DNA of 38,329 bases, from positions 1-38,329 of the forward strand of contig JAZKZC010000059.1 in the NCBI GenBank assembly GCA_045612465.1, in the 5' to 3' direction. Of the stretch, positions 1 to 38,329 are shown piece by piece (positions within the stretch are counted from its first letter, which is position 1; each line of letters begins with the position of its first letter). The position numbers and the translations under genes are program-made. The DNA comes from Eubacteriales bacterium (lineage in GTDB: Bacteria > Bacillota > Clostridia > Oscillospirales > CAG-272). The notes beneath the pieces are model-generated. The model did no database searches and had not been told where the DNA came from. It was given only the letters and a program-made list of their open reading frames with translations.

Positions 1-157
1 CCTCCGTATAGTAAATTGCGCAGTCGTGCGTTTTGAAAATATCGTCGCATATTTTTTTGAAATATTTGTCAAAATCATCGGGGTGGCACGTAAAATACAC
101 CCTCGGCTTTTTGCCGACGTCATTTTGATTTTTCGTCACCACCTTAAAAACTGCCAT
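1..157 (-). CDS. Hypothetical protein, N-terminal fragment (gene runs off the left edge of the window)
   Basis: Minus-strand ATG at 155-157 sits 7 nt after AAGGAG. It reads MAVFKVVTKNQNDVGKKPRVYFTCHPDDFDKYFKKICDDIFKTHDCAIYYTE and stays open to position 1. It is absent from the ORF track because it is truncated. The pattern of a hydrophobic strand followed by an acidic loop (RVYFTCHPDD) loosely resembles TIR/flavodoxin-like folds, which is a guess only. Confidence 0.5.
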   Translation of the reverse strand, partial: MAVFKVVTKNQNDVGKKPRVYFTCHPDDFDKYFKKICDDIFKTHDCAIYYTE

Positions 158-313
158 AAAAATTCTCCTTTAATGTGTTTTACATTATGTATAACAAGAT
201 TTTTCCGCATTTTTCGCAGATATTATACCATAATTTTAAATTTATTGCAATAAAAAATAAGGCAATTCATTTGTGCGCAAAAGTCATTTATTAATAGAAA
301 CTTATCTTTATGT

Positions 314-356
314 AAAACAAAGTCGATACGGAAGCCCGTACCGACTTTGTTTTTTT
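314..356. terminator. Hairpin terminator downstream of the 1364-aa gene, A-run/T-run flanked (bidirectional look)
   Basis: aaaacaaagtcgatacgg-aagc-ccgtaccgactttgtttt forms a long stem followed by a T-run. It lies 8 nt beyond the stop codon of the minus-strand gene. Confidence 0.6.
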
Positions 357-363
357 ATTTATA

Positions 364-3300
364 TTATTTTACATTGATCGTTACCGGATCGGAGAATACG
401 TAAATTATTCCGCCGCCCATAATTGTATACTTGTGTCTGAATATAACGGTTGATGTGCCTTCGCTGTAACCGTGGATATACTTACCGTCGTAAGCGATGT
501 TTTCGTTTCCGCCGATAACGAACATTTCAACATCAGAAGCACGATCTGTTTTGCCTGCATACGTTTCTGTCTTGAGTCCGATATCAAGCGCTGTACCTGT
601 GCTTACTGTGTATTCTGTCTTATCTGTGAAAAGGAATTTCGTGTAATCGGTTACAAACTGTGCGTAGTTCGTTGTTACACCGTTTATGCCCATTTCAAAA
701 TACGTGTGGAACGAGGATGCATCGTTAAACGTCCAGGGCCATACCGTAATTCCTCTGTATGAGCAATCTGCAAGGAAGTTTCTGTTGAGGTCATCGGAAT
801 AACCGGGGTTGTACGTACAGTTGAATCTTGATGTGTAATCGTGTACCGACGTGAACGACTGTGCGTTGCAAAGGAAGCCGTTTGAAATGGTCGGTATTGT
901 TGATGTTGCATTATCCATCTGCGCCATGTGGAACGTGATGAAACAGCACTGATCCATAATGTCGTACTTGTCTATCAAGGTCTTGATAGCGGGGATTATC
1001 TCCGCTTTCTGGGATTTGATTTCGATGAACAGATTTACACCCGTGCCCTTGAATGCCTTGAAGTAATCTTCAAGCGTGGGAATAGGCTCGGAATATCCCG
1101 AATAGTAATCTACGTAGTATTGCTTGAGCTGTGCGTATGTCATCGATTCGATACCGCCCGAACCGTTTGTGGTTCTGTCGATAGAACCGTCGTGCATAAC
1201 GACTACAACGCCGTCTGTTGTCAGGTAAACGTCATTTTCGATGATGTTTGCGCCCTTTGATGCCGCCAGAAGCGAGCCTGCAATCGTATTTTCGGGAGCA
1301 AGTGACGGAACACCTCTGTGACCGATGATGTTAACAGGACGGATGTGTGTGCTGTACTGGAACATCGTCTTGTCTTCCATAATGTCCTTGAGCATATCGA
1401 CGTTTGTTGTGACAATACCGTGAGCGCCCGATGTTATGAGCTTGTAAAGCTCAACCTTTGTGTTTTCCTCTGCTCTGTACCATACCGTGCTTGCAAGTGC
1501 CGAAAGATATGCTGTGTTTCTCTGATTTGCACGGGATGCGGGGAGGAGAATTACACGGCTGTGTCCTTCGTTTGCATATTCACGTACCGTTCCGAGGTCT
1601 TTATCCGAAAGGCCTTTCGCATCGTATACGCATTTTGTGTACGTGCAAACGGCTTGCGCTGTACGGAGCTGTGTTCTGCTCGTGGATACCACGAATGAGT
1701 CACGCAGGTTGTATTGCTTCAGATAACTGCCTATTGCGTTTGCTTCGGGCAGTGAATCTATTCTGAATGCGGGGATAGTCTTGTTGCCGAAGAATTTAAG
1801 TGCGCTTGTTACGTCTGTAATGTAAGCGCCGTCAGCATTTACTACCGAGAGATCCTCTGTGATGTTGAGAATTGCAACGGCGGGCTTTGAAGTGCTGAGA
1901 TGCGCAAGATCGCCCGAGGAGTTTATCTCTGTTATCGTCGATGCTTCAACGCAGATGTTTGTGTCGATGTCTTCAACGTCTGCAATTGCCGAGATGCTTG
2001 CACCCTTGCTTATCTTGTCGAAGTTTATAGTTACCTTTACATCGTCGTATGACGTTGTAGAACCGCAGTTCTGAAGTCCGAGCTTACCTGTCGGATAAGC
2101 CGAGTCAAGTCCCGTTGCGCTGATAACCTTTGTGCCGTTGATGTAACCGTCAGAGCTGTTTGCGTACACGTCAATGGTGAATTTGTATGACTTTGCAGCG
2201 TCGAGCGCTTCTGTATACGATGTCTTTGCGTGATACATCCAGTCGCCCGTTGTCTTGTATGAAAGCTCAACGCCGTTGTTGTTGGATGTTGCCGCATTTG
2301 CTCTTATACAGTATTGCTGATACGGACAGTCGTCATTCTGTACACGGTACATAAGCGCCATCCAGCGTGCGCTGTCAGCTTTCTGTGTCATCGTAGCGTT
2401 TGTTGTGAATGTGTATTCGCCGAAATCGCCGATGAATGACGGTAACAGTATGCGCACGAATGCGGATGCTGATGACGGAGCGGCAAGCACGAGCTTACCG
2501 CCTGAAACGGTAGCTGTTCCGTTGGTAGCCTGAATTACCTTGAATGAGCTGAGATCGCTCGATGAAAAATCGTTGTAGTAAAGTGTGTACTCTGTATCAG
2601 AGGGCTTCTTTACGACGAGATATACCGTTTTTGATTTCGTTCCCGACTTCGCCGTAAGCTTGTAAACACCCTCGGATTTCGGAGAAACCGTTTTGCTTGA
2701 GCTTACCGTGATTTCGGATGATGACCAGGTGATGTTTTCTTTCGCAGTAGCAACACCGTTTTCAAATTCAACGTCATACTGTGAAAGTCTTATCGTTCCG
2801 CCTACGTTTGCGGGGATAGCAGGGCAGGAGTAAGTTGCCGTGCCGAGTGACTTCTGCTCACGGAAAACAAGCGTAACCTTGATGTCCTCGTATGATGCGG
2901 TCGCACCGCATACCTGCAAGCCGATGCGTCCCATCGAGTGGTCGTTGAGAAGCGAGGTCTGCAAAAGGAGCGAATCGTTTATGTATCCGTTTGCGGAGCT
3001 TCCGAACACGTCTACCGTGAATTTGTAGTACGTCGATGTCGAAAGCTTTGAAGAATACGATGTCTTGCCGAAATATCCCCAATCATATCCGTCTATTGGT
3101 TTATAAGCGAATTCAACGCCGTTTGATGCGGCGGCATTCGACCTTACACACATCTGATAGTAAGGATAGTTGGAATTCTGTACGCGGTGCATGATCGACA
3201 TCCATCTGGAGTCGTTGCTTGCCGCTGTGATCGCAGCATTCGTCGTTATCTTGTAATCGCCGAAGTCGCCGAGGAATGAGGGCAGAAGAACACGCACGAA

Positions 3301-4458
3301 GTTTGTGTTTGAGCCGAGAGCCGATAAAACGAGCTTGCCGTTTGAAACGGTAGCCGTTCCGTTTGTTGTTTCGATAATATCAAGCTCGTTGAGCTTCGAG
3401 GATGATGAAAAGTCGTTTGAATAAAGTACGTATTCCGTATCGGATGCGTTCTTGACGACGAGATATATCGTCTTCGATGCTGTGCTTGACTTAGCTGTCA
3501 GCTTGTAAACACCCGCTTTGCTCGGTGTTACCTTTTTGTTTGTGACAGTGATCTCTGATGATGACCACGTTATTTTTGATCTGTCCGTTCTGACATCCTG
3601 TGTCAGTTCTACGTCGTAAAGCGAAAGGTCGACCGTTTCGCCTGCGTTGGCAGGGATCGCGGGCATCGTGTATGCTATAAGATTATTGAACGATGTAACA
3701 TCGGAGTCTTCATTGTTCAATGATATGTCAGCGGATGAAACCTTGACGTTTACTCTCGTCTTTTTGTTTGAATAAATAACGTCAACGTACGTGTCACCTG
3801 CCTTGAAGCAAGTACCGGAGGGGTATGAATATGTAAATCCGTCAGCGATGGAGTGTGTTGTACCGTCTGAATATTTTACCGATACGAACATACCGAATGA
3901 CGAGAACGTTTCACCCTCTGTATAAGACGTTCTTTCGGGTGTGCCCACGATAGAAATGCTTGATACCTTTCTTGTGAGAATGGATGTTATCGCACTCTTG
4001 TCGCTTGTATTTACCTTGCCGTCGCCGTTTGCATCAGCGGCAAGTTTTGCAACACCTGAAAGGGAAATGGTGCCGTCCAGATGTTTTTGAAGACGTATAA
4101 GGTCTTTTCCGTTTACACCGCCGTCACACTGAACGTCGCCACGTATGATGACCGTTGCGGAATCAACACCGACACCGTCAACGTAAAGGGTTATGACGTC
4201 ACCCGTAACGACGTATGAACCTGTGGAGCTTGCAAGGCAGTTGCCTTCAAAGAGGTTTACAACACTCTTTACGGTTGATAACGGATCAAGTCCGTAAATG
4301 TATTTTCCCGATGACGTCTGCTCAACGTAAACACTTGAGCCGTTCAGAGGTGTCAGAAGATTTTCCGTGCCTGTTGCCATCATAAGCGATTGGGTTGCGG
4401 GAAGTATGCAAGCCAAGGCGCAAAGACAGGCAATAATGCGTTTGATTTTGTTTTTCAT
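364..4458 (-). CDS. Secreted multidomain protein with a signal peptide, dockerin-type repeat pair, Ig-like module, two tandem ~270-aa Ig-like+lectin-like modules, a degenerate GDPD-like domain and a catalytic glycerophosphodiester phosphodiesterase (GDPD) domain
   Basis: 1364-aa ORF with an N-terminal hydrophobic signal (MKNKIKRIIACLCALACILPA).
- Dockerin-like EF-hand pair: DVQCDGGVNGKDL and DANGDGKVNTSD (DNA 3979-4143).
- Residues 266-533 and 546-813 are clear paralogous repeats (PAIPAN...ITWSSSEITV...VYKLTAKS...TNGTATVS.GKLVL...LLPSF.GDFG).
- GDPD signature: IIGHRGVPSLAPENTIAGSLLAASKGANIIENDVYLTTDGVVVVMHDGSIDRTTNG (DNA about 655-1338). Confidence 0.9.
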   Translation of the reverse strand: MKNKIKRIIACLCALACILPATQSLMMATGTENLLTPLNGSSVYVEQTSSGKYIYGLDPLSTVKSVVNLFEGNCLASSTGSYVVTGDVITLYVDGVGVDSATVIIRGDVQCDGGVNGKDLIRLQKHLDGTISLSGVAKLAADANGDGKVNTSDKSAITSILTRKVSSISIVGTPERTSYTEGETFSSFGMFVSVKYSDGTTHSIADGFTYSYPSGTCFKAGDTYVDVIYSNKKTRVNVKVSSADISLNNEDSDVTSFNNLIAYTMPAIPANAGETVDLSLYDVELTQDVRTDRSKITWSSSEITVTNKKVTPSKAGVYKLTAKSSTASKTIYLVVKNASDTEYVLYSNDFSSSSKLNELDIIETTNGTATVSNGKLVLSALGSNTNFVRVLLPSFLGDFGDYKITTNAAITAASNDSRWMSIMHRVQNSNYPYYQMCVRSNAAASNGVEFAYKPIDGYDWGYFGKTSYSSKLSTSTYYKFTVDVFGSSANGYINDSLLLQTSLLNDHSMGRIGLQVCGATASYEDIKVTLVFREQKSLGTATYSCPAIPANVGGTIRLSQYDVEFENGVATAKENITWSSSEITVSSSKTVSPKSEGVYKLTAKSGTKSKTVYLVVKKPSDTEYTLYYNDFSSSDLSSFKVIQATNGTATVSGGKLVLAAPSSASAFVRILLPSFIGDFGEYTFTTNATMTQKADSARWMALMYRVQNDDCPYQQYCIRANAATSNNNGVELSYKTTGDWMYHAKTSYTEALDAAKSYKFTIDVYANSSDGYINGTKVISATGLDSAYPTGKLGLQNCGSTTSYDDVKVTINFDKISKGASISAIADVEDIDTNICVEASTITEINSSGDLAHLSTSKPAVAILNITEDLSVVNADGAYITDVTSALKFFGNKTIPAFRIDSLPEANAIGSYLKQYNLRDSFVVSTSRTQLRTAQAVCTYTKCVYDAKGLSDKDLGTVREYANEGHSRVILLPASRANQRNTAYLSALASTVWYRAEENTKVELYKLITSGAHGIVTTNVDMLKDIMEDKTMFQYSTHIRPVNIIGHRGVPSLAPENTIAGSLLAASKGANIIENDVYLTTDGVVVVMHDGSIDRTTNGSGGIESMTYAQLKQYYVDYYSGYSEPIPTLEDYFKAFKGTGVNLFIEIKSQKAEIIPAIKTLIDKYDIMDQCCFITFHMAQMDNATSTIPTISNGFLCNAQSFTSVHDYTSRFNCTYNPGYSDDLNRNFLADCSYRGITVWPWTFNDASSFHTYFEMGINGVTTNYAQFVTDYTKFLFTDKTEYTVSTGTALDIGLKTETYAGKTDRASDVEMFVIGGNENIAYDGKYIHGYSEGTSTVIFRHKYTIMGGGIIYVFSDPVTINVK

Positions 4459-4701
4459 TTTGCATCCTTTTTAGTGAATTTGCGGACAGCACCGCTTTAC
4501 CTCGCTATTGTACCACATTATTTTGTTTTTTACAATACTATTATATAATTATTTATATTTTTTGTTCAAAATGCACAAAATATATTTGCGATATATATGT
4601 ATCGCACTATTGAGAGGGTGCGGAAAATGAAGGCTTTTAGCGGTGAAAAGAAAAATTTTTTGAGAACTTATAAAAAAATCGATTTTTTTTGCAAAAAGTA
4701 C

Positions 4702-4730
4702 TTGACAAATCGGAAAATCTGTGGTATATT
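4702..4730 (+). promoter_or_regulatory. Sigma-A type promoter of the tRNA-Met/tRNA-Glu operon
   Basis: TTGACA (4702-4707), a 17-nt spacer, then TATATT (4725-4730) preceded by TGG. It lies about 30 nt upstream of the tRNA and closely resembles the tRNA-Thr promoter at 28330-28358 (ttgacaaatcg...tgtggtat). Confidence 0.6.
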
Positions 4731-4761
4731 AATCAAGCGCTGACAGCGAGGCGTGCTGTGT

Positions 4762-4838
4762 GGCGGAATAGCTCAGTTGGCTAGAGCGCTCGGTTCATAC
4801 CCGAAAGGTCGTGGGTTCAAATCCAACTTCCGCTACCA
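4762..4838 (+). tRNA. tRNA-Met (anticodon CAT; a lysidine-modified Ile2 cannot be excluded), CCA encoded
   Basis: Hand-folded cloverleaf:
- acceptor GGCGGAA/TTCCGCT
- D arm GCTC..GAGC
- anticodon loop TTCATAC
- T arm GTGGG-TTCAAAT-CCAAC
- 3' ACCA
It contains a C27.A43 and a G51.A63 mismatch. Confidence 0.85.
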
Positions 4839-4895
4839 AGTTCTTGTTCAGCGGCGGAGGAAACTCGTGCCGCTGTGCAGAACGAATTAAATAAT

Positions 4896-4970
4896 GGCCC
4901 GTTGGTCAAGCGGTTAAGACACCGCCCTTTCACGGCAGTAACAGGGGTTCGATTCCCCTACGGGTCACCA
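4896..4970 (+). tRNA. tRNA-Glu (anticodon TTC), CCA encoded
   Basis: The sequence GGCCCGTTGGTCAAGCGGTTAAGACACCGCCCTTTCACGGCAGTAACAGGGGTTCGATTCCCCTACGGGTCACCA folds into a cloverleaf with anticodon loop CTTTCAC. There is one C.A mismatch in the anticodon stem. Confidence 0.9.
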
Positions 4971-4971
4971 T

Positions 4972-5007
4972 CAACAAAAGAGTCCTCATTTGGGGACTCT
5001 TTTGTTG
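4972..5007 (+). terminator. Rho-independent terminator of the tRNA-Met/Glu operon
   Basis: caacaaaagagtcc / ggactcttttgttg forms a 14-bp stem followed by a T-rich tail. Confidence 0.8.
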
Positions 5008-5059
5008 ATTTTGATGCATAGACTATCGAACACCTCGGTAATCTTGCGACATTGATGCT

Positions 5060-5127
5060 ATACAAGGCTGAAGCCTTGATTTTGGTAATATCTTGTGGTA
5101 TAATCTAACCGATAAATAAGAATTTGT
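5060..5127 (+). promoter_or_regulatory. Repeated promoter module, copy R1 (hairpin overlapping -35, extended -10, shared leader)
   Basis: atacaaggc-tgaa-gccTTGATT (-35 at 5076-5081), a 17-nt spacer, TGG-TATAAT (5099-5104), then ccgataaataagaatttg. Homologous modules occur at 22674-22744 and on the minus strand at 27889-27935. Confidence 0.6.
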
Positions 5128-5138
5128 AGAGGATATCA

Positions 5139-5918
5139 ATGAGTAAAAAAGAAAAGAATGAAATTATTTACGCATCAATAATAACTGTTATTATGACAGT
5201 TATGAATATCTCTGGTTGGCCAGCTACTCTGTTTATCAATGTTAATATCCTCGATATTCAGCCATTCTATTTCTCTTTGATGTTTAATTTTGTGTTAACC
5301 GCTATTGTGTTTATTGCCGCATGGAAAGTACTTTATCCCGATTGGAACTTTGGTTTAGGTACTCAGGGGTTGATATCAGGAATTAGGGAATATGCCGTAT
5401 CGGGAATGATTATATTCTTTCTCTCCACATTTGCCTTTGTAATTGGTCTAACACCGTTTAATAACCAACCAACTATTGCAAAAGTTGTGGTTGAGGGTTT
5501 TGTGTACTATATTGGAGTAGCATTCATAGAAGAACTGTACATTCGAGGATTGCTTCAAAATATTATCGAAAAACTGTTTCATAAGAAGAAAAATGCCTCT
5601 TTTTATGCAATTATCCTTTCATCAGTAATTTTTGGTATCGGGCATATATTCGGTGCATTGGGCAGTTCTATTTTGGCAATAATCTGCAAAGTTGTATGGA
5701 CGATTGCATTAGGTTTGTATTTGGGTGTGATTTATAAGAAAACCGGAAATCTCTGGGTTCCTGTTATTCTACATACTGTTATTGATTTTTGTGCATGGCC
5801 GTTCTGCTATTCTACCATTCCACCATATCCGCAAATCTCTTTATGGATATTGCTTGTGGTCTATGCTGGGGTAGGAGCATATGCTCTTGGCATTATGGTG
5901 AAGAATAGGCACCGCTAA
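5139..5918 (+). CDS. CPBP family intramembrane glutamic endopeptidase (CAAX protease / Abi-type, PF02517-like)
   Basis: 259-aa polytopic membrane protein with the family motifs EELYIRGLL (EExxxR), FGIGH (FxxxH) and HTVIDF. An RBS (gaggat) precedes the ATG. The gene is visibly more AT-rich and CpG-poor than its neighbours. Confidence 0.85.
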   Translation: MSKKEKNEIIYASIITVIMTVMNISGWPATLFINVNILDIQPFYFSLMFNFVLTAIVFIAAWKVLYPDWNFGLGTQGLISGIREYAVSGMIIFFLSTFAFVIGLTPFNNQPTIAKVVVEGFVYYIGVAFIEELYIRGLLQNIIEKLFHKKKNASFYAIILSSVIFGIGHIFGALGSSILAIICKVVWTIALGLYLGVIYKKTGNLWVPVILHTVIDFCAWPFCYSTIPPYPQISLWILLVVYAGVGAYALGIMVKNRHR

Positions 5919-6022
5919 ATTCCAATTTCTCGGTGAGCTTGTTTTCTTGCCGTGCATTAAAAAACGAAAGTTATTTTGCCCGGAGCTATAGGTTGAAGAT
6001 TTTATACAAAAAGGAACTTATT

Positions 6023-6445
6023 ATGCAAAATTTTGGAATGTCAATGCTTTATTTTTGGGTATCTTATGCCATAGTTACTGCTATAGGGATACTTCACACG
6101 GTTTTTAACATATATGTACTTCATATGAAGCCGATGGACAGCGAAAGTATGGGCGAGGGGTATGAAAAAACAAAGCCGTGGCACCCGTTATACAATATAA
6201 TACTGTTTTCGGTATTCGGTTATCTTTATATGAACGGCTTGGCGACGCCAACACTTACGGAAGCTTTGATAACGGGAGCGATATGGGCAGGTATCTGCAT
6301 CGTTTTTGATGTATTCGGCTGGGTTATTATCAAACATCCGTGGAGCTTGTCATTCAAGGGCTTTTACATAGACTATCAGCCGTGGATAACACTTATATAT
6401 CTTGCTATATTTGCAGGTCCCGTTATAGGATTTTTTATGTGCTGA
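6023..6445 (+). CDS. Small integral membrane protein, function unknown (about 4 TM segments)
   Basis: I shortened the ORF-track frame 5933..6445 to the ATG at 6023, which has AGGA 7 nt upstream. Hydrophobic segments run throughout. I recognise no family. Confidence 0.65.
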   Translation: MQNFGMSMLYFWVSYAIVTAIGILHTVFNIYVLHMKPMDSESMGEGYEKTKPWHPLYNIILFSVFGYLYMNGLATPTLTEALITGAIWAGICIVFDVFGWVIIKHPWSLSFKGFYIDYQPWITLIYLAIFAGPVIGFFMC

Positions 6446-6448
6446 AAA

Positions 6449-6486
6449 TAAAAAGATATGAGATTTTGTAGCTCATATCTTTTTTT
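6449..6486. terminator. Bidirectional hairpin terminator between convergent genes
   Basis: aaaagatatgag / ctcatatctttt stem flanked by an A-run and a T-run. It lies between the stop at 6445 (+) and the stop at 6493 (-). Confidence 0.7.
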
Positions 6487-6492
6487 GACTTA

Positions 6493-6858
6493 TCACGTAT
6501 CACGGCTTGTAAAGAAAAGGGAAAAGAGGTATGAAAACAGTATTGCGGCTGTTATTCCCGCTGCCGCGCCTGTCAATCCGCCTGTTATCGCACCGAAAAG
6601 TCCCTTTTCATCAACTGCTTTTTTTACTCCCTCGGCAAGGCAATATCCGAAGCCTGTCAGAGGGACTTTTGCTCCCATTGAGCCGAATGATATTATTTTT
6701 TCGTACACACCGACAGCGTGCAGAATAACTCCGCTTACAACGTAGCAAACGAGTATTCTTGCGGGCGTTATGCGTGTTTTATCAATTAATATCTGCGCTA
6801 TGACGCAGAACATACCTCCCGTAATGAACACGCGGAGATATTGAAGTAATATATCCAT
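6493..6858 (-). CDS. spoVAE: Stage V sporulation protein AE (SpoVAE-type membrane protein)
   Basis: 121-aa membrane protein. Its size and sequence character (GGMFCVIAQILID...GFGY...GGLTGAAAG) are typical of SpoVAE/SpoVAEB. It lies immediately downstream of spoVAD, and AAGGAAG precedes the ATG. Confidence 0.8.
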   Translation of the reverse strand: MDILLQYLRVFITGGMFCVIAQILIDKTRITPARILVCYVVSGVILHAVGVYEKIISFGSMGAKVPLTGFGYCLAEGVKKAVDEKGLFGAITGGLTGAAAGITAAILFSYLFSLFFTSRDT

Positions 6859-6869
6859 TTTATCTTCCT

Positions 6870-7865
6870 TTATTTTTTTGATGAAAAATGCACAAGATGA
6901 GCTATGGCGGGGATAGTTTCGCCTTGAAATACCGTAAGCGGGCTCATAAGCGCACCCGTGCCGATAAAAAGCACGTCGTTTAATTTTCCGTTTCTGAAAT
7001 TATCCGCAATATACGAGCAAAGCACCGCCGCGCCGCATCCGCAACCGCTTCCGCCTGCGTGGACGTCCTGCCTTTCGCGGTCGTATATCATAAGTCCGCA
7101 GTCGTTATATATCCTTGAAATGTCGTAATGTTTTTCTTTCATAAGGTCTTTCAGTATTTCAGAACCCTCAAAACCGAGGTCGCCCGTTACGATAAGGTCA
7201 AAATCGTTCGGCGCGCTTCCCGTGGACTTAAAAAACTCATACAAAGTATTGTACGCCGCAGGCGCCATCGCCGCCCCCATATTGTTTATGTCGTTTATTC
7301 CCGCGTCAAATATCCTGCCGGGGGCGGTATGGCAAACGTACATATAAGACTCCCCGACTGACAGTATCATACTTGCCGCCGCCGTCACAGTGCGCTGGGA
7401 GGTGGGTGTGCGCTGTCCGCCGTATTCGACGGGGAAACGGAACTGTCTTTCCGCAGTGCAGTTGTGCGATGCGGCGCATGCCGCCGCGGTTTTGAAATTT
7501 CCGCCGCTTATTGCAAGCGCGCCGAGTATTACCGCCTCCGCCATTGTGGAGCAGGCACCGTAAAGTCCGAAATACGGGACGTTCGTGTCAGCAAGTCCGT
7601 AAGCGGAAGCCGTGCATTGGTTCATAAGGTCGCCTGCAAATATTGCTTCAACGCCGCCCGATACGATACCCGCATTGTCAAGCGCGTTGTTGTACGATAT
7701 GCGTACCATTTCCGCTTCGCTTTTTTCCCACGTTTTCATCCCGAAACGATCGTCATCGCTGTGAAATGAAAAATAACCTCCTAACGGACCGTCAAATTCT
7801 TCTTTTCCGACTGCATTGCCAACCCCCGAAACGCACGGGGGATTTTTTATCTTTATTACACTCAC
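6870..7865 (-). CDS. spoVAD: Stage V sporulation protein AD (thiolase-fold SpoVAD)
   Basis: Its thiolase-like sequence (GKEEFDGPLGGYF...WEKSEAEM...GDLMNQC...GACSTMAE) matches my recollection of SpoVAD. I place the start at GTG 7865, 8 nt after AAGGAG. The ORF-track ATG at 7946 would overlap spoIIID. Confidence 0.8.
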   Translation of the reverse strand: MSVIKIKNPPCVSGVGNAVGKEEFDGPLGGYFSFHSDDDRFGMKTWEKSEAEMVRISYNNALDNAGIVSGGVEAIFAGDLMNQCTASAYGLADTNVPYFGLYGACSTMAEAVILGALAISGGNFKTAAACAASHNCTAERQFRFPVEYGGQRTPTSQRTVTAAASMILSVGESYMYVCHTAPGRIFDAGINDINNMGAAMAPAAYNTLYEFFKSTGSAPNDFDLIVTGDLGFEGSEILKDLMKEKHYDISRIYNDCGLMIYDRERQDVHAGGSGCGCGAAVLCSYIADNFRNGKLNDVLFIGTGALMSPLTVFQGETIPAIAHLVHFSSKK

Positions 7866-7893
7866 CGTAAAATCTCCTTGAAAAATTACGGTG

Positions 7894-8163
7894 TTATTTT
7901 GTCCCGTCCTTTTCTTTATTATGCAGATATTTGTTTTTTGTGGCAATTCCGCCTCTTATGTGACGCTCGGCTTTGTTTACGTTCAGCACCTCGCACACTT
8001 GTCCGTGAAGCGTTGGGTGTACGTATTTAAGACGCTCGGTAACGTCTTTATGTACCGTTGACTTCGAAACACCGAATTTTGCTGCGCATGTGCGCACCGT
8101 TTGCCCTGTTTCGGCAATGTACTGCCCTAAAATAACGCACCTTTCTTTTATGTCGTATTCCAT
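7894..8163 (-). CDS. spoIIID: Stage III sporulation protein D, mother-cell DNA-binding regulator
   Basis: 89 aa. The sequence IKERCVILGQYIAETGQTVRTCAAKFGVSKSTVHKDVTERL...RHIRGGIATK is a close match to the SpoIIID HTH family. Confidence 0.9.
   Translation of the reverse strand: MEYDIKERCVILGQYIAETGQTVRTCAAKFGVSKSTVHKDVTERLKYVHPTLHGQVCEVLNVNKAERHIRGGIATKNKYLHNKEKDGTK
7895..7924 (-). promoter_or_regulatory. Candidate forespore (sigma-G/F-like) promoter inside the 3' end of spoIIID
   Basis: The minus strand reads GCATA (7920-7924), an 18-nt spacer, then CAAAATA (7895-7901). My remembered consensus is GnATR-N18-CATnnTA, so this has one mismatch. It is a weak call from pattern matching only. Confidence 0.3.
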
Positions 8164-8299
8164 ATCCTTTACAACCTTTCAGTTCGTTTTGTAAAGTTTA
8201 TGCGACGGCATTTTTTTATATTCCGTTATTGTTTTCAAAATCCGCTTGAAATAGTAACGGCTGTTATGATACGATAAATAAAAAACTGTGAGGTGACCT

Positions 8300-9019
8300 A
8301 TGCATCCTTATATAAACATATTCGGCTTGAAATTTGCTTTATATGATATATTTGCGCTTGTCGGGCTCATAGTTCAGCATTTTGTTTTTATGTATGCCGT
8401 CAGAAAAAGAGGGGGACTTCCAAACTGTGCGCGTGAGGTACAGCTTATTTCCGTTTTCTTTGCCGCTGTCGGTATGAAGCTGCTTTACGCGCTTACAAGA
8501 TATGACCTCTGGGGAATTGCAACCCCCGACGTTATTTTCGGAGGCGGTGTTTTTTACGGAGGACTTATCGGCGCACTTATATCGGGAGTTGCCGTTTTAA
8601 AAATCAAAGGTGTTGAATTGTCACCGTATACCGACGGCGCGGCACTTGCCTTGCCGCTTTTTCACGCGTTCGGCAGAGTGGGGTGCTTTTTCTCCGGATG
8701 CTGTTACGGCAAAATTTCGGACTGCGGCTTTATTATAAACGGCGAAAAACGCTTTCCCGTACAGCTTTTAAGCGCAGGTTTGTTGCTTTGTCTGTTTTTT
8801 GTGCTGTTTGGTTTATTCCGAAAAAATATATTTAAAGGAAAACTTTTATACTTTTATCTCGGTGTATATGCCGTCGGCAGATTTTTCACGGAATTTCTGC
8901 GGGGGGATGAGATAAGGGGGAAAATATGGATTTTTTCTACATCACAGTTTATCAGTATCATCATACTGTTTATTGTGTCTGTGTTGCTTATCAGAAATAC
9001 AAAAGAAAACAAATGGTAA
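8300..9019 (+). CDS. lgt: Prolipoprotein diacylglyceryl transferase
   Basis: 239-aa polytopic membrane protein with the Lgt signature FGRVGCFFSGCCYG and a conserved PVQL. An RBS (gaggtga) precedes the ATG. Confidence 0.85.
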   Translation: MHPYINIFGLKFALYDIFALVGLIVQHFVFMYAVRKRGGLPNCAREVQLISVFFAAVGMKLLYALTRYDLWGIATPDVIFGGGVFYGGLIGALISGVAVLKIKGVELSPYTDGAALALPLFHAFGRVGCFFSGCCYGKISDCGFIINGEKRFPVQLLSAGLLLCLFFVLFGLFRKNIFKGKLLYFYLGVYAVGRFFTEFLRGDEIRGKIWIFSTSQFISIIILFIVSVLLIRNTKENKW

Positions 9020-9098
9020 ATTGTATTGTTTTTTGTTGACATTAAACGCGGTTTTATGGTATAAATATCACATACATATATTTAAGGAGAATTCTTGA

Positions 9099-11054
9099 AT
9101 GAAAAAGAAGATAATAACTGTACTGCTCACAGTAACGCTTTTGCTGTCGGCATTTGCTTCGTGTGCGGGCGATGGATCAGAGACGACAGATAATGCAAAT
9201 ACAACGGGTGATACGGCAGAGGTTGAAGGCGTAGGTGAGTATGATCCCGCGCTTGATGATTCCACCGTTAAACTGTATGAGTCGGGCGACTACACGGCGC
9301 TTACGGAAAATTATGCTTCCACAAGCTCGTGGGTAGTAACGGACGGACTTGACAGAACAGCCGCTACAAACAGCGAGGTCGGCGACCTAAAAGACGATAA
9401 GTTTGTCGCTGTGTTTTTCTCACCGTGGCACGGTACATTTGCAAATCAGTATGTTGCGTACAATAATCAGCAGATACTCGACACATATCCCGATATCGAC
9501 AAGAACGATTTTTATGACGAGCGTTGGGGAGATGACGGATACCATTTCTGGAATGAACCTATTTACGGCTATTATAGCCAGAAGGACGAATGGGTAATAA
9601 GACGTCAGGCGGAAATGCTTGCAGCCGCAGGTGTTGATGCTATCGTGTGCGATAACACAAACGGCACATTTACGTGGGCTGATACAATAAATCAGATGCT
9701 CAAGGTGTTCAACGATGCAAGAGCAGACGGCGTTGACGTTCCGCAGATAATTTTCCATTTGCCTTTCTTTGAACCCGATTCAACGGTTACTCAGGCAAAA
9801 GAGCTTTACAACAAGCTTTACTGCAGAGAACAGTATGCCGAGAACTGGTTTATGTGGGAGGAAAAACCTCTTATCATTGCTTTCCCCGAAGCATTTGATG
9901 CAGATGATGCAGAGGAAGCAAAGCTGCTTGAGTTTTTCACCTTTAGACGAGGACAGCCCGACTATCTTGAAAAGCAGCAGGTAGATGAACAGTGGGGTTG
10001 GCTCTCGATGTATCCTCAGGCGACATACAAGAAGATAAAACGTGACAGAAATAGCCCTGTTGAACAGATGGCTGTCGGCGTTGCGCAGAACCACGATTAT
10101 GTCGCAAAGCAACTGACTGCTATGAACGGCGAGAACGTAACGGGCAGAACATACACATCAAAGGGCTATGACACACGTGAAAACGCTGTGCTTTACGGCG
10201 CAAACTTTGCCGAGCAGTTTGAATATGCAATAGAACAATCTCCGCAATTTATTCTCGTATCGTGCTATAACGAATGGGTGGCGATAAGACAGTCCAATTG
10301 GTCGGACGTAAACAATGCCTTTGCCGATCAGTATAATGATGAATTCAGCCGTGATATTGAGCCTACAAAGGGTGCTTTGAAGGACCATTACTACTATCAG
10401 ATGGTTGACTACATCCGTAAGTTCAAGGGCGCTGACAAGGTAGAGGATGCGTCAAAACCCGTCAAGATAGACATAAACGGCGGATACGGTCAGTGGGCAG
10501 AGGTCGGTCCTCGATACATAAGCTATGCAGGCAATACGGCAAACAGAAATTCAAGAGGATATAAAGATCCCGAAACAATGCTTCCGATCCAGTATAAGGA
10601 TCAGTCGGGAAGAAATGACCTTTACGATTTCAAGGTTGCACGTGATAATGAAAATGTGTACTTTATGGCTCGCTGTGTTGAAAATATCACACCTTATACG
10701 GATGAAAAATGGATGCATCTGTATCTTGATGTGAATACGGGCGATGCGAATTGGGAAACATTTGATTATATACTCAACAAGCAGTCACCCAAGTCCGAAA
10801 CTGTTGCAGTGCTTGAAAAGTTCACGGGTAACGGCTTTGAAACAGAAGTTGTCGGCGACGTTGAATACAAAGTAAACGGAAACGTGATTATGGTGAAGAT
10901 ACCCAAAGCGCTTCTCGGTATATCATCAAGTGAATTTACTGTAAACTTCAAGTGGACGGATAACGTTCAGAACGAAGGCGATATTATGGATTTCTACGTA
11001 AGCGGTGACGTTGCACCCACGGGCAGATTCAAATATCAATATAACGCAAAATAA
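9099..11054 (+). CDS. Secreted lipoprotein, putative carbohydrate-active (glycoside-hydrolase-like TIM-barrel region plus C-terminal beta-sandwich); exact family not recognised
   Basis: Lipobox LLSAFASC follows the signal peptide. The central region (FFSPWHG...YHFWNEPIYGYYSQKDEWVIRRQAEMLAAAGVDAIVCDNTNG) resembles uncharacterised GH-like families. The TTGACA/TATAAA promoter and the RBS are good. Confidence 0.8.
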   Translation: MKKKIITVLLTVTLLLSAFASCAGDGSETTDNANTTGDTAEVEGVGEYDPALDDSTVKLYESGDYTALTENYASTSSWVVTDGLDRTAATNSEVGDLKDDKFVAVFFSPWHGTFANQYVAYNNQQILDTYPDIDKNDFYDERWGDDGYHFWNEPIYGYYSQKDEWVIRRQAEMLAAAGVDAIVCDNTNGTFTWADTINQMLKVFNDARADGVDVPQIIFHLPFFEPDSTVTQAKELYNKLYCREQYAENWFMWEEKPLIIAFPEAFDADDAEEAKLLEFFTFRRGQPDYLEKQQVDEQWGWLSMYPQATYKKIKRDRNSPVEQMAVGVAQNHDYVAKQLTAMNGENVTGRTYTSKGYDTRENAVLYGANFAEQFEYAIEQSPQFILVSCYNEWVAIRQSNWSDVNNAFADQYNDEFSRDIEPTKGALKDHYYYQMVDYIRKFKGADKVEDASKPVKIDINGGYGQWAEVGPRYISYAGNTANRNSRGYKDPETMLPIQYKDQSGRNDLYDFKVARDNENVYFMARCVENITPYTDEKWMHLYLDVNTGDANWETFDYILNKQSPKSETVAVLEKFTGNGFETEVVGDVEYKVNGNVIMVKIPKALLGISSSEFTVNFKWTDNVQNEGDIMDFYVSGDVAPTGRFKYQYNAK

Positions 11055-11121
11055 AAACGTATGGGCGACCTGCGGTTCATTCCGGACTGCGGCCGCCCAA
11101 AGTTATATAAAAGAGGGAACT

Positions 11122-12612
11122 ATGATAACTGTTTTGTCACGCGAGCAAATGAGAAAAAGTGATATATACACGGTGGAAAATATAACACCCGAAAGACAGC
11201 TTATACAAAAAGCCGCAGAGGCGCTGTTTTCATCGGTGAAATACGCACCGCCCGTGTGCGTTGTGTGCGGTGGCGGGAATAACGGTGCTGACGGTTTTGC
11301 CCTGTCACTTTTACTGAACAAAAGCAAAATTGATTGCGACGTGTGCCTCGTGTCTGAAAAGTTGTCGCAGGAGGGCGAATATTTTTTATCCGAATGTAAA
11401 ATGGAAAATATCCCCGTTTTACCGCTTGAATGCGTTGATATGTCACGCTACAAAACGGTTGTTGACTGTGTGCTCGGTACGGGGTTTTCGGGAGATATAC
11501 GCGGAAATGCCGAAAAAGCCGTCAAAATGATAAATGAATCGGGTGCCTACGTCGTGTCGGCTGATATAAACAGCGGTCTTGACAGTAACAACGGCAAAGG
11601 AAGCGTGTGTGTTATCTCCGACTTGACAGTTGCTCTCGGTGAATATAAATACGGTCACTTTCTTGCAGATGCAAAGGACGTTATGAAAGCGAAAAAAAGA
11701 TGTGACGTCGGCATAAAAGTAATTGAAAACGACACGTTTTTGATTGAAACAAAAGACGTCAGACGAATTTTCAAGGACAGAAAAAACAACAGCCACAAAG
11801 GTGTTTACGGATACGTGGCGGTTATCGGAGGAAGCGCCGAATACAGCGGTGCCGTGAAGCTTGCAAACATTTCAATGTGCGCTTTGCGCTCAGGGTGCGG
11901 CGTGTGCCGTCTTGCGGTCGGTGAAAATATATCAGATGCGGTGATGCCGTATCTGCTCGAAAGCACGCTATGCCCGTTGAAATGCGATGAAAAGGGACTT
12001 GTTTTCGATGAGGATTCCTTAAAAAATGCCATAACGGGCGCGCGGTGCGTGTCGTTCGGTATGGGTATAAAAACGGGTGATGCGCAAAAAAGGATGCTTG
12101 CGTATATTCTTGAAAATTACCGCGGCAGGCTGATAATTGATGCGGACGGCATAAATAATCTTGCAGATATGGGAAGCGAACATCTTTTGAAAACAAAAGC
12201 GGATGTGATAATGACTCCCCACGTGAAGGAATTTTCCCGTTTGTGCGGAAAAAGCTGTGAGGAGATACTGAATTTCCCCGTGAAGTGCGCAAAGGAATAT
12301 GCGGAAAAATACGGTGTGATACTTCTTTTAAAGGGAAGTGCCACTGTTATCACTGACGGCAAAACTGTTCACATAACCGACACGGGATGTCCCGGAATGG
12401 CGACTGCGGGAAGCGGAGATGTGCTTTCGGGAATACTGACGGGTATTATGGGATTTGCAAACGACGGGGAACTGCTTTTGGCAACGTCGTCGGGTGCATA
12501 TATAAACGGACTTTGCGGAGAGGCGGCTGAAGAAAAATTCACCTCGTACGGTATGACCTCGTCTGATACGGCAAGCTTTATACCGCAAATTCTCAAATCA
12601 TTCGATGTATGA
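11122..12612 (+). CDS. nnr: Bifunctional NAD(P)H-hydrate repair enzyme (YjeF_N epimerase + ADP-dependent dehydratase)
   Basis: Start moved to ATG 11122, which has GAGGGAA upstream. The N-terminal YjeF_N part has the VCGGGNNGADG motif. The C-terminal carbohydrate-kinase-like part has HKGVYG...GGSAEYSGA...GSGDVLSG. Confidence 0.85.
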   Translation: MITVLSREQMRKSDIYTVENITPERQLIQKAAEALFSSVKYAPPVCVVCGGGNNGADGFALSLLLNKSKIDCDVCLVSEKLSQEGEYFLSECKMENIPVLPLECVDMSRYKTVVDCVLGTGFSGDIRGNAEKAVKMINESGAYVVSADINSGLDSNNGKGSVCVISDLTVALGEYKYGHFLADAKDVMKAKKRCDVGIKVIENDTFLIETKDVRRIFKDRKNNSHKGVYGYVAVIGGSAEYSGAVKLANISMCALRSGCGVCRLAVGENISDAVMPYLLESTLCPLKCDEKGLVFDEDSLKNAITGARCVSFGMGIKTGDAQKRMLAYILENYRGRLIIDADGINNLADMGSEHLLKTKADVIMTPHVKEFSRLCGKSCEEILNFPVKCAKEYAEKYGVILLLKGSATVITDGKTVHITDTGCPGMATAGSGDVLSGILTGIMGFANDGELLLATSSGAYINGLCGEAAEEKFTSYGMTSSDTASFIPQILKSFDV

Positions 12613-12709
12613 TGATGAATTGTTTACGCTTTGAAAGGTTGTTTGTTAATATTTGTAATATATAATGGTACGTATCATTACTTATAACATCATTATATTG
12701 GGGTAAATT

Positions 12710-13570
12710 ATGAGCCTTTTTAAAAAAGTCTACAAATCCTTTGTCATCAGCGCGCTCGTTATTGCGGGTGCTCTTTCCGTGGCAAGGATATTCATTATGA
12801 ATTATTTTTACGAACCGAGTCTTCAGAATTATAAGACTACGACAAGTATGCCTACGCTTTACAGCATTTTGCTTATAATCTGCTGTGTTGCTTTGTTTTC
12901 GGTGTATTTCTTCATTAAACCGCCGAAAAAGAGCGCGGTCATACCTCAAAGCACTGTATCATCGCTTTTTGCATCGTCGCTTTGCGGATTCTTCTTCATT
13001 TCGTCGTTGTTCCTCGTTATTTATATAAACTTTGACTTTTTCACAGGCGGCGGTCTGAAACTGGCTTGGAGCAGAGGCGAAAAGATAGAGATAATATCGT
13101 TTATCTCAACTCTCGTTCTTTCACTTCCCGCCGCAGGCTTCTTCCTGAAAGCGGAATCTACAAAGAACGAAGACGATATGGCGGTGAAGGTGTTGTCGTT
13201 CTTCCCCGTGCTTTGGTGCATTTCGTACCTTATATACCTCTATTTTGAAAATTCCGTTGTAATAAACAATTCCGAAAAGATGTGCGCACAGCTTTCAGTC
13301 ATATTCCTTATGCTCTACCTCACGTCCGAGGCAAAGTACAGAATAACAAGACCGAAGCATCATTTGCACCTTGCGCTGTCGCTTGTAACTATCGTTGTGA
13401 CGGCGACGTACTGCATACCTAACCTTATACTCACGGTAATGCTCGTGCTTCCGTTCGATACGTTTTCCGTATACAGCGGTCTTCAAGTTGCACTTCTGCT
13501 TTACGCCGTTATAAGAACGTTCCAGTTCGCATCTCCCAAGGTGCCTGAAACTGCAGTGGAAAACGCTTAA
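12710..13570 (+). CDS. Polytopic membrane protein, function unknown
   Basis: 286 aa with about 8 hydrophobic segments. I recognise no motifs. A terminator follows. Confidence 0.7.
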   Translation: MSLFKKVYKSFVISALVIAGALSVARIFIMNYFYEPSLQNYKTTTSMPTLYSILLIICCVALFSVYFFIKPPKKSAVIPQSTVSSLFASSLCGFFFISSLFLVIYINFDFFTGGGLKLAWSRGEKIEIISFISTLVLSLPAAGFFLKAESTKNEDDMAVKVLSFFPVLWCISYLIYLYFENSVVINNSEKMCAQLSVIFLMLYLTSEAKYRITRPKHHLHLALSLVTIVVTATYCIPNLILTVMLVLPFDTFSVYSGLQVALLLYAVIRTFQFASPKVPETAVENA

Positions 13571-13594
13571 AAGCATTATACTTTCGCAATATCT

Positions 13595-13623
13595 AAAAAC
13601 CTTCCTTACAAAGGAGGGTTTTT
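13595..13623 (+). terminator. Rho-independent terminator
   Basis: aaaaaccttcctt-aca-aaggagggttttt followed by T-rich sequence. Confidence 0.7.
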
Positions 13624-13646
13624 GTGCTTTTAGGGTATATAAAATA

Positions 13647-13675
13647 TTGACATTTAAGGTATTTTTATGTATAAT
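13647..13675 (+). promoter_or_regulatory. Sigma-A promoter of the radical SAM operon
   Basis: TTGACA (13647-13652), a 17-nt spacer, then TATAAT (13670-13675). The ORF-track ATG at 13667 sits inside this promoter, so it is unlikely to be the start codon. Confidence 0.55.
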
Positions 13676-13711
13676 ATTATATGTAATAAATATAATCGGA
13701 GAAGTAGTGCT

Positions 13712-15577
13712 TTGAATCAGAAATATAACGTTGACGGTATTTTACGAAAGGTTTTGAAGCCCGGCAGATATACGGGCGGTGAATACGGTCAGATAATAAA
13801 AAACAAAGAAAACGTAAAGTGCAGATTTGCTTTTGCGTTTCCCGACACTTACGAAATAGGAATGTCGAATCTCGGCGTGCGTATTCTTTACGGTGCGCTC
13901 AATGCAAACGAAAATATCTGGTGTGAGCGTGTGTATGCCCCGTGGATGGATATGCAGGAGCAGATGAAAAAACACGGTATACCGCTTTATGCGCACGAAA
14001 GTATGGACCCCGTTTCGGAATTTGACATTCTCGGCTTTACACTTCAGTACGAGCTTTGTTATTCAACCGTTTTGAATATGCTTGAGCTTTCAGGTATGCC
14101 GCTTTACGCAAAGGACAGAGGCGAGGAATATCCGATAGTCATTGGCGGAGGCCCCTGCGCTTACAATGCGGAGCCTGTTGCTGACTTTTTCGACGTTTTT
14201 TCGATAGGAGAGGGCGAAGAAGCGCTCGTTGAATTTTGTGAGCTTTACATTAAAATGAAAGAGTCGGGCGATTATACCAAAGAGAAGTTTTTGCATGAAG
14301 CGGCAAAAATCGAGGGATTTTACGTTCCGTCTTTGTATGACGTTTCATATAATGACGACGGCACGGTGAAAGAGTATACTCCGAAGTATGACGATATACC
14401 GACGAAAATACGTAAGCGCATAATCAAAGACCTTGATAAAACGTATTTTCCCGAGCAGTTTGTTATGCCGTACATCGAGACGGTGCACGACAGAATAGTA
14501 CTTGAGGTGTACCGCGGTTGTCCCAGAGGCTGCCGTTTCTGTCAGGCGGGTATGATATACCGCCCTGCACGCGCAAAGTCACCCGACGTGCTGAACCGCG
14601 ACGCAAAAACGCTTTACGAAAACACGGGATATGATGAAATTTCGCTTTGCTCGCTTTCAATTTCGGACTATCCGCATATAAGAGAGCTGACAGACAAGCT
14701 GCTTGACTGGACAGATGATAAAATGGTCGGTCTTTCGCTTCCGTCAATGAGAGCGGACAGCTTCTCGCGTGAGCTTATGAAAAGGGTGTCATCCGTCCGC
14801 GCATCGGGCCTTACGTTTGCACCCGAAGCGGGAACACAAAGACTGCGTGATGCAATAAACAAAAATATCTGCGAAAAGGATATATTTGAAGCGTGCCGCG
14901 CCGCATTCGAGGGCGGACGCAATCAGGTGAAGCTGTACTTTATGTGCGGACTTCCCACGGAAACCGACGAGGATATTTTAGGAATTGAAAAGCTTGCAAA
15001 GGCTGTTGTCGATGAATATTATCAGACAGAAAACAGACCTAAAGGACGTCCTACGGTTACAATAAGCGTTGCTTGCTTCATACCGAAGCCGTTTACTCCT
15101 TTCCAATGGGACAGACAGGCAACGATGGAGGAGCTTGTTGAAAAGCAGAAGCTTCTTGCTGATGCCATTACCGACAGAAGCATAAAGTATAACTACCACG
15201 ATGCAAACGTCAGCAGGATAGAGGCGGTGTTTGCAAGAGGTGACAGACGTTTGTCGAAAGCTCTTGCAAAGGCATCGGAATACGGATTTAAATTTGATGC
15301 GTGGGACGAATGCTTTGACTATGACAAATGGTTGTCAGTATTTGAAGAATGCGGCATCGACCCGTCATTCTATGCGAACCGTGAGTTTGGCGAGGACGAG
15401 GTACTGCCGTGGGATATTATCGACTGCGGTGTATCAAAGGAATTTTTCCTGCGTGAGCGTCACAAGGCATATAACGATACCGTTACGGAAAACTGTATGA
15501 AATCGTGTGCCGCCTGCGGCGCAAATAAATTGGGAGGTGAATGCACATGGTGTCCGTCAACGAATACGAAAAAGTAA
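13712..15577 (+). CDS. B12-binding-domain radical SAM protein of the TIGR03960 type (function unknown)
   Basis: Contains the CxxxCxxC cluster motif YRGCPRGCRFCQAG and an N-terminal FAFPDTYEIGMSNLG region typical of this family. I propose the in-frame TTG at 13712, downstream of GGAGAAG, as the start. The start is uncertain; the frame and stop are firm. Confidence 0.8.
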   Translation: MNQKYNVDGILRKVLKPGRYTGGEYGQIIKNKENVKCRFAFAFPDTYEIGMSNLGVRILYGALNANENIWCERVYAPWMDMQEQMKKHGIPLYAHESMDPVSEFDILGFTLQYELCYSTVLNMLELSGMPLYAKDRGEEYPIVIGGGPCAYNAEPVADFFDVFSIGEGEEALVEFCELYIKMKESGDYTKEKFLHEAAKIEGFYVPSLYDVSYNDDGTVKEYTPKYDDIPTKIRKRIIKDLDKTYFPEQFVMPYIETVHDRIVLEVYRGCPRGCRFCQAGMIYRPARAKSPDVLNRDAKTLYENTGYDEISLCSLSISDYPHIRELTDKLLDWTDDKMVGLSLPSMRADSFSRELMKRVSSVRASGLTFAPEAGTQRLRDAINKNICEKDIFEACRAAFEGGRNQVKLYFMCGLPTETDEDILGIEKLAKAVVDEYYQTENRPKGRPTVTISVACFIPKPFTPFQWDRQATMEELVEKQKLLADAITDRSIKYNYHDANVSRIEAVFARGDRRLSKALAKASEYGFKFDAWDECFDYDKWLSVFEECGIDPSFYANREFGEDEVLPWDIIDCGVSKEFFLRERHKAYNDTVTENCMKSCAACGANKLGGECTWCPSTNTKK

Positions 15578-16242
15578 GACTGGAATTTTCCAAAACGGGC
15601 AGGGCAAAGTTCATTTCCCACCTTGATTTGAACAGAACGCTCCGCACGGCGTTCGTGAGAGCAAAGGTGGCGATATGGTTCACAAACGGATTCAACCCCC
15701 ACCCGAAGCTCGTATTTTCGCTTCCGCTTTCTCTCGGCGCGGAAAGCGTGTGCGAATTTCTTGATATAAGAGTGCTTCCGCCCGTAGATTACGAGAAAAT
15801 AAAGGAAAGCCTCAATAATAATCTTCCCGAAGATATACAGATAAAGCGAGTGTATAAGCCGAAAACGAAGCTTGAAGATCTGTGCTGGTCAAGATACACG
15901 TTCAGACTTTGGTTTAACGGTATGTCAGCGGAAAAAGCAGATGAGATACGTGAAATGCTTGAAAATCCGATGATAATTACGAAGCGTACAAAGAAAACCA
16001 AAAGCGGTCTTACGGATATTGATATTTTACCCGGAATCAAATCAAGTGACGTCAGCTTTGACGGGGAATGCGTAAAGATAACCGCCGATCTTGAATCGAG
16101 TGTTGACAATTATATAAATCCCGATTATATCATCCGCGCGCTTGCGAAATACAAAAATATTGATTTTGAGCAAAACGGTGAATACTATACCGTTATGAAA
16201 GAAATAACGTTTCGCAAGGATTGCAAGAAAGTATTTGAGTGA
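15547..16242 (+). CDS. TIGR03936/DUF2344-type radical-SAM-associated protein
   Basis: RLEFSKTGRAKFISHLDLNRTLRTAFVRA is the typical N-terminus of this family, which is normally adjacent or fused to TIGR03960. ATG 15547 lies 9 nt after GGAGG. The gene overlaps the upstream gene by 31 nt. Confidence 0.85.
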   Translation: MVSVNEYEKVRLEFSKTGRAKFISHLDLNRTLRTAFVRAKVAIWFTNGFNPHPKLVFSLPLSLGAESVCEFLDIRVLPPVDYEKIKESLNNNLPEDIQIKRVYKPKTKLEDLCWSRYTFRLWFNGMSAEKADEIREMLENPMIITKRTKKTKSGLTDIDILPGIKSSDVSFDGECVKITADLESSVDNYINPDYIIRALAKYKNIDFEQNGEYYTVMKEITFRKDCKKVFE

Positions 16243-16293
16243 TTTTTTTGCCGTGTATCGGCAGAATAAAACAAATCACTATTGAGGAAAATA

Positions 16294-17739
16294 ATGAATA
16301 AAATAAATTACACGTTGCTTTGCGATTTTTATGAGCTTACGATGAGCAACGGCTATTTTGAAAACGGTATGAAGGACAAGACCGTTTATTTCGACGTATT
16401 TTTCCGCAGAGTGCCCGACGGCGGAGGCTTTGCCATCGCCGCAGGACTTGAGCAGGTGGTAGAATACATCAAAAATCTCCATTTTGATGAAGAAGACATT
16501 GCATTTTTGAAAAGCAAGGGCCTGTTTTCGGAATCATTTTTGGAATATCTGCGTACGTTCAGCTTCAAGGGCGACATCTGGGCAGTTCCCGAGGGAACTC
16601 CCGTGTTCCCGAGAGAGCCTATAATGATGGTGCGCGGTAATGCAATCGAAGCACAGCTTATTGAAACATTTGTACTTTTGTCGCTGAACCATCAGTCGCT
16701 TATAGCTACCAAGGCAAGCCGTATCGTGCGTGCCGCAGGAGGCAGAGCGGTGTCGGAATTCGGCTCACGCAGGGCTCAGGGCGCTGACGGCGCGGTGCTC
16801 GGAGCAAGAGCGTCGTATATTGCAGGATGTAACGGAACGGCGTGCGTGCTTGCGGACGAAGCGTACGGCGTGCCGTCAGGCGGTACAATGGCTCATTCGT
16901 GGGTGCAGATGTTTGACACGGAATACGAAGCGTTTGAAACGTACTGCAAAACGTACAGTAAAAATGCAACGCTTCTCGTTGATACGTACAACGTTTTGAA
17001 AAGCGGTGTACCTAATGCAATAAAAGCGTTTGATAACGTCTACGGTAAGGATAACAAAGAGGTATCGCTTGCCATAAGGCTTGACAGCGGCGACATTGCG
17101 TATCTTTCAAGAAAAGCAAGAAAGATGCTTGATGATGCGGGATACAGCCACTGTAAAATAGTTGCTTCGAATTCACTTGATGAATATATCATCAGAGATT
17201 TGCTTAATCAGGGAGCGAAAATTGACATTTTCGGCGTCGGTGAAAGACTTATAACGTCAAAAAGTGAGCCCGTGTTCGGCGGTGTTTACAAGCTTTCCGC
17301 TGTGGAAAACGATGACGGCGAAATAGTGCCGAGAATAAAAATAAGCGAAAACCCCGAAAAAATAACGCATCCGCACTTCAAAAAGCTGTATAGGCTTTAT
17401 GAAAATGAGAGCGGCAAGGCGGCGGCAGACCTTCTGTGCGTACACGATGAAAACCCGGATTTTACAAAGCCGTATGAGCTTTTTGATCCGGATTACACGT
17501 GGAAACGCAAGATTCTGACGGACTATACCGCAAAGGAACTCCAGGTGCGTATATTCGAAAACGGCAAGTGCGTGTACGACCTGCCCGATATAGAGGAAAT
17601 ACGCAAATACTGCAATTCCCAGCTTGAAACGCTCTGGGATGAGGTAACGCGTTTTGAAAATCCCCATAACTACTATGTTGACTTGTCGCAAAAGCTGTGG
17701 GACGTCAAAAAAGCATTACTTGACAAAAACGGTAAATAA
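16294..17739 (+). CDS. pncB: Nicotinate phosphoribosyltransferase
   Basis: LLCDFYELTMSNGYF...SEFGSRRAQG...GGTMAHSWVQ are typical NAPRTase motifs. Start at ATG 16294, after GAGGAAA. Confidence 0.9.
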   Translation: MNKINYTLLCDFYELTMSNGYFENGMKDKTVYFDVFFRRVPDGGGFAIAAGLEQVVEYIKNLHFDEEDIAFLKSKGLFSESFLEYLRTFSFKGDIWAVPEGTPVFPREPIMMVRGNAIEAQLIETFVLLSLNHQSLIATKASRIVRAAGGRAVSEFGSRRAQGADGAVLGARASYIAGCNGTACVLADEAYGVPSGGTMAHSWVQMFDTEYEAFETYCKTYSKNATLLVDTYNVLKSGVPNAIKAFDNVYGKDNKEVSLAIRLDSGDIAYLSRKARKMLDDAGYSHCKIVASNSLDEYIIRDLLNQGAKIDIFGVGERLITSKSEPVFGGVYKLSAVENDDGEIVPRIKISENPEKITHPHFKKLYRLYENESGKAAADLLCVHDENPDFTKPYELFDPDYTWKRKILTDYTAKELQVRIFENGKCVYDLPDIEEIRKYCNSQLETLWDEVTRFENPHNYYVDLSQKLWDVKKALLDKNGK

Positions 17740-17759
17740 TACGAAGGGAAGATGATGAA

Positions 17760-18419
17760 GTGGCTGAAGGACACAGAGAAAGAGTAAAAAGAAGATTTCT
17801 TTCCGAAGATCTTGATACCTTCGAAGCGCACAACGCCCTTGAATTTCTGCTGTTCTATGCGTTGCCGAGGATAGATACAAACGGTATTGCACACAGTCTT
17901 ATTGACAGATTCGGTTCTTTTTCCGAGGTGCTTGAAGCTCCTCTTGATGAACTTGCAAGCGTTGACGGAGTCGGCGAAAACGCGGCGATATTTCTGAAGC
18001 TTTTACATTCGACGGTAAGATATTATGAAAACGACGTCGGCAGACGTTCGCAGGAGTCGTTTGACAGCAAAGACGCAATAGGTAAATTTCTTATTGAAAA
18101 GTTCGCAGGAGAGGAAAACGAAAAGGTCATACTTTTGCTTCTTGATAATAAGGGCGGACTGATAGAAGCGAGGGTGCTTCACGAGGGTTCGGTAAATTCA
18201 TCCGCGGTAAACGTAAGGCGGATAACTGAAACTGCGCTTTTGAGCAGAGCATCGTCGGTTGTCATTGCACATAACCATCCGCGCGGTATCGCTTTCCCGT
18301 CGGCAGACGATATTTCGGTAACGGAAGCCATACGTCGCGCGCTTATGCTCGTTGACATAAATCTTCTTGACCATTATATCGTAGCGGGAAATAATTACAT
18401 CAGGCTGTCAGATACCTGA
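17760..18419 (+). CDS. radC: RadC-like JAB/MPN domain protein (UPF0758)
   Basis: The C-terminal JAMM-type motif VIAHNHPRG...PSADD and an N-terminal helix-hairpin-helix region (ELASVDGVGENAA) are present. GTG start. Confidence 0.85.
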   Translation: MAEGHRERVKRRFLSEDLDTFEAHNALEFLLFYALPRIDTNGIAHSLIDRFGSFSEVLEAPLDELASVDGVGENAAIFLKLLHSTVRYYENDVGRRSQESFDSKDAIGKFLIEKFAGEENEKVILLLLDNKGGLIEARVLHEGSVNSSAVNVRRITETALLSRASSVVIAHNHPRGIAFPSADDISVTEAIRRALMLVDINLLDHYIVAGNNYIRLSDT

Positions 18420-18487
18420 TGAAAATAAATATTTACGTGATAAAGGGTAATATTATTTATTAATAAAAATAAAACGGAGAGGGAAAA

Positions 18488-18793
18488 ATGGGAAATATTT
18501 TATTGACTGTTCCCGAATTTTGTTTCACGGACTGGCAGGTGTGTCTGCTCGGTATAGGAACGGTATTCGTGGGACTTATCGGTGTTATCATCGCTTGTAT
18601 GATAATGGGTGCCGTTATTCCGAAGAAAAAGGATGACGGTGTAAAAGAAAACGAAGCGCCCGCAGGCGTGCAGAAAGCATCGGACGAAATTCCCGACAGG
18701 GAGGAATTTGTAGCGGCGGTATCAGCCGCACTTGCGGAGTATATGGGAGAGGACATAAACTCCTTCAGAATCGTATCTATCAAGAAAATATAA
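18488..18793 (+). CDS. oadG: Sodium-pump decarboxylase gamma subunit (OadG family)
   Basis: 101 aa with a single N-terminal TM helix, then [16 protein letters not shown], typical of OadG-like anchors. It is the first gene of the decarboxylase cluster. Confidence 0.75.
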
Positions 18794-18806
18794 AGGGGAA
18801 TTAAAA

Positions 18807-19142
18807 ATGAGAACTTTCAGAGTAAACGTAAACGGAAACACATACGAAATACAGCTTGAGGAAATATCACCATCCGAAATCAAAAACACACCCGCACAGA
18901 AGCCTGCACCCGCATCACAGCCCACAGGCGGAAAAGCGGTAAATGCACCCATTGCAGGTACGATACTTTCTGTGAATGTGTCATCGGGAAGCACTGTCAA
19001 GGCAGGCGACGTTCTTATGGTGCTTGAAGCGATGAAAATGGAAAATGAGATATGCGCTCCCTGCGACGGAACAGTGTCATCGGTTGCCGTGAGCAAGGGT
19101 ATGTCGGTTGCCTCGGGCGCACTGCTTTGCACGATAGGTTAA
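18807..19142 (+). CDS. Stand-alone biotin carboxyl carrier (biotinyl/lipoyl domain) subunit
   Basis: 111 aa with the biotinylation motif [10 protein letters not shown] and a Pro/Ala-rich linker ([11 protein letters not shown]). Confidence 0.85.
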
Positions 19143-19154
19143 GGTGTAGAAAAT

Positions 19155-20336
19155 ATGGATGCGCTTTTGAATTTTGCTAAAACCACAGGTTTTTTCGGCA
19201 TATCCGAGAAGCCGTTGGTTCTTGTAATGTACGTTATTGCGGGACTTTTGATATATCTTGCAATAGTTAAAAAATTTGAACCGCTTTTGCTTTTGCCCAT
19301 TGCGTTCGGCATGCTTCTTACGAATCTGCCGGGGGCGGAGCTTTACCACCCCGAAATATTCATCAATGAAACGGGACATATAAATTGGGGTATGTTTAAA
19401 GAGGGTGCAGCAGGACTTATCGACTACCTTTACCTCGGTGTCAAGCTCGGTATTTTCCCGTGCATCATATTCATCGGTGTCGGTGCAATGACGGATTTTG
19501 CACCGCTTATCGCGAATCCCAAGTCGCTCCTTTTAGGCGCGGCAGCCCAGATGGGCATATTCGTAACTTATATATTTGCACGTGTTTCGGGTATATTCAC
19601 ACCCGAACAGGCAGGCTCTATCGGTATTATCGGCGGTGCTGACGGCCCCACGGCGATATACACGGCAACGAAAATGTCGCCTGAGCTTTTAGGTTCTATT
19701 GCTATTGCGGCATACTGCTACATGGCGCTCGTTCCGTTTATCCAGCCGCCTATTATGAAGCTCCTTACAACGAAAAAGGAGCGTATGATAGAGATGAAAC
19801 AGCTCCGCGACGTGTCGAAAACGGAAAAAATAGTTTTCCCCATTGTGATAACCGTGTTCGTGTCGCTTCTCGTTCCGTCAGCGGCGGCGCTCATCGGCTC
19901 GCTTATGCTCGGTAACCTGCTTCGTGAATGCGGTGTTACCGAAAGACTCAGCAAGACGGTTCAGAATGAGCTTATGAATATCGTTACCGTATTCCTCGGT
20001 GTGTCAGTCGGTGCTACCGCCACGGCAGAACGCTTCTTGAACGTCGAAACACTCGCAATACTTCTTATGGGTGTTATAGCATTTGCAATAGGCACGGGAA
20101 GCGGTGTTCTCCTTGCTAAATTTATGAATCTGTTTTCCAAGAACAAGATCAATCCCCTCATCGGTTCGGCGGGTGTTTCCGCTGTTCCTATGGCGGCGCG
20201 TGTTTCGCAGAAGGTCGGTCAGGAGGCAAACCCCTCAAACTTCCTGCTTATGCACGCAATGGGACCGAACGTTGCGGGTGTTATAGGCTCCGCTATCGCC
20301 GCAGGCGTTCTTTTGCAGATACCCAATATGTTTTAA
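19155..20336 (+). CDS. oadB: Na+-translocating decarboxylase beta subunit
   Basis: 393-aa polytopic membrane protein with conserved blocks GADGPTAIY and [15 protein letters not shown], typical of OadB/GcdB/MmdB. Confidence 0.9.
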
Positions 20337-20355
20337 TTTGAAAGGGGTATAAAAT

Positions 20356-21771
20356 ATGGCTAAAAATCCGTTAAAAATAACAGATACCATACTTCGCGAT
20401 GCGCACCAGTCGCAAGCCGCAACGCGAATGAAAATAGAGGATATGCTCCCCGCTTGCGAGGTGCTTGACAAAATAGGCTTTTATTCGCTTGAATGCTGGG
20501 GCGGTGCGACGTTTGATTCCTGTATGCGCTTCTTGAATGAAGACCCGTGGGAAAGACTCCGCACACTTCGCAAGGCTCTGCCGAATACGAAGCTGCAGAT
20601 GCTTCTGCGCGGACAGAATCTGCTCGGCTATAAGCACTACGCCGACGATACGGTTGAAGCTTTTGTCAAAAAGTCAATCGAAAACGGTATTGATATAATC
20701 AGAATATTCGATGCGCTCAACGATATAAGAAATATCGAAGCGGCAATGAAATTCACAAAGCAGTACGGCGGTACGGTCGAGGCGGCGATAAGCTATACTA
20801 CGAGCCCCGTCCACAGCCACGAGTATTTTGTTGACCTTGCATGCCGTCTTGAGGAAAAGGGCGCAGATATAATCTGTATCAAGGATATGGCAAACCTGCT
20901 TTTGCCCTACGATGCGTATTCACTCGTAAAGGCTCTGAAAGAAAAAATATCAGTTCCGATACACTTGCATACGCATAATACGTCCGGTACGGGCGACATG
21001 ACGTATCTTATGGCGGCAATGGCAGGCGTTGATATAGTTGACACGGCGCTTTCTCCGCTTGCAAACGGCACGTCACAGCCTGCGACGGAGTCGCTTGTTG
21101 CAACGATGGCATCGACGGAGCGTGACACGGGACTCAGTCTTGAGCTTTTGAGTAATGCCGCGTCGCATTTCAGAGGCGTTGCGAAGAAGCTGAAGGAAAG
21201 CGGTTCGCTTGACCCCAAGGTGCTGAACGTTGACACAAACACGCTTTTGTATCAGGTTCCCGGCGGTATGCTTTCAAATCTTATCTCCCAGCTCAAGCAG
21301 GCAAATGCCGAAGATAAATATTACGAGGTTCTTGCGGAAATCCCCCGTGTGAGAAAGGATTTCGGTTATCCTCCGCTTGTAACGCCGACGAGCCAGATCG
21401 TAGGCTCGCAGTCCGTTCTCAACGTGCTTTCGGGCGAAAGATATAAGGTGTTCACCAAAGAGTCAAAGGGACTTTTAAAGGGTGAATACGGAAAGCTTCC
21501 GGGTGAGGTTAATGAGGAAGTACGTAAAAAGGCAATAGGTGATGAAGAAGTCATAACCTGCCGTCCTGCTGACCTTATCGCACCGGAGCTTGATAAGTAC
21601 AAAGAAGAAGCAAAGGAAATGGCAAAGTGCGAGGAGGACGTGCTTTCCTATGCGCTTTTCCCCAAGGTTGCAACGGATTTCTTTGAAAAAAGAGGAAAAA
21701 CGTCGAACACGGAGAACGAAGCGAAAAAAGATACAATAAGAGAAATATTCGTTCAAGATGTTTCTATATAA
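20356..21771 (+). CDS. oadA: Oxaloacetate decarboxylase alpha subunit, carboxyltransferase part only (HMGL-like + PYC_OADA, no biotinyl domain)
   Basis: ITDTILRDAHQSQAATRM...ECWGGATFD...IKDMANLL...HLHTHNTSG match the OadA / pyruvate carboxylase B carboxyltransferase domain. The protein ends without an AMKM motif. Confidence 0.9.
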   Translation: MAKNPLKITDTILRDAHQSQAATRMKIEDMLPACEVLDKIGFYSLECWGGATFDSCMRFLNEDPWERLRTLRKALPNTKLQMLLRGQNLLGYKHYADDTVEAFVKKSIENGIDIIRIFDALNDIRNIEAAMKFTKQYGGTVEAAISYTTSPVHSHEYFVDLACRLEEKGADIICIKDMANLLLPYDAYSLVKALKEKISVPIHLHTHNTSGTGDMTYLMAAMAGVDIVDTALSPLANGTSQPATESLVATMASTERDTGLSLELLSNAASHFRGVAKKLKESGSLDPKVLNVDTNTLLYQVPGGMLSNLISQLKQANAEDKYYEVLAEIPRVRKDFGYPPLVTPTSQIVGSQSVLNVLSGERYKVFTKESKGLLKGEYGKLPGEVNEEVRKKAIGDEEVITCRPADLIAPELDKYKEEAKEMAKCEEDVLSYALFPKVATDFFEKRGKTSNTENEAKKDTIREIFVQDVSI

Positions 21772-21774
21772 TAG

Positions 21775-21800
21775 TAAAGACAACCGAAAGGTTGTCTTTA
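21775..21800 (+). terminator. Rho-independent terminator of the decarboxylase cluster
   Basis: taaagacaacc-gaaa-ggttgtcttta lies directly after the stop codon. Confidence 0.7.
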
Positions 21801-21821
21801 CTGATTTTACAGGAGAAAAAA

Positions 21822-22259
21822 ATGAGATTCAGAGATAAACTTATAAGATTTATGTATGGCAGATACGGATACGACAAACTTTCGTTTTTTATGTTCTGCG
21901 TGTATTTTTCGGTTTTTGTTGTCAGGATGTTTCTTGCGTTCTCATCGTCAAAAACGGTGCAGATAATTTCGCTGTCGCTTTTGTTTTTCAGCTTTGCATT
22001 GCTTGCGCTTATAATTTTCAGATTTCTTTCGAAAAATATATATGCACGTCAAAGGGAAAATGCGGTGTATCTTAAGCTGTCAAAACCCGTCGGTGAATTT
22101 TTCAAAAGAACCTTTAACCGCGTAAAATATATAAAAACGCACCGTTACCGCAAATGTCCTCACTGTAAAAGTTTTTTGCGCTTGCCGAGAAAAAAAGGGA
22201 AACACACGGTCTTGTGCCCGCGTTGTAAGAAAAACTTTGACGTCAATATCATAATATAA
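21822..22259 (+). CDS. Membrane protein with C-terminal zinc-ribbon (CxxC...CxxC), function unknown
   Basis: Start at ATG 21822, after AGGAG. It has two TM helices, then CPHCKSFLRLPRKKGKHTVLCPRCKKNF. Confidence 0.65.
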   Translation: MRFRDKLIRFMYGRYGYDKLSFFMFCVYFSVFVVRMFLAFSSSKTVQIISLSLLFFSFALLALIIFRFLSKNIYARQRENAVYLKLSKPVGEFFKRTFNRVKYIKTHRYRKCPHCKSFLRLPRKKGKHTVLCPRCKKNFDVNIII

Positions 22260-22309
22260 CGGTTAAAACGGTTGAATATCAAAAAAAAATATTTTTTTTG
22301 AAAAAACTC

Positions 22310-22338
22310 TTGATTTTTTCGATTTGTTGTGATATAAT
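22310..22338 (+). promoter_or_regulatory. Sigma-A promoter of tRNA-Ser with upstream A/T tract
   Basis: TTGATT (22310-22315), a 17-nt spacer, then TG-a-TATAAT (22333-22338). It is preceded by an A9-TA-T8 tract (UP-element-like). It strongly resembles module R2 at 22690-22718. Confidence 0.6.
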
Positions 22339-22359
22339 ACACGAGTATTCAACCGATAT

Positions 22360-22450
22360 GGAGAAGTCGCCTAGTTGGTCGAGGGCGCACGACTGGAAAT
22401 CGTGTAACCGGTAAAACGGTTCCAGAGTTCGAATCTCTGCTTCTCCGCCA
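22360..22450 (+). tRNA. tRNA-Ser (anticodon GGA), long variable arm, CCA encoded
   Basis: Hand-folded cloverleaf:
- acceptor GGAGAAG/CTTCTCC
- anticodon stem-loop CACGA-CTGGAAA-TCGTG
- variable arm AACCG-GTAAAA-CGGTT
- T arm CAGAG-TTCGAAT-CTCTG. Confidence 0.9.
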
Positions 22451-22452
22451 AC

Positions 22453-22492
22453 AAAAAACGCACTTTTGTCTACTGACAAAGGTGCGTTTTTT
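22453..22492 (+). terminator. Rho-independent terminator of tRNA-Ser
   Basis: aaaaaacgcacttttgtc-tact-gacaaaggtgcgtttttt forms a long stem followed by a T-run. Confidence 0.8.
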
Positions 22493-22493
22493 G

Positions 22494-22667
22494 AATGATG
22501 TTTGCCTGTCACGCAAATGATGTTGGCTTCGCCAATGATGACGGCTTCGCCTAATGATGTGTGCCTGTGGGCACATAGGGACAAACAGCGCATCATTGCG
22601 GAATGAAGTGGAACAACATCATATTTGCGAAGCAAATGCATCATATCGCCGCAGGCGATGCATCATT
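22494..22667. repeat. Heptamer/hairpin array A: 4x AATGATG then 4x CATCAT(T), separated by short hairpins of differing sequence
   Basis: AATGATG occurs at 22494, 22516, 22534 and 22553. CATCAT(T) occurs at 22591, 22617, 22639 and 22661. Hairpins lie at 22501-22517, 22523-22535, 22560-22575, 22623-22637 and 22645-22659. Confidence 0.7.
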
Positions 22668-22673
22668 GAAGAC

Positions 22674-22744
22674 ATACAAGGCTTACGCCTTGATTTGTTT
22701 ACGATAGTGTGATATAATAAACTCACTGATAAATAAGAATTTGA
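22674..22744 (+). promoter_or_regulatory. Repeated promoter module, copy R2
   Basis: atacaaggc-ttac-gccTTGATT (-35 at 22690-22695), a 17-nt spacer, TG-a-TATAAT (22713-22718), then ctgataaataagaatttg, the same leader as R1. Confidence 0.6.
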
Positions 22745-22799
22745 CGAACTGTTCACAAGACTTGAATTGTTGAGAATATACTATTCTGAGGAGGATAAA

Positions 22800-23321
22800 A
22801 TGAAAACGATTGTGATTTATAATTCACAGACTGGATTTACAAAAAAATATGCTCAGTGGATAGCAGAAAAAGCACATGCAGATTGCATTGAGTACAGTAA
22901 AGCTAAAAATGCAGATATAGATAGCTATGATGCCGTAGTTTTTGGCGGCTGGGCTGTAGCTGGTTCAATAAGCAAACTCAAATGGTTTAAGAAAAATCTT
23001 TTGAGATGGAAGGATAAGAAACTGGTGGCTTTTTGTGTTGGCGCAAGTCCTATTGAGAACCCTGAAATTGAACTGACATTACCTAAAAACTTCTCAGAAG
23101 AAGAACTTAAAATAGTAAGATGGTTCTATTGCCCTGGTGGTCTTGATTACGAAAAGATGCCTGCCACATCAAAGGCAATGATGAAAATGTTTGTCAAGGT
23201 TTTGAAAGCCAAGAAAGATAAGACACAGGCTGATATTGAACAGATAAAAATGATGTCATCATCATATGATATTTCAAATATAAAATATATCGAACCGATA
23301 ATTGACTATCTTAATGGCTAA
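22800..23321 (+). CDS. Flavodoxin-like domain protein (Flavodoxin_5/HemG-like)
   Basis: Start at ATG 22800, after GAGGAGGA. MKTIVIYNSQTGFTKKYAQWIAEK is a typical FMN-binding flavodoxin N-terminus, and the sequence continues ...DAVVFGGW. AT-rich and CpG-poor. Confidence 0.85.
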   Translation: MKTIVIYNSQTGFTKKYAQWIAEKAHADCIEYSKAKNADIDSYDAVVFGGWAVAGSISKLKWFKKNLLRWKDKKLVAFCVGASPIENPEIELTLPKNFSEEELKIVRWFYCPGGLDYEKMPATSKAMMKMFVKVLKAKKDKTQADIEQIKMMSSSYDISNIKYIEPIIDYLNG

Positions 23322-23451
23322 ATACTTGTTTGTTCACAAGCAAAGCGGCTTGAGATTAACAAATTCCAATTTATCGAATGGGAACACTTGGTGTACTTTT
23401 AGTCGTTCTTACCTGCATTTACGCACCGTTTGTGCGCTTCTTCGCAGCGAA

Positions 23452-23480
23452 AGGAGCAAGTCATATGACTTGCTCTTTTT
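23452..23480 (+). terminator. Rho-independent terminator after the flavodoxin-like gene
   Basis: gagcaagtca-ta-tgacttgctc followed by ttttt. Confidence 0.75.
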
Positions 23481-23486
23481 GCAACT

Positions 23487-23632
23487 AAATCCACCCTTGC
23501 GGGTGGGTGAAATCATCTTCGATGATGAAATTCCCCACGGAAATGAAATCTGCCTCGACGGCGAATGGGTGGATTTAATTTCATCTGAAGCCGCAGGCTG
23601 AAGATTTCATCCGAATAAAGTGAGGATTTCAT
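23487..23632. repeat. Heptamer/hairpin array B: 3x RTGAAAT then 3x ATTTCAT with interleaved hairpins; inverted homologue of array C
   Basis: RTGAAAT occurs at 23507, 23525 and 23543. ATTTCAT occurs at 23578, 23604 and 23626. Hairpins include ccaccc-ttgc-gggtgg (23491-23506), catc-ttc-gatg (23514-23524) and tcc-ccac-gga (23532-23541). There is also a 10-bp long-range pair, aaatccaccc (23487) / gggtggattt (23567). Confidence 0.75.
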
Positions 23633-23677
23633 TTAATATACATGTCATATCTTAATTTATGATTATATTAAAAGATA

Positions 23678-23707
23678 TTGACATTTATTATATATTTATG
23701 ATATAAT
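23678..23707 (+). promoter_or_regulatory. Candidate sigma-A promoter of putP
   Basis: TTGACA (23678-23683), then TATAAT (23702-23707) after an 18-nt spacer. Confidence 0.5.
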
Positions 23708-23741
23708 ATACTATATTTAATTTCAATATGGAGGAAAAAAG

Positions 23742-25304
23742 ATGAATGACAAAATTCAAATTCTGATTGCAATGGTCATATATATGGCTGCAGTCATTAT
23801 GATCGGTGTATTCTGCGCAAAGCGTGCAAATAAAAATTCCGAAGCATATTTTCTCGGCGGACGTTCACTCGGCCCGTGGGTAACAGCAATGAGCGCTGAA
23901 GCATCCGATATGAGCGGTTGGCTTCTTATGGGCTTGCCCGGCGTCGCTTATTGGTGCGGTCTTGCCGATGCGGCATGGACGGCAATAGGTCTTGCGGTAG
24001 GTACATATCTTAACTGGCTTATCGTATCAAAGCGTTTAAGACGCTACAGTGTGAGGGCAAACAATTCCATCACGCTTCCCGATTTCTTTTCAAACCGTTT
24101 CAGAGAAAACAAGAAGCACATAATGCTCCTTTCCGCTGCATTTATACTTATATTCTTTACTGTATATGCGGCAAGCTGTTTTGTAACGTGCGGCAAGCTT
24201 TTCTCAACGCTGTTCGGTATGCCTTATCAGGCAATGCTTATTGTAGGCGCGGTATTCGTTCTTATTTACACGATACTCGGCGGTTTCTTGGCTGAAAGTA
24301 TTTCAGACTTTATGCAGGCTATCGTTATGATAGTTGCTCTTACCGTTATCGTTATAATCGGTATAGTTAACGCAGGCGGTATCGGCGCAATCGTCGAAAA
24401 CGCAAAGGCTATCCCCGGATTTTTCGAATTTTTCGGTCTTGCAACACCCGTTGTTGACGAAGCCGGCACACAGATTCTTGAAGCAGGTAAGCCTGTATTC
24501 GGAAACGCTGACGATTACGATGTTCTGAATATTTGCTCGATGATGGCGTGGGGTCTTGGTTACTTCGGTATGCCTCAGGTGCTTTTGCGCTTTATGGCTA
24601 TCCGTAAGGAAGAAGAACTCAAGCGTTCACGCAGAATTGCTATTGTATGGGTAGTTATCTCTCTTGCGGTTGCGGTGTTCATCGGTATCGTCGGACGTCA
24701 GCTGTTCCCCGATGCGCTTCTGACGAAGTCTGCGGCTGAAAGCATATTCATAACAATGGCAGAATCTTACTTGCCCCCCATTCTTGCAGGATTTGTAATG
24801 GCGGGAATTCTGGCGGCAACTATCAGCTCGTCCGACTCATATCTCTTGATTGCGGCATCTGCTTTTTCAAAGAATGTTTTCCAGGGCGTATTCAAGAAAA
24901 ATGCAAGCGACAAGCAGGTTATGAACGTTTCACGTATCACACTTCTTGCTCTTACTGCTATCGGTATTATCATAGCGCTTGATGAAAACAGCGTTATCTT
25001 TGATATAGTATCGTTTGCGTGGGCAGGATTCGGCGCAACATTCGGCCCGATAATGATATTCTCCCTTTTCTGGAAGCGTGTCAATAAGCCCGGTGCTGTT
25101 GCAGGTATGATAAGCGGTGCGGCAATGGTATTCTTCTGGAAGCTCGTGCTCAGCAAGATCGGCGGAGTATTCGCAATTTATGAGCTTCTTCCCGCGTTTA
25201 TATTCTCATCAATTTGCATCGTCGTCGTTTCGCTTCTTACAAAGGCTCCCTCGAAGGAGATCGAAGAAGATTTCGAGGCTGTACGCGCAGGCAAATGCGA
25301 ATAA
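23742..25304 (+). CDS. putP: Sodium/proline symporter (SSS family)
   Basis: 520 aa with about 13 TM segments. The N-terminal block YFLGGRSLGPWVTAMSAEASDMSGWLLMGLPG is characteristic of PutP. Confidence 0.9.
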   Translation: MNDKIQILIAMVIYMAAVIMIGVFCAKRANKNSEAYFLGGRSLGPWVTAMSAEASDMSGWLLMGLPGVAYWCGLADAAWTAIGLAVGTYLNWLIVSKRLRRYSVRANNSITLPDFFSNRFRENKKHIMLLSAAFILIFFTVYAASCFVTCGKLFSTLFGMPYQAMLIVGAVFVLIYTILGGFLAESISDFMQAIVMIVALTVIVIIGIVNAGGIGAIVENAKAIPGFFEFFGLATPVVDEAGTQILEAGKPVFGNADDYDVLNICSMMAWGLGYFGMPQVLLRFMAIRKEEELKRSRRIAIVWVVISLAVAVFIGIVGRQLFPDALLTKSAAESIFITMAESYLPPILAGFVMAGILAATISSSDSYLLIAASAFSKNVFQGVFKKNASDKQVMNVSRITLLALTAIGIIIALDENSVIFDIVSFAWAGFGATFGPIMIFSLFWKRVNKPGAVAGMISGAAMVFFWKLVLSKIGGVFAIYELLPAFIFSSICIVVVSLLTKAPSKEIEEDFEAVRAGKCE

Positions 25305-25450
25305 TTTAAAATATAATTTCAGCAGGAAACATTGTTTTCCTGCTGATTTTATGTTTTAGCGAATAATATTATCCCCGATAGACAAAAATCTGTCGGGGGT
25401 TTGACATTTTGGAAGTTGTATGGTAGAATAAAATCAAGGCGGTGAAATGT

Positions 25451-26986
25451 ATGAATAATAAAAAATTTCTCGGAATTGAATTCGGCTCAACAAGAATAAA
25501 GGCTGTCGCACTCGATTCCGAATATAAACCCGCATCAAGCGGTGATTACACGTGGGCAAGCTCATACGAAAACGGCATCTGGACATACGATGTTTCCAAG
25601 GTCTGGGACGGTCTTAAAACAGCACTGTCACAGATACAGGGCAGGGAAGATGTTTGTTATATGGGACTTTCGGGTATGATGCACGGATATCTCGTTTTTG
25701 ATGAGGATTGGAATTTACTCGTGCCTTTCAGAACGTGGCAGAATACGATAACAGCACCTGCGGCATATGAGCTTACAGAGCTTTTTAATTTCAATATTCC
25801 GCAAAGATGGTCGATAGCTCACTTGTATCAGGCTGTTTTGAACGGTGAGGAGCACGTTTCAAGGGTAGCGCACATAACAAGTCTTGCGGGGTACGTTCAC
25901 TATATGCTGACGGGTGTCAATGCCGTCGGTATAGGTGAGGCGTCGGGCATGTTTCCCGTGGACACCGAAAAGCTCTGCTATGATGAAAAAATGGTCGAAA
26001 AATTCAACAAGCTTGCAGAGGAAAAAAAGATACCGTGGAATCTTACGGATGTTTTGCCGAAGATACTCGTTGCGGGCGACAACGCAGGATATCTTACAAA
26101 AGAGGGCAGTAAGATGATAGACGGACTGTTGCCTGCGGGAATTCCGTTTGCGCCTCCCGAGGGCGACGGCGGCACGGGAATGATCGCAACGAATGCGGTA
26201 GCGCCGAGAACGGGAAATGTTTCGGCAGGTACGTCCATTTTTGCAATGGTCGTTATGGAAAAACCGCTTGAAAATGTGTATGAGGAAATAGATATTATCA
26301 CAACTCCAAGCGGAAAGAACGTCGCAATGGTTCACGGCAACAACTGCACTACGGATTCAAATGCGTGGGTATCTGTTTTGAAAGAATCCGCAGAACTGCT
26401 TGGGGCGAACGCTTCAAACGGCGACGTATATACGAAGCTTTACGAAAAATCGCTTGATGGTGATGCTGACTGCGGCGGTGTGCTTGTTTGTAATTACCTT
26501 GCGGGAGAGGTCATAACTCATATTGAAAACGGGCGTCCTTTGGTTGTGCGCCGTCCCGACAGTAAGTTTACACTTGCAAACTTTTTCAGATCTATTCTCT
26601 ATTCCACAATGGCGACATTGAAGCTCGGAATGGACATTCTTGAAAAGGAAGATGTAAAAATCGATTCTATGACAGGCCACGGCGGACTTTTCAAAACGCC
26701 AAAGGTCGGACAAACTTATATGTCGTGCGTGTGCTCGGGCGCACCTATAACCTGTATGAAAACGGCAGGAGAGGGCGGCCCTTACGGTATGGCACTTCTT
26801 GCCGCATACGCTTCTGATAAAGAAGACGGCGAAACACTTGAGGAGTATTTGAATAACCGTGTATTCAAGGATGCCGAGAGTGTAACCGTCAAAGCAAGCG
26901 ACGAGGATATCGACGGCTTTGGTAAATATATGGAAGAATATAAAAAGATGCTAAAGGTAGAACGCACAGCATCTGAAATGATTTAA
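25451..26986 (+). CDS. FGGY-family carbohydrate kinase (xylulokinase-like; substrate not assignable)
   Basis: Start at ATG 25451, 8 nt after AAGGCGG. LGIEFGSTRIKAV is the phosphate-1 motif of the sugar-kinase/actin fold, and a GHGGLF block lies near the C-terminus. Confidence 0.85.
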   Translation: MNNKKFLGIEFGSTRIKAVALDSEYKPASSGDYTWASSYENGIWTYDVSKVWDGLKTALSQIQGREDVCYMGLSGMMHGYLVFDEDWNLLVPFRTWQNTITAPAAYELTELFNFNIPQRWSIAHLYQAVLNGEEHVSRVAHITSLAGYVHYMLTGVNAVGIGEASGMFPVDTEKLCYDEKMVEKFNKLAEEKKIPWNLTDVLPKILVAGDNAGYLTKEGSKMIDGLLPAGIPFAPPEGDGGTGMIATNAVAPRTGNVSAGTSIFAMVVMEKPLENVYEEIDIITTPSGKNVAMVHGNNCTTDSNAWVSVLKESAELLGANASNGDVYTKLYEKSLDGDADCGGVLVCNYLAGEVITHIENGRPLVVRRPDSKFTLANFFRSILYSTMATLKLGMDILEKEDVKIDSMTGHGGLFKTPKVGQTYMSCVCSGAPITCMKTAGEGGPYGMALLAAYASDKEDGETLEEYLNNRVFKDAESVTVKASDEDIDGFGKYMEEYKKMLKVERTASEMI

Positions 26987-26990
26987 ACAA

Positions 26991-27018
26991 AAAAGGAACA
27001 CTGTGAGGTGTTCCTTTT
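26991..27018. terminator. Hairpin terminator (A-run/T-run flanked) after the kinase gene
   Basis: aaaaggaacac-tgtgag-gtgttcctttt. Confidence 0.75.
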
Positions 27019-27189
27019 GAATTTAACCGACATTTATTCGCAAAACGGTATTTTGTCTTCCTCGTTCTTTGCAGGATTTTGTTTAATACCCAACTGTGTT
27101 TTCGTAAATTGTCAATACTCAACATGATATTAATTTTAATATTTAGAGCCTGTATATACTCGGTATTTAAATGATGATCAAGCATGACA

Positions 27190-27762
27190 CTAATTACTGT
27201 CTGCAATGCGAAGACCGTGCATTTTTGCGGCGTACTTTAATTCGTACACTGTATCTGTTTCGCTTGCCTTTGATATACTGATCAACTCTTTTTTTGCTTC
27301 CTCTACAGAAGTGTAAAAACCGAGTAAGGTCTTTTTATTCATTCCGAGAATACCTTTTGAAATGCCGTAAAGTGCACATACCGGTATTCTCACTTTTTCA
27401 TTAGGCTTGGTTGCTCCTGAAATTAAAGTGGCTTCACCTTTGCCGTCGCTGACCATTTCGATTAAAAATTCTTCAAATGTCGACAGCTTTCTTTTGTTGA
27501 TATCAATAATATACAGTTTTTTATTGGTGTGAATACTTTGTTGGGCGGGTTGATCGAAGCTTGTTTCTTCACCTTTAACAAGATAATCGGTTGAGACTTT
27601 AAACAGTTCACTTATAAGTACAAGCTTCTCAATGTCTGGGGTACTGGCTCCGCTTTCCCATTTTGATACCGCCTGCCGGGATACTTCTAATTTTTCTGCA
27701 AGCTGTTCTTGGGACAATCCGTTACTTTTTCGTAACTGTTGAATTTTTACAGAAATACTCAT
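27190..27762 (-). CDS. XRE-family HTH transcriptional regulator with an uncharacterised ~110-aa C-terminal domain
   Basis: Start at ATG 27762, directly after AAAGGAGG. IQQLRKSNGLSQEQLAEKLEVSRQAVSKWESGASTPDIEKLVLISELFKVSTDYL is a canonical HTH_3 domain. AT-rich. The ORF-track start at 27909 lies upstream of the predicted promoter. Confidence 0.85.
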   Translation of the reverse strand: MSISVKIQQLRKSNGLSQEQLAEKLEVSRQAVSKWESGASTPDIEKLVLISELFKVSTDYLVKGEETSFDQPAQQSIHTNKKLYIIDINKRKLSTFEEFLIEMVSDGKGEATLISGATKPNEKVRIPVCALYGISKGILGMNKKTLLGFYTSVEEAKKELISISKASETDTVYELKYAAKMHGLRIADSN

Positions 27763-27888
27763 AATAAATCCTCCTTTGGGATTACTGCAGAAACATTTTA
27801 ACATATGATTAGCATAAAGTCTACCATTTGAGCGTGGAATAACGGCAACTGACGGTTGCATTTCGGTCGTGCTGTCGGAGTTTGTGAA

Positions 27889-27935
27889 TTTATACCATAT
27901 TTCTGCCAATAAATCAAGGTGCCTTGTATATCATC
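27889..27935 (-). promoter_or_regulatory. Repeated promoter module, copy R3 (minus strand)
   Basis: The minus strand reads gatgatatacaaggca-ccTTGATT (-35 = 27912-27917), a 17-nt spacer, then TGG-TATAAA (27889-27894). It is homologous to R1 and R2 but lacks their gataaataagaattt leader. Confidence 0.55.
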
Positions 27936-27957
27936 GCCACTTGTTGCAGTATTTTTT

Positions 27958-28085
27958 GTGAAATATTCGGCGATGCCGAATGTGAAATTAAATCCACCCA
28001 TCCGCCTTCGAGGCGGATTTCACCCAACGAAGTTGGATTTCATCGTCGAAGACGATTTCACCCACCCGCAAGGGTGGATTTAATT
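27958..28085. repeat. Heptamer/hairpin array C (inverted copy of array B)
   Basis: On the + strand, GTGAAAT occurs at 27958 and 27982, and ATTTCAC/T at 28017, 28037 and 28055. Hairpins:
- attcggc-gat-gccgaat (27965-27981)
- tccgcct-tcg-aggcgga (28001-28017)
- ccaac-gaa-gttgg (28024-28036)
- cgtc-gaa-gacg (28044-28054)
- ccaccc-gcaa-gggtgg (28062-28077). Confidence 0.75.
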
Positions 28086-28086
28086 G

Positions 28087-28118
28087 AAAAACAGACTTGT
28101 CGAAACAAGTCGGTTTTT
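28087..28118 (-). terminator. Rho-independent terminator of the tRNA-Thr/Tyr operon
   Basis: The minus strand reads aaaaaccgacttgt-ttcg-acaagtctgttttt followed by T-rich sequence. Confidence 0.75.
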
Positions 28119-28119
28119 C

Positions 28120-28205
28120 TGGTGGGGGAAGGTGGATTCGGACCACCGAAGTGAATGCACTACAGATTTACAGTCTGCCCCCTTTGGCCGCTCGGGAATT
28201 CCCCC
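28120..28205 (-). tRNA. tRNA-Tyr (anticodon GTA), long variable arm, CCA encoded
   Basis: The reverse complement GGGGGAATTCCCGAGCGGCCAAAGGGGGCAGACTGTAAATCTGTAGTGCATTCACTTCGGTGGTCCGAATCCACCTTCCCCCACCA folds into a class II cloverleaf with anticodon loop CTGTAAA. Confidence 0.9.
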
Positions 28206-28211
28206 AAAAAA

Positions 28212-28286
28212 TGGAGCTGGTGATCGGAGTCGAACCAACAACCTGCTGATTACAAATCAGCTGCTCTGCCATTGAGCCACACCAGC
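28212..28286 (-). tRNA. tRNA-Thr (anticodon TGT), CCA encoded
   Basis: The reverse complement GCTGGTGTGGCTCAATGGCAGAGCAGCTGATTTGTAATCAGCAGGTTGTTGGTTCGACTCCGATCACCAGCTCCA has anticodon stem-loop GCTGA-TTTGTAA-TCAGC. Confidence 0.9.
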
Positions 28287-28329
28287 ACATTTTTTATATT
28301 TTTTTCGTTGCCTCGTTGACAACATCGAT

Positions 28330-28358
28330 ATAATACCACAAGTGAAGCGATTTGTCAA
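28330..28358 (-). promoter_or_regulatory. Sigma-A promoter of the tRNA-Thr/Tyr operon
   Basis: The minus strand reads TTGACA (28353-28358), a 17-nt spacer, then TGG-TATTAT (28330-28335). It is nearly the same sequence as the tRNA-Met promoter. Confidence 0.6.
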
Positions 28359-28476
28359 TACCTTTTTCGAAAAAAAATAAAATAATTTGAAAAAAGACAA
28401 TATTTTCGTGAAAAGCCTTGAAAAGTTACACGTTTAGATGTAAAATGACAGTAGTTTTATGAAAGGAAGCAGTGTT

Positions 28477-29538
28477 ATGAGTAAAATAAACGTTGCTGTC
28501 ATCGGTTGCGGTACTATTGCAAAGTGCGCGCATATACCGAGTTATCTTGCAAATCCCGATGTAAACATCAAATATTTCTGCGATATTATTCCCGAACGCG
28601 CTGACGAACAAGTGGCAGAGCACGGCGGCATCGCTGTATACGATTATAAGGAGATATTGAACGATCCCGAACTTGATGCGGTTTCCGTTTGTACACCGAA
28701 CGATATGCACCCTGTGATCTCTTGCGATTTTCTTAAAGCAGGGAAGAACGTGCTTTGCGAAAAGCCTGCGGCAAGAACCATTGACGAGGTTCATCTGATG
28801 CAGAAAACGGCAGAGAAAACGGGCAAAATACTCAATATCGGTGTTGTTAACCGCTTTAACGGCGCAGTCAATAAGATAAAAAGTATAATATCCGACGGAG
28901 TTTTAGGTGATGTATATCATATATACATCTCATTCCGTCAGCCTCGTGCGATTCCCGGCCTTGGCGGTATGTTCACGACAAAGTCCGTTGCGGGCGGCGG
29001 TGTGCTTATCGACTGGGGTGTTCATTACCTCGACCTCGTTATGTACTGTATGAATGATCCCGAACCGAAAACGGTATCGGCACAGACATACAGCAAACTT
29101 GCGACGAATATGCGTGATTACGTCTACGAAAGCATGTGGGCAGGTCCCCCTGATTATAACGGCACGTACGACGTTGAGGAGCTTGTGACGGGATTTATAC
29201 GTACCGAAGGCCCCACGATGACGTTCAACGGTGCTTGGGCGCAGAATATCTTCGTTCCCGAAACGTACATTGACTTTATCGGTACAAAGGGCGGTATCCG
29301 TCTTAAATACGGCGGAGATTTTGAACTGTTCACGGTTACAAACGGCAAGCTTACGACAGAAAAGCCCGAGTTTGACAATAGCGTGAATATGTTCCAGAAT
29401 GAAATAGATCATTTCGTTTCCTGCATACAAAGCGGTGAGCATATAAGATCCCACATAGACAAGGCAGAAATAACAGCGCGCATAATGCAGGGAATTTACG
29501 ATTCCGCATCGCTCGGCAAGGAAGTTTCTTTTGATTAA
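28477..29538 (+). CDS. Gfo/Idh/MocA family NAD(P)-dependent oxidoreductase
   Basis: Start at ATG 28477, after GAAAGGAAG. It has the Rossmann motif INVAVIGCGTIAK and the conserved EKP motif (VLCEKPAA). Confidence 0.85.
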   Translation: MSKINVAVIGCGTIAKCAHIPSYLANPDVNIKYFCDIIPERADEQVAEHGGIAVYDYKEILNDPELDAVSVCTPNDMHPVISCDFLKAGKNVLCEKPAARTIDEVHLMQKTAEKTGKILNIGVVNRFNGAVNKIKSIISDGVLGDVYHIYISFRQPRAIPGLGGMFTTKSVAGGGVLIDWGVHYLDLVMYCMNDPEPKTVSAQTYSKLATNMRDYVYESMWAGPPDYNGTYDVEELVTGFIRTEGPTMTFNGAWAQNIFVPETYIDFIGTKGGIRLKYGGDFELFTVTNGKLTTEKPEFDNSVNMFQNEIDHFVSCIQSGEHIRSHIDKAEITARIMQGIYDSASLGKEVSFD

Positions 29539-29539
29539 T

Positions 29540-29929
29540 CTAAACGTGCTTTGAAAAAAGAACGAACCCGTCGGATGATTTTCGGGCGGTGAACACAGTA
29601 CCTGCTGTATACTGTATATATTTGTCCCTGCTGTAGACCTCGAAAATTTTCCCGTGATGCTTTGCAAATCCACCGTCTGCGGTTATTCTGCCGACAGCGC
29701 AGAAGACGCATTTGTCCGTCCGTTTTGTTCTTTGACTTATACGGCACAGGAGAAATAAAATAAAGCATATACCTATGAACGAAAAGCATTGAATATACAT
29801 AGGGAGCGATATGAGCGAAAAGGCAAAAGAAAAAAGAGAAGCGCTGACACAGCAGAGCGCAAAGTCAAATTCGCACGAAAGATAGAAAATAAAGAACAAA
29901 AATGATGCCAAAAGCCAAAGTGACGGCAT
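29540..29929 (-). CDS. Possible short NfeD-like membrane protein (weak call)
   Basis: It has two or three TM segments, then a C-terminal stretch (GRITADGGFAKHHGKIFEVYSRDKYIQYTAGTVFTARKSSDGFVLF) that resembles the NfeD OB-fold pattern. There is no convincing RBS. The frame from the ORF track starts at TTG 29947; I use ATG 29929. Confidence 0.4.
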   Translation of the reverse strand: MPSLWLLASFLFFIFYLSCEFDFALCCVSASLFSFAFSLISLPMYIQCFSFIGICFILFLLCRISQRTKRTDKCVFCAVGRITADGGFAKHHGKIFEVYSRDKYIQYTAGTVFTARKSSDGFVLFSKHV

Positions 29930-29998
29930 AATATCAAAAAGAGTCAAGGCAACGACCTCCGTATATTTTACGGTGATTGTTGCCTTGAATTTTTTATT

Positions 29999-30673
29999 TT
30001 ATTCGGAATAAACGAATATCTGATTTATCTTTGATACGCTGTCATCTGTCAGGACTTCAAAAAACACCGGAATTGTACCCTCGGACGGATCGGGAAGATC
30101 GGGGCGGAAGGCTCCGTTGTTGTCCATAATGTAATACGATACCTCGAAAATTTCTCTCGTTATAACACCCGATTTATCGGTTATTGACGTAGGTCCCGAT
30201 ATGAGTGTCACTTTTATATTGTATATTTTCTGCTGATAAAAGCTGTCTTCGTATTTTGCTATGGGCTTTCCGAAATTGTCAAAATAGTAATCTGTAAAAA
30301 ACGTGTTAAGCGCCGCACCGTCGCCGTTTGTAGCCGCTTTGAAATAGTCAAAAAGCATTTGCACGGACAGAGGTGACGTATCTATCTCGTTTTCCGTATA
30401 CGTCATCGTCGTACCTTGATAATCAACCGAAAGATACCTGTTTTTTGACATATATTCTTCGTCGTCGAAGATATTTTCGCCGTCCTCGGGCGTGTAGTAA
30501 CCTACGTCGCTTTTGTAAAGGAACGGATCGTACGATTGCACAGTAGGATCCTTTTGCGTGTTTGACGTATCAAAACACTGTCTTATAAGCGAAATGAGAA
30601 CGATTATTATACATAGTGAAATGATACAGTAAATGACCGTTTTTTTGATGTTACGTTTTTTCTCGCCGCTCAT
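29999..30673 (-). CDS. Membrane-anchored protein of unknown function (N-terminal TM helix, extracytoplasmic alpha+beta domain)
   Basis: The ATG at 30673 lies 2 nt after the stop of the upstream isomerase gene, so the two are likely co-transcribed. A single TM helix (VIYCIISLCIIIVLISLI) is present. I recognise no motif. Confidence 0.65.
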   Translation of the reverse strand: MSGEKKRNIKKTVIYCIISLCIIIVLISLIRQCFDTSNTQKDPTVQSYDPFLYKSDVGYYTPEDGENIFDDEEYMSKNRYLSVDYQGTTMTYTENEIDTSPLSVQMLFDYFKAATNGDGAALNTFFTDYYFDNFGKPIAKYEDSFYQQKIYNIKVTLISGPTSITDKSGVITREIFEVSYYIMDNNGAFRPDLPDPSEGTIPVFFEVLTDDSVSKINQIFVYSE

Positions 30674-30675
30674 AA

Positions 30676-31542
30676 TTATGCCATTTCCCAAAATCTTTTT
30701 ACGTTTGCGTGTCCCTGCTTTATGCCGATGAGTCTGTCCTCGTGACCTTCAAATTCGATTGAAATATAACCGTCGTAGCCGTTTTTCTTCAGTATTGAAA
30801 GGCTCTGGAATGCGCCTGCGTTTCCGTGGCCTATAATGGCACCGCGCAGATAGTTGTTACCGCGTGATCTGAACCAGCCCTCGCCCGGATTTACGTCAAG
30901 GCAAGATTTGAAATAAAAGTCCTTTGCGTGTACCATCTTTGCATAAGGCGCAACGATTGCAACGGATTTATAGGGTGTTTCATCAGCGCACATAAAGTTT
31001 CCGATGTCAACCAGCGCGCCGAAGTTTTCGTAGTTTACTGCGCTTATGAGCGATGCCACACGCATAGCATCCTGCGAGTAAAATCCGTGGTTTTCCGTTG
31101 TTGTTACAATGCCCTTTGTCTTGGCATATTCGGACACCCTGCGGCAACCTTCCGCGAGTCTGGGAATTGCATTTTCGTAAAATTTATATTCAAGCTTGTC
31201 GCCGTGACCGTATGCAACGTCGTGGCGGAAGCATTTTGCGCCGTATTCACACGCAAGATCGACTATTTTGCAAACACGCTCGATTTCTGCATCAAGATCG
31301 CCGCCCGAGCCGAAAAGAAAATCCGCTCCCGTGCAGAAAGATGCGACTTCCATGCCTTTTTCCTCGCAGTATGCCTTTACTTTTCTTGCAAGCTCAACAT
31401 CAGAGCAGTTTTCGTGCATACCGTCAACTATCTCAATTCCGTCAAATCCGTTTTCCGCCGCAAAATCGACAGCGCCGAAAATGCCGAAATCAGCGCTTTT
31501 TATGTAAGGACCGAAGCTGTATGTACTGACACAAGTTTTCAT
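30676..31542 (-). CDS. Sugar phosphate isomerase/epimerase (xylose-isomerase-like TIM barrel, AP_endonuc_2 family)
   Basis: 288 aa. The composition and motifs (GFDGIEI...HDVAYGH...TENHG...HAKD...ISIEFEG) are typical of this fold. Confidence 0.8.
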   Translation of the reverse strand: MKTCVSTYSFGPYIKSADFGIFGAVDFAAENGFDGIEIVDGMHENCSDVELARKVKAYCEEKGMEVASFCTGADFLFGSGGDLDAEIERVCKIVDLACEYGAKCFRHDVAYGHGDKLEYKFYENAIPRLAEGCRRVSEYAKTKGIVTTTENHGFYSQDAMRVASLISAVNYENFGALVDIGNFMCADETPYKSVAIVAPYAKMVHAKDFYFKSCLDVNPGEGWFRSRGNNYLRGAIIGHGNAGAFQSLSILKKNGYDGYISIEFEGHEDRLIGIKQGHANVKRFWEMA

Positions 31543-31603
31543 ATCTTTTTACCTTCTTTATAGTATATGTTAAGTATATTATACCAACGAAATATTAAGA
31601 GTT

Positions 31604-31655
31604 ATGTTTTTTTTTATAAAAAAATAATATCCCCTTATCTGAAAGGGGATATTAT
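31604..31655 (-). terminator. Rho-independent terminator of the 727-aa secreted protein gene
   Basis: The minus strand reads aataatatcccctt-tcagat-aaggggatattatt followed by T7. Confidence 0.7.
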
Positions 31656-31663
31656 CTAATGTT

Positions 31664-33847
31664 TTATTTGAATGTTACGTTATACGCCGCATCCTTTATT
31701 ATGTTGACGTGTGAAGCATTGCTTCCGAATGTGTGGTCAATGCCGACTCTCGGGTCAACTCTGAATATCGAAGCGAATATTGTGTATGCCGCAAGTGTTG
31801 AGCCGATTTCGGAGGGGTGGTAAAGGTCAGCCGCAAGCCAGAGGTTTATGTTAAGACCGTGTGCGTTATAAACCGATGTGAATGCCTTACCTACGTTTGC
31901 CATAATTGCGCCAACGTCATAACCGATAGCGTCGTATGAGTTACGGAGCGCCATTTCCATATTGCCAACGCTTCCGTACGACTGTGTCGTGCCGTGGCTC
32001 GGGTGGAAGCCCCATGTCTGGTAAAGAACGACTTCGCCGCCCTTTTGTCTTACCATATTTGTAAGATGCTTTACGGCGTTGTGGAACGTTGACGGAGCTG
32101 TAAGCGGAGTTGTACTCTGTTCCTGAAGAACTACGTATTCGTATATACCGCTGTTGATCGCATTTGCCGCTTCGGCTGCGTATGAGCCTGAAACGTAGTC
32201 TACAAGTCTTGCACCGCCGTGCTCTATAAGCGTAACGCTTACGTCATAGCCTGCCGCAAGAGCGATGTTGTAGAATCTGTAGATCGACATCTGGTGATAC
32301 CAGGTAAAGCTGTTACCGATAAAGAGGATGTCGTAGTGCTTGTTCTTTGTAAGAACGGGTGTGTAGCTGTCAGTCTTGTTTTCAAGCGTGAACTTCTGCG
32401 CTTCGGAGTCGTTGAACGTGTAGATGTCTACCTTCTGACCGTGAGTGAATGAGCCGCTGTAAATGTCGAGAACGTGGTTCTTTGAAAGTGCGGAGGAGAA
32501 TACTACCTTGCCGTCCTTGATGTAGAGATTCCAGAGCTGTGCATTCGTTCTGTTTGCTTCGTAAAGCTGTACCGATGTGAGGTTTTCAGCCACAGCGCCC
32601 TTGATGTCAAGCACCATATTGTGCTTTGCCATATTTGTAACGAGGTATGAGCCGTCTGCCTGACGTTCGAACTTCCACATTTCACCGGGCTGGTTCTTGT
32701 TGTTGTAGAGATACAGCTCGGAATAACGGTTGCTTATACGCTTTCCGCCTGCGCTGATAGTTGAATAGAAGACATCGCCGAGGTCGGATTTTGCAACCTT
32801 ATCGAAGTGATTTGCCGATGAGTCGATAGATACCTTTGATATAAGGAACTTCTGTGACATAATATCGTCAAACACACCGAGAGCGATGTTTGTGTTGTTC
32901 GAAACGTTGGGAGATGCGGCGGACATAACGACACCGTTTGCATCGGATGTGTAAAGCACGGAATGTACTCCGTCACCTGCATCAACGATGTACCACTTCT
33001 GTCCGGGTGAGCCGCTTTCTGTATAAATCTTGACGTCAGTTCCTGCGATAGATGCGCCGCTGAGGTCAAGAACCATATTGTATGCGAAGTTTTTGATCGT
33101 GTACGAGCCGTCTGCGTTACGTGTGAAGTGCCATGTCTGTTCACCTGACATATTCTTCTTGTATGCTACGACGCTGTTTGCTCCGCTGTACTGAGGCATA
33201 ATTGCCTTATCTGTATACATAACGTCTATAGTTGCATAGAAGTCTGTACCGATATTGAGAGGTTCTCTGTCTTCAAGCGGAACGTCTGTTATTTCTGTGT
33301 CGGGCATTGCCGTAGGCTCTGCCGTAACAGCTGAAACGATATTGCTCAAGTCGTCGTTTGTGTACTTGCCGTCACGGTTGAAATCAAGTGCTTCCAATGA
33401 GCAAAGATCCTCGGGTGTGTTAAGAAGATATTTCTTACCTCTGACAACGTCAGCGCCGTTTATTTTGCCGTCACACGTCAAGTCGCCCTTTACGACCAGC
33501 GGATATTCCTCGTATGTTGTGACGTTTACAAGCGTAAAGCCTGTTGAAACTACGCTGTTCTTGGACAACGCTCTGCCGCTGTTGTCCTTGATGTAGCAAG
33601 GCTCTGTGAATGAATCTGTTATGTAGTAGACCTTTGTGCCCGCGTCAATGTTCACAACCATATCGTTTTCAATTCTGACCGTGCTTCCGCTGACGGGGGT
33701 GAGGGCTTTAACAGTTACCGCTTCGGCAGTTTTTTCGGCAAGCTCACTGACAGAGGAGCTTAAAGCCGCACAAACCGAAGCGAGTACGAAAGATAAGAGC
33801 AAAAATGTCGATACTGTTTTAAAAATGATATTCTTTTTCTTTTTCAT
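31664..33847 (-). CDS. Secreted protein with a signal peptide, dockerin-type repeats, ricin-type beta-trefoil lectin repeats (QxW) and a C-terminal SGNH/DUF4886-like hydrolase domain
   Basis: Start at ATG 33847, after AGGAG (MKKKKNIIFK...).
- Dockerin-like pair: DLTCDGKINGADV and DFNRDGKYTNDDL.
- QxW-type motifs: QTWHF, QKWYI, EMWKF, AQLWNL.
- C-terminal ILFIGNSFTWYH...VVLQEQS, typical of DUF4886/SGNH. Confidence 0.85.
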   Translation of the reverse strand: MKKKKNIIFKTVSTFLLLSFVLASVCAALSSSVSELAEKTAEAVTVKALTPVSGSTVRIENDMVVNIDAGTKVYYITDSFTEPCYIKDNSGRALSKNSVVSTGFTLVNVTTYEEYPLVVKGDLTCDGKINGADVVRGKKYLLNTPEDLCSLEALDFNRDGKYTNDDLSNIVSAVTAEPTAMPDTEITDVPLEDREPLNIGTDFYATIDVMYTDKAIMPQYSGANSVVAYKKNMSGEQTWHFTRNADGSYTIKNFAYNMVLDLSGASIAGTDVKIYTESGSPGQKWYIVDAGDGVHSVLYTSDANGVVMSAASPNVSNNTNIALGVFDDIMSQKFLISKVSIDSSANHFDKVAKSDLGDVFYSTISAGGKRISNRYSELYLYNNKNQPGEMWKFERQADGSYLVTNMAKHNMVLDIKGAVAENLTSVQLYEANRTNAQLWNLYIKDGKVVFSSALSKNHVLDIYSGSFTHGQKVDIYTFNDSEAQKFTLENKTDSYTPVLTKNKHYDILFIGNSFTWYHQMSIYRFYNIALAAGYDVSVTLIEHGGARLVDYVSGSYAAEAANAINSGIYEYVVLQEQSTTPLTAPSTFHNAVKHLTNMVRQKGGEVVLYQTWGFHPSHGTTQSYGSVGNMEMALRNSYDAIGYDVGAIMANVGKAFTSVYNAHGLNINLWLAADLYHPSEIGSTLAAYTIFASIFRVDPRVGIDHTFGSNASHVNIIKDAAYNVTFK

Positions 33848-33962
33848 TTGTAATTCTCCTGCCGTGTCGGAAATCGTTGACACGGTCTGTTTTGCATATT
33901 TTCGGCCGGAGCGTTTTCAGCTCCAGCCGATTTGTTTTGAATTTTACGGGGTGAAACGGAGA

Positions 33963-36029
33963 TTAATCCTCGCTTCTCTTTTTTGCTTCGTCTGCAATTA
34001 TCTTTTCTGCGATATTTGCAGGTGTTTCCTCGTAACGGAGGAATGAAAGTGTGTAGCTTCCGCGTCCCTGTGACATTGCACGGAGTGCGGTCGTGTAATC
34101 CGCAAGCTCACCCATAGGAACTTCGGCTTCTACCATCTGGTAGCCCTTCTTTCCTGTGTGAGTCATGCCGAGAACTCTGCCGCGGCGCTTCATAATAGTG
34201 CTGAGAACATCGCCGACGAGCGCATCGGGAATCGTTACATTCAATGCACCCACGGGCTCAAGGATTATGGGACTCGCTTTCTTCATACCTTCCTTATAAG
34301 CTATGTTTGCGGCAAGCTTAAAGGACATTTCCGATGAGTCAACGTCGTGGTAAGAACCGTCGTAAAGGTCAGCTTTGAGCGATACCATCGGGAATCCCGC
34401 AAGAACACCCTTCTGCATTGCTTCTTCAAGTCCCTTTATAACTGCGGGGTGGAAGTTCTTTGGAACCGAACCGCCGACACAGGACTCTGTAAATTCAAGA
34501 CCTTCGCCGTCACCGGGGGCAAATCTTATCTTGACGTGACCGTACTGACCGTGACCGCCCGACTGCTTCTTATGTTTGCCTTCGCAGTCAACGCTCTTTT
34601 TGATAGCTTCTCTGTAAGCGATACGGGGTTCTGCAAGGTCTACCGAGATACCGTAACGCGCGGCAAGCTTTGCTACCGTTACGTCGATGTGGATATCACC
34701 GATACCCGAAAGCACGAGCTGTTTCGTTTCAGCGTCGTTTACGAATCCGAGCGTGAGGTCTTCTTCGAGGAGCTTCGTTACACCCTGCGAGATCTTGTCT
34801 TCATCGCCTTTTACCTTGGGAGATACCGCAACGCGGAGATAAGGTTCTTCGTATTTTATCTTTCTGTAAGGATCTGCATTCGGATTTGCGGAGAACGTGT
34901 CGTTCGTATTTACTCCCGCAAGCTTTGTCGTAACACCGATGTCGCCTGTGTAAAGTGAATCGACTTCTTTCAGTTCCTTACCTTTGATTGTGTAGATGTG
35001 GGCAAATTTTTCCGATACGCCCGTTTCGGGATTCGTGAGTGTATCGTCGCGTTTGAGTACACCGCTCATTACCTTGAAGTAAGACATCTTACCTACAAAC
35101 GGGTCTGCAACCGTCTTGAAGATAAATGCCGCTGTGGGATTATCGGGTGATATTTCACAGCTTCTGACTTCGCCGTCTCTTATAACCTTTTCCTTTTCTC
35201 TTGCAAACGGTGAGGGGAAGTATTCGATGATGTTATCCATCAGGTTGTCAATACCCCACATCTTTGTTGCCGCACCGCATATAACGGGGGCGATGGTACG
35301 GCCGACAAAGCCTACGTGGATAGCCTGAATAGCTTCTTCGCGTGTTATAGGCTCACCTGCGCAGTATTTATCCATAAGTTCTTCGCTCGTTTCAGCGATG
35401 GATTCATAAAGCATATTGCGGTATGAGTGAGCAACGGGAGCGTAAGCGGGGGGGATTGCCGACTCGGTGTGCTTACCTTCCTTGTCGAATACCGTTACGC
35501 ACATATCAATAAGGTCGATGAATCCCGTAACCTTTTCGCCGTCGATAAGCGGTATCAGAACGGGACAAACCGAAACACCGAACGCATCTCTTATTTCCTT
35601 GAATGCGCGCGCAAAACGGCATTCGTCATCGTCGAATTTATTGATAAAGAACGCTCTGGGAACCTTGTTTTCAACAACCTTTTCCCAAGCAAGCTCAGTA
35701 CCCACTTCAACACCTGCTTTACCGTCAACGACGATAATAGCGCTTCCCGCAACACGAAGGCCCTGCGAAACTTCTCCGCAAAAGTCAAGGTATCCGGGGG
35801 TATCTATAATATTTATTTTCTTTCCCTTCCATTCAACGGGAGCAACAGCCAGGGAAATTGAAAAGCCTCTTTTCTTTTCTTCGGCATCATAATCGAGCAC
35901 GGTATTTCCTTCGCTGACCTTTCCCAAGCGGTTCGTTGCCTTGGTGAAATAAAGCATAGCCTCAGCAACGGATGTTTTGCCATGTGATGAGTGACCTATC
36001 AAACATACATTACGAATATTGTTGTTCAT
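33963..36029 (-). CDS. Elongation factor G paralog (EF-G-like translational GTPase) with atypical G motifs
   Basis: 688 aa with full EF-G domain architecture. G1 is GHSSHGKTS, G3 is DTPGYLDF and G4 is NKFD. The C-terminal domain IV/V-like regions are conserved. Confidence 0.9.
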   Translation of the reverse strand: MNNNIRNVCLIGHSSHGKTSVAEAMLYFTKATNRLGKVSEGNTVLDYDAEEKKRGFSISLAVAPVEWKGKKINIIDTPGYLDFCGEVSQGLRVAGSAIIVVDGKAGVEVGTELAWEKVVENKVPRAFFINKFDDDECRFARAFKEIRDAFGVSVCPVLIPLIDGEKVTGFIDLIDMCVTVFDKEGKHTESAIPPAYAPVAHSYRNMLYESIAETSEELMDKYCAGEPITREEAIQAIHVGFVGRTIAPVICGAATKMWGIDNLMDNIIEYFPSPFAREKEKVIRDGEVRSCEISPDNPTAAFIFKTVADPFVGKMSYFKVMSGVLKRDDTLTNPETGVSEKFAHIYTIKGKELKEVDSLYTGDIGVTTKLAGVNTNDTFSANPNADPYRKIKYEEPYLRVAVSPKVKGDEDKISQGVTKLLEEDLTLGFVNDAETKQLVLSGIGDIHIDVTVAKLAARYGISVDLAEPRIAYREAIKKSVDCEGKHKKQSGGHGQYGHVKIRFAPGDGEGLEFTESCVGGSVPKNFHPAVIKGLEEAMQKGVLAGFPMVSLKADLYDGSYHDVDSSEMSFKLAANIAYKEGMKKASPIILEPVGALNVTIPDALVGDVLSTIMKRRGRVLGMTHTGKKGYQMVEAEVPMGELADYTTALRAMSQGRGSYTLSFLRYEETPANIAEKIIADEAKKRSED

Positions 36030-36179
36030 AGATATATTCCTGCCTTTCTGACAATAATTAGTATCTTGTCTTACATACGTACATTATACTGTATTATTAA
36101 TTGTTATTCAAGACCTTTTGCGTTTATTTAAAATGCCGAATGCGTAGAAATTTTTTATTGATTTTTGTGCAGTATGAAC

Positions 36180-36218
36180 AAAAACGGTTGCGTAAATCAT
36201 TATTTACGCAACCGTTTT
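36180..36218. terminator. Perfect 17-bp hairpin terminator (bidirectional look) after the lipoprotein gene
   Basis: aaaacggttgcgtaaat-catt-atttacgcaaccgtttt. Confidence 0.75.
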
Positions 36219-36242
36219 GGTTTCAATATTTATTTGTAAATA

Positions 36243-37058
36243 TCAGTCGATCGGTCTGTATGCGAATCTGAATTCGGCATTCGTGCTTGAAAGAGGCTCT
36301 GAAGAAGGCTGGGTCGACTGAAGTCTTGCGTCTGAACCTGCATCGTATCTGTAATACGTTCTGCGTCCGCTTTCGCCCGCGCAGATGAATACGTGCTTGG
36401 GATAATCTTTCAGATATTCGGGGACGGGAATGTTCTGGCTGTTGCCGACGAAGATTATATCTCCCGCCTGTACTTCGGATTCGTCTGTTATCTTCTCGAA
36501 TTTGAGGTTTTTAAGCACTTCCTCGATGGGATTTGTGGTGTAAAGCGTAAAGCCTTTTGTGCTCGGCTGTCTTTTGGTGTAGAATCCCGCATCGTAAAGC
36601 GCCCAGCCTACGAATCTGTCGCAGGAAACGATCTTTTCCGTCTTGTCAAGTGCGGGGTTTACACTTGCATCTCCGTATTTATATTTGTTGTCGCGTACAT
36701 AGTCGGCAACCTGCTTTGCATGATGAAGTATTTTCGCAGCCGCAAGCGTGGGGCAGGAATTGTGCACGAGATTTCCTTCTGAATCAAATACGACGTAACC
36801 GTATCTCTGGTTGTCGTCTGCCGCTTTTTTGGCATCATCAAGCGATGTGTATTCACCGCCGAGCTGTGTTTCCTCTGTGTTATAGGGTGATCTTACGTAG
36901 TATATAAGTGACATTTGTTCCTCCGTTTCCGCATCCGTTGACGGTGCGCTTGTTTCAGTTGCCGATATATCGGCTGTGTCCGTGTCGGAGGAGGCTCCTC
37001 CGCAGGCAGTCATCAAGAGCGACGCTGCTATAAGCATTATCAGTATTTTCTTTTTCAA
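36243..37058 (-). CDS. Lipoprotein, possibly with a papain-like (NlpC/P60-type) C-terminal domain
   Basis: Lipobox LLMTACGG. TTG start 9 nt after AAGGAG. The C-terminal half has a Cys (VSCDRFVGWALYDAGF) and a downstream His (KHVFICAG), compatible with a Cys-His peptidase fold. The family assignment is tentative. Confidence 0.7.
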   Translation of the reverse strand: MKKKILIMLIAASLLMTACGGASSDTDTADISATETSAPSTDAETEEQMSLIYYVRSPYNTEETQLGGEYTSLDDAKKAADDNQRYGYVVFDSEGNLVHNSCPTLAAAKILHHAKQVADYVRDNKYKYGDASVNPALDKTEKIVSCDRFVGWALYDAGFYTKRQPSTKGFTLYTTNPIEEVLKNLKFEKITDESEVQAGDIIFVGNSQNIPVPEYLKDYPKHVFICAGESGRRTYYRYDAGSDARLQSTQPSSEPLSSTNAEFRFAYRPID

Positions 37059-37175
37059 GTTCCGATACTCCTTATTGTTTCGTTGAAAACATTATATATC
37101 TGAACGGTGCTTTTGTCAAGTGAATTTTACGAACATATATTTCAGATGTGCATATAATCACTTCGGGGTGAATAC

Positions 37176-37538
37176 GTGAAAAAAATATATATCGCTGTCG
37201 GTTTACTGTCGTTTGTTCTCGGTACAGTCGGCTGTGTTGTGCCGTTTCTTCCGACGTTCCCGTTTTTTCTTCTTTGCGGGGTGTGCTTCGCAAGGGGCTC
37301 TGACAGCCTTTACAAAAGATTTATTTCCTCAAAACTGTACGAAAGAAATTTTAAAGGCTTTTCAAAGGGGGAGGGAATGAAAAGATCGACCAAGGTTCGT
37401 ATCATACTGACCGTCGGCGTATGCTGCGGCATCGGCTTTTTTCTTTCCGACTCAATCGCCGTAAAGGTAATTATCGCCGCCGTGTTTGCGCTTCATCTTT
37501 TGTATTTTCTGTTCGGAGTGAAAAACGCTGACGGCTGA
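37176..37538 (+). CDS. ybaN: YbaN family (DUF454) inner membrane protein
   Basis: GTG start after GGGGTGA. LGTVGCVVPFLPTFPFFLLCGVCFARGS is the typical YbaN N-terminus. Confidence 0.75.
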   Translation: MKKIYIAVGLLSFVLGTVGCVVPFLPTFPFFLLCGVCFARGSDSLYKRFISSKLYERNFKGFSKGEGMKRSTKVRIILTVGVCCGIGFFLSDSIAVKVIIAAVFALHLLYFLFGVKNADG

Positions 37539-37664
37539 GCAAAAATTTTCAATATAGGACAAAATACGCATTGACAAAAAAAATACCGTATGATAAAATA
37601 AATCGTTCTCACCTTTTTTTGAATACCGAATACAAAACGGCGCATAATTTCAAGGGGTGATGAA

Positions 37665-37763
37665 ATGAAAAGTATAATTATGAGGTTTGCGGTCGGATTT
37701 GCGGTAGGGCTTGCGCTTTTTGGTCTGCTCGGCTATGCATTTTATACCGCGGTAAATTTGTAA
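37665..37763 (+). CDS. Possible 32-aa single-TM micro-protein, translationally coupled to rsuA
   Basis: The ATG at 37665 lies 5 nt after AAGGGGTGA. It reads MKSIIMRFAVGFAVGLALFGLLGYAFYTAVNL. Its TAA overlaps the rsuA ATG (TAATG). A TTGACA-17-TAAAAT promoter lies about 70 nt upstream. It is too short for the ORF track. Confidence 0.35.
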   Translation: MKSIIMRFAVGFAVGLALFGLLGYAFYTAVNL

Positions 37764-38329
37764 TGAGACTTGATAAATTTTTTACCCATACGGGAACGAT
37801 GTCGAGAAAAGAGTGCGCCGGGGCGGCGAAAAGAGGGCGCATAAGCGTAAACGGCAAGGTCGTGACAGACTCTGCCGTACATATAAATGAAAATGCCGAT
37901 ACAGTCACTCTTGACGGCGCCGCTGTCACATATATGAAATATATTTATATAATGCTGAATAAGCCGAAAGGGTACGTCAGTTCCGCGGACGAGCCGGGGG
38001 AGCATACGGTGCTTGAACTGCTTCCCGAAAACATTGTCAAATGCGGTGTTTTTCCGTCGGGCAGACTCGATAAGGATACCACGGGACTTATGATAATAAC
38101 GAACGACGGCCCGTCATCTCACAAGGCGCTTGCTCCGAAAAGCCACGTCAGTAAGAAATACAGGTACGAATGTGCCGACGTGCTTACAAACGCCGACGTG
38201 CAGAAAATGAAAAACGGCATAACACTTGCAGACGGATATACGACGCTTCCGTGCGAGCTTGAGATGCTCGGCGAAAAACACGGAGAAATCATTTTGCATG
38301 AGGGAAAATACCACCAGATAAAAAGAATG
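37763..38329 (+). CDS. rsuA: 16S rRNA pseudouridine synthase (RsuA/RluB family, S4 domain + PseudoU_synth_2), 3' end outside the window
   Basis: MRLDKFFTHTG...MLNKPKGYVS...GRLDKDTTGLMIITNDG...EGKYHQIKRM. The frame stays open to the last base of the window. It is not in the ORF track because no stop codon is present. Confidence 0.85.
   Translation, partial: MRLDKFFTHTGTMSRKECAGAAKRGRISVNGKVVTDSAVHINENADTVTLDGAAVTYMKYIYIMLNKPKGYVSSADEPGEHTVLELLPENIVKCGVFPSGRLDKDTTGLMIITNDGPSSHKALAPKSHVSKKYRYECADVLTNADVQKMKNGITLADGYTTLPCELEMLGEKHGEIILHEGKYHQIKRM

Follow-up and report, generated by a model that had tools for sequence, protein, structure and literature searches.

Directly behind tRNA-Ser(GGA) in the window (the whole stretch of DNA analysed here, 38,329 nucleotides), a single flavodoxin-like gene lies between two hairpin arrays, which raises the question of how such a gene comes to be placed and exchanged at the end of a tRNA gene. 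The answer that we favour, with somewhat more confidence than doubt, is a two-layer tRNA-proximal cargo hotspot, in which a resident platform would carry a promoterless foreign cassette that is exchanged by recombination in trans. The sequence-only reading had listed tRNA-Ser, terminator, array, promoter, flavodoxin-like gene, tail motif, terminator and second array in this order, and each element was recovered in its place:

22360 to 22450, plus strand: tRNA-Ser(GGA) (ARAGORN; Rfam tRNA model, 56 bits).
22451 to 23435, plus strand: 985-bp block absent in the congeneric L252 (blastn junctions and reading of the sequence), containing terminator 1, array A, promoter, cassette and a 57-nt tail.
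22452 to 22493, plus strand: terminator 1, an intrinsic terminator for tRNA-Ser supplied by the block (19-bp stem, then a T run).
22494 to 22667, plus strand: array A (folding; homologues after other tRNAs in L058 and L252).
22674 to 22719, plus strand: lineage-specific promoter platform, in which the hairpin CAAGGCttacGCCTTG covers the -35 box TTGATT and is followed by the extended -10 box TGTGATATAAT.
22728 to 22745, plus strand: 5' (leader) boundary site GATAAATAAGAATTTGAC, which repeats the 3' site in inverted orientation and starts 9 nt past the -10 box.
22800 to 23321, plus strand: flavodoxin-like cargo ORF of 173 aa (Pfam PF12724 Flavodoxin_5, E = 5e-19).
23358 to 23378, plus strand: 3' (tail) boundary site AACAAATTCCAATTTATCGAA, after the stop codon (shuffle test; homology breakpoints).
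23447 to 23482, plus strand: terminator 2, in L252 the terminator directly behind tRNA-Ser.
23482 to about 23640, plus strand: array B, with Gut-1 at 23482-23554, then an inverted half with ATTTCAT linkers.

The flavodoxin-like ORF is the sole coding gene of the 985-bp block. Its promoter comprises TTGATT and TATAAT separated by 17 nt (22690-22718), matching 10 of 12 positions plus TG in the promoter scan, and the hairpin at 22677-22692 overlies the -35 box. The absence of a recombinase from the surroundings, already remarked on in the sequence-only reading, is borne out by a Pfam scan in which none of the 29 window ORFs matched a recombinase family, Phage_integrase included. The same logic had been claimed for the other two tRNA loci and was found at both, though the unit at tRNA-Tyr carries neither leader nor tail motif:

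5063 to 5937, plus strand: tRNA-Glu sister unit, with a hairpin promoter from 5063, 5' site, CAAX protease and 3' site.
5111 to 5128, plus strand: 5' site (leader motif) of the tRNA-Glu unit.
5139 to 5918, plus strand: CAAX protease of the tRNA-Glu unit (GC3 z = -4.9).
From 5916, plus strand: 3' site of the tRNA-Glu unit, whose TAA is the stop codon of the CAAX protease.
27190 to 28118, minus strand: tRNA-Tyr sister unit, with a terminator, Gut-1 (28012-28086), hairpin promoter and XRE gene.
About 27890 to 27926, minus strand: hairpin promoter of the tRNA-Tyr unit.
27190 to 27762, minus strand: XRE gene of the tRNA-Tyr unit.

The block is polymorphic at the end of tRNA-Ser

The strain comparison that had been proposed for these tRNA loci revealed both presence/absence and differing cargo. 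Window positions 16283-22450 align to 4930-11094 of L252, and positions 23436-25358 to 11083-13029 (blastn). L252 runs from tRNA-Ser to terminator 2, the Gut-1 array and a symporter gene, and 22451-23435 is therefore an indel; its left edge is 22450, the last base of the tRNA, and the block opens at the next base. In L050, tRNA-Ser(GGA) likewise lies directly before the symporter, while L253 carries a different cargo gene at the same tRNA-Ser, between two Gut-1-type arrays, and has two units in tandem. A genome scan based on the symporter gave L050, L058 and L085, with the best relatives 87% identical and synteny not kept. At a second locus, the place equivalent to tRNA-Tyr in L252 holds array A and four other genes, versus the XRE gene in the window. 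This exact block polymorphism at a tRNA end, with cargo that differs between relatives, supports the idea of a hotspot, and we infer that the block was inserted in the window genome and not deleted in L252.

Parts of the platform recur independently of this cargo. The promoter platform is 89% identical to an empty copy at 12083-12127 of L253, with no gene behind it, and further copies of its promoter lie at 5063 and at about 27915-27926 (minus strand) of the window. Array A sits behind other tRNAs, and ahead of other cargo, in L252 and L058. In L006 a terminator-plus-array lies on each side of the cargo unit, with a partial tRNA 3' end between. At the right junction, a stretch resembling the tRNA 3' end was considered as an att-like repeat and dropped as not significant, its 10 matches in 14 bases being reached by 10% of shuffles and by 6% of 60-nt stretches of the window.

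The hairpin arrays include Gut-1 RNAs

Array A consists of four short palindromes linked by AATGATG, then four linked by CATCAT(T). Its single strand folds with z = -5.6 (0 of 200 shuffles fold equally well), and array B folds with z = -4.6. The first half of array B (23482-23554) scores 62.3 bits against Rfam Gut-1 (RF01706) and the array at tRNA-Tyr (28012-28086) scores 79.4 bits, so that both exceed the gathering threshold of 50 bits and belong to the family; copies in relatives score 58-65 bits, that at 11130-11202 of L252 reaching 65 bits. The three Gut-1 hairpins with their GUGAAAU linkers are present in the model alignment and shared by array B and the tRNA-Tyr array, and an alignment of six copies holds compensatory changes in 4 of 16 pairs. 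The promoter scan detected no promoter between terminator and Gut-1 array. Array B is resident in the lineage, because L252 carries it too, and is already a Gut-1 member, hence not new. Gut-1 has been described only from human gut metagenome fragments, without context or function (PMC2864571). Here, in contrast, it makes up the first of the two arms of a larger array, which a tRNA terminator precedes and a cargo promoter follows. Array A differs further: it has the same architecture with the linker AAUGAUG, matched no Rfam family and shares 83% mean column identity with its homologues behind other tRNAs in L058 and L252. A scan of viral contigs gave no match to it.

Could these arrays themselves be the recombination substrates? 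The unit would then be an integrase-less mini element at tRNA 3' ends, its heptamers serving as arm-type sites, or as hairpins, for an integrase or HUH enzyme encoded elsewhere, with tandem accretion of the kind seen in CIMEs. Such an element would fit an indel that comprises a whole unit counted from the tRNA end, the tandem units of L253 and the flanking arrays and partial tRNA of L006. It would also fit the spacing of the heptamers (every 18-26 nt, first direct, then inverted) and the occurrence of array A behind three different tRNAs in three genomes at about 83-90% identity, where coding DNA shows about 85%. However, no junction was found within any array, significance is lacking for a direct repeat at the junctions, and array composition is host-like whereas cargo composition is not. 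Moreover, one array type beside different tRNAs is unexpected for a single integrase core specificity, and the palindromes between the heptamers vary compensatorily, as would be expected of a folding single strand rather than of arm sites bound by a protein. We thus regard arrays as substrates as unlikely, and the earlier suggestion that they mark crossover points gained no support; array A lies inside the indel, with host-like composition.

The cargo gene is compositionally foreign

The flavodoxin gene has a GC content of 0.351, versus 0.457 +/- 0.031 in 22 other window genes (z = -3.5), a GC3 of 0.316 versus 0.490 (z = -5.5) and a CpG observed/expected ratio of 0.45 versus 1.47 (z = -5.4); NCG codons make up 1.1% of it versus 8.2% in the same 22 genes. 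What had been judged AT-rich and CpG-poor by eye is therefore so by computation, with z-scores of -3.5 to -5.5, and the foreign origin suggested for the cargo gains compositional support. The CpG depletion is limited to 22800-23300, with host-like CpG in the arrays and promoter, and all three tRNA-adjacent genes of the window share the foreign composition.

An ICE-like element, an IME and an operon carry homologues of the flavodoxin (76-95% amino-acid identity), and the gene was found in five unrelated contexts. DNA homology to L001 and L002 spans 22764-23366/23378 only, stopping within the 3' site in L001 and at its edge in L002. The promoter is a mosaic, formed by the platform up to the -10 box and, beyond it, by a leader of the prophage cargo promoter type. 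The foreign DNA proper is bounded on the left by the -10 box and leader motif and on the right by the tail motif. An exact-protein look-up of the flavodoxin (plus two alternative starts) and of the symporter returned none on record, and a PHROGs scan placed the cargo genes outside known phage families.

An inverted pair of short sites encloses the cargo

The new finding at this locus is a pair of inverted sites, roughly 18-22 nt long, by which the foreign gene is enclosed. The 5' site, of the form CGAYAAAT-NNG-AATTT, lies at the predicted transcript start, and the 3' site, YAAATTCCAATTTRTCGRNCWG, immediately follows the stop codon. The former has three matches in the window, versus 0.05 expected, the tail motif has none in 100 shuffles, and a 16-nt inverted repeat joins the 5' site to 23360-23375, with 14 of 16 base pairs possible. 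The combination of -10 box and leader also occurs in L006 and L020. In gut metagenomes, 47 of 119 matches to the 3' site lie -3 to +25 nt from a stop codon on the same strand (the opposite arrangement occurs 3 times), and the genes ahead of recurring sites are unrelated to each other; 1 Mb of control loci contained no strict match. The 24 same-strand pairs of 5' and 3' sites are mostly 450-1700 nt apart, and their Y and R positions covary in 18 of the 24. Conservation extends over about 22 nt, but is strong in the outer arm alone of each site, and a single conserved arm is unusual for a two-arm recombinase site and counts against cassette exchange. The tail motif had been listed as merely one element among several; its presence stands, and it proved the most informative boundary feature.

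In gut Clostridia the pair bounds cargo both in prophages and in cassette arrays on the chromosome, and the flavodoxin gene of the ICE-like element has a weaker copy of it on its flanks. Comparison of the locus with a plasmid collection gave no match, and with a phage collection a single 40-nt match, in L006. A literature search for the motif sequence, RF01706 and integron-like cassettes in Firmicutes yielded no prior description. The CodY, Spo0A and LexA (Cheo) boxes fit the sites inconsistently and were dropped as their identity.

Breakpoints of homology coincide with the sites

Loci L011, L013 and L029 feature a common upstream gene with differing downstream genes, or the reverse, and further breakpoints were found in L034/L152, L135/L227, L202/L215, L174/L180 and L118/L121; in all, at least eight pairs of loci have breakpoints that match the sites. 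Between L205 and L224 a cassette has been replaced between flanks 97-98% identical, streptomycin adenylyltransferase being among the cargo, although this swap could reflect ordinary homologous recombination in the conserved flanks. L001 and L029 are multi-cassette arrays with hybrid sites. A comparison of L139 with L221 places the inserted gene against the site's right edge and not at the centre. The sites are absent from several flavodoxin and CAAX homologues (L241, L246, L247). Among 150 ORFs of 20 site-bearing loci, a Pfam census found no enriched recombinase family linked to the sites and no transposase with matching ends, and no target-site duplication surrounds the inverted repeats in the window, L006 or L224. 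An IS91-family element interrupts the 5' site of L205, but this single insertion was the sole basis for linking the sites to IS91 targeting, and the idea was dropped.

These breakpoints bear on the simplest alternative, an ordinary variable tRNA-flanking region in which relatives lost the gene, the composition is gene-specific and the motif likeness stems from common descent of a few operon fragments. tRNA flanks are variable in general, sites are missing from some homologues, and the polarity of the indel is one that we infer, all of which would suit such a region. It is nonetheless largely contradicted already, and very improbable in our view: the foreign composition is common to all three tRNA-adjacent genes, the 3' site follows dozens of unrelated genes, the same gene is carried by different operons, an ICE-like element and an IME, and breakpoints match the sites in the locus pairs above.

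A more serious alternative, which we consider possible but rather doubtful, is that the site pair acts in RNA. The two sites would clamp the mRNA ends against RNase J-type 5' attack and 3' exonucleases as a portable stabiliser, and shuffling would be a by-product of homologous or relaxed recombination at the only sequences common to unrelated cassettes. Eight unrelated promoters have the 5' site beginning 6-20 nt past the -10 box, the 3' site keeps strictly to one strand relative to the gene and precedes the terminator, and beyond the 14 of 16 base pairs possible between the two sites, the Y/R position is Watson-Crick or G-U compatible in 22 of 23 pairs (counted by eye). A device in RNA is also consistent with the lack of a site-linked recombinase in the 20-locus census, and with a left foreign-DNA junction at the -10 box, a shared regulatory sequence, rather than in the site. 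Against it, the commonest promoter-proximal variant (centre AAG) has two central mismatches versus TCC, instead of the fully complementary TGG, the arrays of L001 and L029 pair one 5' site with several 3' sites, and their hybrid sites resemble crossover products.

Comparison with known mobile systems

The arrangement is integron-like in that a platform promoter precedes a site, a promoterless gene and a second site behind the stop codon, with expression predicted, and in the same-orientation gene-site arrays with hybrid sites of L001 and L029. Integron attC sites are imperfect palindromes of 57-141 bp with R''/L''-L'/R' cores (GTTRRRY). The sites described here, in contrast, are about 22 nt long and AT-rich, lack GTTRRRY cores, a partner core and attC-type folding, and form mutually inverted 5' and 3' copies; they reside in Clostridia, in prophages and an ICE-like element and beside tRNAs, and the window has no IntI gene. 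For IS200/IS605, Pfam detected no TnpA (Y1 HUH) or TnpB family in the window, and Rfam no omega-RNA or HEARO-type match. The view that the unit belongs to neither group was therefore upheld, with intI, attC cores, TnpA and TnpB all missing. Mobile insertion cassettes and MITEs with a passenger gene have the terminal inverted repeats of a known IS and a target-site duplication; inverted repeats are present here, and in the window, L006 and L224 they lack a direct duplication on either side.

Phage modules, too, are shuffled at short sequences, with T4-type promoter stem-loops and lambdoid boundary sequences lying at breakpoints between unrelated genes. The likeness is that short regulatory sequences at gene borders serve as breakpoints, the -10 box being one such junction here; however, the present sites pair inversely around a gene, occur well beyond phages, and have a 3' member behind the stop codon rather than in a promoter.

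There is also a resemblance in logic to the XerC/XerD-dependent dif modules of Acinetobacter Rep_3 plasmids, whose pdif sites have been listed (PMC13141974). In both systems short dyad sites of inverse orientation flank small gene modules, the neighbourhood encodes no recombinase of their own (dif modules use a housekeeping enzyme), one module takes the place of another at a given position (L205 versus L224), hybrid sites join adjacent modules, and resistance genes are among the cargo. Unlike in dif modules, the site sequence is unrelated to pdif, e.g. ATTTCGTATAA-N6-TTATGTTAAAT, one arm per site is well conserved, sites in arrays do not alternate in orientation, and the sites occur in Clostridia, in chromosomal, phage or ICE-like surroundings. 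Measured against a 28-bp site with XerC and XerD arms around a 6-bp spacer, the XerD-type arm TTATGTTAAAT is absent and only TTCGATAA loosely resembles a XerC arm. Chromosomal dif-type sites were likewise rejected, as the arms do not match the pdif sites of PMC13141974.

The block also recalls CIMEs, the tRNA-integrated genomic islets with tandem accretion defined previously (PMC5704250). It starts right at a tRNA 3' end, lacks integrase and transfer genes, needs an enzyme acting in trans, and has tandem units (L253) and cargo that varies between strains. It differs in being about 1 kb long with a single gene, in the non-significant attL/attR repeat of the window, in units that open with a Gut-1-type array and outward promoter, which are not CIME features, and in cargo with short boundary sites of its own.

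A proposed two-layer cargo hotspot and its implications

Returning to the two-layer hotspot, its first layer would be the platform right behind the tRNA, comprising terminator, Gut-1-type hairpin array and an outward-facing sigma-70-type promoter, and its second a promoterless foreign gene delimited by inverted 18-22-nt sites. Prophages, chromosomal cassette arrays and ICE-like elements would deliver the cassettes, which may be inserted or exchanged via the short sites and the conserved platform sequences (tRNA, -10 box, arrays), with recombination functions supplied in trans. Breakage and joining would presumably fall at the short sites and not elsewhere, and the candidates for the activity would be a site-specific recombinase, Xer-like and host-encoded or of another kind, or recombination at short homologies of the phage type. 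More tentatively, and with doubt outweighing confidence, these components may constitute an undescribed cassette-exchange system of gut Clostridia, in which 22-nt dyad sites (core GAYAAATT-CC-AATTTRTC) would support traffic between prophages, ICEs, IMEs and the chromosome through a site-specific recombinase acting in trans, with Gut-1-type platforms behind tRNAs.

If this proves true, an integron-like or dif-module-like route would be spreading accessory and resistance genes in gut anaerobes. To our knowledge, no integron-like mechanism is known for the dominant spore-forming gut anaerobes, and sites that act in recombination would reveal a cassette system in these dominant residents of human and other animal guts. 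At one locus with strain-to-strain differences in cargo, a streptomycin adenylyltransferase gene is already found between such sites, and the 22-nt site is a simple search key by which cassettes and hotspots could be catalogued in metagenomes. Should the sites act in RNA instead, a portable mRNA end-clamp on mobile genes would also be new. The cassette-exchange system, if real, would moreover be the first biological context known for the orphan Gut-1 RNA family. Whatever the mechanism, Gut-1, an orphan since 2010, is now placed as one of the two arms of an array, with a tRNA terminator on one side and a cargo promoter on the other, a setting that makes its function testable.

Organization and Composition of the tRNA-Ser Locus

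The sequence-only reading ordered the elements of the tRNA-Ser locus correctly, and each element can be placed by coordinates, together with a second copy of Gut-1 (Rfam RF01706) at another tRNA locus:

22360-22450, tRNA-Ser(GGA)
22452-22493, first terminator, 19-bp stem
22494-22667, array A, short palindromes with linkers AATGATG (first half) and CATCAT(T) (second half)
22690-22718, sigma-70-type promoter (TTGATT, 17 nt, TATAAT), hairpin over the -35 box
22800-23321, flavodoxin-like ORF (Flavodoxin_5 protein)
23358-23378, tail motif
23447-23482, second terminator
23482-about 23640, array B, first half a Gut-1 member (62.3 bits, threshold 50)
28012-28086, second Gut-1 copy, just downstream of tRNA-Tyr (79.4 bits)

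Array A matched no Rfam family; as a single strand it folds much more stably than shuffles do (z = -5.6). The cargo promoter (22689-22722) matches the promoter of the tRNA-Ser gene itself (22309-22342) at 74%, both reading CTTGATTT...TGTGATATAATA, and is thus of the same type. The 17-nt TAACGGTTAAAACGGTT just 3' of a zinc-ribbon stop codon (22257-22273) is 88% like the tRNA-Ser variable arm (22405-22421), a likeness that may be chance.

The cargo gene had been judged AT-rich and CpG-poor by eye, which holds once computed against the 22 other window genes: GC is 0.351 versus 0.457 (z = -3.5), GC3 0.316 versus 0.490 (z = -5.5), and CpG observed/expected 0.45 versus 1.47 (z = -5.4). Positions 22800-23300 are the sole CpG-depleted stretch, the arrays and promoter being host-like, and the genes at the other two tRNA loci, for a CAAX protease (tRNA-Glu) and an XRE regulator (tRNA-Tyr), are shifted in the same direction. 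The window otherwise holds housekeeping and cellulosome-type genes (dockerins, SpoVAD, an oxaloacetate decarboxylase operon, EF-G), and, as had been noted, no recombinase or transposase gene was found in it. Two large secreted proteins (364-4458 and 31664-33883, both reverse strand) combine type I dockerin domains with GDPD or ricin-lectin domains, so the source organism probably builds a cellulosome, like Ruminococcus.

Relatives Differ at the Same tRNA Loci

The relatives come from animal guts and are uncultured Clostridia of the Oscillospiraceae/Acutalibacteraceae type; OadA served to find close ones. The congeneric genome L252 (GCA_045652135.1; OadA 97% identical in amino acids, DNA about 86%) is colinear from 13988 to 27025 and runs from tRNA-Ser to the window's second terminator, a Gut-1 array and a symporter gene. 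Homology ends at 22450, the last tRNA base, and restarts at 23436; the 985 bp absent from L252 comprise the first terminator, array A, promoter, gene and tail. In L253 (GCA_045545665.1; OadA identity 90%) the same tRNA is followed first by a terminator, Gut-1-like array, promoter and unrelated gene (128 aa), and then by a terminator, a Gut-1 array and a copy of the window's hairpin promoter (89% identical) that leads into no gene. In a more distant relative (L050) the symporter directly follows tRNA-Ser(GGA). At tRNA-Tyr, Gut-1, a promoter and the XRE gene make up the window's version; in the corresponding place in L252, a tRNA end and terminator are followed by array A, a promoter and four different genes. 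L058 likewise has array A behind a tRNA terminator, with two membrane-protein genes next; the three copies of the array share 83% mean column identity, the second half being nearly invariant.

The relatives thus do not show the invariant locus set beforehand as the refuting outcome, and the missing block in L252, the different cargo in L253 and the difference at a second locus support the proposed hotspot with cargo swapping. A sodium:solute symporter gene directly follows tRNA genes of varying identity in L037, L047, L050, L053, L061 and L066, and tRNA- or array-linked cargo in L058 and L085; since such sequences precede it in many relatives, its upstream flank looks like a recurrent hotspot.

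Junctions Lie Outside the Arrays

The same reading had placed the crossovers at the arrays, and this part of it gained no support: no junction was found inside an array. That the arrays themselves are the recombination substrate is a weaker model, which we consider unlikely. Two blastn matches at the indel overlap by 12 nt, hinting that the tRNA 3' end recurs at the right junction. Its best match there covers 10/14 bases, a score that 10% of shuffles reach, and was therefore not counted.

DNA homology of the flavodoxin gene is limited to 22764-23366 in L001 (91%), an operon of HTH, ICMT, flavodoxin and hydrolase genes, and to 22764-23378 in L002-L005 (82%), from an ICE-like element; homology to these nearest copies stops within the tail motif or at its edge. 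The left side is a mosaic: the L253 platform is matched through TGTGATATAAT, -10 box included, and from the -10 box on, TGTGATATAATaaactcacYGATAAATAAGAATTTGA matches the cargo promoters of L006 (GenBank MT836745) and of a prophage fragment (L020).

L006, labelled Bacteriophage sp., looks bacterial because an RNase Y-like gene is present. Its positions 1-1440 run from a tRNA end through a terminator with hairpin array, a partial tRNA 3' end, a promoter and a GNAT cassette with both boundary sites to a second terminator and array copy; the array is of a third type, with hairpins flanked by CGTT/AACG.

An Inverted Site Pair Bounds Cargo Genes

The tail AACAAATTCCAATTTATCGAA is an inverted copy of the leader GATAAATAAGAATTTGAC (22728-22745), and the same pair bounds the CAAX gene (5111-5128 and from 5916), where the TAA of the site is the stop codon. 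Both motifs are far more frequent in the window than expected by chance, and neither turned up in a control set of relatives' loci totalling 1 Mb.

A metagenome scan for YAAATTCCAATTTRTCG returned at least 120 loci. Among the matches listed, 119 distinct sites were classified: 47 follow a same-strand ORF, at -3 to +25 nt from its stop codon; only three show the opposite arrangement ahead of a start codon; and 25 fall within long ORFs, where they probably match by chance. What follows the site is either a terminator or the next gene, preceded by its ribosome-binding site. The conserved stretch continues outward for about 5 nt (RNCWG) and scarcely at all towards the gene. At many loci a same-strand partner, CGAYAAAT-(AAG/CGG/TGG)-AATTT, lies upstream, mostly 450-1700 nt away; its Y matches the downstream-arm R in 18 of 24 pairs. 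In eight unrelated promoters the 5' site begins 6-20 nt past the -10 box, and it is therefore the start of the predicted transcript. In a serious rival account the pair would act in RNA, clamping both mRNA ends, and homology would drive the shuffling. The left junction at the -10 box fits this account, which we regard as possible rather than probable.

Gene Content Changes at the Sites

Upstream of the 5' site, L011 and L029 have a phage peptide-deformylase gene in common, and after the site their genes differ; L011 and L013, conversely, agree in the downstream gene and differ upstream; homology likewise begins or ends at a site in L034/L152, L135/L227, L202/L215, L174/L180 and L118/L121. L205 and L224 have flanks 97-98% identical on both sides, but what the two sites enclose differs: in L205 (4273-7142) genes for a tyrosine recombinase, an IS91-family Y2 transposase and DUF3784, in L224 (6598-8288, reverse strand) PNP_UDP_1 and streptomycin adenylyltransferase (PF04439, E = 2e-112). 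The two represent one chromosomal locus, and the IS-like segment of L205 begins within the 5' site. L001 and L029 are arrays in which a single 5' site goes with several 3'-type sites; hybrids occur among the latter, such as AACAAATTC-T-GAATTTGAC, which separates the flavodoxin gene from the hydrolase gene.

On the reverse strand of L221, a GC-rich gene, lipoprotein-like and about 600 bp long, lies exactly between a 3' site (…ATTTATCG) and GAACTG, before the next gene; L139 129-160 is the empty state relative to it. Two to four boundary-type sites cluster within 100-450 bp, geneless between, in L120 (672-791) and L133 (366-818), which may be empty or collapsed cassette positions.

Elsewhere the flavodoxin gene is cargo of an integrase/Mob_Pre IME, with degenerate boundary sites, or follows a MarR or an APH gene, both contexts without such sites. 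Homologues of both window cargoes adjoin in L247 (5449-7942; hydrolase, CAAX protease at 75% identity, flavodoxin), an array that also lacks boundary sites.

A Proposed Resident Platform with Exchangeable Cassettes

We favour a reading in two layers. The first would be a platform resident in the lineage, made of terminator, hairpin array and promoter and placed after tRNA genes. The second would consist of promoterless cassettes of foreign origin, with the inverted site pair at their ends, which prophages, ICEs and IMEs would deliver. Recombination at the short sites and conserved platform sequences would insert or exchange these cassettes, with recombination functions provided in trans. No recombinase family was enriched among 150 ORFs of 20 site-bearing loci. 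The locus is best seen as a variant of kinds already known, namely cassette systems and integrase-less islets beside tRNA genes. The dyad form of the site (GAYAAATT-CC-AATTTRTC) and its inverted arrangement resemble the Xer-dependent dif modules of Acinetobacter, although the pdif sequence is unlike it.

What stands out as new is a widespread, strand-specific 22-nt boundary site of mobile cargo genes in gut Clostridia. Gut-1 dates from a 2010 description based on human gut metagenomes, which gave no function (PMC2864571), and no later work on it was found in the literature searched; this orphan motif now has a genomic setting.

Follow-up and report, generated by a model that had tools for sequence, protein, structure and literature searches.

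A two-armed array of constant words and variable hairpins beside a clostridial tRNA-Ser gene: a relative of the Gut-1 motif that may work as DNA

The Gut-1 motif (Rfam RF01706), described by Weinberg in 2010 (PMC2864571), consists of a constant heptamer alternating with variable hairpins. In its published seed, the words are GUGAAAU and GUGAUAU, tRNA genes or terminators lie upstream, and a reversed second arm is present in the flanks. Rfam models a single arm and lists it as a small RNA (sRNA) with covariation. A full-text search turned up the motif by name in only two papers, and it has been an orphan since 2010. Two other kinds of element are close to the locus reported here. rRNA intervening sequences (IVSs) are bounded by inverted repeats, giving a long stem around a PF05635-type open reading frame (ORF), and the Avd protein binds nucleic acid. 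To our knowledge, PF05635 proteins outside diversity-generating retroelements (DGRs) have no known function. Avd itself belongs to PF05635 (PMC10053308). The third relevant motif is a DNA mini-hairpin, GCGNAGC / GCGNNAGC, which is found in phage G4-type origins, in ssiA, and in N4 promoters (PMC13037366).

The window analyzed is a 38,329-nucleotide (nt) stretch of a Clostridia genome. Array A occupies 174 bp of it (22494-22667), after a tRNA-Ser gene, and contains eight ATGATG words, four forward and then four reverse. A first-pass annotation had placed AATGATG on the plus strand at 22494, 22516, 22534, and 22553 and the reverse-complement word at 22591, 22617, 22639, and 22661, with five hairpins between the words. 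All of these were recovered, the reverse words as ATGATG on the minus strand. The start-to-start spacings of the words are 22, 18, 19, 38, 26, 22, and 22 bp. The whole window has 43 ATGATG words versus 23.2 ± 5.0 in shuffled sequences. At the rate set by the 35 words outside array A, about 0.16 would be expected in 174 bp, compared to the 8 observed; the Poisson probability of at least 8 is on the order of 1e-11. Chance and assembly artifact were rejected on the basis of the word counts versus the shuffles and because the architecture was found again in more than 120 independent assemblies. A plasmid or phage origin was also rejected: there was no blastn match, and only 3 IMG/VR contigs, of 2.9 million viral contigs, carry the array. 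Neither MMFACHANDVGFANDDGFA, read as coding, nor the 52-amino-acid ORF at 22554-22712 has a ribosome-binding site, and the minus-strand ORF at 22279..22644, which had already been judged not credible as coding, indeed runs through the tRNA-Ser gene.

The left arm (22494..22575, plus strand), whose definition rests also on compensatory stems in related arrays, has a hairpin after each of its four AATGATG words: HP1 (TTTGC/GCAAA, 22501-22517), HP2 (TTGGC-ttc-GCCAA, 22523-22535), the weak HP3 (22541-22552), and HP4 (TGTGCC-tgtg-GGCACA, 22560-22575). The right arm (22591..22667, plus strand) carries four CATCAT(T) words with the imperfect HP5 (22598-22616), HP6 (ATTTGC-gaa-GCAAAT, 22623-22637), and HP7 (ATCGCC-gca-GGCGAT, 22645-22659). 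HP2 and HP3 read GCGAAGC on the minus strand, and on the plus strand HP6 contains GCGAAGC and HP7 contains CCGCAGG. Array A thus holds three copies of GCGAAGC and one of CCGCAGG, which have the mini-hairpin form (GCGNAGC or CCGNAGG), in which a GNA triloop with a C-G closing pair sits on two G-C pairs. Between the arms, the center, or hinge (22576..22590, plus strand), is TAGGGACAAACAGCG, a diverged version of the GGCAAACATCG of related arrays; the latter is complementary to GATGTTTGCC, which comprises word 1 and the 5′ half of the HP1 stem.

The upstream transcription unit is the tRNA-Ser (GGA) gene (22360..22450, plus strand), identified by ARAGORN, by Rfam (tRNA, 56.4 bits), and by alignment with L249, the closest relative found. 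It is followed by a bidirectional intrinsic terminator (22452..22493) made of an A-tract, a 19-bp stem (with CTTTTGTC-N4-GACAAAG at its top), and TTTTTTG, and array A begins at the next base. Downstream of the array, a small hairpin, CAAGGCTTACGCCTTG, opens a block at 22677..22718 (plus strand), and its 3′ arm enters the −35 element of the plus-strand promoter of the flavodoxin gene (−35 TTGATT, 22690-22695; TG-extended −10 TATAAT, 22713-22718). This promoter/leader module (repeat D1) is highly repeated in gut metagenomes, with a summed depth of 523 to 3,485 versus 6 to 20 for the gene. The flavodoxin-like gene itself (22800..23321, plus strand; Pfam PF12724, 69.6 bits) is followed by a conserved 3′ tail (23390..23447, plus strand) that extends from GGTGTACTTTTAG (23390-23402) to GCTTCTTCGCAG (23436-23447), and the tail motif is found again about 100 nt ahead of other arrays. 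This flavodoxin also rides on mobilizable elements. Next come terminator B (23454-23480) and array B, which lie within 23454..23632 (plus strand); array B is a Gut-1 array with the word G/ATGAAAT. A Pfam scan of the nine neighboring ORFs (17760-27909) found no integrase, and the window contains no PF05635 gene. For genes of the window, no exact protein match was obtained.

In L249, the oxaloacetate decarboxylase (OAD) alpha sequence of which is 97% identical, the order is tRNA-Ser, terminator B, array B, and then the SSF gene. Both array A and the flavodoxin gene are missing there, and the array B module directly follows the tRNA gene. The joint absence of array A and the flavodoxin gene from the closest relative makes array A the tRNA-side end of an inserted islet of about 1 kb, with the flavodoxin gene as its cargo. 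The junction with L249 is at the terminator edge and not inside the array. A degenerate copy of the last 12 nt of the tRNA gene, GCTTCTCCGCCA (22439-22450), is present at 23436-23447 as GCTTCTTCGCAG (11 of 12 aligned bases), and this direct repeat shows where the insertion, about 22451-23448, ends on the right. In another locus, L166, the islet is bounded by a perfect repeat of the tRNA 3′ end (18 of 18 nt). A general att-type duplication of the tRNA end was rejected, with a clean repeat in only 1 of 40 loci. We also rejected the idea that arrays are obligatory borders of the flavodoxin cassette, for homologues of the gene in L121 to L128 are without arrays. Among close relatives, this single tRNA-Ser site shows presence and absence of arrays as well as swapped arrays and cargo.

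Array A is one member of a family. We collected 121 distinct copies with its architecture from Clostridia MAGs and from gut and rumen metagenomes, the modal form being four plus four words; ascertainment was biased, in that most copies were retrieved by the ATGATG word or the center motif and the metagenome scan selected for the center motif. One carrier, Faecalibacterium langellae CNCM I-4541 (L083), is cultured. The grammar originally proposed for array A (a constant word, variable hairpins specific to their positions, mirror-image halves, and triloops closed by C-G) is kept in these copies, with compensatory changes in the stems. HP2, HP4, and HP7 have 11, 10, and 13 different stems, respectively, and the stem was retained in only 13 to 33% of chimeras made from two copies. 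Stems were scored per position and by chimeras, as hairpins of unequal length misalign in MAFFT columns. Position-specific conservation together with compensatory change across many species suggests that selection acts on the structure itself. The spacing of the words varies from 17 to 26 bp, which makes the array poorly suited to rigid contacts along a single side of the double helix.

The context of the family is also conserved. A terminator hairpin lies directly before the array in 99 of 103 copies (96%), with a T-tail in 86 and an A-tract in 87, and a tRNA gene is upstream in 49 of 95 copies (52%), with 27 kinds of tRNA represented. In 50 of 113 copies (44%) a strong plus-strand promoter comes right after the array, and its −35 box often abuts the last word; a strong minus-strand promoter (score of at least 10) pointing at the array was found in none of the 113. 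Contigs carry up to three arrays, and copies on the same contig are more alike than copies from different genomes. The summed metagenome depth of the array is 10 to 100 times that of the neighboring gene, and assemblies break at the array.

The first-pass annotation had stated that no described element has such a grammar, which is wrong, since Gut-1 has it. The Rfam Gut-1 model matches array B (62.3 bits, 23482-23554) and array C (79.4 bits). When positions 21800-23400 were scanned, it gave no match to array A at an E value of ≤10, nor did it reach the gathering threshold (50 bits); at E values of ≤10, Rfam assigned no known RNA family to array A. Nevertheless, both arms of array A (the right one read on the minus strand) have at least three variable hairpins flanked by one heptamer, as in Gut-1, and the family, like Gut-1, is found in gut Clostridia and immediately follows a terminator or tRNA gene. 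The difference is in the linker: the word of array A, AAUGAUG, is one or two substitutions away from GUGAAAU/GUGAUAU. Intermediates exist. The array in L119 is a hybrid, with GTGAAAT and then AATGATG; L250 has an ATGAAG/CTTCAT array at the orthologous tRNA-Ser site; and the word in L258 is GTGAAG/CTTCAC. These hybrids and intermediates bridge the words TGATG, TGAAG, and TGAAA/TGATA, and both arms change word in concert. From this sequence comparison, the array A family appears to be a sister of Gut-1 and continuous with it, and the present Rfam model misses the AATGATG variant.

The gene downstream of the array often encodes a PF05635 protein, a 23S-rRNA-IVS/Avd-like four-helix bundle. Such genes, scoring 97 to 100 bits, make up 26 of 68 downstream ORFs (38%); the rest of the cargo is diverse accessory genes, and at array A the position is held by the flavodoxin-like gene. 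Two related loci that were picked by PF05635 homology alone have a tRNA gene, a terminator, a two-armed array, and then the gene. All 30 TGATG-linked PF05635 proteins fall into one clade (98/99 support), a result that may partly reflect relatedness because most copies were fetched via the ATGATG word or the center motif. PF05635 proteins linked to TGAAG or TGAAA fall outside the TGATG clade; this includes the protein of L250, as opposed to the TGATG-clade protein that L253, a close relative, has at the corresponding site. PF05635 genes of Verrucomicrobiaceae, Chloroflexaceae, and Bacteroidia MAGs are flanked by tandem heptamers without hairpins (GAATGAT/GAAGGAT and AATGATG/AATGGTG), which in the first two groups form two mirror arms; in L116, the PF05635 ORF lies between two such arms. 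Judged by gene position alone, the PF05635 protein is the most likely reader of the array words.

Whether the array works as RNA or as DNA was approached through its predicted folds. With RNA parameters, the plus strand of array A folds at −73.9 kcal/mol (z −5.8) and the minus strand at −60.7 (z −3.1) relative to shuffles; with DNA parameters, they fold at −39.3 (z −3.7) and −37.3 (z −3.9), and thus equally well. The ladder suggested earlier, with pairing between forward and reverse words, was chosen both by the single-sequence fold and by RNAalifold. A structured RNA, either a read-through tRNA trailer or a small RNA whose single-stranded heptamers bind protein or RNA, would fit the Rfam listing of Gut-1 and the lower RNA energy of the plus strand in 9 of 12 copies. 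It would also fit the U·G identity of two helix-extending pairs (28 of 45 copies) and, on the plus strand, the UGCG tetraloops of HP4 in 31 of 104 copies and occasional GNRA loops of the right arm. Pieces of arrays, spanning the terminator and the first unit, are present in metatranscriptome contigs (Logan contigs, which have no direction) at depths of 90 to 168. Given the plus-strand energies, the U·G extension pairs, and these pieces, there may be some read-through transcription of the array. However, the array begins one base past a strong terminator and the next promoter is on its far side, so the earlier suggestions (a tRNA trailer, or an element 5′ to the flavodoxin gene) have little support. 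A minus-strand sRNA sharing the bidirectional terminator was rejected for want of a strong minus-strand promoter in the 113 copies, and the array-to-gene depth ratio is no higher in RNA runs than in DNA runs (undirected contigs, in which DNA may be present). Stem pairs in the family comprise 2,582 Watson-Crick pairs versus 9 G·T and 11 A·C. A G·T share this low (0.35%), which does not exceed that of A·C, is not what real RNA families show. G·U pairs were uninformative as a test of which strand folds, wobble pairs being nearly absent, and their absence was then counted against RNA. G..A loops, nearly all closed by C-G, lie on the CATCAT strand in 170 of 222, 63 of 104, and 88 of 150 hairpins, versus 0, 0, and 3 on the other strand, and purine-purine mismatches follow the same rule. 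The C-GNA-G loops, which match the GCGNAGC mini-hairpin DNA motif (PMC13037366, PMC3201870), are thus on the CATCAT strand in both arms, and the bias switches strand at the center, a flip for which a single transcript does not account. We regard an RNA function as quite unlikely. Together, the compensatory stems, the near absence of G·T, the C-GNA-G loops on the CATCAT strand, and the lack of a feeding promoter favor a site that acts at the level of DNA.

What kind of DNA site it would be can be argued in several ways. The array could be a passive boundary without a dedicated protein, its extrudable palindromes absorbing supercoiling, stopping read-through polymerases, or blocking exonucleases; the bidirectional terminator before it, the strong promoter often after it, the enrichment behind tRNA genes, and the good folds of both DNA strands are what such a boundary would show. 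But this leaves unexplained the invariant words, which are uniform within an array, the concerted change of both arms, the polar order of specific hairpins, and the link to PF05635, and we hold it to be very unlikely. More can be said for a selfish, nonautonomous mobile repeat (MITE-, REPIN-, or attC-like), the folded arms of which would be recognized by an enzyme acting in trans and which would home to the 3′ flanks of terminators and tRNA genes without any host function, the PF05635 gene being its commonest passenger or helper. The several similar copies per contig, the high metagenome depth with broken assemblies, the exchange of arrays and cargo at one tRNA-Ser site, the perfectly bounded islet of L166, and the diversity of the accessory cargo all point that way. 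Against it, the flanks of 45 copies contain no consistent target-site duplication at the array ends, and no recombinase, transposase, integrase, or HUH gene adjoins the copies examined, including the 35 non-PF05635 downstream ORFs. Clean tRNA repeats and viral carriers are as rare as stated above, and the strong position-specific conservation suggests selection on structure. We consider the mobile repeat rather unlikely as the whole explanation; it overlaps with the DNA-site explanation and does not exclude it. Finally, a tyrosine integrase might have inserted the islet at the 3′ end of tRNA-Ser, with the words as its arm-type binding sites. The position beside that end, the direct and then inverted repeats at spacings of about 20 bp, and the tRNA 3′-end repeats at the far borders in the window and L166 agree with such an att site. 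Yet 27 different tRNAs and many non-tRNA terminators are used, no integrase is nearby, arm-type sites have no use for compensatory hairpins, and arrays also occur at cargo-free sites (L249), which makes this highly improbable.

Our preferred explanation, which we put forward tentatively and with somewhat less than even confidence, is that gut Clostridia share a conserved DNA repeat, polar and two-armed, which works as DNA and not as a small RNA, and that array A is an orphan copy of it. What the data show is family membership, conservation, context statistics, and presence or absence among close relatives; the action at the DNA level, the binding by PF05635, and the role of the resulting complex are inferred. 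Each arm would present four core words (TGATG here; TGAAG, TGAAA, or TGATA elsewhere) between flush mini-hairpins that are free in sequence but keep their pairing. Opening or extrusion of the duplex would let the hairpins fold, most stably on the CATCAT strand with its C-GNA-G mini-hairpin loops, and folding would set the repeated words side by side or let them pair with their counterparts in the opposite arm. The predicted result is a platform with two-fold symmetry between the upstream terminator and the next promoter. The words would be read by an Avd-like PF05635 protein, for array A necessarily in trans, and the complex might control or insulate the promoter or might be a cis site for movement of the islet. 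Array A would have been gained or lost together with its own terminator, promoter module, and flavodoxin gene, as an islet of about 1 kb that has the 3′ end of tRNA-Ser on one side and the resident terminator on the other. A broader proposal, which we offer as speculation and think unlikely as a whole, is that the arrays, both Gut-1 and those with variant words, form one undescribed system with the stand-alone PF05635 proteins. In it, a pentamer of the protein would read TGAWR words between DNA mini-hairpins, and the complex would define a new kind of promoter-carrying cassette that homes to the boundary of a stable-RNA gene or terminator with its flank, integron-like in logic, with a different site and partner protein and a hypothetical catalytic enzyme.

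The loci place two orphans, Gut-1 and the non-DGR PF05635 proteins, side by side in a single module. Both could be tested by simple binding and probing, given that the word tracks the protein clade, the hairpins are of DNA type, and the position between terminator and promoter is fixed. The arrays are also of practical interest, as a family that breaks metagenome assemblies and as markers of hot spots at which gut Clostridia swap small accessory genes, here a flavodoxin.

Compared to known systems, the array is nearest to Gut-1, with which it shares three to four variable hairpins with C-UUC-G type loops between constant heptamers; it differs in that Rfam models a single arm as an sRNA, whereas the array A family speaks for a DNA element that has two arms and is associated with PF05635 genes. 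Unlike Avd and rRNA IVS systems, the arrays have no reverse transcriptase, no template or variable repeats, and no rRNA gene, and, unlike the IVS layout, both arms in Clostridia are upstream of the promoter of the PF05635 gene. Like REP, BIME, and REPIN elements, the arrays are extragenic and multicopy, with word-plus-hairpin units in inverted pairs, often behind terminators, and they resemble these elements, too, in that the latter are thought to act as folded single-stranded DNA. Yet the plan is reversed, as had been noted: the palindromes differ within and between arrays while the words are constant. No RAYT/HUH gene was found among 35 ORFs downstream of arrays. The array has inverted ends (I5, I8), as a MITE would, but no consistent duplication in the flanks of 45 copies; and, unlike iterons or parC-type sites, only 5 to 7 nt per unit are conserved and the spacing is not constant.

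The likeness to integron attC sites is in the imperfect palindromes with free sequence and kept structure and in the short conserved heptamer boxes. attC sites are read as folded single strands and lie at the edges of cassettes that contain one gene and encode no recombinase, and the arrays may be likened to them in both respects. Array A lacks RYYYAAC/GTTRRRY boxes and ends instead in AATGATG and CATCATT; it has eight words and not two pairs; cassettes linked to arrays carry their own promoter and terminator; and no integron integrase (IntI) was found beside it (nine ORFs, 17760-27909). The loops of the family, finally, are dominated by C-GNA-G triloops like those of the known mini-hairpin sites, which are folded single-stranded DNA recognized by proteins. 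Those sites, in the origins or promoters of phages or plasmids, each consist of one hairpin, whereas array A is a chromosomal array of seven hairpins with a repeated word.

Array A (22494-22667) starts at the base directly after a bidirectional terminator with a 19-bp stem (22452-22493), which follows tRNA-Ser(GGA) (22360-22450). The first-pass annotation had placed four forward words, four reverse words, and five hairpins here, and we found all of them: AATGATG at 22494, 22516, 22534, and 22553; CATCAT(T) in the right arm at 22591, 22617, 22639, and 22661; and five of the five hairpins. Two further spacers are weak or imperfect hairpins, and another small hairpin, 10 bp past the end of the array, extends into the -35 box of the flavodoxin promoter. 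ATGATG occurs 43 times in the window versus 23 expected; the 174 bp of array A hold 8, versus about 0.16 expected from the remainder of the window. With RNA parameters the array folds into a single long hairpin with branches (-73.9 kcal/mol, z = -5.8 for the plus strand; -60.7 kcal/mol, z = -3.1 for the minus strand), and with DNA parameters the strands are about equal (-39.3 kcal/mol with z about -3.7, and -37.3 kcal/mol with z about -3.9).

The proposed pattern search across genomes showed that the architecture recurs in Clostridia. Scanning 185,579 species genomes for three AATGATG words spaced 9 to 20 nt apart gave at least 120 loci. About one-fourth of the loci listed are Clostridia with the array A architecture, the carriers among the matches listed being Oscillospiraceae, Ruminococcus, Faecousia, Christensenella, Faecalibacterium, and others; the remaining matches listed are coding repeats or heptamer microsatellites. 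Family copies have a common center, GGCAAACATCG, which was the query for a metagenome scan; because those copies were selected by the center motif, its conservation among them is by construction. Both scans together gave at least 130 arrays, at least 121 of them distinct, most picked up via the word or center motif. Among the arrays listed, 4+4 words is the commonest count (45), followed by 4+3 (28), 3+3 (14), and 3+4 (13); counts below 4+4 mostly reflect point-mutated words. The element has a polarity: terminator, word, and hairpins HP1 (TTTGCC/GGCAAA), HP2, HP3, and HP4 (TGTGCC/GGCACA) on the left, and then the center and three hairpins with CATCAT between them. The stems are position specific yet vary by compensatory change. 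Among 45 copies there were 11 distinct stems at HP2, 10 at HP4, and 13 at HP7, and chimeras built from the 5' half of one copy and the 3' half of a different one kept the stem in only 13 to 33%. In two copies (L111 and L095), left unit 2 and right unit 5 form no local hairpin, and left-arm TCGTTTCACT is exactly complementary to right-arm AGTGAAACGA; this 10-nt arm-to-arm match extends beyond the words and favors ladder pairing in those copies. The densest cluster seen, on an IMG/VR contig (L255:1-1170), has one Gut-1-type (Rfam RF01706) and three A-type arrays within 1.2 kb, two of which surround a single small gene. At another locus (L026:250-560), an A-type array has terminators and convergent copies of a tRNA-Ser 3' end on both sides, making a large perfect dyad.

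Directly upstream of the array there is a ≥6-bp hairpin in 99 of 103 copies, with a T-tail in 86 and an A-tract in 87, and 50 of 113 copies (2 in shuffles) have a strong sigma-70-type plus-strand promoter within 60 nt downstream. The array therefore sits behind a terminator and ahead of a promoter. None of the 113 copies had a strong minus-strand promoter (score of at least 10). A same-strand tRNA gene lies within 75 nt upstream in 49 of the 95 copies with sufficient upstream sequence, and 27 kinds of tRNA are represented. Many arrays without a tRNA have the conserved tail GGTGTACTTTTAG about 100 nt upstream; at other loci this tail is also found 0.5 to 1.9 kb downstream of arrays. The flavodoxin promoter and the first ∼35 nt of its leader (22694-22753) form a repeat module, with a summed gut-metagenome depth of 523 to 3,485 versus 6 to 20 for the flavodoxin gene. 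Many metagenome contigs diverge from the window exactly at 22743-22749, and relatives of the module lie behind other arrays (L020, L130, and L251).

We compared the tRNA-Ser locus among relatives, as had been suggested, by locating proteins 86 to 97% identical to the neighboring oxaloacetate decarboxylase (OAD) alpha subunit, and the layouts differed. In the closest relative, L249 (OAD alpha, 97%), tRNA-Ser is followed by terminator B, array B (Gut-1), and an SSF gene, with neither array A nor flavodoxin. L250 (96%) has a window-type terminator, an ATGAAG/CTTCAT array, a promoter, and a gene for PF05635, a four-helix-bundle protein; L251 (90%) has a 128-amino-acid (aa) gene with Gut-1 arrays on either side; and L253 (86%) has an A-type array, a promoter, and a PF05635 gene. 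Compared with L249, the window carries an additional block (∼22451 to 23448), or islet, made up of terminator A, array A, the promoter module, flavodoxin, and the tail GGTGTACTTTTAG (23390-23402, through 23436-23447). Aligned with L249, the block end GCTTCTTCGCAG is a degenerate repeat of the tRNA-Ser 3' end GCTTCTCCGCCA. In L166, an 18-nt stretch that perfectly repeats the 3' end of tRNA-Ser bounds a PF05635-plus-GNAT block, which resembles an islet that inserted into the end of the tRNA; such a perfect repeat is not a rule because it was seen in only 1 of 40 loci. The order in L166 (12640-14331, minus orientation) is tRNA-Ser, terminator, array, PF05635, GNAT, tail, terminator, and second array, past which lie the 18-nt repeat, a third terminator, and a decayed array. 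The flavodoxin piece (22737-23379) is ∼99% identical in bovine, goat, and other animal gut metagenomes, on contigs that lack the window's upstream genes, and homologues of 79% identity (L125 to L128) lie in small mobilizable elements with Mob_Pre, TnpV, and integrase and without arrays. The gene behaves as a traveling accessory gene. Between the decarboxylase alpha gene and tRNA-Ser is a 155-aa open reading frame (ORF) (21792-22259) that matched no Pfam family and gave only weak zinc-ribbon-like matches at its C terminus; it is conserved, at 146 to 166 aa, in the equivalent position in L249 to L251.

The downstream ORF is of one type (MKENKLA.LSM.FSV.IINLVK...ISNQIGRSG) in 26 of the 68 copies with a callable ORF, and these proteins match PF05635 (23S_rRNA_IVP) at 97 to 100 bits. 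PF05635 is the family of the retroelement protein Avd (PMC10053308). The remaining ORFs belong to a variety of accessory genes (GNAT, XRE, FMN reductase, GDSL lipase, chromate transporter, and others), with no recombinase found among them. Two viral-contig loci picked by PF05635 homology alone have a tRNA, a terminator, a two-armed array, and the gene. In a tree of 42 PF05635 proteins, the 30 that are linked to TGATG arrays all group in a single clade (98/99 support), and those linked to TGAAG or TGAAA arrays lie outside it; between L253 and L250, close relatives in which the module occupies the same tRNA-Ser site, word and protein clade differ together. PF05635 genes are also flanked by hairpin-less tandem heptamers with related words (GAATGAT/GAAGGAT, AATGATG/AATGGTG, GAATGGT, and similar) in metagenome-assembled genomes of Verrucomicrobiaceae (L116:1719-2850), Chloroflexaceae (L110, 5770-6930, minus orientation), and Bacteroidia (L049:2590-3521). 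In L116 and L110 the heptamers form forward and reverse-complement arms, which in L116 enclose the ORF. Such hairpin-less arms suggest that the array hairpins are compact spacers bringing the words together, and many "microsatellite" matches from the AATGATG scan may belong to this wider class.

Structured RNAs typically have several per cent G·U pairs, with A·C far rarer. The stems of the 121 copies listed have 2,582 Watson-Crick, 9 G·T, and 11 A·C pairs; both strands are maintained as perfect palindromes. The loops have a strong bias that flips strand at the array center: on the CATCAT-reading strand, loops are G...A in 170 of 222 cases in the left arm, 63 of 104 at HP4, and 88 of 150 in the right arm, versus 0, 0, and 3 on the opposite strand. 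The loop-closing pair is C-G in 81 to 95% of hairpins, and the rare internal stem mismatches, G·A and G·G, fall on the CATCAT-reading strand. C-GNA-G on G-C pairs is an extraordinarily stable mini-hairpin DNA motif (PMC13037366; PMC3201870) that occurs in single-strand initiation sites and hairpin promoters (PMC13037366); it occurs at four sites in array A. That the array is a structured RNA is improbable in our estimation, although the plus strand has the greater stability in 9 of 12 copies, two helix extensions are U·G, UGCG loops occur at HP4, and pieces of arrays are present in metatranscriptome contigs. Those contigs are unstranded and may include DNA, and their array-to-gene depth ratio is not above that of DNA runs.

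Our preferred reading, held tentatively, is that array A is a two-fold symmetric platform at the DNA level, in which the repeated words would stand between extrudable mini-hairpins and be read, putatively, by PF05635 proteins; array A itself would be an orphan copy, standing at the tRNA-side end of the inserted islet. The complex might control or insulate the adjacent promoter or serve as a cis site for islet movement. A selfish mobile repeat, which overlaps with this platform, is somewhat unlikely; a passive boundary element is less likely still, and integrase arm sites we consider very improbable.

The earlier statement that no described element has this grammar did not hold: Gut-1 has the identical grammar with a different word, its consensus being three units, each of GUGAAAU and a variable, CUUCG-looped hairpin. 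At the Rfam gathering threshold, Gut-1 matched at 23482-23554 (plus strand, 62 bits) and 28012-28086 (minus strand, 79 bits). Both sites are two-armed arrays (array B, 23482-23632; array C, 27960-28086, minus strand), and the Rfam model spans one arm only. Array A gave no match to this model, even at an E value of ≤10. In arrays B and C the center (GGGTGGATTTAATT) can pair fully with the first word and adjoining 5' arm of HP1 (AATTAAATCCACCC / AACTAAATCCACCC), to which it is complementary, a design that array A shares. Intermediates exist: L119 is a hybrid with GTGAAAT units first and AATGATG units after, L250 has its ATGAAG/CTTCAT array at the orthologous tRNA-Ser site, and L258 has a GTGAAG/CTTCAC array. 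Because the heptamers' outer A and T close flush hairpins, the common single-stranded core is TGAWR, which varies by single-step changes, always in both arms together. The published seed holds GUGAAAU and GUGAUAU arrays, which lie behind a tRNA and predicted terminator and have reversed words in the flank (PMC2864571). Gut-1 figures in the literature only as an RNA candidate from human gut metagenomes, with two papers naming it in a full-text search. Among other known systems, array A lacks the features tested that define REP/BIME, attC, MITE, and iterons, and the ORF enclosed by two arms in L116 resembles an rRNA intervening sequence. Array A differs from Gut-1 in Rfam score and in word, but it agrees with Gut-1 in grammar and in context.

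Follow-up and report, generated by a model that had tools for sequence, protein, structure and literature searches.

Between the terminator of a flavodoxin-like gene and the promoter of putP, the window (the whole stretch of 38,329 nucleotides analysed here) carries a run of small hairpins joined by a repeated heptamer. We call this run array B and ask what kind of element it is, whether such arrays act as DNA or as RNA, and what role, if any, this copy has where it now lies.

Hairpins and words of array B

On the plus strand, on which all features of array B are given, the heptamer RTGAAAT was read from the sequence at 23507, 23525 and 23543, and ATTTCAT at 23578, 23604 and 23626. A preliminary description had listed these words together with five hairpins, and its coordinates, words and hairpins all proved correct to the base. 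Upstream lies a tail module of 43 nt, cgttcttacctgcatttacgcaccgtttgtgcgcttcttcgcag (23404..23446), recognised by comparison with the related locus L122, and then the terminator hairpin of the flavodoxin-like gene, H0 (ggagcaagtc / gacttgctc, 23453..23480, palindrome I2), with its T-run at 23476-23480. A degenerate first word, W0 (tgcaact, 23480..23486), links the T-run to the first hairpin; it aligns with caattaaat, caacgaaat or RTGAAAT in other copies, and alignment columns 1-3 pair with columns 108-110 within the distal helix described below. Hairpin H1 (ccaccc-ttgc-gggtgg, 23487..23506) consists of a 5' arm, X = AAATCCACCC (23487-23496), and, after the loop TTGC, of its local partner X'a = GGGTGG (23501-23506). 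The words W1-W3 (23507-23513, 23525-23531 and 23543-23549; block 23507..23549) then alternate with H2 (catc-ttc-gatg, 23514-23524), with H3 (tcc-ccac-gga, 23532-23541), which has just 3 bp, and with H4 (gcc-tcgac-ggc, 23550..23563). Read against array C, a sister in the same window, H4 is eroded, with three Watson-Crick pairs and one G-T where array C has 5 bp. The centre is occupied by X'b = GGGTGGATTT (23567..23576), the distal partner of X, as recognised from covariation of the distal helix. The distal arm (23578..23632; repeats D3, D11 and I15) is made up of the ATTTCAT words, H5 (agcc-gca-ggct, 23589-23599) and a decayed spacer (23611-23625) that forms no hairpin, and it contains a degenerate third copy of X', gtgaggattt (23620-23629). 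Hairpins 3, 4 and 5 are short (3-4 bp); the distal arm of well-kept copies holds three to four perfect hairpins. A 10-nt near-repeat, CAAGTCATAT / CATGTCATAT (repeat I23), flanks array B on either side.

Shuffled sequence did not produce such an arrangement. The window contains the three-word pattern 3 times, whereas 100 shuffles gave an expectation of 0.00, and a scan that presupposed no particular word found 42 hairpin arrays in the window and the loci, with 0 in shuffled sequence. The structure predicted for array B likewise exceeded that of dinucleotide shuffles, a comparison on which the preliminary description had staked its reading: the folding energy z was -4.1 (plus strand) and -3.8 (minus strand) as RNA, and -3.6 and -3.7, respectively, as DNA.

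Several simple readings of this layout were rejected. The GC-rich hairpin directly before a U-tract that marks an intrinsic terminator is seen in H0 alone; next to each hairpin of the array stands GTGAAAT or ATTTCAT, not a U-tract, and the words of array A, a further array of the window, also lack T-runs, which argues against tandem weak terminators. Coding potential would demand spacing in multiples of three, which is not seen. A CRISPR-like array or Cas6 decoy is a misfit, with a "repeat" of 7 nt and palindromic "spacers" drawn from a common vocabulary. Finally, pairing of RTGAAAT with ATTTCAY words is not the organising principle: arms with different words converge on a common terminator hairpin in locus L035, changes at the word's initial letter in one arm are not matched in the other (judged by eye in L040, L060 and L028), and such pairs would have to cross X:X'b, a helix that is itself well supported.

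The Gut-1 element and its alternative pairing

Array B matches the Rfam family Gut-1 (RF01706) at 23482-23554 on the plus strand with 62.3 bits (E 1.3e-11; gathering score 50 bits), and the match spans model positions 1-77 of 77; the minus strand reaches 17.3 bits only. The family is marked by three variable hairpins parted by GUGAAAU, which are here H1, H2 and a weak H3, and the model ends where H4 starts. Array B is a member of this family, its 5' half matching the Rfam model. The discoverers (Weinberg et al. 2010, PMC2864571) classed Gut-1 as RNA on the basis of covariation, gave it the rating "Y" for RNA and filed the motif as a small RNA; their GUGAAAU-joined three hairpins and gut Clostridia habitat are those of array B. 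We found nothing on Gut-1 in the literature beyond this 2010 paper, which is silent on an alternative pairing, a second arm, the position relative to tRNA genes and terminators, and a four-helix-bundle neighbour. In 18 other loci the Gut-1 match falls nearly always in the terminator-proximal arm, and in L049 the second arm likewise scores above threshold. When the flanks of the published seed sequences are included, the same terminator, centre and inverted arm appear there too, and the seeds already mix GUGAAAU with GUGAUAU. The Rfam model of 77 nt, from W0 to the start of H4, is only part of an element of 125-190 nt.

The full unit starts with the terminator hairpin H0, runs through W0-H1-W-H2-W-H3-W-H4, where RTGAAAT joins the four hairpins, to a centre that is a second copy of the 3' arm of H1, and ends in an inverted arm built of ATTTCAY words and hairpins. 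Over 24 elements the length to the centre is constant at 94-100 nt. In other copies the hairpin equivalent to H0 moves together with the array, and L036, L257 and L260 have one common H0 behind different tRNA genes. An inverted repeat of 13-17 bp (W0+X against X'b+W'1; repeat I3) bounds the proximal arm only; over the whole element the word arrays are inverted and the sequence is not.

The preliminary description had noted that X may pair either with X'a or, over 10 bp, with X'b, and this alternative withstood comparison with relatives, in which it is conserved and covaries. In the 24 elements, 93.9% of the cells of the distal helix are paired, with double-sided changes in 7 of 13 pairs; none of 500 shuffles was as good, and slid controls reached at most 51%. 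For the local H1 helix the corresponding values are 91.7% and 6 of 6. The 5' arm of H1 thus has a local partner and a partner in the centre, both of which covary with it in these elements. When X pairs with X'b, the proximal arm becomes a stem that encloses H2-H4. In array C the local and distal forms are isoenergetic (-54.8 vs -54.6 as RNA; -33.1 vs -33.0 as DNA). The hairpins between the words are of another kind: 123 of 134 are distinct, and only the 7-nt linker is constant. A heptamer that stays constant while the hairpins differ points to sequence-specific recognition of the linker.

The grammar of constant heptamer, variable hairpins and inverted half is seen again in arrays A and C, as well as in dozens of gut Clostridia and Akkermansia loci; homologues abound, contrary to the outcome that had been named beforehand as refuting the earlier reading. 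Array C (27958..28090, minus strand), behind tRNA-Thr/tRNA-Tyr, is a better-kept sister with a Gut-1 score of 79.4 bits and a DNA fold z of -6.8. Its H1 and X'b are the same as those of array B, and its H2 is one compensatory pair away (catc/gatg vs cgtc/gacg). Array A (22494..22667, plus strand), found by pattern search behind tRNA-Ser, carries the word variant ATGATG[T] / CATCAT; its pattern occurred 4 times against 0.00 expected from shuffles. It matched no Rfam family. Array A belongs to the same superfamily as the Gut-1 arrays, and the hairpin atttgcgaagcaaat is common to it and to Gut-1 copies. The "different heptamer" of array B is not a separate design, since ATGATGT and RTGAWAT both fit RTGAWRT. 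Nor did the "generative rule" that was suggested for the copies produce them in place: they are homologous members of a dispersed repeat, with a between-locus identity of 72-87% that ends at the element edges and with unrelated flanks. Gut-1 is such a repeat, about 125-190 nt long, of gut Clostridia and also of Akkermansia.

Genomic setting and neighbours

Every array has a terminator on one side and, on the other, either a promoter or a second, convergent terminator. About 13 of 33 lie 3' of a tRNA gene at a distance of at most 100 nt, and wherever such an array was checked, it is the arm with H1 that is nearer to the tRNA gene. An 840-nt unit stands 99.6% identical behind two different tRNA genes (L257 and L260). 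At array B the downstream neighbour is the putP promoter (TTGACA-18-TATAAT with TG extension, 23678..23707, plus strand; 12/12 consensus matches), which is outside the repeat. Homology with the putP locus of L122 begins at 23659, 27 nt past array B; in relatives the whole region upstream of putP is replaced, neighbour gene included, and no clean empty site or consistent target duplication was found among the relatives compared. The tail module has about 93% identity by eye to a stretch of L122 that stands behind a different gene, 5' of a terminator and another Gut-1 array; blastn of the array B tail plus terminator against L122 gave 75% over 110 nt. A metagenome scan with a 20-nt tail pattern returned 3 chance matches in coding DNA only.

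The preliminary description had also made much of the bracketing of a single AT-rich gene by arrays A and B. As a property of the gene this does not hold, since arrays are missing beside flavodoxin homologues in five other contexts and upstream of putP in the relatives L121-L127, whose PutP is 86-92% identical; arrays as a property of a flavodoxin cassette were rejected on the same homologues. (Neither the flavodoxin nor the PutP of the window has an exact-sequence record.) A broader version of the idea takes the arrays as folded single-strand recombination sites of a tRNA-anchored system that exchanges promoter-gene cassettes with an integron-like logic. The window and L122 do have a common layout of tRNA-Ser, terminator, array A and then tail, terminator and Gut-1 array, with a different gene in between. 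The flavodoxin gene has a GC content of 35% against 44% for the window, metagenome contigs carry it, about 99% identical, between other flanks, and arrays lie before and after four-helix-bundle genes. Like integron attC sites, arrays conserve structure rather than sequence, have one folded DNA strand proposed for them and lie between short accessory genes. Against this, array neighbours each have their own promoter, and an array has many small hairpins where attC has one long imperfect hairpin. No attC core (RYYYAAC / GTTRRRY) was found in the sequence, the conserved words being RTGAWRT / AYWTCAY; no integrase was seen, and no recombinase is known for the arrays. The right junction of the segment swapped relative to L122 lies at the tail and the L257/L260 junction at the tRNA end, in neither case at the array, and the swaps could be accounted for by ordinary homologous recombination involving dispersed repeats. 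With the array-free flavodoxin homologues added, we consider cassette exchange of this kind very improbable.

There is a second kind of neighbour. Behind the distal arm in L036 (96 bits), L060 (86 bits) and also L099b lies a gene for a PF05635 four-helix-bundle protein. When loci were fetched through three PF05635 proteins, ignoring arrays, 26 of 29 had enough upstream sequence, and in all 26 the start codon follows the end of an array by about 55 nt. At least four contexts are represented, several of the 26 being one locus from different samples. The array with a PF05635 gene about 55 nt downstream is thus seen in L036, L060, L099b, L257-L285, L286 and L287, and both IMG/VR loci likewise have the array ahead of such a gene. 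Complete units stand directly 3' of tRNA genes and continue into a promoter and a PF05635 gene within about 55 nt. In Akkermansia, a homologue with 52% identity is preceded by hairpin arrays on another word, GATATAACC. The nearest solved homologue, 2RLD, has five chains, and pI values of 8.4 and 6.3 do not mark the proteins as notably basic. Arrays are far more numerous than linked PF05635 genes, and the family is very large, one search yielding more than 8000 close clusters. The adjacency could reflect a common lodging behind tRNA genes rather than recognition. To our knowledge, PF05635 ("23S rRNA intervening sequence protein", Avd-like) has long been an orphan family outside the Avd of diversity-generating retroelements. 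The window itself has no PF05635 gene (tblastn E above 0.5), and the gene after array B is putP; array B is therefore a solo copy, gene-less and partly decayed, of Gut-1.

Two known systems pair proteins of this kind with structured nucleic acid. In Coxiella, for example, 23S rRNA intervening sequences with an S23p / PF05635 gene (PMC4990558) are stem-forming selfish inserts in or beside a stable-RNA gene; they lie inside an rRNA helix, whereas a Gut-1 unit follows a tRNA gene and its structured element does not enclose the protein gene. Avd (PMC6182149) is an oligomeric four-helix bundle acting on structured nucleic acid, but Gut-1 units have no reverse transcriptase, template repeat or variable repeat.

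The dispersal of the arrays might also be that of a selfish or merely structural extragenic repeat, MITE-like or REP/BIME-like, with no dedicated protein partner. Such a repeat would spread by an unknown transposase or by recombination, would have the four-helix-bundle gene as frequent cargo or neighbour only, and would persist by supplying terminators and spacing between transcription units. The dispersed copies with unrelated flanks, the 13-17-bp inverted repeat around the proximal arm, the placement at terminators, and an H0 that moves with the array and terminates upstream genes all suit this explanation. So do a unit number that differs between orthologues (array A of L122 has 2 left-arm units, not 4) and the erosion of copies, as in array B and in L108 relative to L099a. 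In quasi-palindromes, moreover, template-switch correction could mimic compensatory change. REP and BIME of Enterobacteria are, like the arrays, multi-copy GC-rich palindromes at gene 3' ends in both orientations, strain-variable and thought to act as folded single strands. However, they combine conserved stems with variable linkers, the reverse of the arrays with their constant linker and variable stems, so that the conservation of palindrome sequence within a genome that defines REP/BIME is absent (123 of 134 hairpins distinct). Their units are imperfect palindromes of about 35 nt, as against mini-hairpins of 9-19 nt, and they have a RAYT transposase; none is known for Gut-1 arrays, and no Y1 transposase was found among six adjacent proteins run against Pfam. 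A repeat free of any partner also fits poorly with the constant heptamer, with the fixed distance of the array in every protein-fetched locus and with the diverged homologue that comes with a different word. Neither transposase nor target duplication was seen. Array C had no blastn match in plasmid and phage collections, and of 119 pattern matches on viral contigs the 2 that passed the hairpin filter were plain tandem repeats. We regard this explanation as rather unlikely.

DNA or RNA

Several features favour DNA over RNA. Of 122 hairpins, 96 are fully Watson-Crick. G-T pairs number 8 on the word strand and 10 on the opposite strand in the cleaner, larger set, without bias, and this count is as uninformative for the strand as an earlier one of G-U against A-C (7 vs 16). 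Among 89 distinct loops of 3-4 nt, 65 read T..C on the RTGAAAT strand, that is G..A on the ATTTCAY strand, and 2 show the reverse; on the ATTTCAY strand the 65 take the form C(GNA)G or C(GNNA)G, and C-G closes 83 of the 89. Half of the tetraloops are GNYA rather than GNRA. GCGNAGC and GCGNNAGC define a rule for stable DNA mini-hairpins (PMC13037366, PMC3201870), with which these 65 loops and the C-G closing pair comply; array A contains GCGAAGC literally, and its L122 orthologue contains GCGTAGC. The position of the array, with a terminator before it and a promoter after it, also favours DNA. As a physical motif and not a genetic element, the mini-hairpin indicates the folding strand and not its purpose. 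Alternatively, the loop bias could stem from a protein that contacts the T..C loops of the RTGAAAT strand.

The published assignment of Gut-1 as a small RNA is a serious rival to a role as DNA, towards which our evidence leans, though we judge the RNA assignment unlikely. The array would be transcribed, by read-through of a weak upstream terminator or in antisense towards H0 as a two-way terminator, into a bistable multi-hairpin fold, which would work either as a small RNA or together with the four-helix-bundle protein, in the way that the DGR template RNA works with Avd. The fit to the Rfam covariance model, the discoverers' rating and the covariation of both alternative helices, isoenergetic in array C, argue for such a molecule, and proteins of the Avd family work with RNA (PMC6182149). 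Many H0 hairpins are flanked by A- and T-tracts on either side, with which antisense termination fits, and H1 read in antisense is terminator-like. Yet the T-run and W0 leave no space between them for a promoter, and our search brought up no convincing antisense promoter. Contigs from RNA runs (metatranscriptomes) contain array-like sequence, but carry no strand information and have depth ratios that resemble those of DNA runs. Rare G-U pairs without strand bias are unusual in a functional RNA, the GNA/GNNA loop rule applies to the strand opposite to that of Rfam, with half of the tetraloops non-GNRA, and the inverted second arm puts the same grammar on both strands. The free decay of copies also speaks against it.

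The reading that we favour, to which we would give a probability of roughly 45%, is that Gut-1 arrays are a DNA-level repeat serving as a cis platform of the PF05635 four-helix-bundle protein. The ATTTCAY strand would become unpaired through replication, transcription-driven supercoiling or extrusion, and in that state would fold into small hairpins whose loops read C(GNA)G or C(GNNA)G. These would present the constant heptamers as an array of putative binding sites for an oligomer of the four-helix-bundle protein, and the competing pairings of H1 and the centre would give an open and a closed proximal arm. In complete units this might control the adjacent promoter, the unit's own spread, or both. 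Array B would be a relic, no longer autonomous, whose only remaining part is to take up the space from the flavodoxin terminator to the putP promoter; in this genome it is an eroded bystander copy that probably does little.

A more elaborate proposal, which we offer as quite improbable speculation, is that Gut-1-type arrays and stand-alone Avd-like PF05635 oligomers form a two-part, tRNA-anchored module for cassette shuffling or expression control without a known recombinase. The protein would read a lineage-specific heptamer between DNA mini-hairpins on a transiently single strand, and the switch between open and closed proximal arm would gate this reading. Lodged behind tRNA genes, the module would punctuate small islands made up of promoter-gene cassettes, with the arrays as exchange points.

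Gut-1 has stood in Rfam since 2010 without a function, without a host and with a truncated model. The full element is twice the catalogued size and has a conserved two-state pairing, and its complete form is the fixed upstream neighbour of a PF05635 protein, which gives both orphans a testable partner. The arrays also break metagenome assemblies around small accessory genes, most protein-carrying contigs being shorter than 2 kb, and they mark variable islands beside tRNA genes in abundant rumen and gut Clostridia.

Array B as a member of the Gut-1 family

Array B (23487-23632, + strand) lies between the terminator of the flavodoxin-like gene and the putP promoter. The preliminary description had placed RTGAAAT heptamers at 23507, 23525 and 23543, ATTTCAT words at 23578, 23604 and 23626, and a segment, AAATCCACCC (23487-23496), able to pair either with the adjacent GGGTGG (23501-23506) or with the distal GGGTGGATTT (23567-23576); all of these coordinates proved exact. 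The five hairpins that it listed are present, although three have just 3-4 bp, and the spacer at 23611-23625 does not form a hairpin. The pattern is beyond chance. The three-word pattern occurred 3 times in the window versus 0.00 expected, a word-agnostic scan returned 42 arrays in the window and loci and 0 in shuffled sequence, and array B folded better than dinucleotide shuffles both as RNA (z of -4.1 and -3.8 for the two strands) and as DNA (-3.6 and -3.7). Overall, the original observation was confirmed, while its interpretation was supported only in part.

Rfam Gut-1 (RF01706) matches array B at 23482-23554 (+) with 62.3 bits (threshold 50), and a second match in the window at 28012-28086 (-), with 79.4 bits, corresponds to array C (27958-28090); for array A (22494-22667, +) there was no Rfam match. 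The description of Gut-1 dates from 2010 and was based on metagenomes of the human gut; it remarked only that the motif is present in no sequenced organism (PMC2864571). We found no later literature on it. A pattern scan of species-representative genomes yielded 120 loci, 31 of which contain true hairpin arrays; nearly all of these come from MAGs of Clostridia of the gut or rumen (Acutalibacteraceae, Ruminococcus, Christensenellaceae and others), apart from two Akkermansia loci and one labelled Bacteroidaceae.

The full element starts with a terminator-type hairpin and T-run (H0) and a first word that is frequently degenerate (W0), followed by a proximal arm of hairpins H1-H4 linked by RTGAAAT, a centre with a second copy of the H1 3' arm and then ATTT, and an inverted distal arm of 2-5 ATTTCAY words and hairpins of their own. 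The length from W0 to the first ATTTCAY was 94-100 nt in all 24 extracted elements. The Rfam model stops where H4 begins; the published seed sequences with their flanks have the same complete layout, and they also carry the word variant GUGAUAU/AUAUCAC, at times mixed with GUGAAAU within one arm. The RTGAWRT consensus also covers the word of array A once its following base is included (ATGATGT), so arrays A and B are word variants of one superfamily; an ATGATG-type word also occurs in three loci from other genomes (L035, L058 and L122). Array B itself is a new, eroded, solo member of the known orphan family Gut-1: H3 and H4 are weak, one distal spacer no longer forms a hairpin, and against Gut-1 the distal arm reaches just 17 bits. 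Similar decay was seen in locus L108 relative to L099a.

Locus L035 (3300-3860) has two tandem units of ~280 bp, each with an ATGATG arm and a GTGAAAT arm converging on a common two-way terminator hairpin; comparison of the units shows exchange of whole hairpins rather than mutation within them, as though both units drew on a shared vocabulary. In the Akkermansia MAG locus L027, a region with hairpin-array units and a PF05635 homologue (2150-3350 and 5700-6170) includes three tandem units of ~440 bp, each a GTGAAAT arm followed directly by a GCGAGAT arm. The terminator hairpin ACTTGTTTCGACAAGT is identical at 28094-28111, behind tRNA-Tyr, and upstream of the array in L060, a locus of another species where it follows tRNA-Ser; the TTCGACA within this hairpin is similar to a Spo0A box, probably by coincidence.

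Alternative pairing, loops and strand

The alternative pairing seen in array B is conserved in the family, as the distal and local helices both covary across 24 elements. The distal helix, in which W0 and the H1 5' arm (X) pair with the distal partner of X in the centre (X'b) and ATTT (alignment columns 1-13 with 98-110), had 93.9% of cells paired and both-side changes in 7 of 13 pairs (56 cells); none of 500 shuffles reached this, and the best slid control gave 51%. The local helix, H1, in which X pairs with its local partner X'a (columns 8-13 with 20-25), had 91.7% of cells paired and both-side changes in all 6 pairs, again with 0/500 shuffles reaching this and 55% for the best slid control. 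X falls into at least seven sequence classes (CCACCC, CCGTCT, CCGCC, AAATCC, TTTGCCC, TTCGCC and TCGTTCC). The two conformers are isoenergetic in the well-kept array C (-54.8 versus -54.6 kcal/mol as RNA, -33.1 versus -33.0 as DNA); in the eroded array B the local form is favoured by 7.5 kcal/mol (RNA) or 2.5 kcal/mol (DNA). When the proximal arm and centre alone were folded, the closed form, a long stem around H2-H4, was more stable than the form with X'b blocked by a mean of 8.7 kcal/mol (RNA) or 3.7 (DNA) across 21 elements. Alternatively, the three-way match of X, X'a and X'b could have originated by duplication of X' without selection for both pairings.

Perfect Watson-Crick pairing was found in 96 of 122 clean hairpins. 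Counts of single G-T pairs were 8 for the RTGAAAT strand and 10 for the opposite strand; the G-U enrichment that functional RNAs usually show is absent from these 122 hairpins, and their wobble pairs give no strand signal. The 3-4-nt loops of 89 distinct hairpins read T..C on the RTGAAAT strand in 65 and G..A in only 2, and the loop-closing pair is C-G in 83. On the ATTTCAY strand the oriented loops read C(GNA)G or C(GNNA)G and so fit the rule known from the very stable mini-hairpins that GCGNAGC/GCGNNAGC DNA forms (PMC13037366), whose stability depends on the closing pair (PMC3201870). Among the tetraloops, half are GNYA, a type that would not be favoured under the GNRA rule of RNA, and the array lies between a T-run and a promoter, with no space for a promoter of its own. 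Taken together, the loop rule, the GNYA tetraloops, the few G-T pairs and the lack of promoter space make us lean towards arrays that work as folded DNA on the ATTTCAY strand, which is the bottom strand in the proximal arm and the top strand in the distal arm. The main rival is the published reading of the array as a structured RNA, which we regard as less likely; metatranscriptome contigs do carry array-like sequence, but they are directionless, with depth ratios similar to those of DNA runs.

Dispersal and the flavodoxin-like gene

Loci resemble one another only within the element (140-220 nt, 72-87% identity), their flanks being unrelated. Approximately 13 of 33 arrays follow a tRNA gene on its 3' side at a distance of no more than 100 nt, and in every tRNA case checked the order is tRNA, H0, H1-bearing arm. 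The distal arm either abuts the sigma-70-type promoter of a co-directional gene (ATTTCAC directly before TTGAAA-17-TATAAT in L058, CATCAT directly before TTGACA-17-TATGAT in L122) or faces a convergent terminator. Searches of phage and plasmid collections recovered no copies, and none were among 119 viral pattern matches. No array was found upstream of putP orthologues in relatives (86-92% protein identity), and homology with L122, one of these putP loci, starts at 23659, 27 nt past array B. Array B is thus specific to its lineage; a clean empty site was not found. The array A orthologue in L122 keeps the terminator and the words, with 2 versus 4 left-arm units and GCGTAGC in place of GCGAAGC. 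The region before putP is a variability hotspot among close relatives (L121-L127), where TIR/TPR and Sel1 genes, small orphan genes, a tRNA, an ABC transporter and a PF05635 gene are among the contents; the putP promoter itself is conserved.

The evidence on the bracketing of a single AT-rich gene by two arrays points both ways. The flavodoxin-like gene (22737-23379, PF12724/PF12641) has a GC content of 35% versus 44% for the window, is ~99% identical on ruminant metagenome contigs with other flanks, and looks like a recently shared accessory gene. Furthermore, L122 has the same frame (tRNA-Ser terminator, array A, promoter and gene, 43-nt tail, terminator, Gut-1 array) with a different gene in the middle. 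These features would suit a dedicated cassette system, which we consider very unlikely; on the other side, arrays are lacking around flavodoxin homologues in five other contexts, and the swap junctions are not consistently at array edges. We read the bracketing as repeats populating terminator-promoter gaps in variable islands beside tRNA genes, where recombination between dispersed copies would be enough to produce gene swaps.

The metagenome contigs with the flavodoxin-like gene (619-755 nt; cattle, goat and other guts) have 3-6 base differences each, and putP in those metagenomes reaches only ~85-90% identity. The 43-nt tail upstream of the terminator (23404-23446; ~8160-8230 on the minus strand of L122) includes a 5-bp hairpin, cgcac-cgttt-gtgcg, and is ~93% conserved (by eye) between two species in which it follows different genes. 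On either side of the flavodoxin ORF is a 10-nt direct repeat, TGTTCACAAG (22750-22759 and 23331-23340), and L122 has TTGTTCAC immediately after the stop codon of its different gene; the repeat may delimit the exchanged segment, or be due to chance. At 22710-22743, the -10 box and the first ~25 nt downstream (tgatataataaactcactgataaataagaattt) reach up to 250x the gene's summed k-mer depth in gut metagenomes; many different sequences join both sides of this highly repeated promoter/leader module. In L132 and L134, ~70-nt direct repeats (…gtttaagyctytgacaatggcwaaataatttttrtacaatttggggttgacaatcca…) bracket a flavodoxin homologue, a kind of cassette flank other than Gut-1-type arrays; L132 also has an rve-integrase ORF just upstream.

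The PF05635 neighbour

Three arrays, those of L036 and L060 and the second one of L099, have similar small genes behind them, and the L036 and L060 proteins match the four-helix-bundle family PF05635 at 96 and 86 bits. This protein family is very large and strongly conserved, and most contigs with the gene are shorter than 2 kb, which would fit assemblies being broken by repeats around it. When loci were retrieved via three such proteins without considering arrays, an array ended ~55 nt before the start codon in 26 of 29, from at least four genomic contexts; these are all the loci with enough upstream sequence, the other three having less than 80 nt, and many of these loci represent the same site in different samples. 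Two IMG/VR loci have the same arrangement, and an 840-nt unit (H0, array, promoter and gene) recurs with 99.6% identity after two different tRNA genes, its junction being at the CCA end. An Akkermansia homologue (52% identical) has upstream hairpin arrays built on a different word, GATATAACC; in L027, a hairpin array on GATATAACC/GGTTATATC, separate from the tandem units, precedes a PF05635 homologue. A 41%-identical homologue has ATTTCAC words downstream and no hairpins. In L077, ATTTCAC occurs six times downstream of the PF05635 homologue with 7-nt spacers (attgctc) and no hairpins, and simple gagaaattagaaat repeats lie upstream. The closest solved structure is 2RLD (E 7e-26), with five chains. 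The window contains no PF05635 homologue; L121, among the closest relatives by PutP identity (92%), carries a homologue at a contig end, 1.8 kb upstream of putP.

We tentatively propose, with a probability of about 45%, that the array would act at the level of DNA as a display array for an oligomer of PF05635 protein and would have an open/closed switch. The family-level features that go beyond the literature are the complete architecture, the two-state pairing and its conservation, the DNA-type loop rule, the position behind tRNA genes and the protein neighbour.

Follow-up and report, generated by a model that had tools for sequence, protein, structure and literature searches.

Two inverted hairpin arrays in an Oscillospirales contig are copies of the Gut-1 element (RF01706), a chromosomal intergenic repeat

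Identity and anatomy of arrays B and C

The window analysed here, a stretch of 38,329 nucleotides from an Oscillospirales bacterium (contig JAZKZC010000059.1), contains two arrays of short hairpins, B (23482-23632, + strand) and C (27958-28086, - strand), which are inverted homologues of one another and differ in ways that keep their hairpins. What are these arrays, and do their differences reflect selection on the fold or simple drift? A repeat search returned two B/C inverted repeats, one of 55 nt (23477-23531 / 28037-28091, 93% complementary) and one of 40 nt (23544-23583 / 27983-28022, 93%). Aligning B by MAFFT to C in reverse complement, we recovered the identical blocks of 29 nt (23486-23514) and 19 nt (23565-23583) that a first-pass annotation of this DNA had reported, and found that the differences between the arrays are limited to the hairpin slots. 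Each of the four slot changes it had described is present, namely CATC-TTC-GATG in B versus CGTC-TTC-GACG in C, TCCCCACGGA versus CCAACTTCGTTGG, CTGCCTCGACGGCG versus CCGCCTCGAAGGCGG, and AGCC-GCA-GGCT versus ATTCGGC-ATC-GCCGAAT. The long-range pairing AAATCCACCC/GGGTGGATTT that it had noted in C (27990-27999 / 28072-28081) is also there, and is used in the minimum-energy RNA folds of C on both strands. Folding of B and C was stronger than that of dinucleotide shuffles on either strand (z = -3.4 to -6.7).

Both arrays match the Rfam family Gut-1 (RF01706) above its curated gathering score of 50 bits, C with 79.4 bits (28012-28086, - strand; E = 1.6e-14) and B with 62.3 bits (23482-23554, + strand; E = 3.3e-10), and 23 further matches above that score were found in 18 related loci. 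The Rfam model consists of three tandem hairpins joined by GUGAAAU, and B and C likewise have three consecutive hairpins, (G)UGAAAU linkers and covarying stems. The seed sequences are of gut metagenome origin, and the loci that we collected, at least 120, nearly all come from gut microbiomes as well. The flanks of the 2010 seed sequences resemble those seen here in their terminators upstream, in the end of a tRNA and in their reversed linkers, and they include a GUGAUAU/AUAUCAC variant. Each of the two arrays is thus a Gut-1 element, a repeat that lies between genes on the chromosomes of Oscillospirales gut bacteria, and we regard this identity and the layout described below as close to certain. 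The arrays are not private to the window locus, as the family has been described and has more than 120 copies in other genomes.

Gut-1 was introduced by Weinberg et al. (2010) as a metagenome motif, a noncoding RNA from the human gut only, represented by 43 sequences and without an organism or a function (PMC2864571). A literature search for later work on Gut-1 found none. Rfam files the family as an sRNA without known host or function, whereas the element here can be assigned to Oscillospirales, and the Rfam model spans only 77 nt of the left arm of what is a two-armed, terminator-fused element of 150-180 nt. What was already known is therefore the family, in uncharacterised form; what is added here is its host, full anatomy, linkage to terminators and tRNAs, siblings and possible use as DNA. 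The orphan Rfam entry gains a host and a genomic context at the terminators of tRNA, tmRNA and other genes, and the catalogued motif turns out to be incomplete, one arm of a larger element that has siblings.

Array C starts 33 nt past the CCA end of tRNA-Tyr (28120-28205, - strand; ARAGORN and Rfam tRNA), the last gene of a tRNA-Thr/tRNA-Tyr pair. Fused to it is H0 (28087-28119), scored by terminator scan on both strands as a bidirectional intrinsic terminator and made of an A-run, a stem (28094-28111) and a T-run. The left arm (28002-28086, - strand), which contains the Rfam match, comprises L0 and the box (reverse complement of 28072-28086) and hairpins H1 (28062-28077), H2 (28044-28054), H3 (28024-28036) and H4 (28002-28016), with the linkers GTGAAAT, ATGAAAT and GTGAAAT on the - strand. 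In folds and in RNAalifold the centre (27990-28001, - strand), which reads GGGTGGATTT on that strand, pairs with the AAATCCACCC box at 28072-28081. The right arm (27958-27989, - strand) is truncated to two reverse linkers (ATTTCAC, - strand) around one hairpin (27965-27981).

Array B is built in the same way. Its H0 (23450-23481, + strand), an intrinsic terminator read directly from the sequence, has its stem at 23454-23475 and a T-run at 23476-23480, and the gene upstream carries a Flavodoxin_5 domain. The left arm (23482-23566, + strand), supported by the Rfam match and the alignment with C, contains the box (23487-23496), H1 (23491-23506), H2 (23514-23524), H3 (23532-23541) and H4 (23550-23563), with linkers starting at 23507, 23525 and 23543. 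It is followed by the centre (23567-23577, + strand), GGGTGGATTTA, which is complementary to the box, and by a right arm (23578-23632, + strand; linker scan) with ATTTCAT linkers at 23578, 23604 and 23626 and hairpins at 23585-23603 and 23611-23625. Right-arm hairpins thus number one in C and two in B, where the canonical element has three. The linkers of one arm are inverted relative to those of the other, so that linker polarity flips inside each array, a feature that the first-pass annotation had missed. A promoter scan found no promoter belonging to B or C and none between terminator and array, and the terminator scan flagged the opposite strand of H1 as terminator-like.

The layout, setting and selection of the full element

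With the conserved first hairpin, AAATCCACCC...TGGGTGAAAT, as the pattern, a search that covered a single genome of each species returned at least 120 loci, all ascertained by this one box pattern in a sample of MAG contigs. Among the loci listed, the hosts are nearly all MAGs of Oscillospiraceae, Acutalibacteraceae, Faecousia and Ruminococcus from the gut, mostly of ruminants. Against these species genomes, the same pattern occurred at 2 loci among 2.9 million viral contigs; the element is chromosomal, not viral. A general three-linker DNA pattern gave mostly chance matches among the viral contigs listed, of which only one (L041) was real.

When 126 copies were lined up, of which 109 could be parsed by regular expression, a stereotyped element of 150-180 nt emerged. 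It opens with the terminator hairpin H0 and then the box AAATCCACCC, from which the 5' arm of H1 is formed. The left arm holds four short G+C-rich hairpins with RTGAAAT between them, and three forward RTGAAAT linkers follow H1, separating H2, H3 and H4, in 105/109 parsed copies. The centre, GGGTGGATTT, is complementary to the box and repeats the 3' arm of H1, so it can pair with the left end of the element as a helix, P0, that competes with hairpin H1. In the right arm H5, H6 and H7 are separated by ATTTCAY, the reverse complement of the forward linker, with four such reverse linkers in 82/109 parsed copies. The linkers and the box are conserved; the sequences of the hairpins are free and their pairing is kept.

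Position is as stereotyped as layout. A hairpin with a T-run lies directly upstream of 99/121 copies, and since 97 of these 99 terminators also have a 5' A-run they would act bidirectionally. CCA precedes 83 of the terminator-linked copies in the same set of 121, and a tRNA or tmRNA on the same strand lies 33-51 nt upstream of 63/126 copies, with 15 tRNA types represented. Downstream we found a promoter and a co-directional gene at 45 loci and a convergent gene at 31, the latter placing the array between two terminators. At two loci (L137, L150) displaced tRNA 3' end fragments with CCA lie beside the array and the intact tRNA is found 190-270 nt farther upstream, which suggests, from the arrangement of the sequence, that an insertion of other DNA separated the tRNA from an array already in place. 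As a separate observation, arrays occupy a visible share of the intergenic DNA of abundant gut Clostridia, at variable tRNA-proximal regions.

In the window, the upstream genes are the tRNA-Thr/tRNA-Tyr pair for C and the flavodoxin-domain gene for B, and this setting bears on the 4.3-kb segment that lies between the two arrays. The first-pass annotation had pointed out that B and C bracket putP, FGGY and XRE genes as inverted repeats, and had proposed looking for inversion of the segment in relatives. That B and C serve as recombination substrates driving such an inversion would fit their shared 55-nt and 40-nt inverted blocks (93%) and the exchange of arms between copies elsewhere. We compared four related contigs (L241-L244), retrieved via PutP homologues, and putP-FGGY was not inverted in any of them. 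In L242 and L243 its orientation relative to tRNA-Tyr and GFO is as in the window (in L243, FGGY and GFO have 95% and 91% amino-acid identity to their window counterparts), putP has no arrays on either side in L241 and L244, and L242 has none upstream of putP. As the position of each array is explained by the terminator of the gene before it, the bracketing looks incidental and inversion driven by the arrays is very unlikely. An exact-match look-up of three window proteins gave no record.

We then considered the hairpins themselves. Across 80 full-length copies, all distinct, the four outermost stem positions of slots H2, H3 and H5-H7 are paired in 82-90% of cases, with two to five pair types per position. 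Swapping 3' arms between copies lowered pairing to 48-59%, and 0/1000 shuffles reached the observed value. RNAalifold on 48 copies found double-sided changes at 12/28 pairs, and its consensus uses P0, the flanking pair of which covaries (UA 37, GC 7, UG 3, GU 1) and is compatible in 79/80 copies. P0 can also be replaced as a whole, by AAATTCGCC/GGCGAATTT at one locus (L243) and by GATGTTTGC/GCAAACATC in the ATGATG family described below. Each variable slot (H2-H7) has 19-53 distinct hairpin sequences, and copies within one genome differ. The hairpins are thus very probably under selection, as the partner shuffles and the double-sided changes bear out, and the compensatory changes that distinguish B from C are one local case of a pairing rule that holds family-wide.

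The case that the first-pass annotation had named against itself, in which B and C are recent duplicates drifting at random and their hairpin-preserving differences are chance, draws some support from the identity of the 29-nt and 19-nt blocks. These blocks are, however, conserved across more than 120 genomes and so carry no sign of recency, the B/C differences are confined to the hairpin slots with pairing retained, and 80 distinct copies obey the same pairing rule in the partner-shuffle controls. The copy line-up, the partner-shuffle test and RNAalifold together refute this reading, to which we give almost no credence. For a mechanism that makes palindromes in fixed slots, the other possibility raised there, we found no evidence; arms are instead exchanged as blocks.

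Strand asymmetry of the hairpin loops

As the two arms carry linkers of opposite polarity, loops were read on the strand that shows ATTTCAY, which is the bottom one in the left arm and the top one in the right arm. On this strand the triloops are GNA in 81 cases and TNC in 2, and the tetraloops are GNNA in 70 cases and TNNC in 0. The cGNAg/cGNNAg orientation therefore prevails by 151 to 2 overall, and 149/151 of these loops have a 5'C-G3' closing pair. At its third position GNNA has R in 36 loops and Y in 34, without a GNRA preference. Tandem mismatches follow the same strand, with 77 G.A against 3 C.T in H5-H7, and H3 of the left arm has the mirror-image C.T pairs on the top strand. Because the cGNAg/cGNNAg loops lie on the ATTTCAY strand of each arm, the favoured strand switches at the centre, which the first-pass annotation had also missed. 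It runs 5'->3' away from the centre in both arms, so that one arm shows very stable mini-hairpins whichever strand is unpaired.

GCGNAGC and GCGNNAGC are extraordinarily stable mini-hairpins of DNA, the stability of which needs the C-G closing pair (PMC13037366, PMC3201870). The 81 GNA and 70 GNNA loops conform to the loop definition of these DNA mini-hairpins, GNA or GNNA closed by C-G and with no requirement for a purine at the third position. In the left arm, the part that Rfam models, the strand favoured by the loops is antisense to that of the Rfam model. Conversely, on the RTGAAAT strand A-U and U.G pairs can lengthen every stem, which favours the Rfam strand, and nearest-neighbour energies of B and C do not separate the strands. 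Whether the folded form is DNA rather than RNA is, in our judgement, evenly balanced, the case for DNA being a loop argument made from published thermodynamics. With loops that flip strand in this way, the structure may be used as DNA and maybe not as RNA, which also serves as a caution that palindromic DNA elements can end up catalogued as structured RNAs.

These observations also bear on the Rfam classification (Gene; sRNA), according to which the motif would be an independently expressed sRNA with hairpins and GUGAAAU linkers that act in trans by binding a protein or other RNAs. The family match itself, the covariation that its curators held convincing, the strong folding z-scores and the A-U and U.G extension of stems on the Rfam strand all speak for such an RNA. 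The motif nevertheless begins right after a terminator with no promoter between, convergent contexts place the array between two terminators, and linker polarity reverses midway, for which an RNA motif repeated to bind protein would have no use. In the arm that Rfam models, the loop asymmetry favours the strand antisense to the model, and no bias towards GNRA is seen. DNA-type loops, the missing promoter and the polarity flip together argue against a conventional sRNA, and we consider one quite improbable.

Loops of the same kind with the same closing pair, and likewise on one strand only, occur in the mini-hairpins d(GCGNAGC) and d(GCGNNAGC) of the phage G4 origin, of ssiA and ssiB, the two single-strand initiation signals of the RSF1010 origin, and of the phage N4 early promoters (PMC13037366). 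Each of these is a single site within an origin or promoter of a phage or plasmid, and their enzymes are known, whereas the element here has seven or eight hairpins, is chromosomal, terminator-linked and multi-copy, and has no known partner. The signals ssiA and ssiB lie on opposite strands of RSF1010, an arrangement that would be comparable to the two arms described here.

Possible function, sibling families and related systems

The explanation that we find best, with slightly less than even confidence, is that the array acts in cis as a structural barrier where transcription units end, whatever the direction of approach. It would extend the H0 terminator and insulate these ends, with read-through from either side being blocked or trapped. 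A polymerase arriving from either side would encounter one arm of stable mini-hairpins, offered by the RNA or by the displaced DNA strand, and the hairpins probably fold in single-stranded DNA no less than in RNA. Position and anatomy are what suggest a barrier or insulator function, and we propose it tentatively. Bidirectional intrinsic terminators are the nearest comparison, as H0 is one, the opposite strand of H1 is terminator-like, and an array with two-fold polarity lies at transcription-unit ends. A G+C-rich hairpin followed by a U- or T-run is seen at H0 on both strands and at H1 on the opposite strand. H2-H7 differ in being followed by ATTTCAY in place of a U-run and were unflagged by the terminator scan; apart from H0 and H1, the hairpins are not classical terminators, and termination by H2-H7 is hypothetical.

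The linkers, 6-7 nt long, conserved and homogeneous within an array, are not obviously needed for a barrier and point to a sequence-specific partner, for which their homogeneity and family specificity also argue. Two other roles for them were rejected. As sigma-70 promoter hexamers they were unflagged by the promoter scan and lack the A2 of the -10 hexamer, and for a register-specific pairing between forward and reverse linkers every register fits equally well.

Linkers of other sequence occur in arrays of the same design. We used a generic detector, which requires a 6-mer at least 3 times at 12-32 nt spacing and then at least 3 reverse-complement copies, and in the window it found array B and a further array, A (22494-22667); it missed C because the right arm of C is short. 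Array A together with its bidirectional terminator (22451-22667, + strand) lies directly after tRNA-Ser and reads ATGATG four times, then CATCAT four times. It matches no Rfam family even with the cut-off at E<=1 and is not Gut-1, but a sibling family of the same two-armed design with other linkers. Five linker families share this design: GTGAAAT/ATTTCAC, ATGATG/CATCAT, TGATAT/ATATCA, TCATCA/TGATGA and ATGAAG/CTTCAT. All sibling arrays displayed follow a terminator and have a box-centre complement, and their loops are of TTC type in the first arm and of GAA, GCA or GNNA type in the second. From family to family, a change in the forward linker is thus matched in the reverse linker, and the same holds for the linker subtypes within Gut-1 (GAAA/TTTT in 21 copies, GGGG/CCCC in 18), and several linker families coexist in one genome.

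These regularities could also reflect a protein-binding site in double-stranded DNA, in which four direct and four inverted copies of the 6-7-bp linker, about 20 bp apart, are bound by a sequence-specific protein, such as a nucleoid, partition-like or regulatory one, and the linker families serve paralogous proteins. The concerted change of linkers between families and subtypes, the equal numbers of forward and reverse linkers, and linkers that are homogeneous within an array and far more conserved than the hairpins are as such a site would have them, and ATTTCAC/GTGAAAT presumably resemble half-sites of parS and Noc-binding sites. We nevertheless find this reading improbable, as it leaves the hairpin spacers, their covarying arms and the strand-specific stable loops unexplained, the half-sites are never juxtaposed as a palindrome, and it comes without a candidate protein.

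Copies of the element also recombine and turn over. Within one MAG, arms have been exchanged as blocks, with L148 and L173 sharing a left arm and L124 and L148 a right arm; hairpin units have been gained or lost and the centre duplicated between copies, and CCA-terminator-array modules occur in tandem (L143, L155, L233). In the close relative L243, tRNA-Tyr is followed by an ATGATG array in place of C, nearly identical to array A of the window, then by an unrelated gene and a Gut-1-type array with a different box. Different array families therefore occupy the orthologous site after tRNA-Tyr, where flanking proteins are 91-95% identical. L242, which is of the same species as L243, has a tRNA-Ser without an array. 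A flavodoxin-array block that moved or inverted between tRNA-Ser and tRNA-Tyr was considered and rejected, as in BLASTP the 194-aa and 207-aa genes of L243 are unrelated to the flavodoxin and XRE genes of the window; the two loci share only a 44-nt intergenic block and array modules, and the genes between are unrelated. An invertible left arm, acting as a switch of box and centre, was also rejected, as no copy in the inverted state was present in 0.9 Mb of loci, a sample biased to one state.

This behaviour is what a selfish or neutral repeat akin to REP/BIME would show, one that lodges in silent gaps after terminators without a host function and spreads by recombination, gene conversion or an HUH-type single-strand enzyme recognising hairpins and linker. 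Several copies per genome with mosaic arms, tandem modules, unit gain and loss, centre duplication, coexisting families and the exchange of families at the tRNA-Tyr site all agree with it, and DNA-type loops would suit recognition as single-stranded DNA. No transposase was found beside the arrays, and no target-site duplication or empty site is documented. The fixed orientation to the terminator and the tight layout of 4+3 hairpins and 4+4 linkers are unusual for decaying DNA, the hairpin sequences vary by slot and copy, unlike REP, and the displaced tRNA 3' fragments suggest that the array was resident and that other elements inserted. We regard a repeat of this kind as unlikely, though less so than the other rivals.

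The likeness to the REP/BIME repeats of Enterobacteria and Pseudomonas is itself substantial. Both are extragenic, palindromic, multi-copy and clustered, are located after gene 3' ends with units in both orientations, and are associated with recombination. In REP, however, the conserved unit is the palindrome, which has a 5' GTAG and a cognate RAYT transposase, whereas here the palindromes vary and it is the short linkers that are conserved; a sequence-conserved palindromic unit is lacking. The feet of the palindromes are RTGAAAT or ATTTCAY, with no GTAG seen, and orientation to the terminator is fixed, unlike that of REP/BIME.

Gut-1 and at least four siblings (ATGATG, TGATAT, TCATCA, ATGAAG) may constitute an unrecognised class of bacterial chromosomal element, not of sRNAs but of terminator-attached, two-armed arrays of DNA mini-hairpins, in which selection favours folding as single-stranded DNA, on opposite strands in the two arms, and the linkers are read by a sequence-specific factor. 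We consider this possible but somewhat doubtful. If true, such arrays could affect the traffic of replication and transcription at tRNA and tmRNA loci, or could be exchangeable terminator cassettes.

Two further systems were compared. Like the element here, type III antitoxin arrays (ToxI-like) are tandem short structured repeats beside a terminator, but ToxI consists of identical direct repeats followed by a toxin gene, whereas here the units vary, polarity flips and there is no adjacent toxin gene. An integron attC or cassette array was rejected, as no GTTRRRY cores were seen and B and C are mutually inverted. There was no integrase among the window proteins examined, and every array examined follows a terminator rather than a cassette boundary.

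Array A, a sibling of Gut-1 at tRNA-Ser

Array A (window 22451-22667) lies immediately 3′ of tRNA-Ser. In it, a bidirectional terminator is followed by hairpins set among four ATGATG linkers; next come a centre that is the complement of the array's own start and four CATCAT linkers, whose hairpins carry GAA or GCA loops. Its design is identical to that of Gut-1 (Rfam RF01706), the element represented in the window by arrays B and C, which has RTGAAAT/ATTTCAY linkers instead. Comparison of array A with Rfam returned 0 matches, even at E<=1. A nearly identical module was found in L243, a locus from a close relative, where it is placed after tRNA-Tyr.

Conserved modules near genes, tRNA loci and arrays

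The window holds three copies of a promoter-like module (5075-5108, 22309-22342 and 22689-22722, with further similarity between 5100-5126 and 22717-22743), in which CTTGATTT...TGTGATATAAT is conserved, followed by ATAAAC/TC..GATAAATAAGAATTTG. These copies precede unrelated genes or adjoin tRNA loci. Comparable conserved promoter and 5′-leader modules, for example GCTTTTATGCTATAATAC...GGCGGTGAT, lie 3′ of arrays in other genomes. Just 5′ of array B's terminator sits a 44-nt intergenic block, CGTTCTTACCTGCATTTACGCACCGTTTGTGCGCTTCTTCGCAG (window 23402-23446). L243 carries a near-identical block on its minus strand (about 4905-4950), 5′ of one of its arrays, but BLASTP shows the genes beside the two blocks to be unrelated.

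In at least seven of the loci from other genomes (L129, L130, L135, L152, L207, L238 and L239), the array is directly followed by a small gene of PF05635, the 23S rRNA-intervening-sequence protein family of four-helix bundles, which is degenerate in L139 and L157. In these loci an extended -10 promoter lies between array and gene, and the arrays stand behind differing tRNAs. Many arrays are followed by a conserved module of ~60 nt, consisting of the near-palindrome GTAAGAGTTCGAATTCATAC and then GCAAAAC..GAAAATATCTTTTTTGTAGCCCATAGACA (e.g. L123, L128, L138, L148, L150, L154, L202, L213 and L218), often with another terminator after it; this module had no match in Rfam.

Repeats, duplications and a viral copy

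In L137 and L150, a stretch of ~200 bp inserted between an intact tRNA-Pro and the terminator-array module is bracketed by directly repeated copies of the 3′-terminal tRNA-Pro sequence, 27 nt and 15 nt long (L137 2290-2320 and 2527-2600; L150 2244-2317 and 2505-2520). The repeats resemble what an integration event at the 3′ end of the tRNA would leave behind. Farther downstream, several loci carry T-arm fragments in reverse orientation (GGACTTGAACC).

The entire unit of CCA, terminator and array is tandemly duplicated in L143, L155 and L233, and one array copy in L189 has an internal duplication of the segment spanning hairpin H4, the centre and linker. The single clear copy among viral contigs (L041, 5180-5440) has no terminator upstream; 3′ of it lie two short tracts of tandem repeats, one being GGTAACTTGCC x4 and the other of CTATCTGCTATC type. 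Within the window, a 1364-aa ORF on the minus strand (364-4458) contains direct repeats with a period of ~840 nt (repeat search; D1, D7, D8 and D15), and its product is presumably a repeat-domain surface protein.
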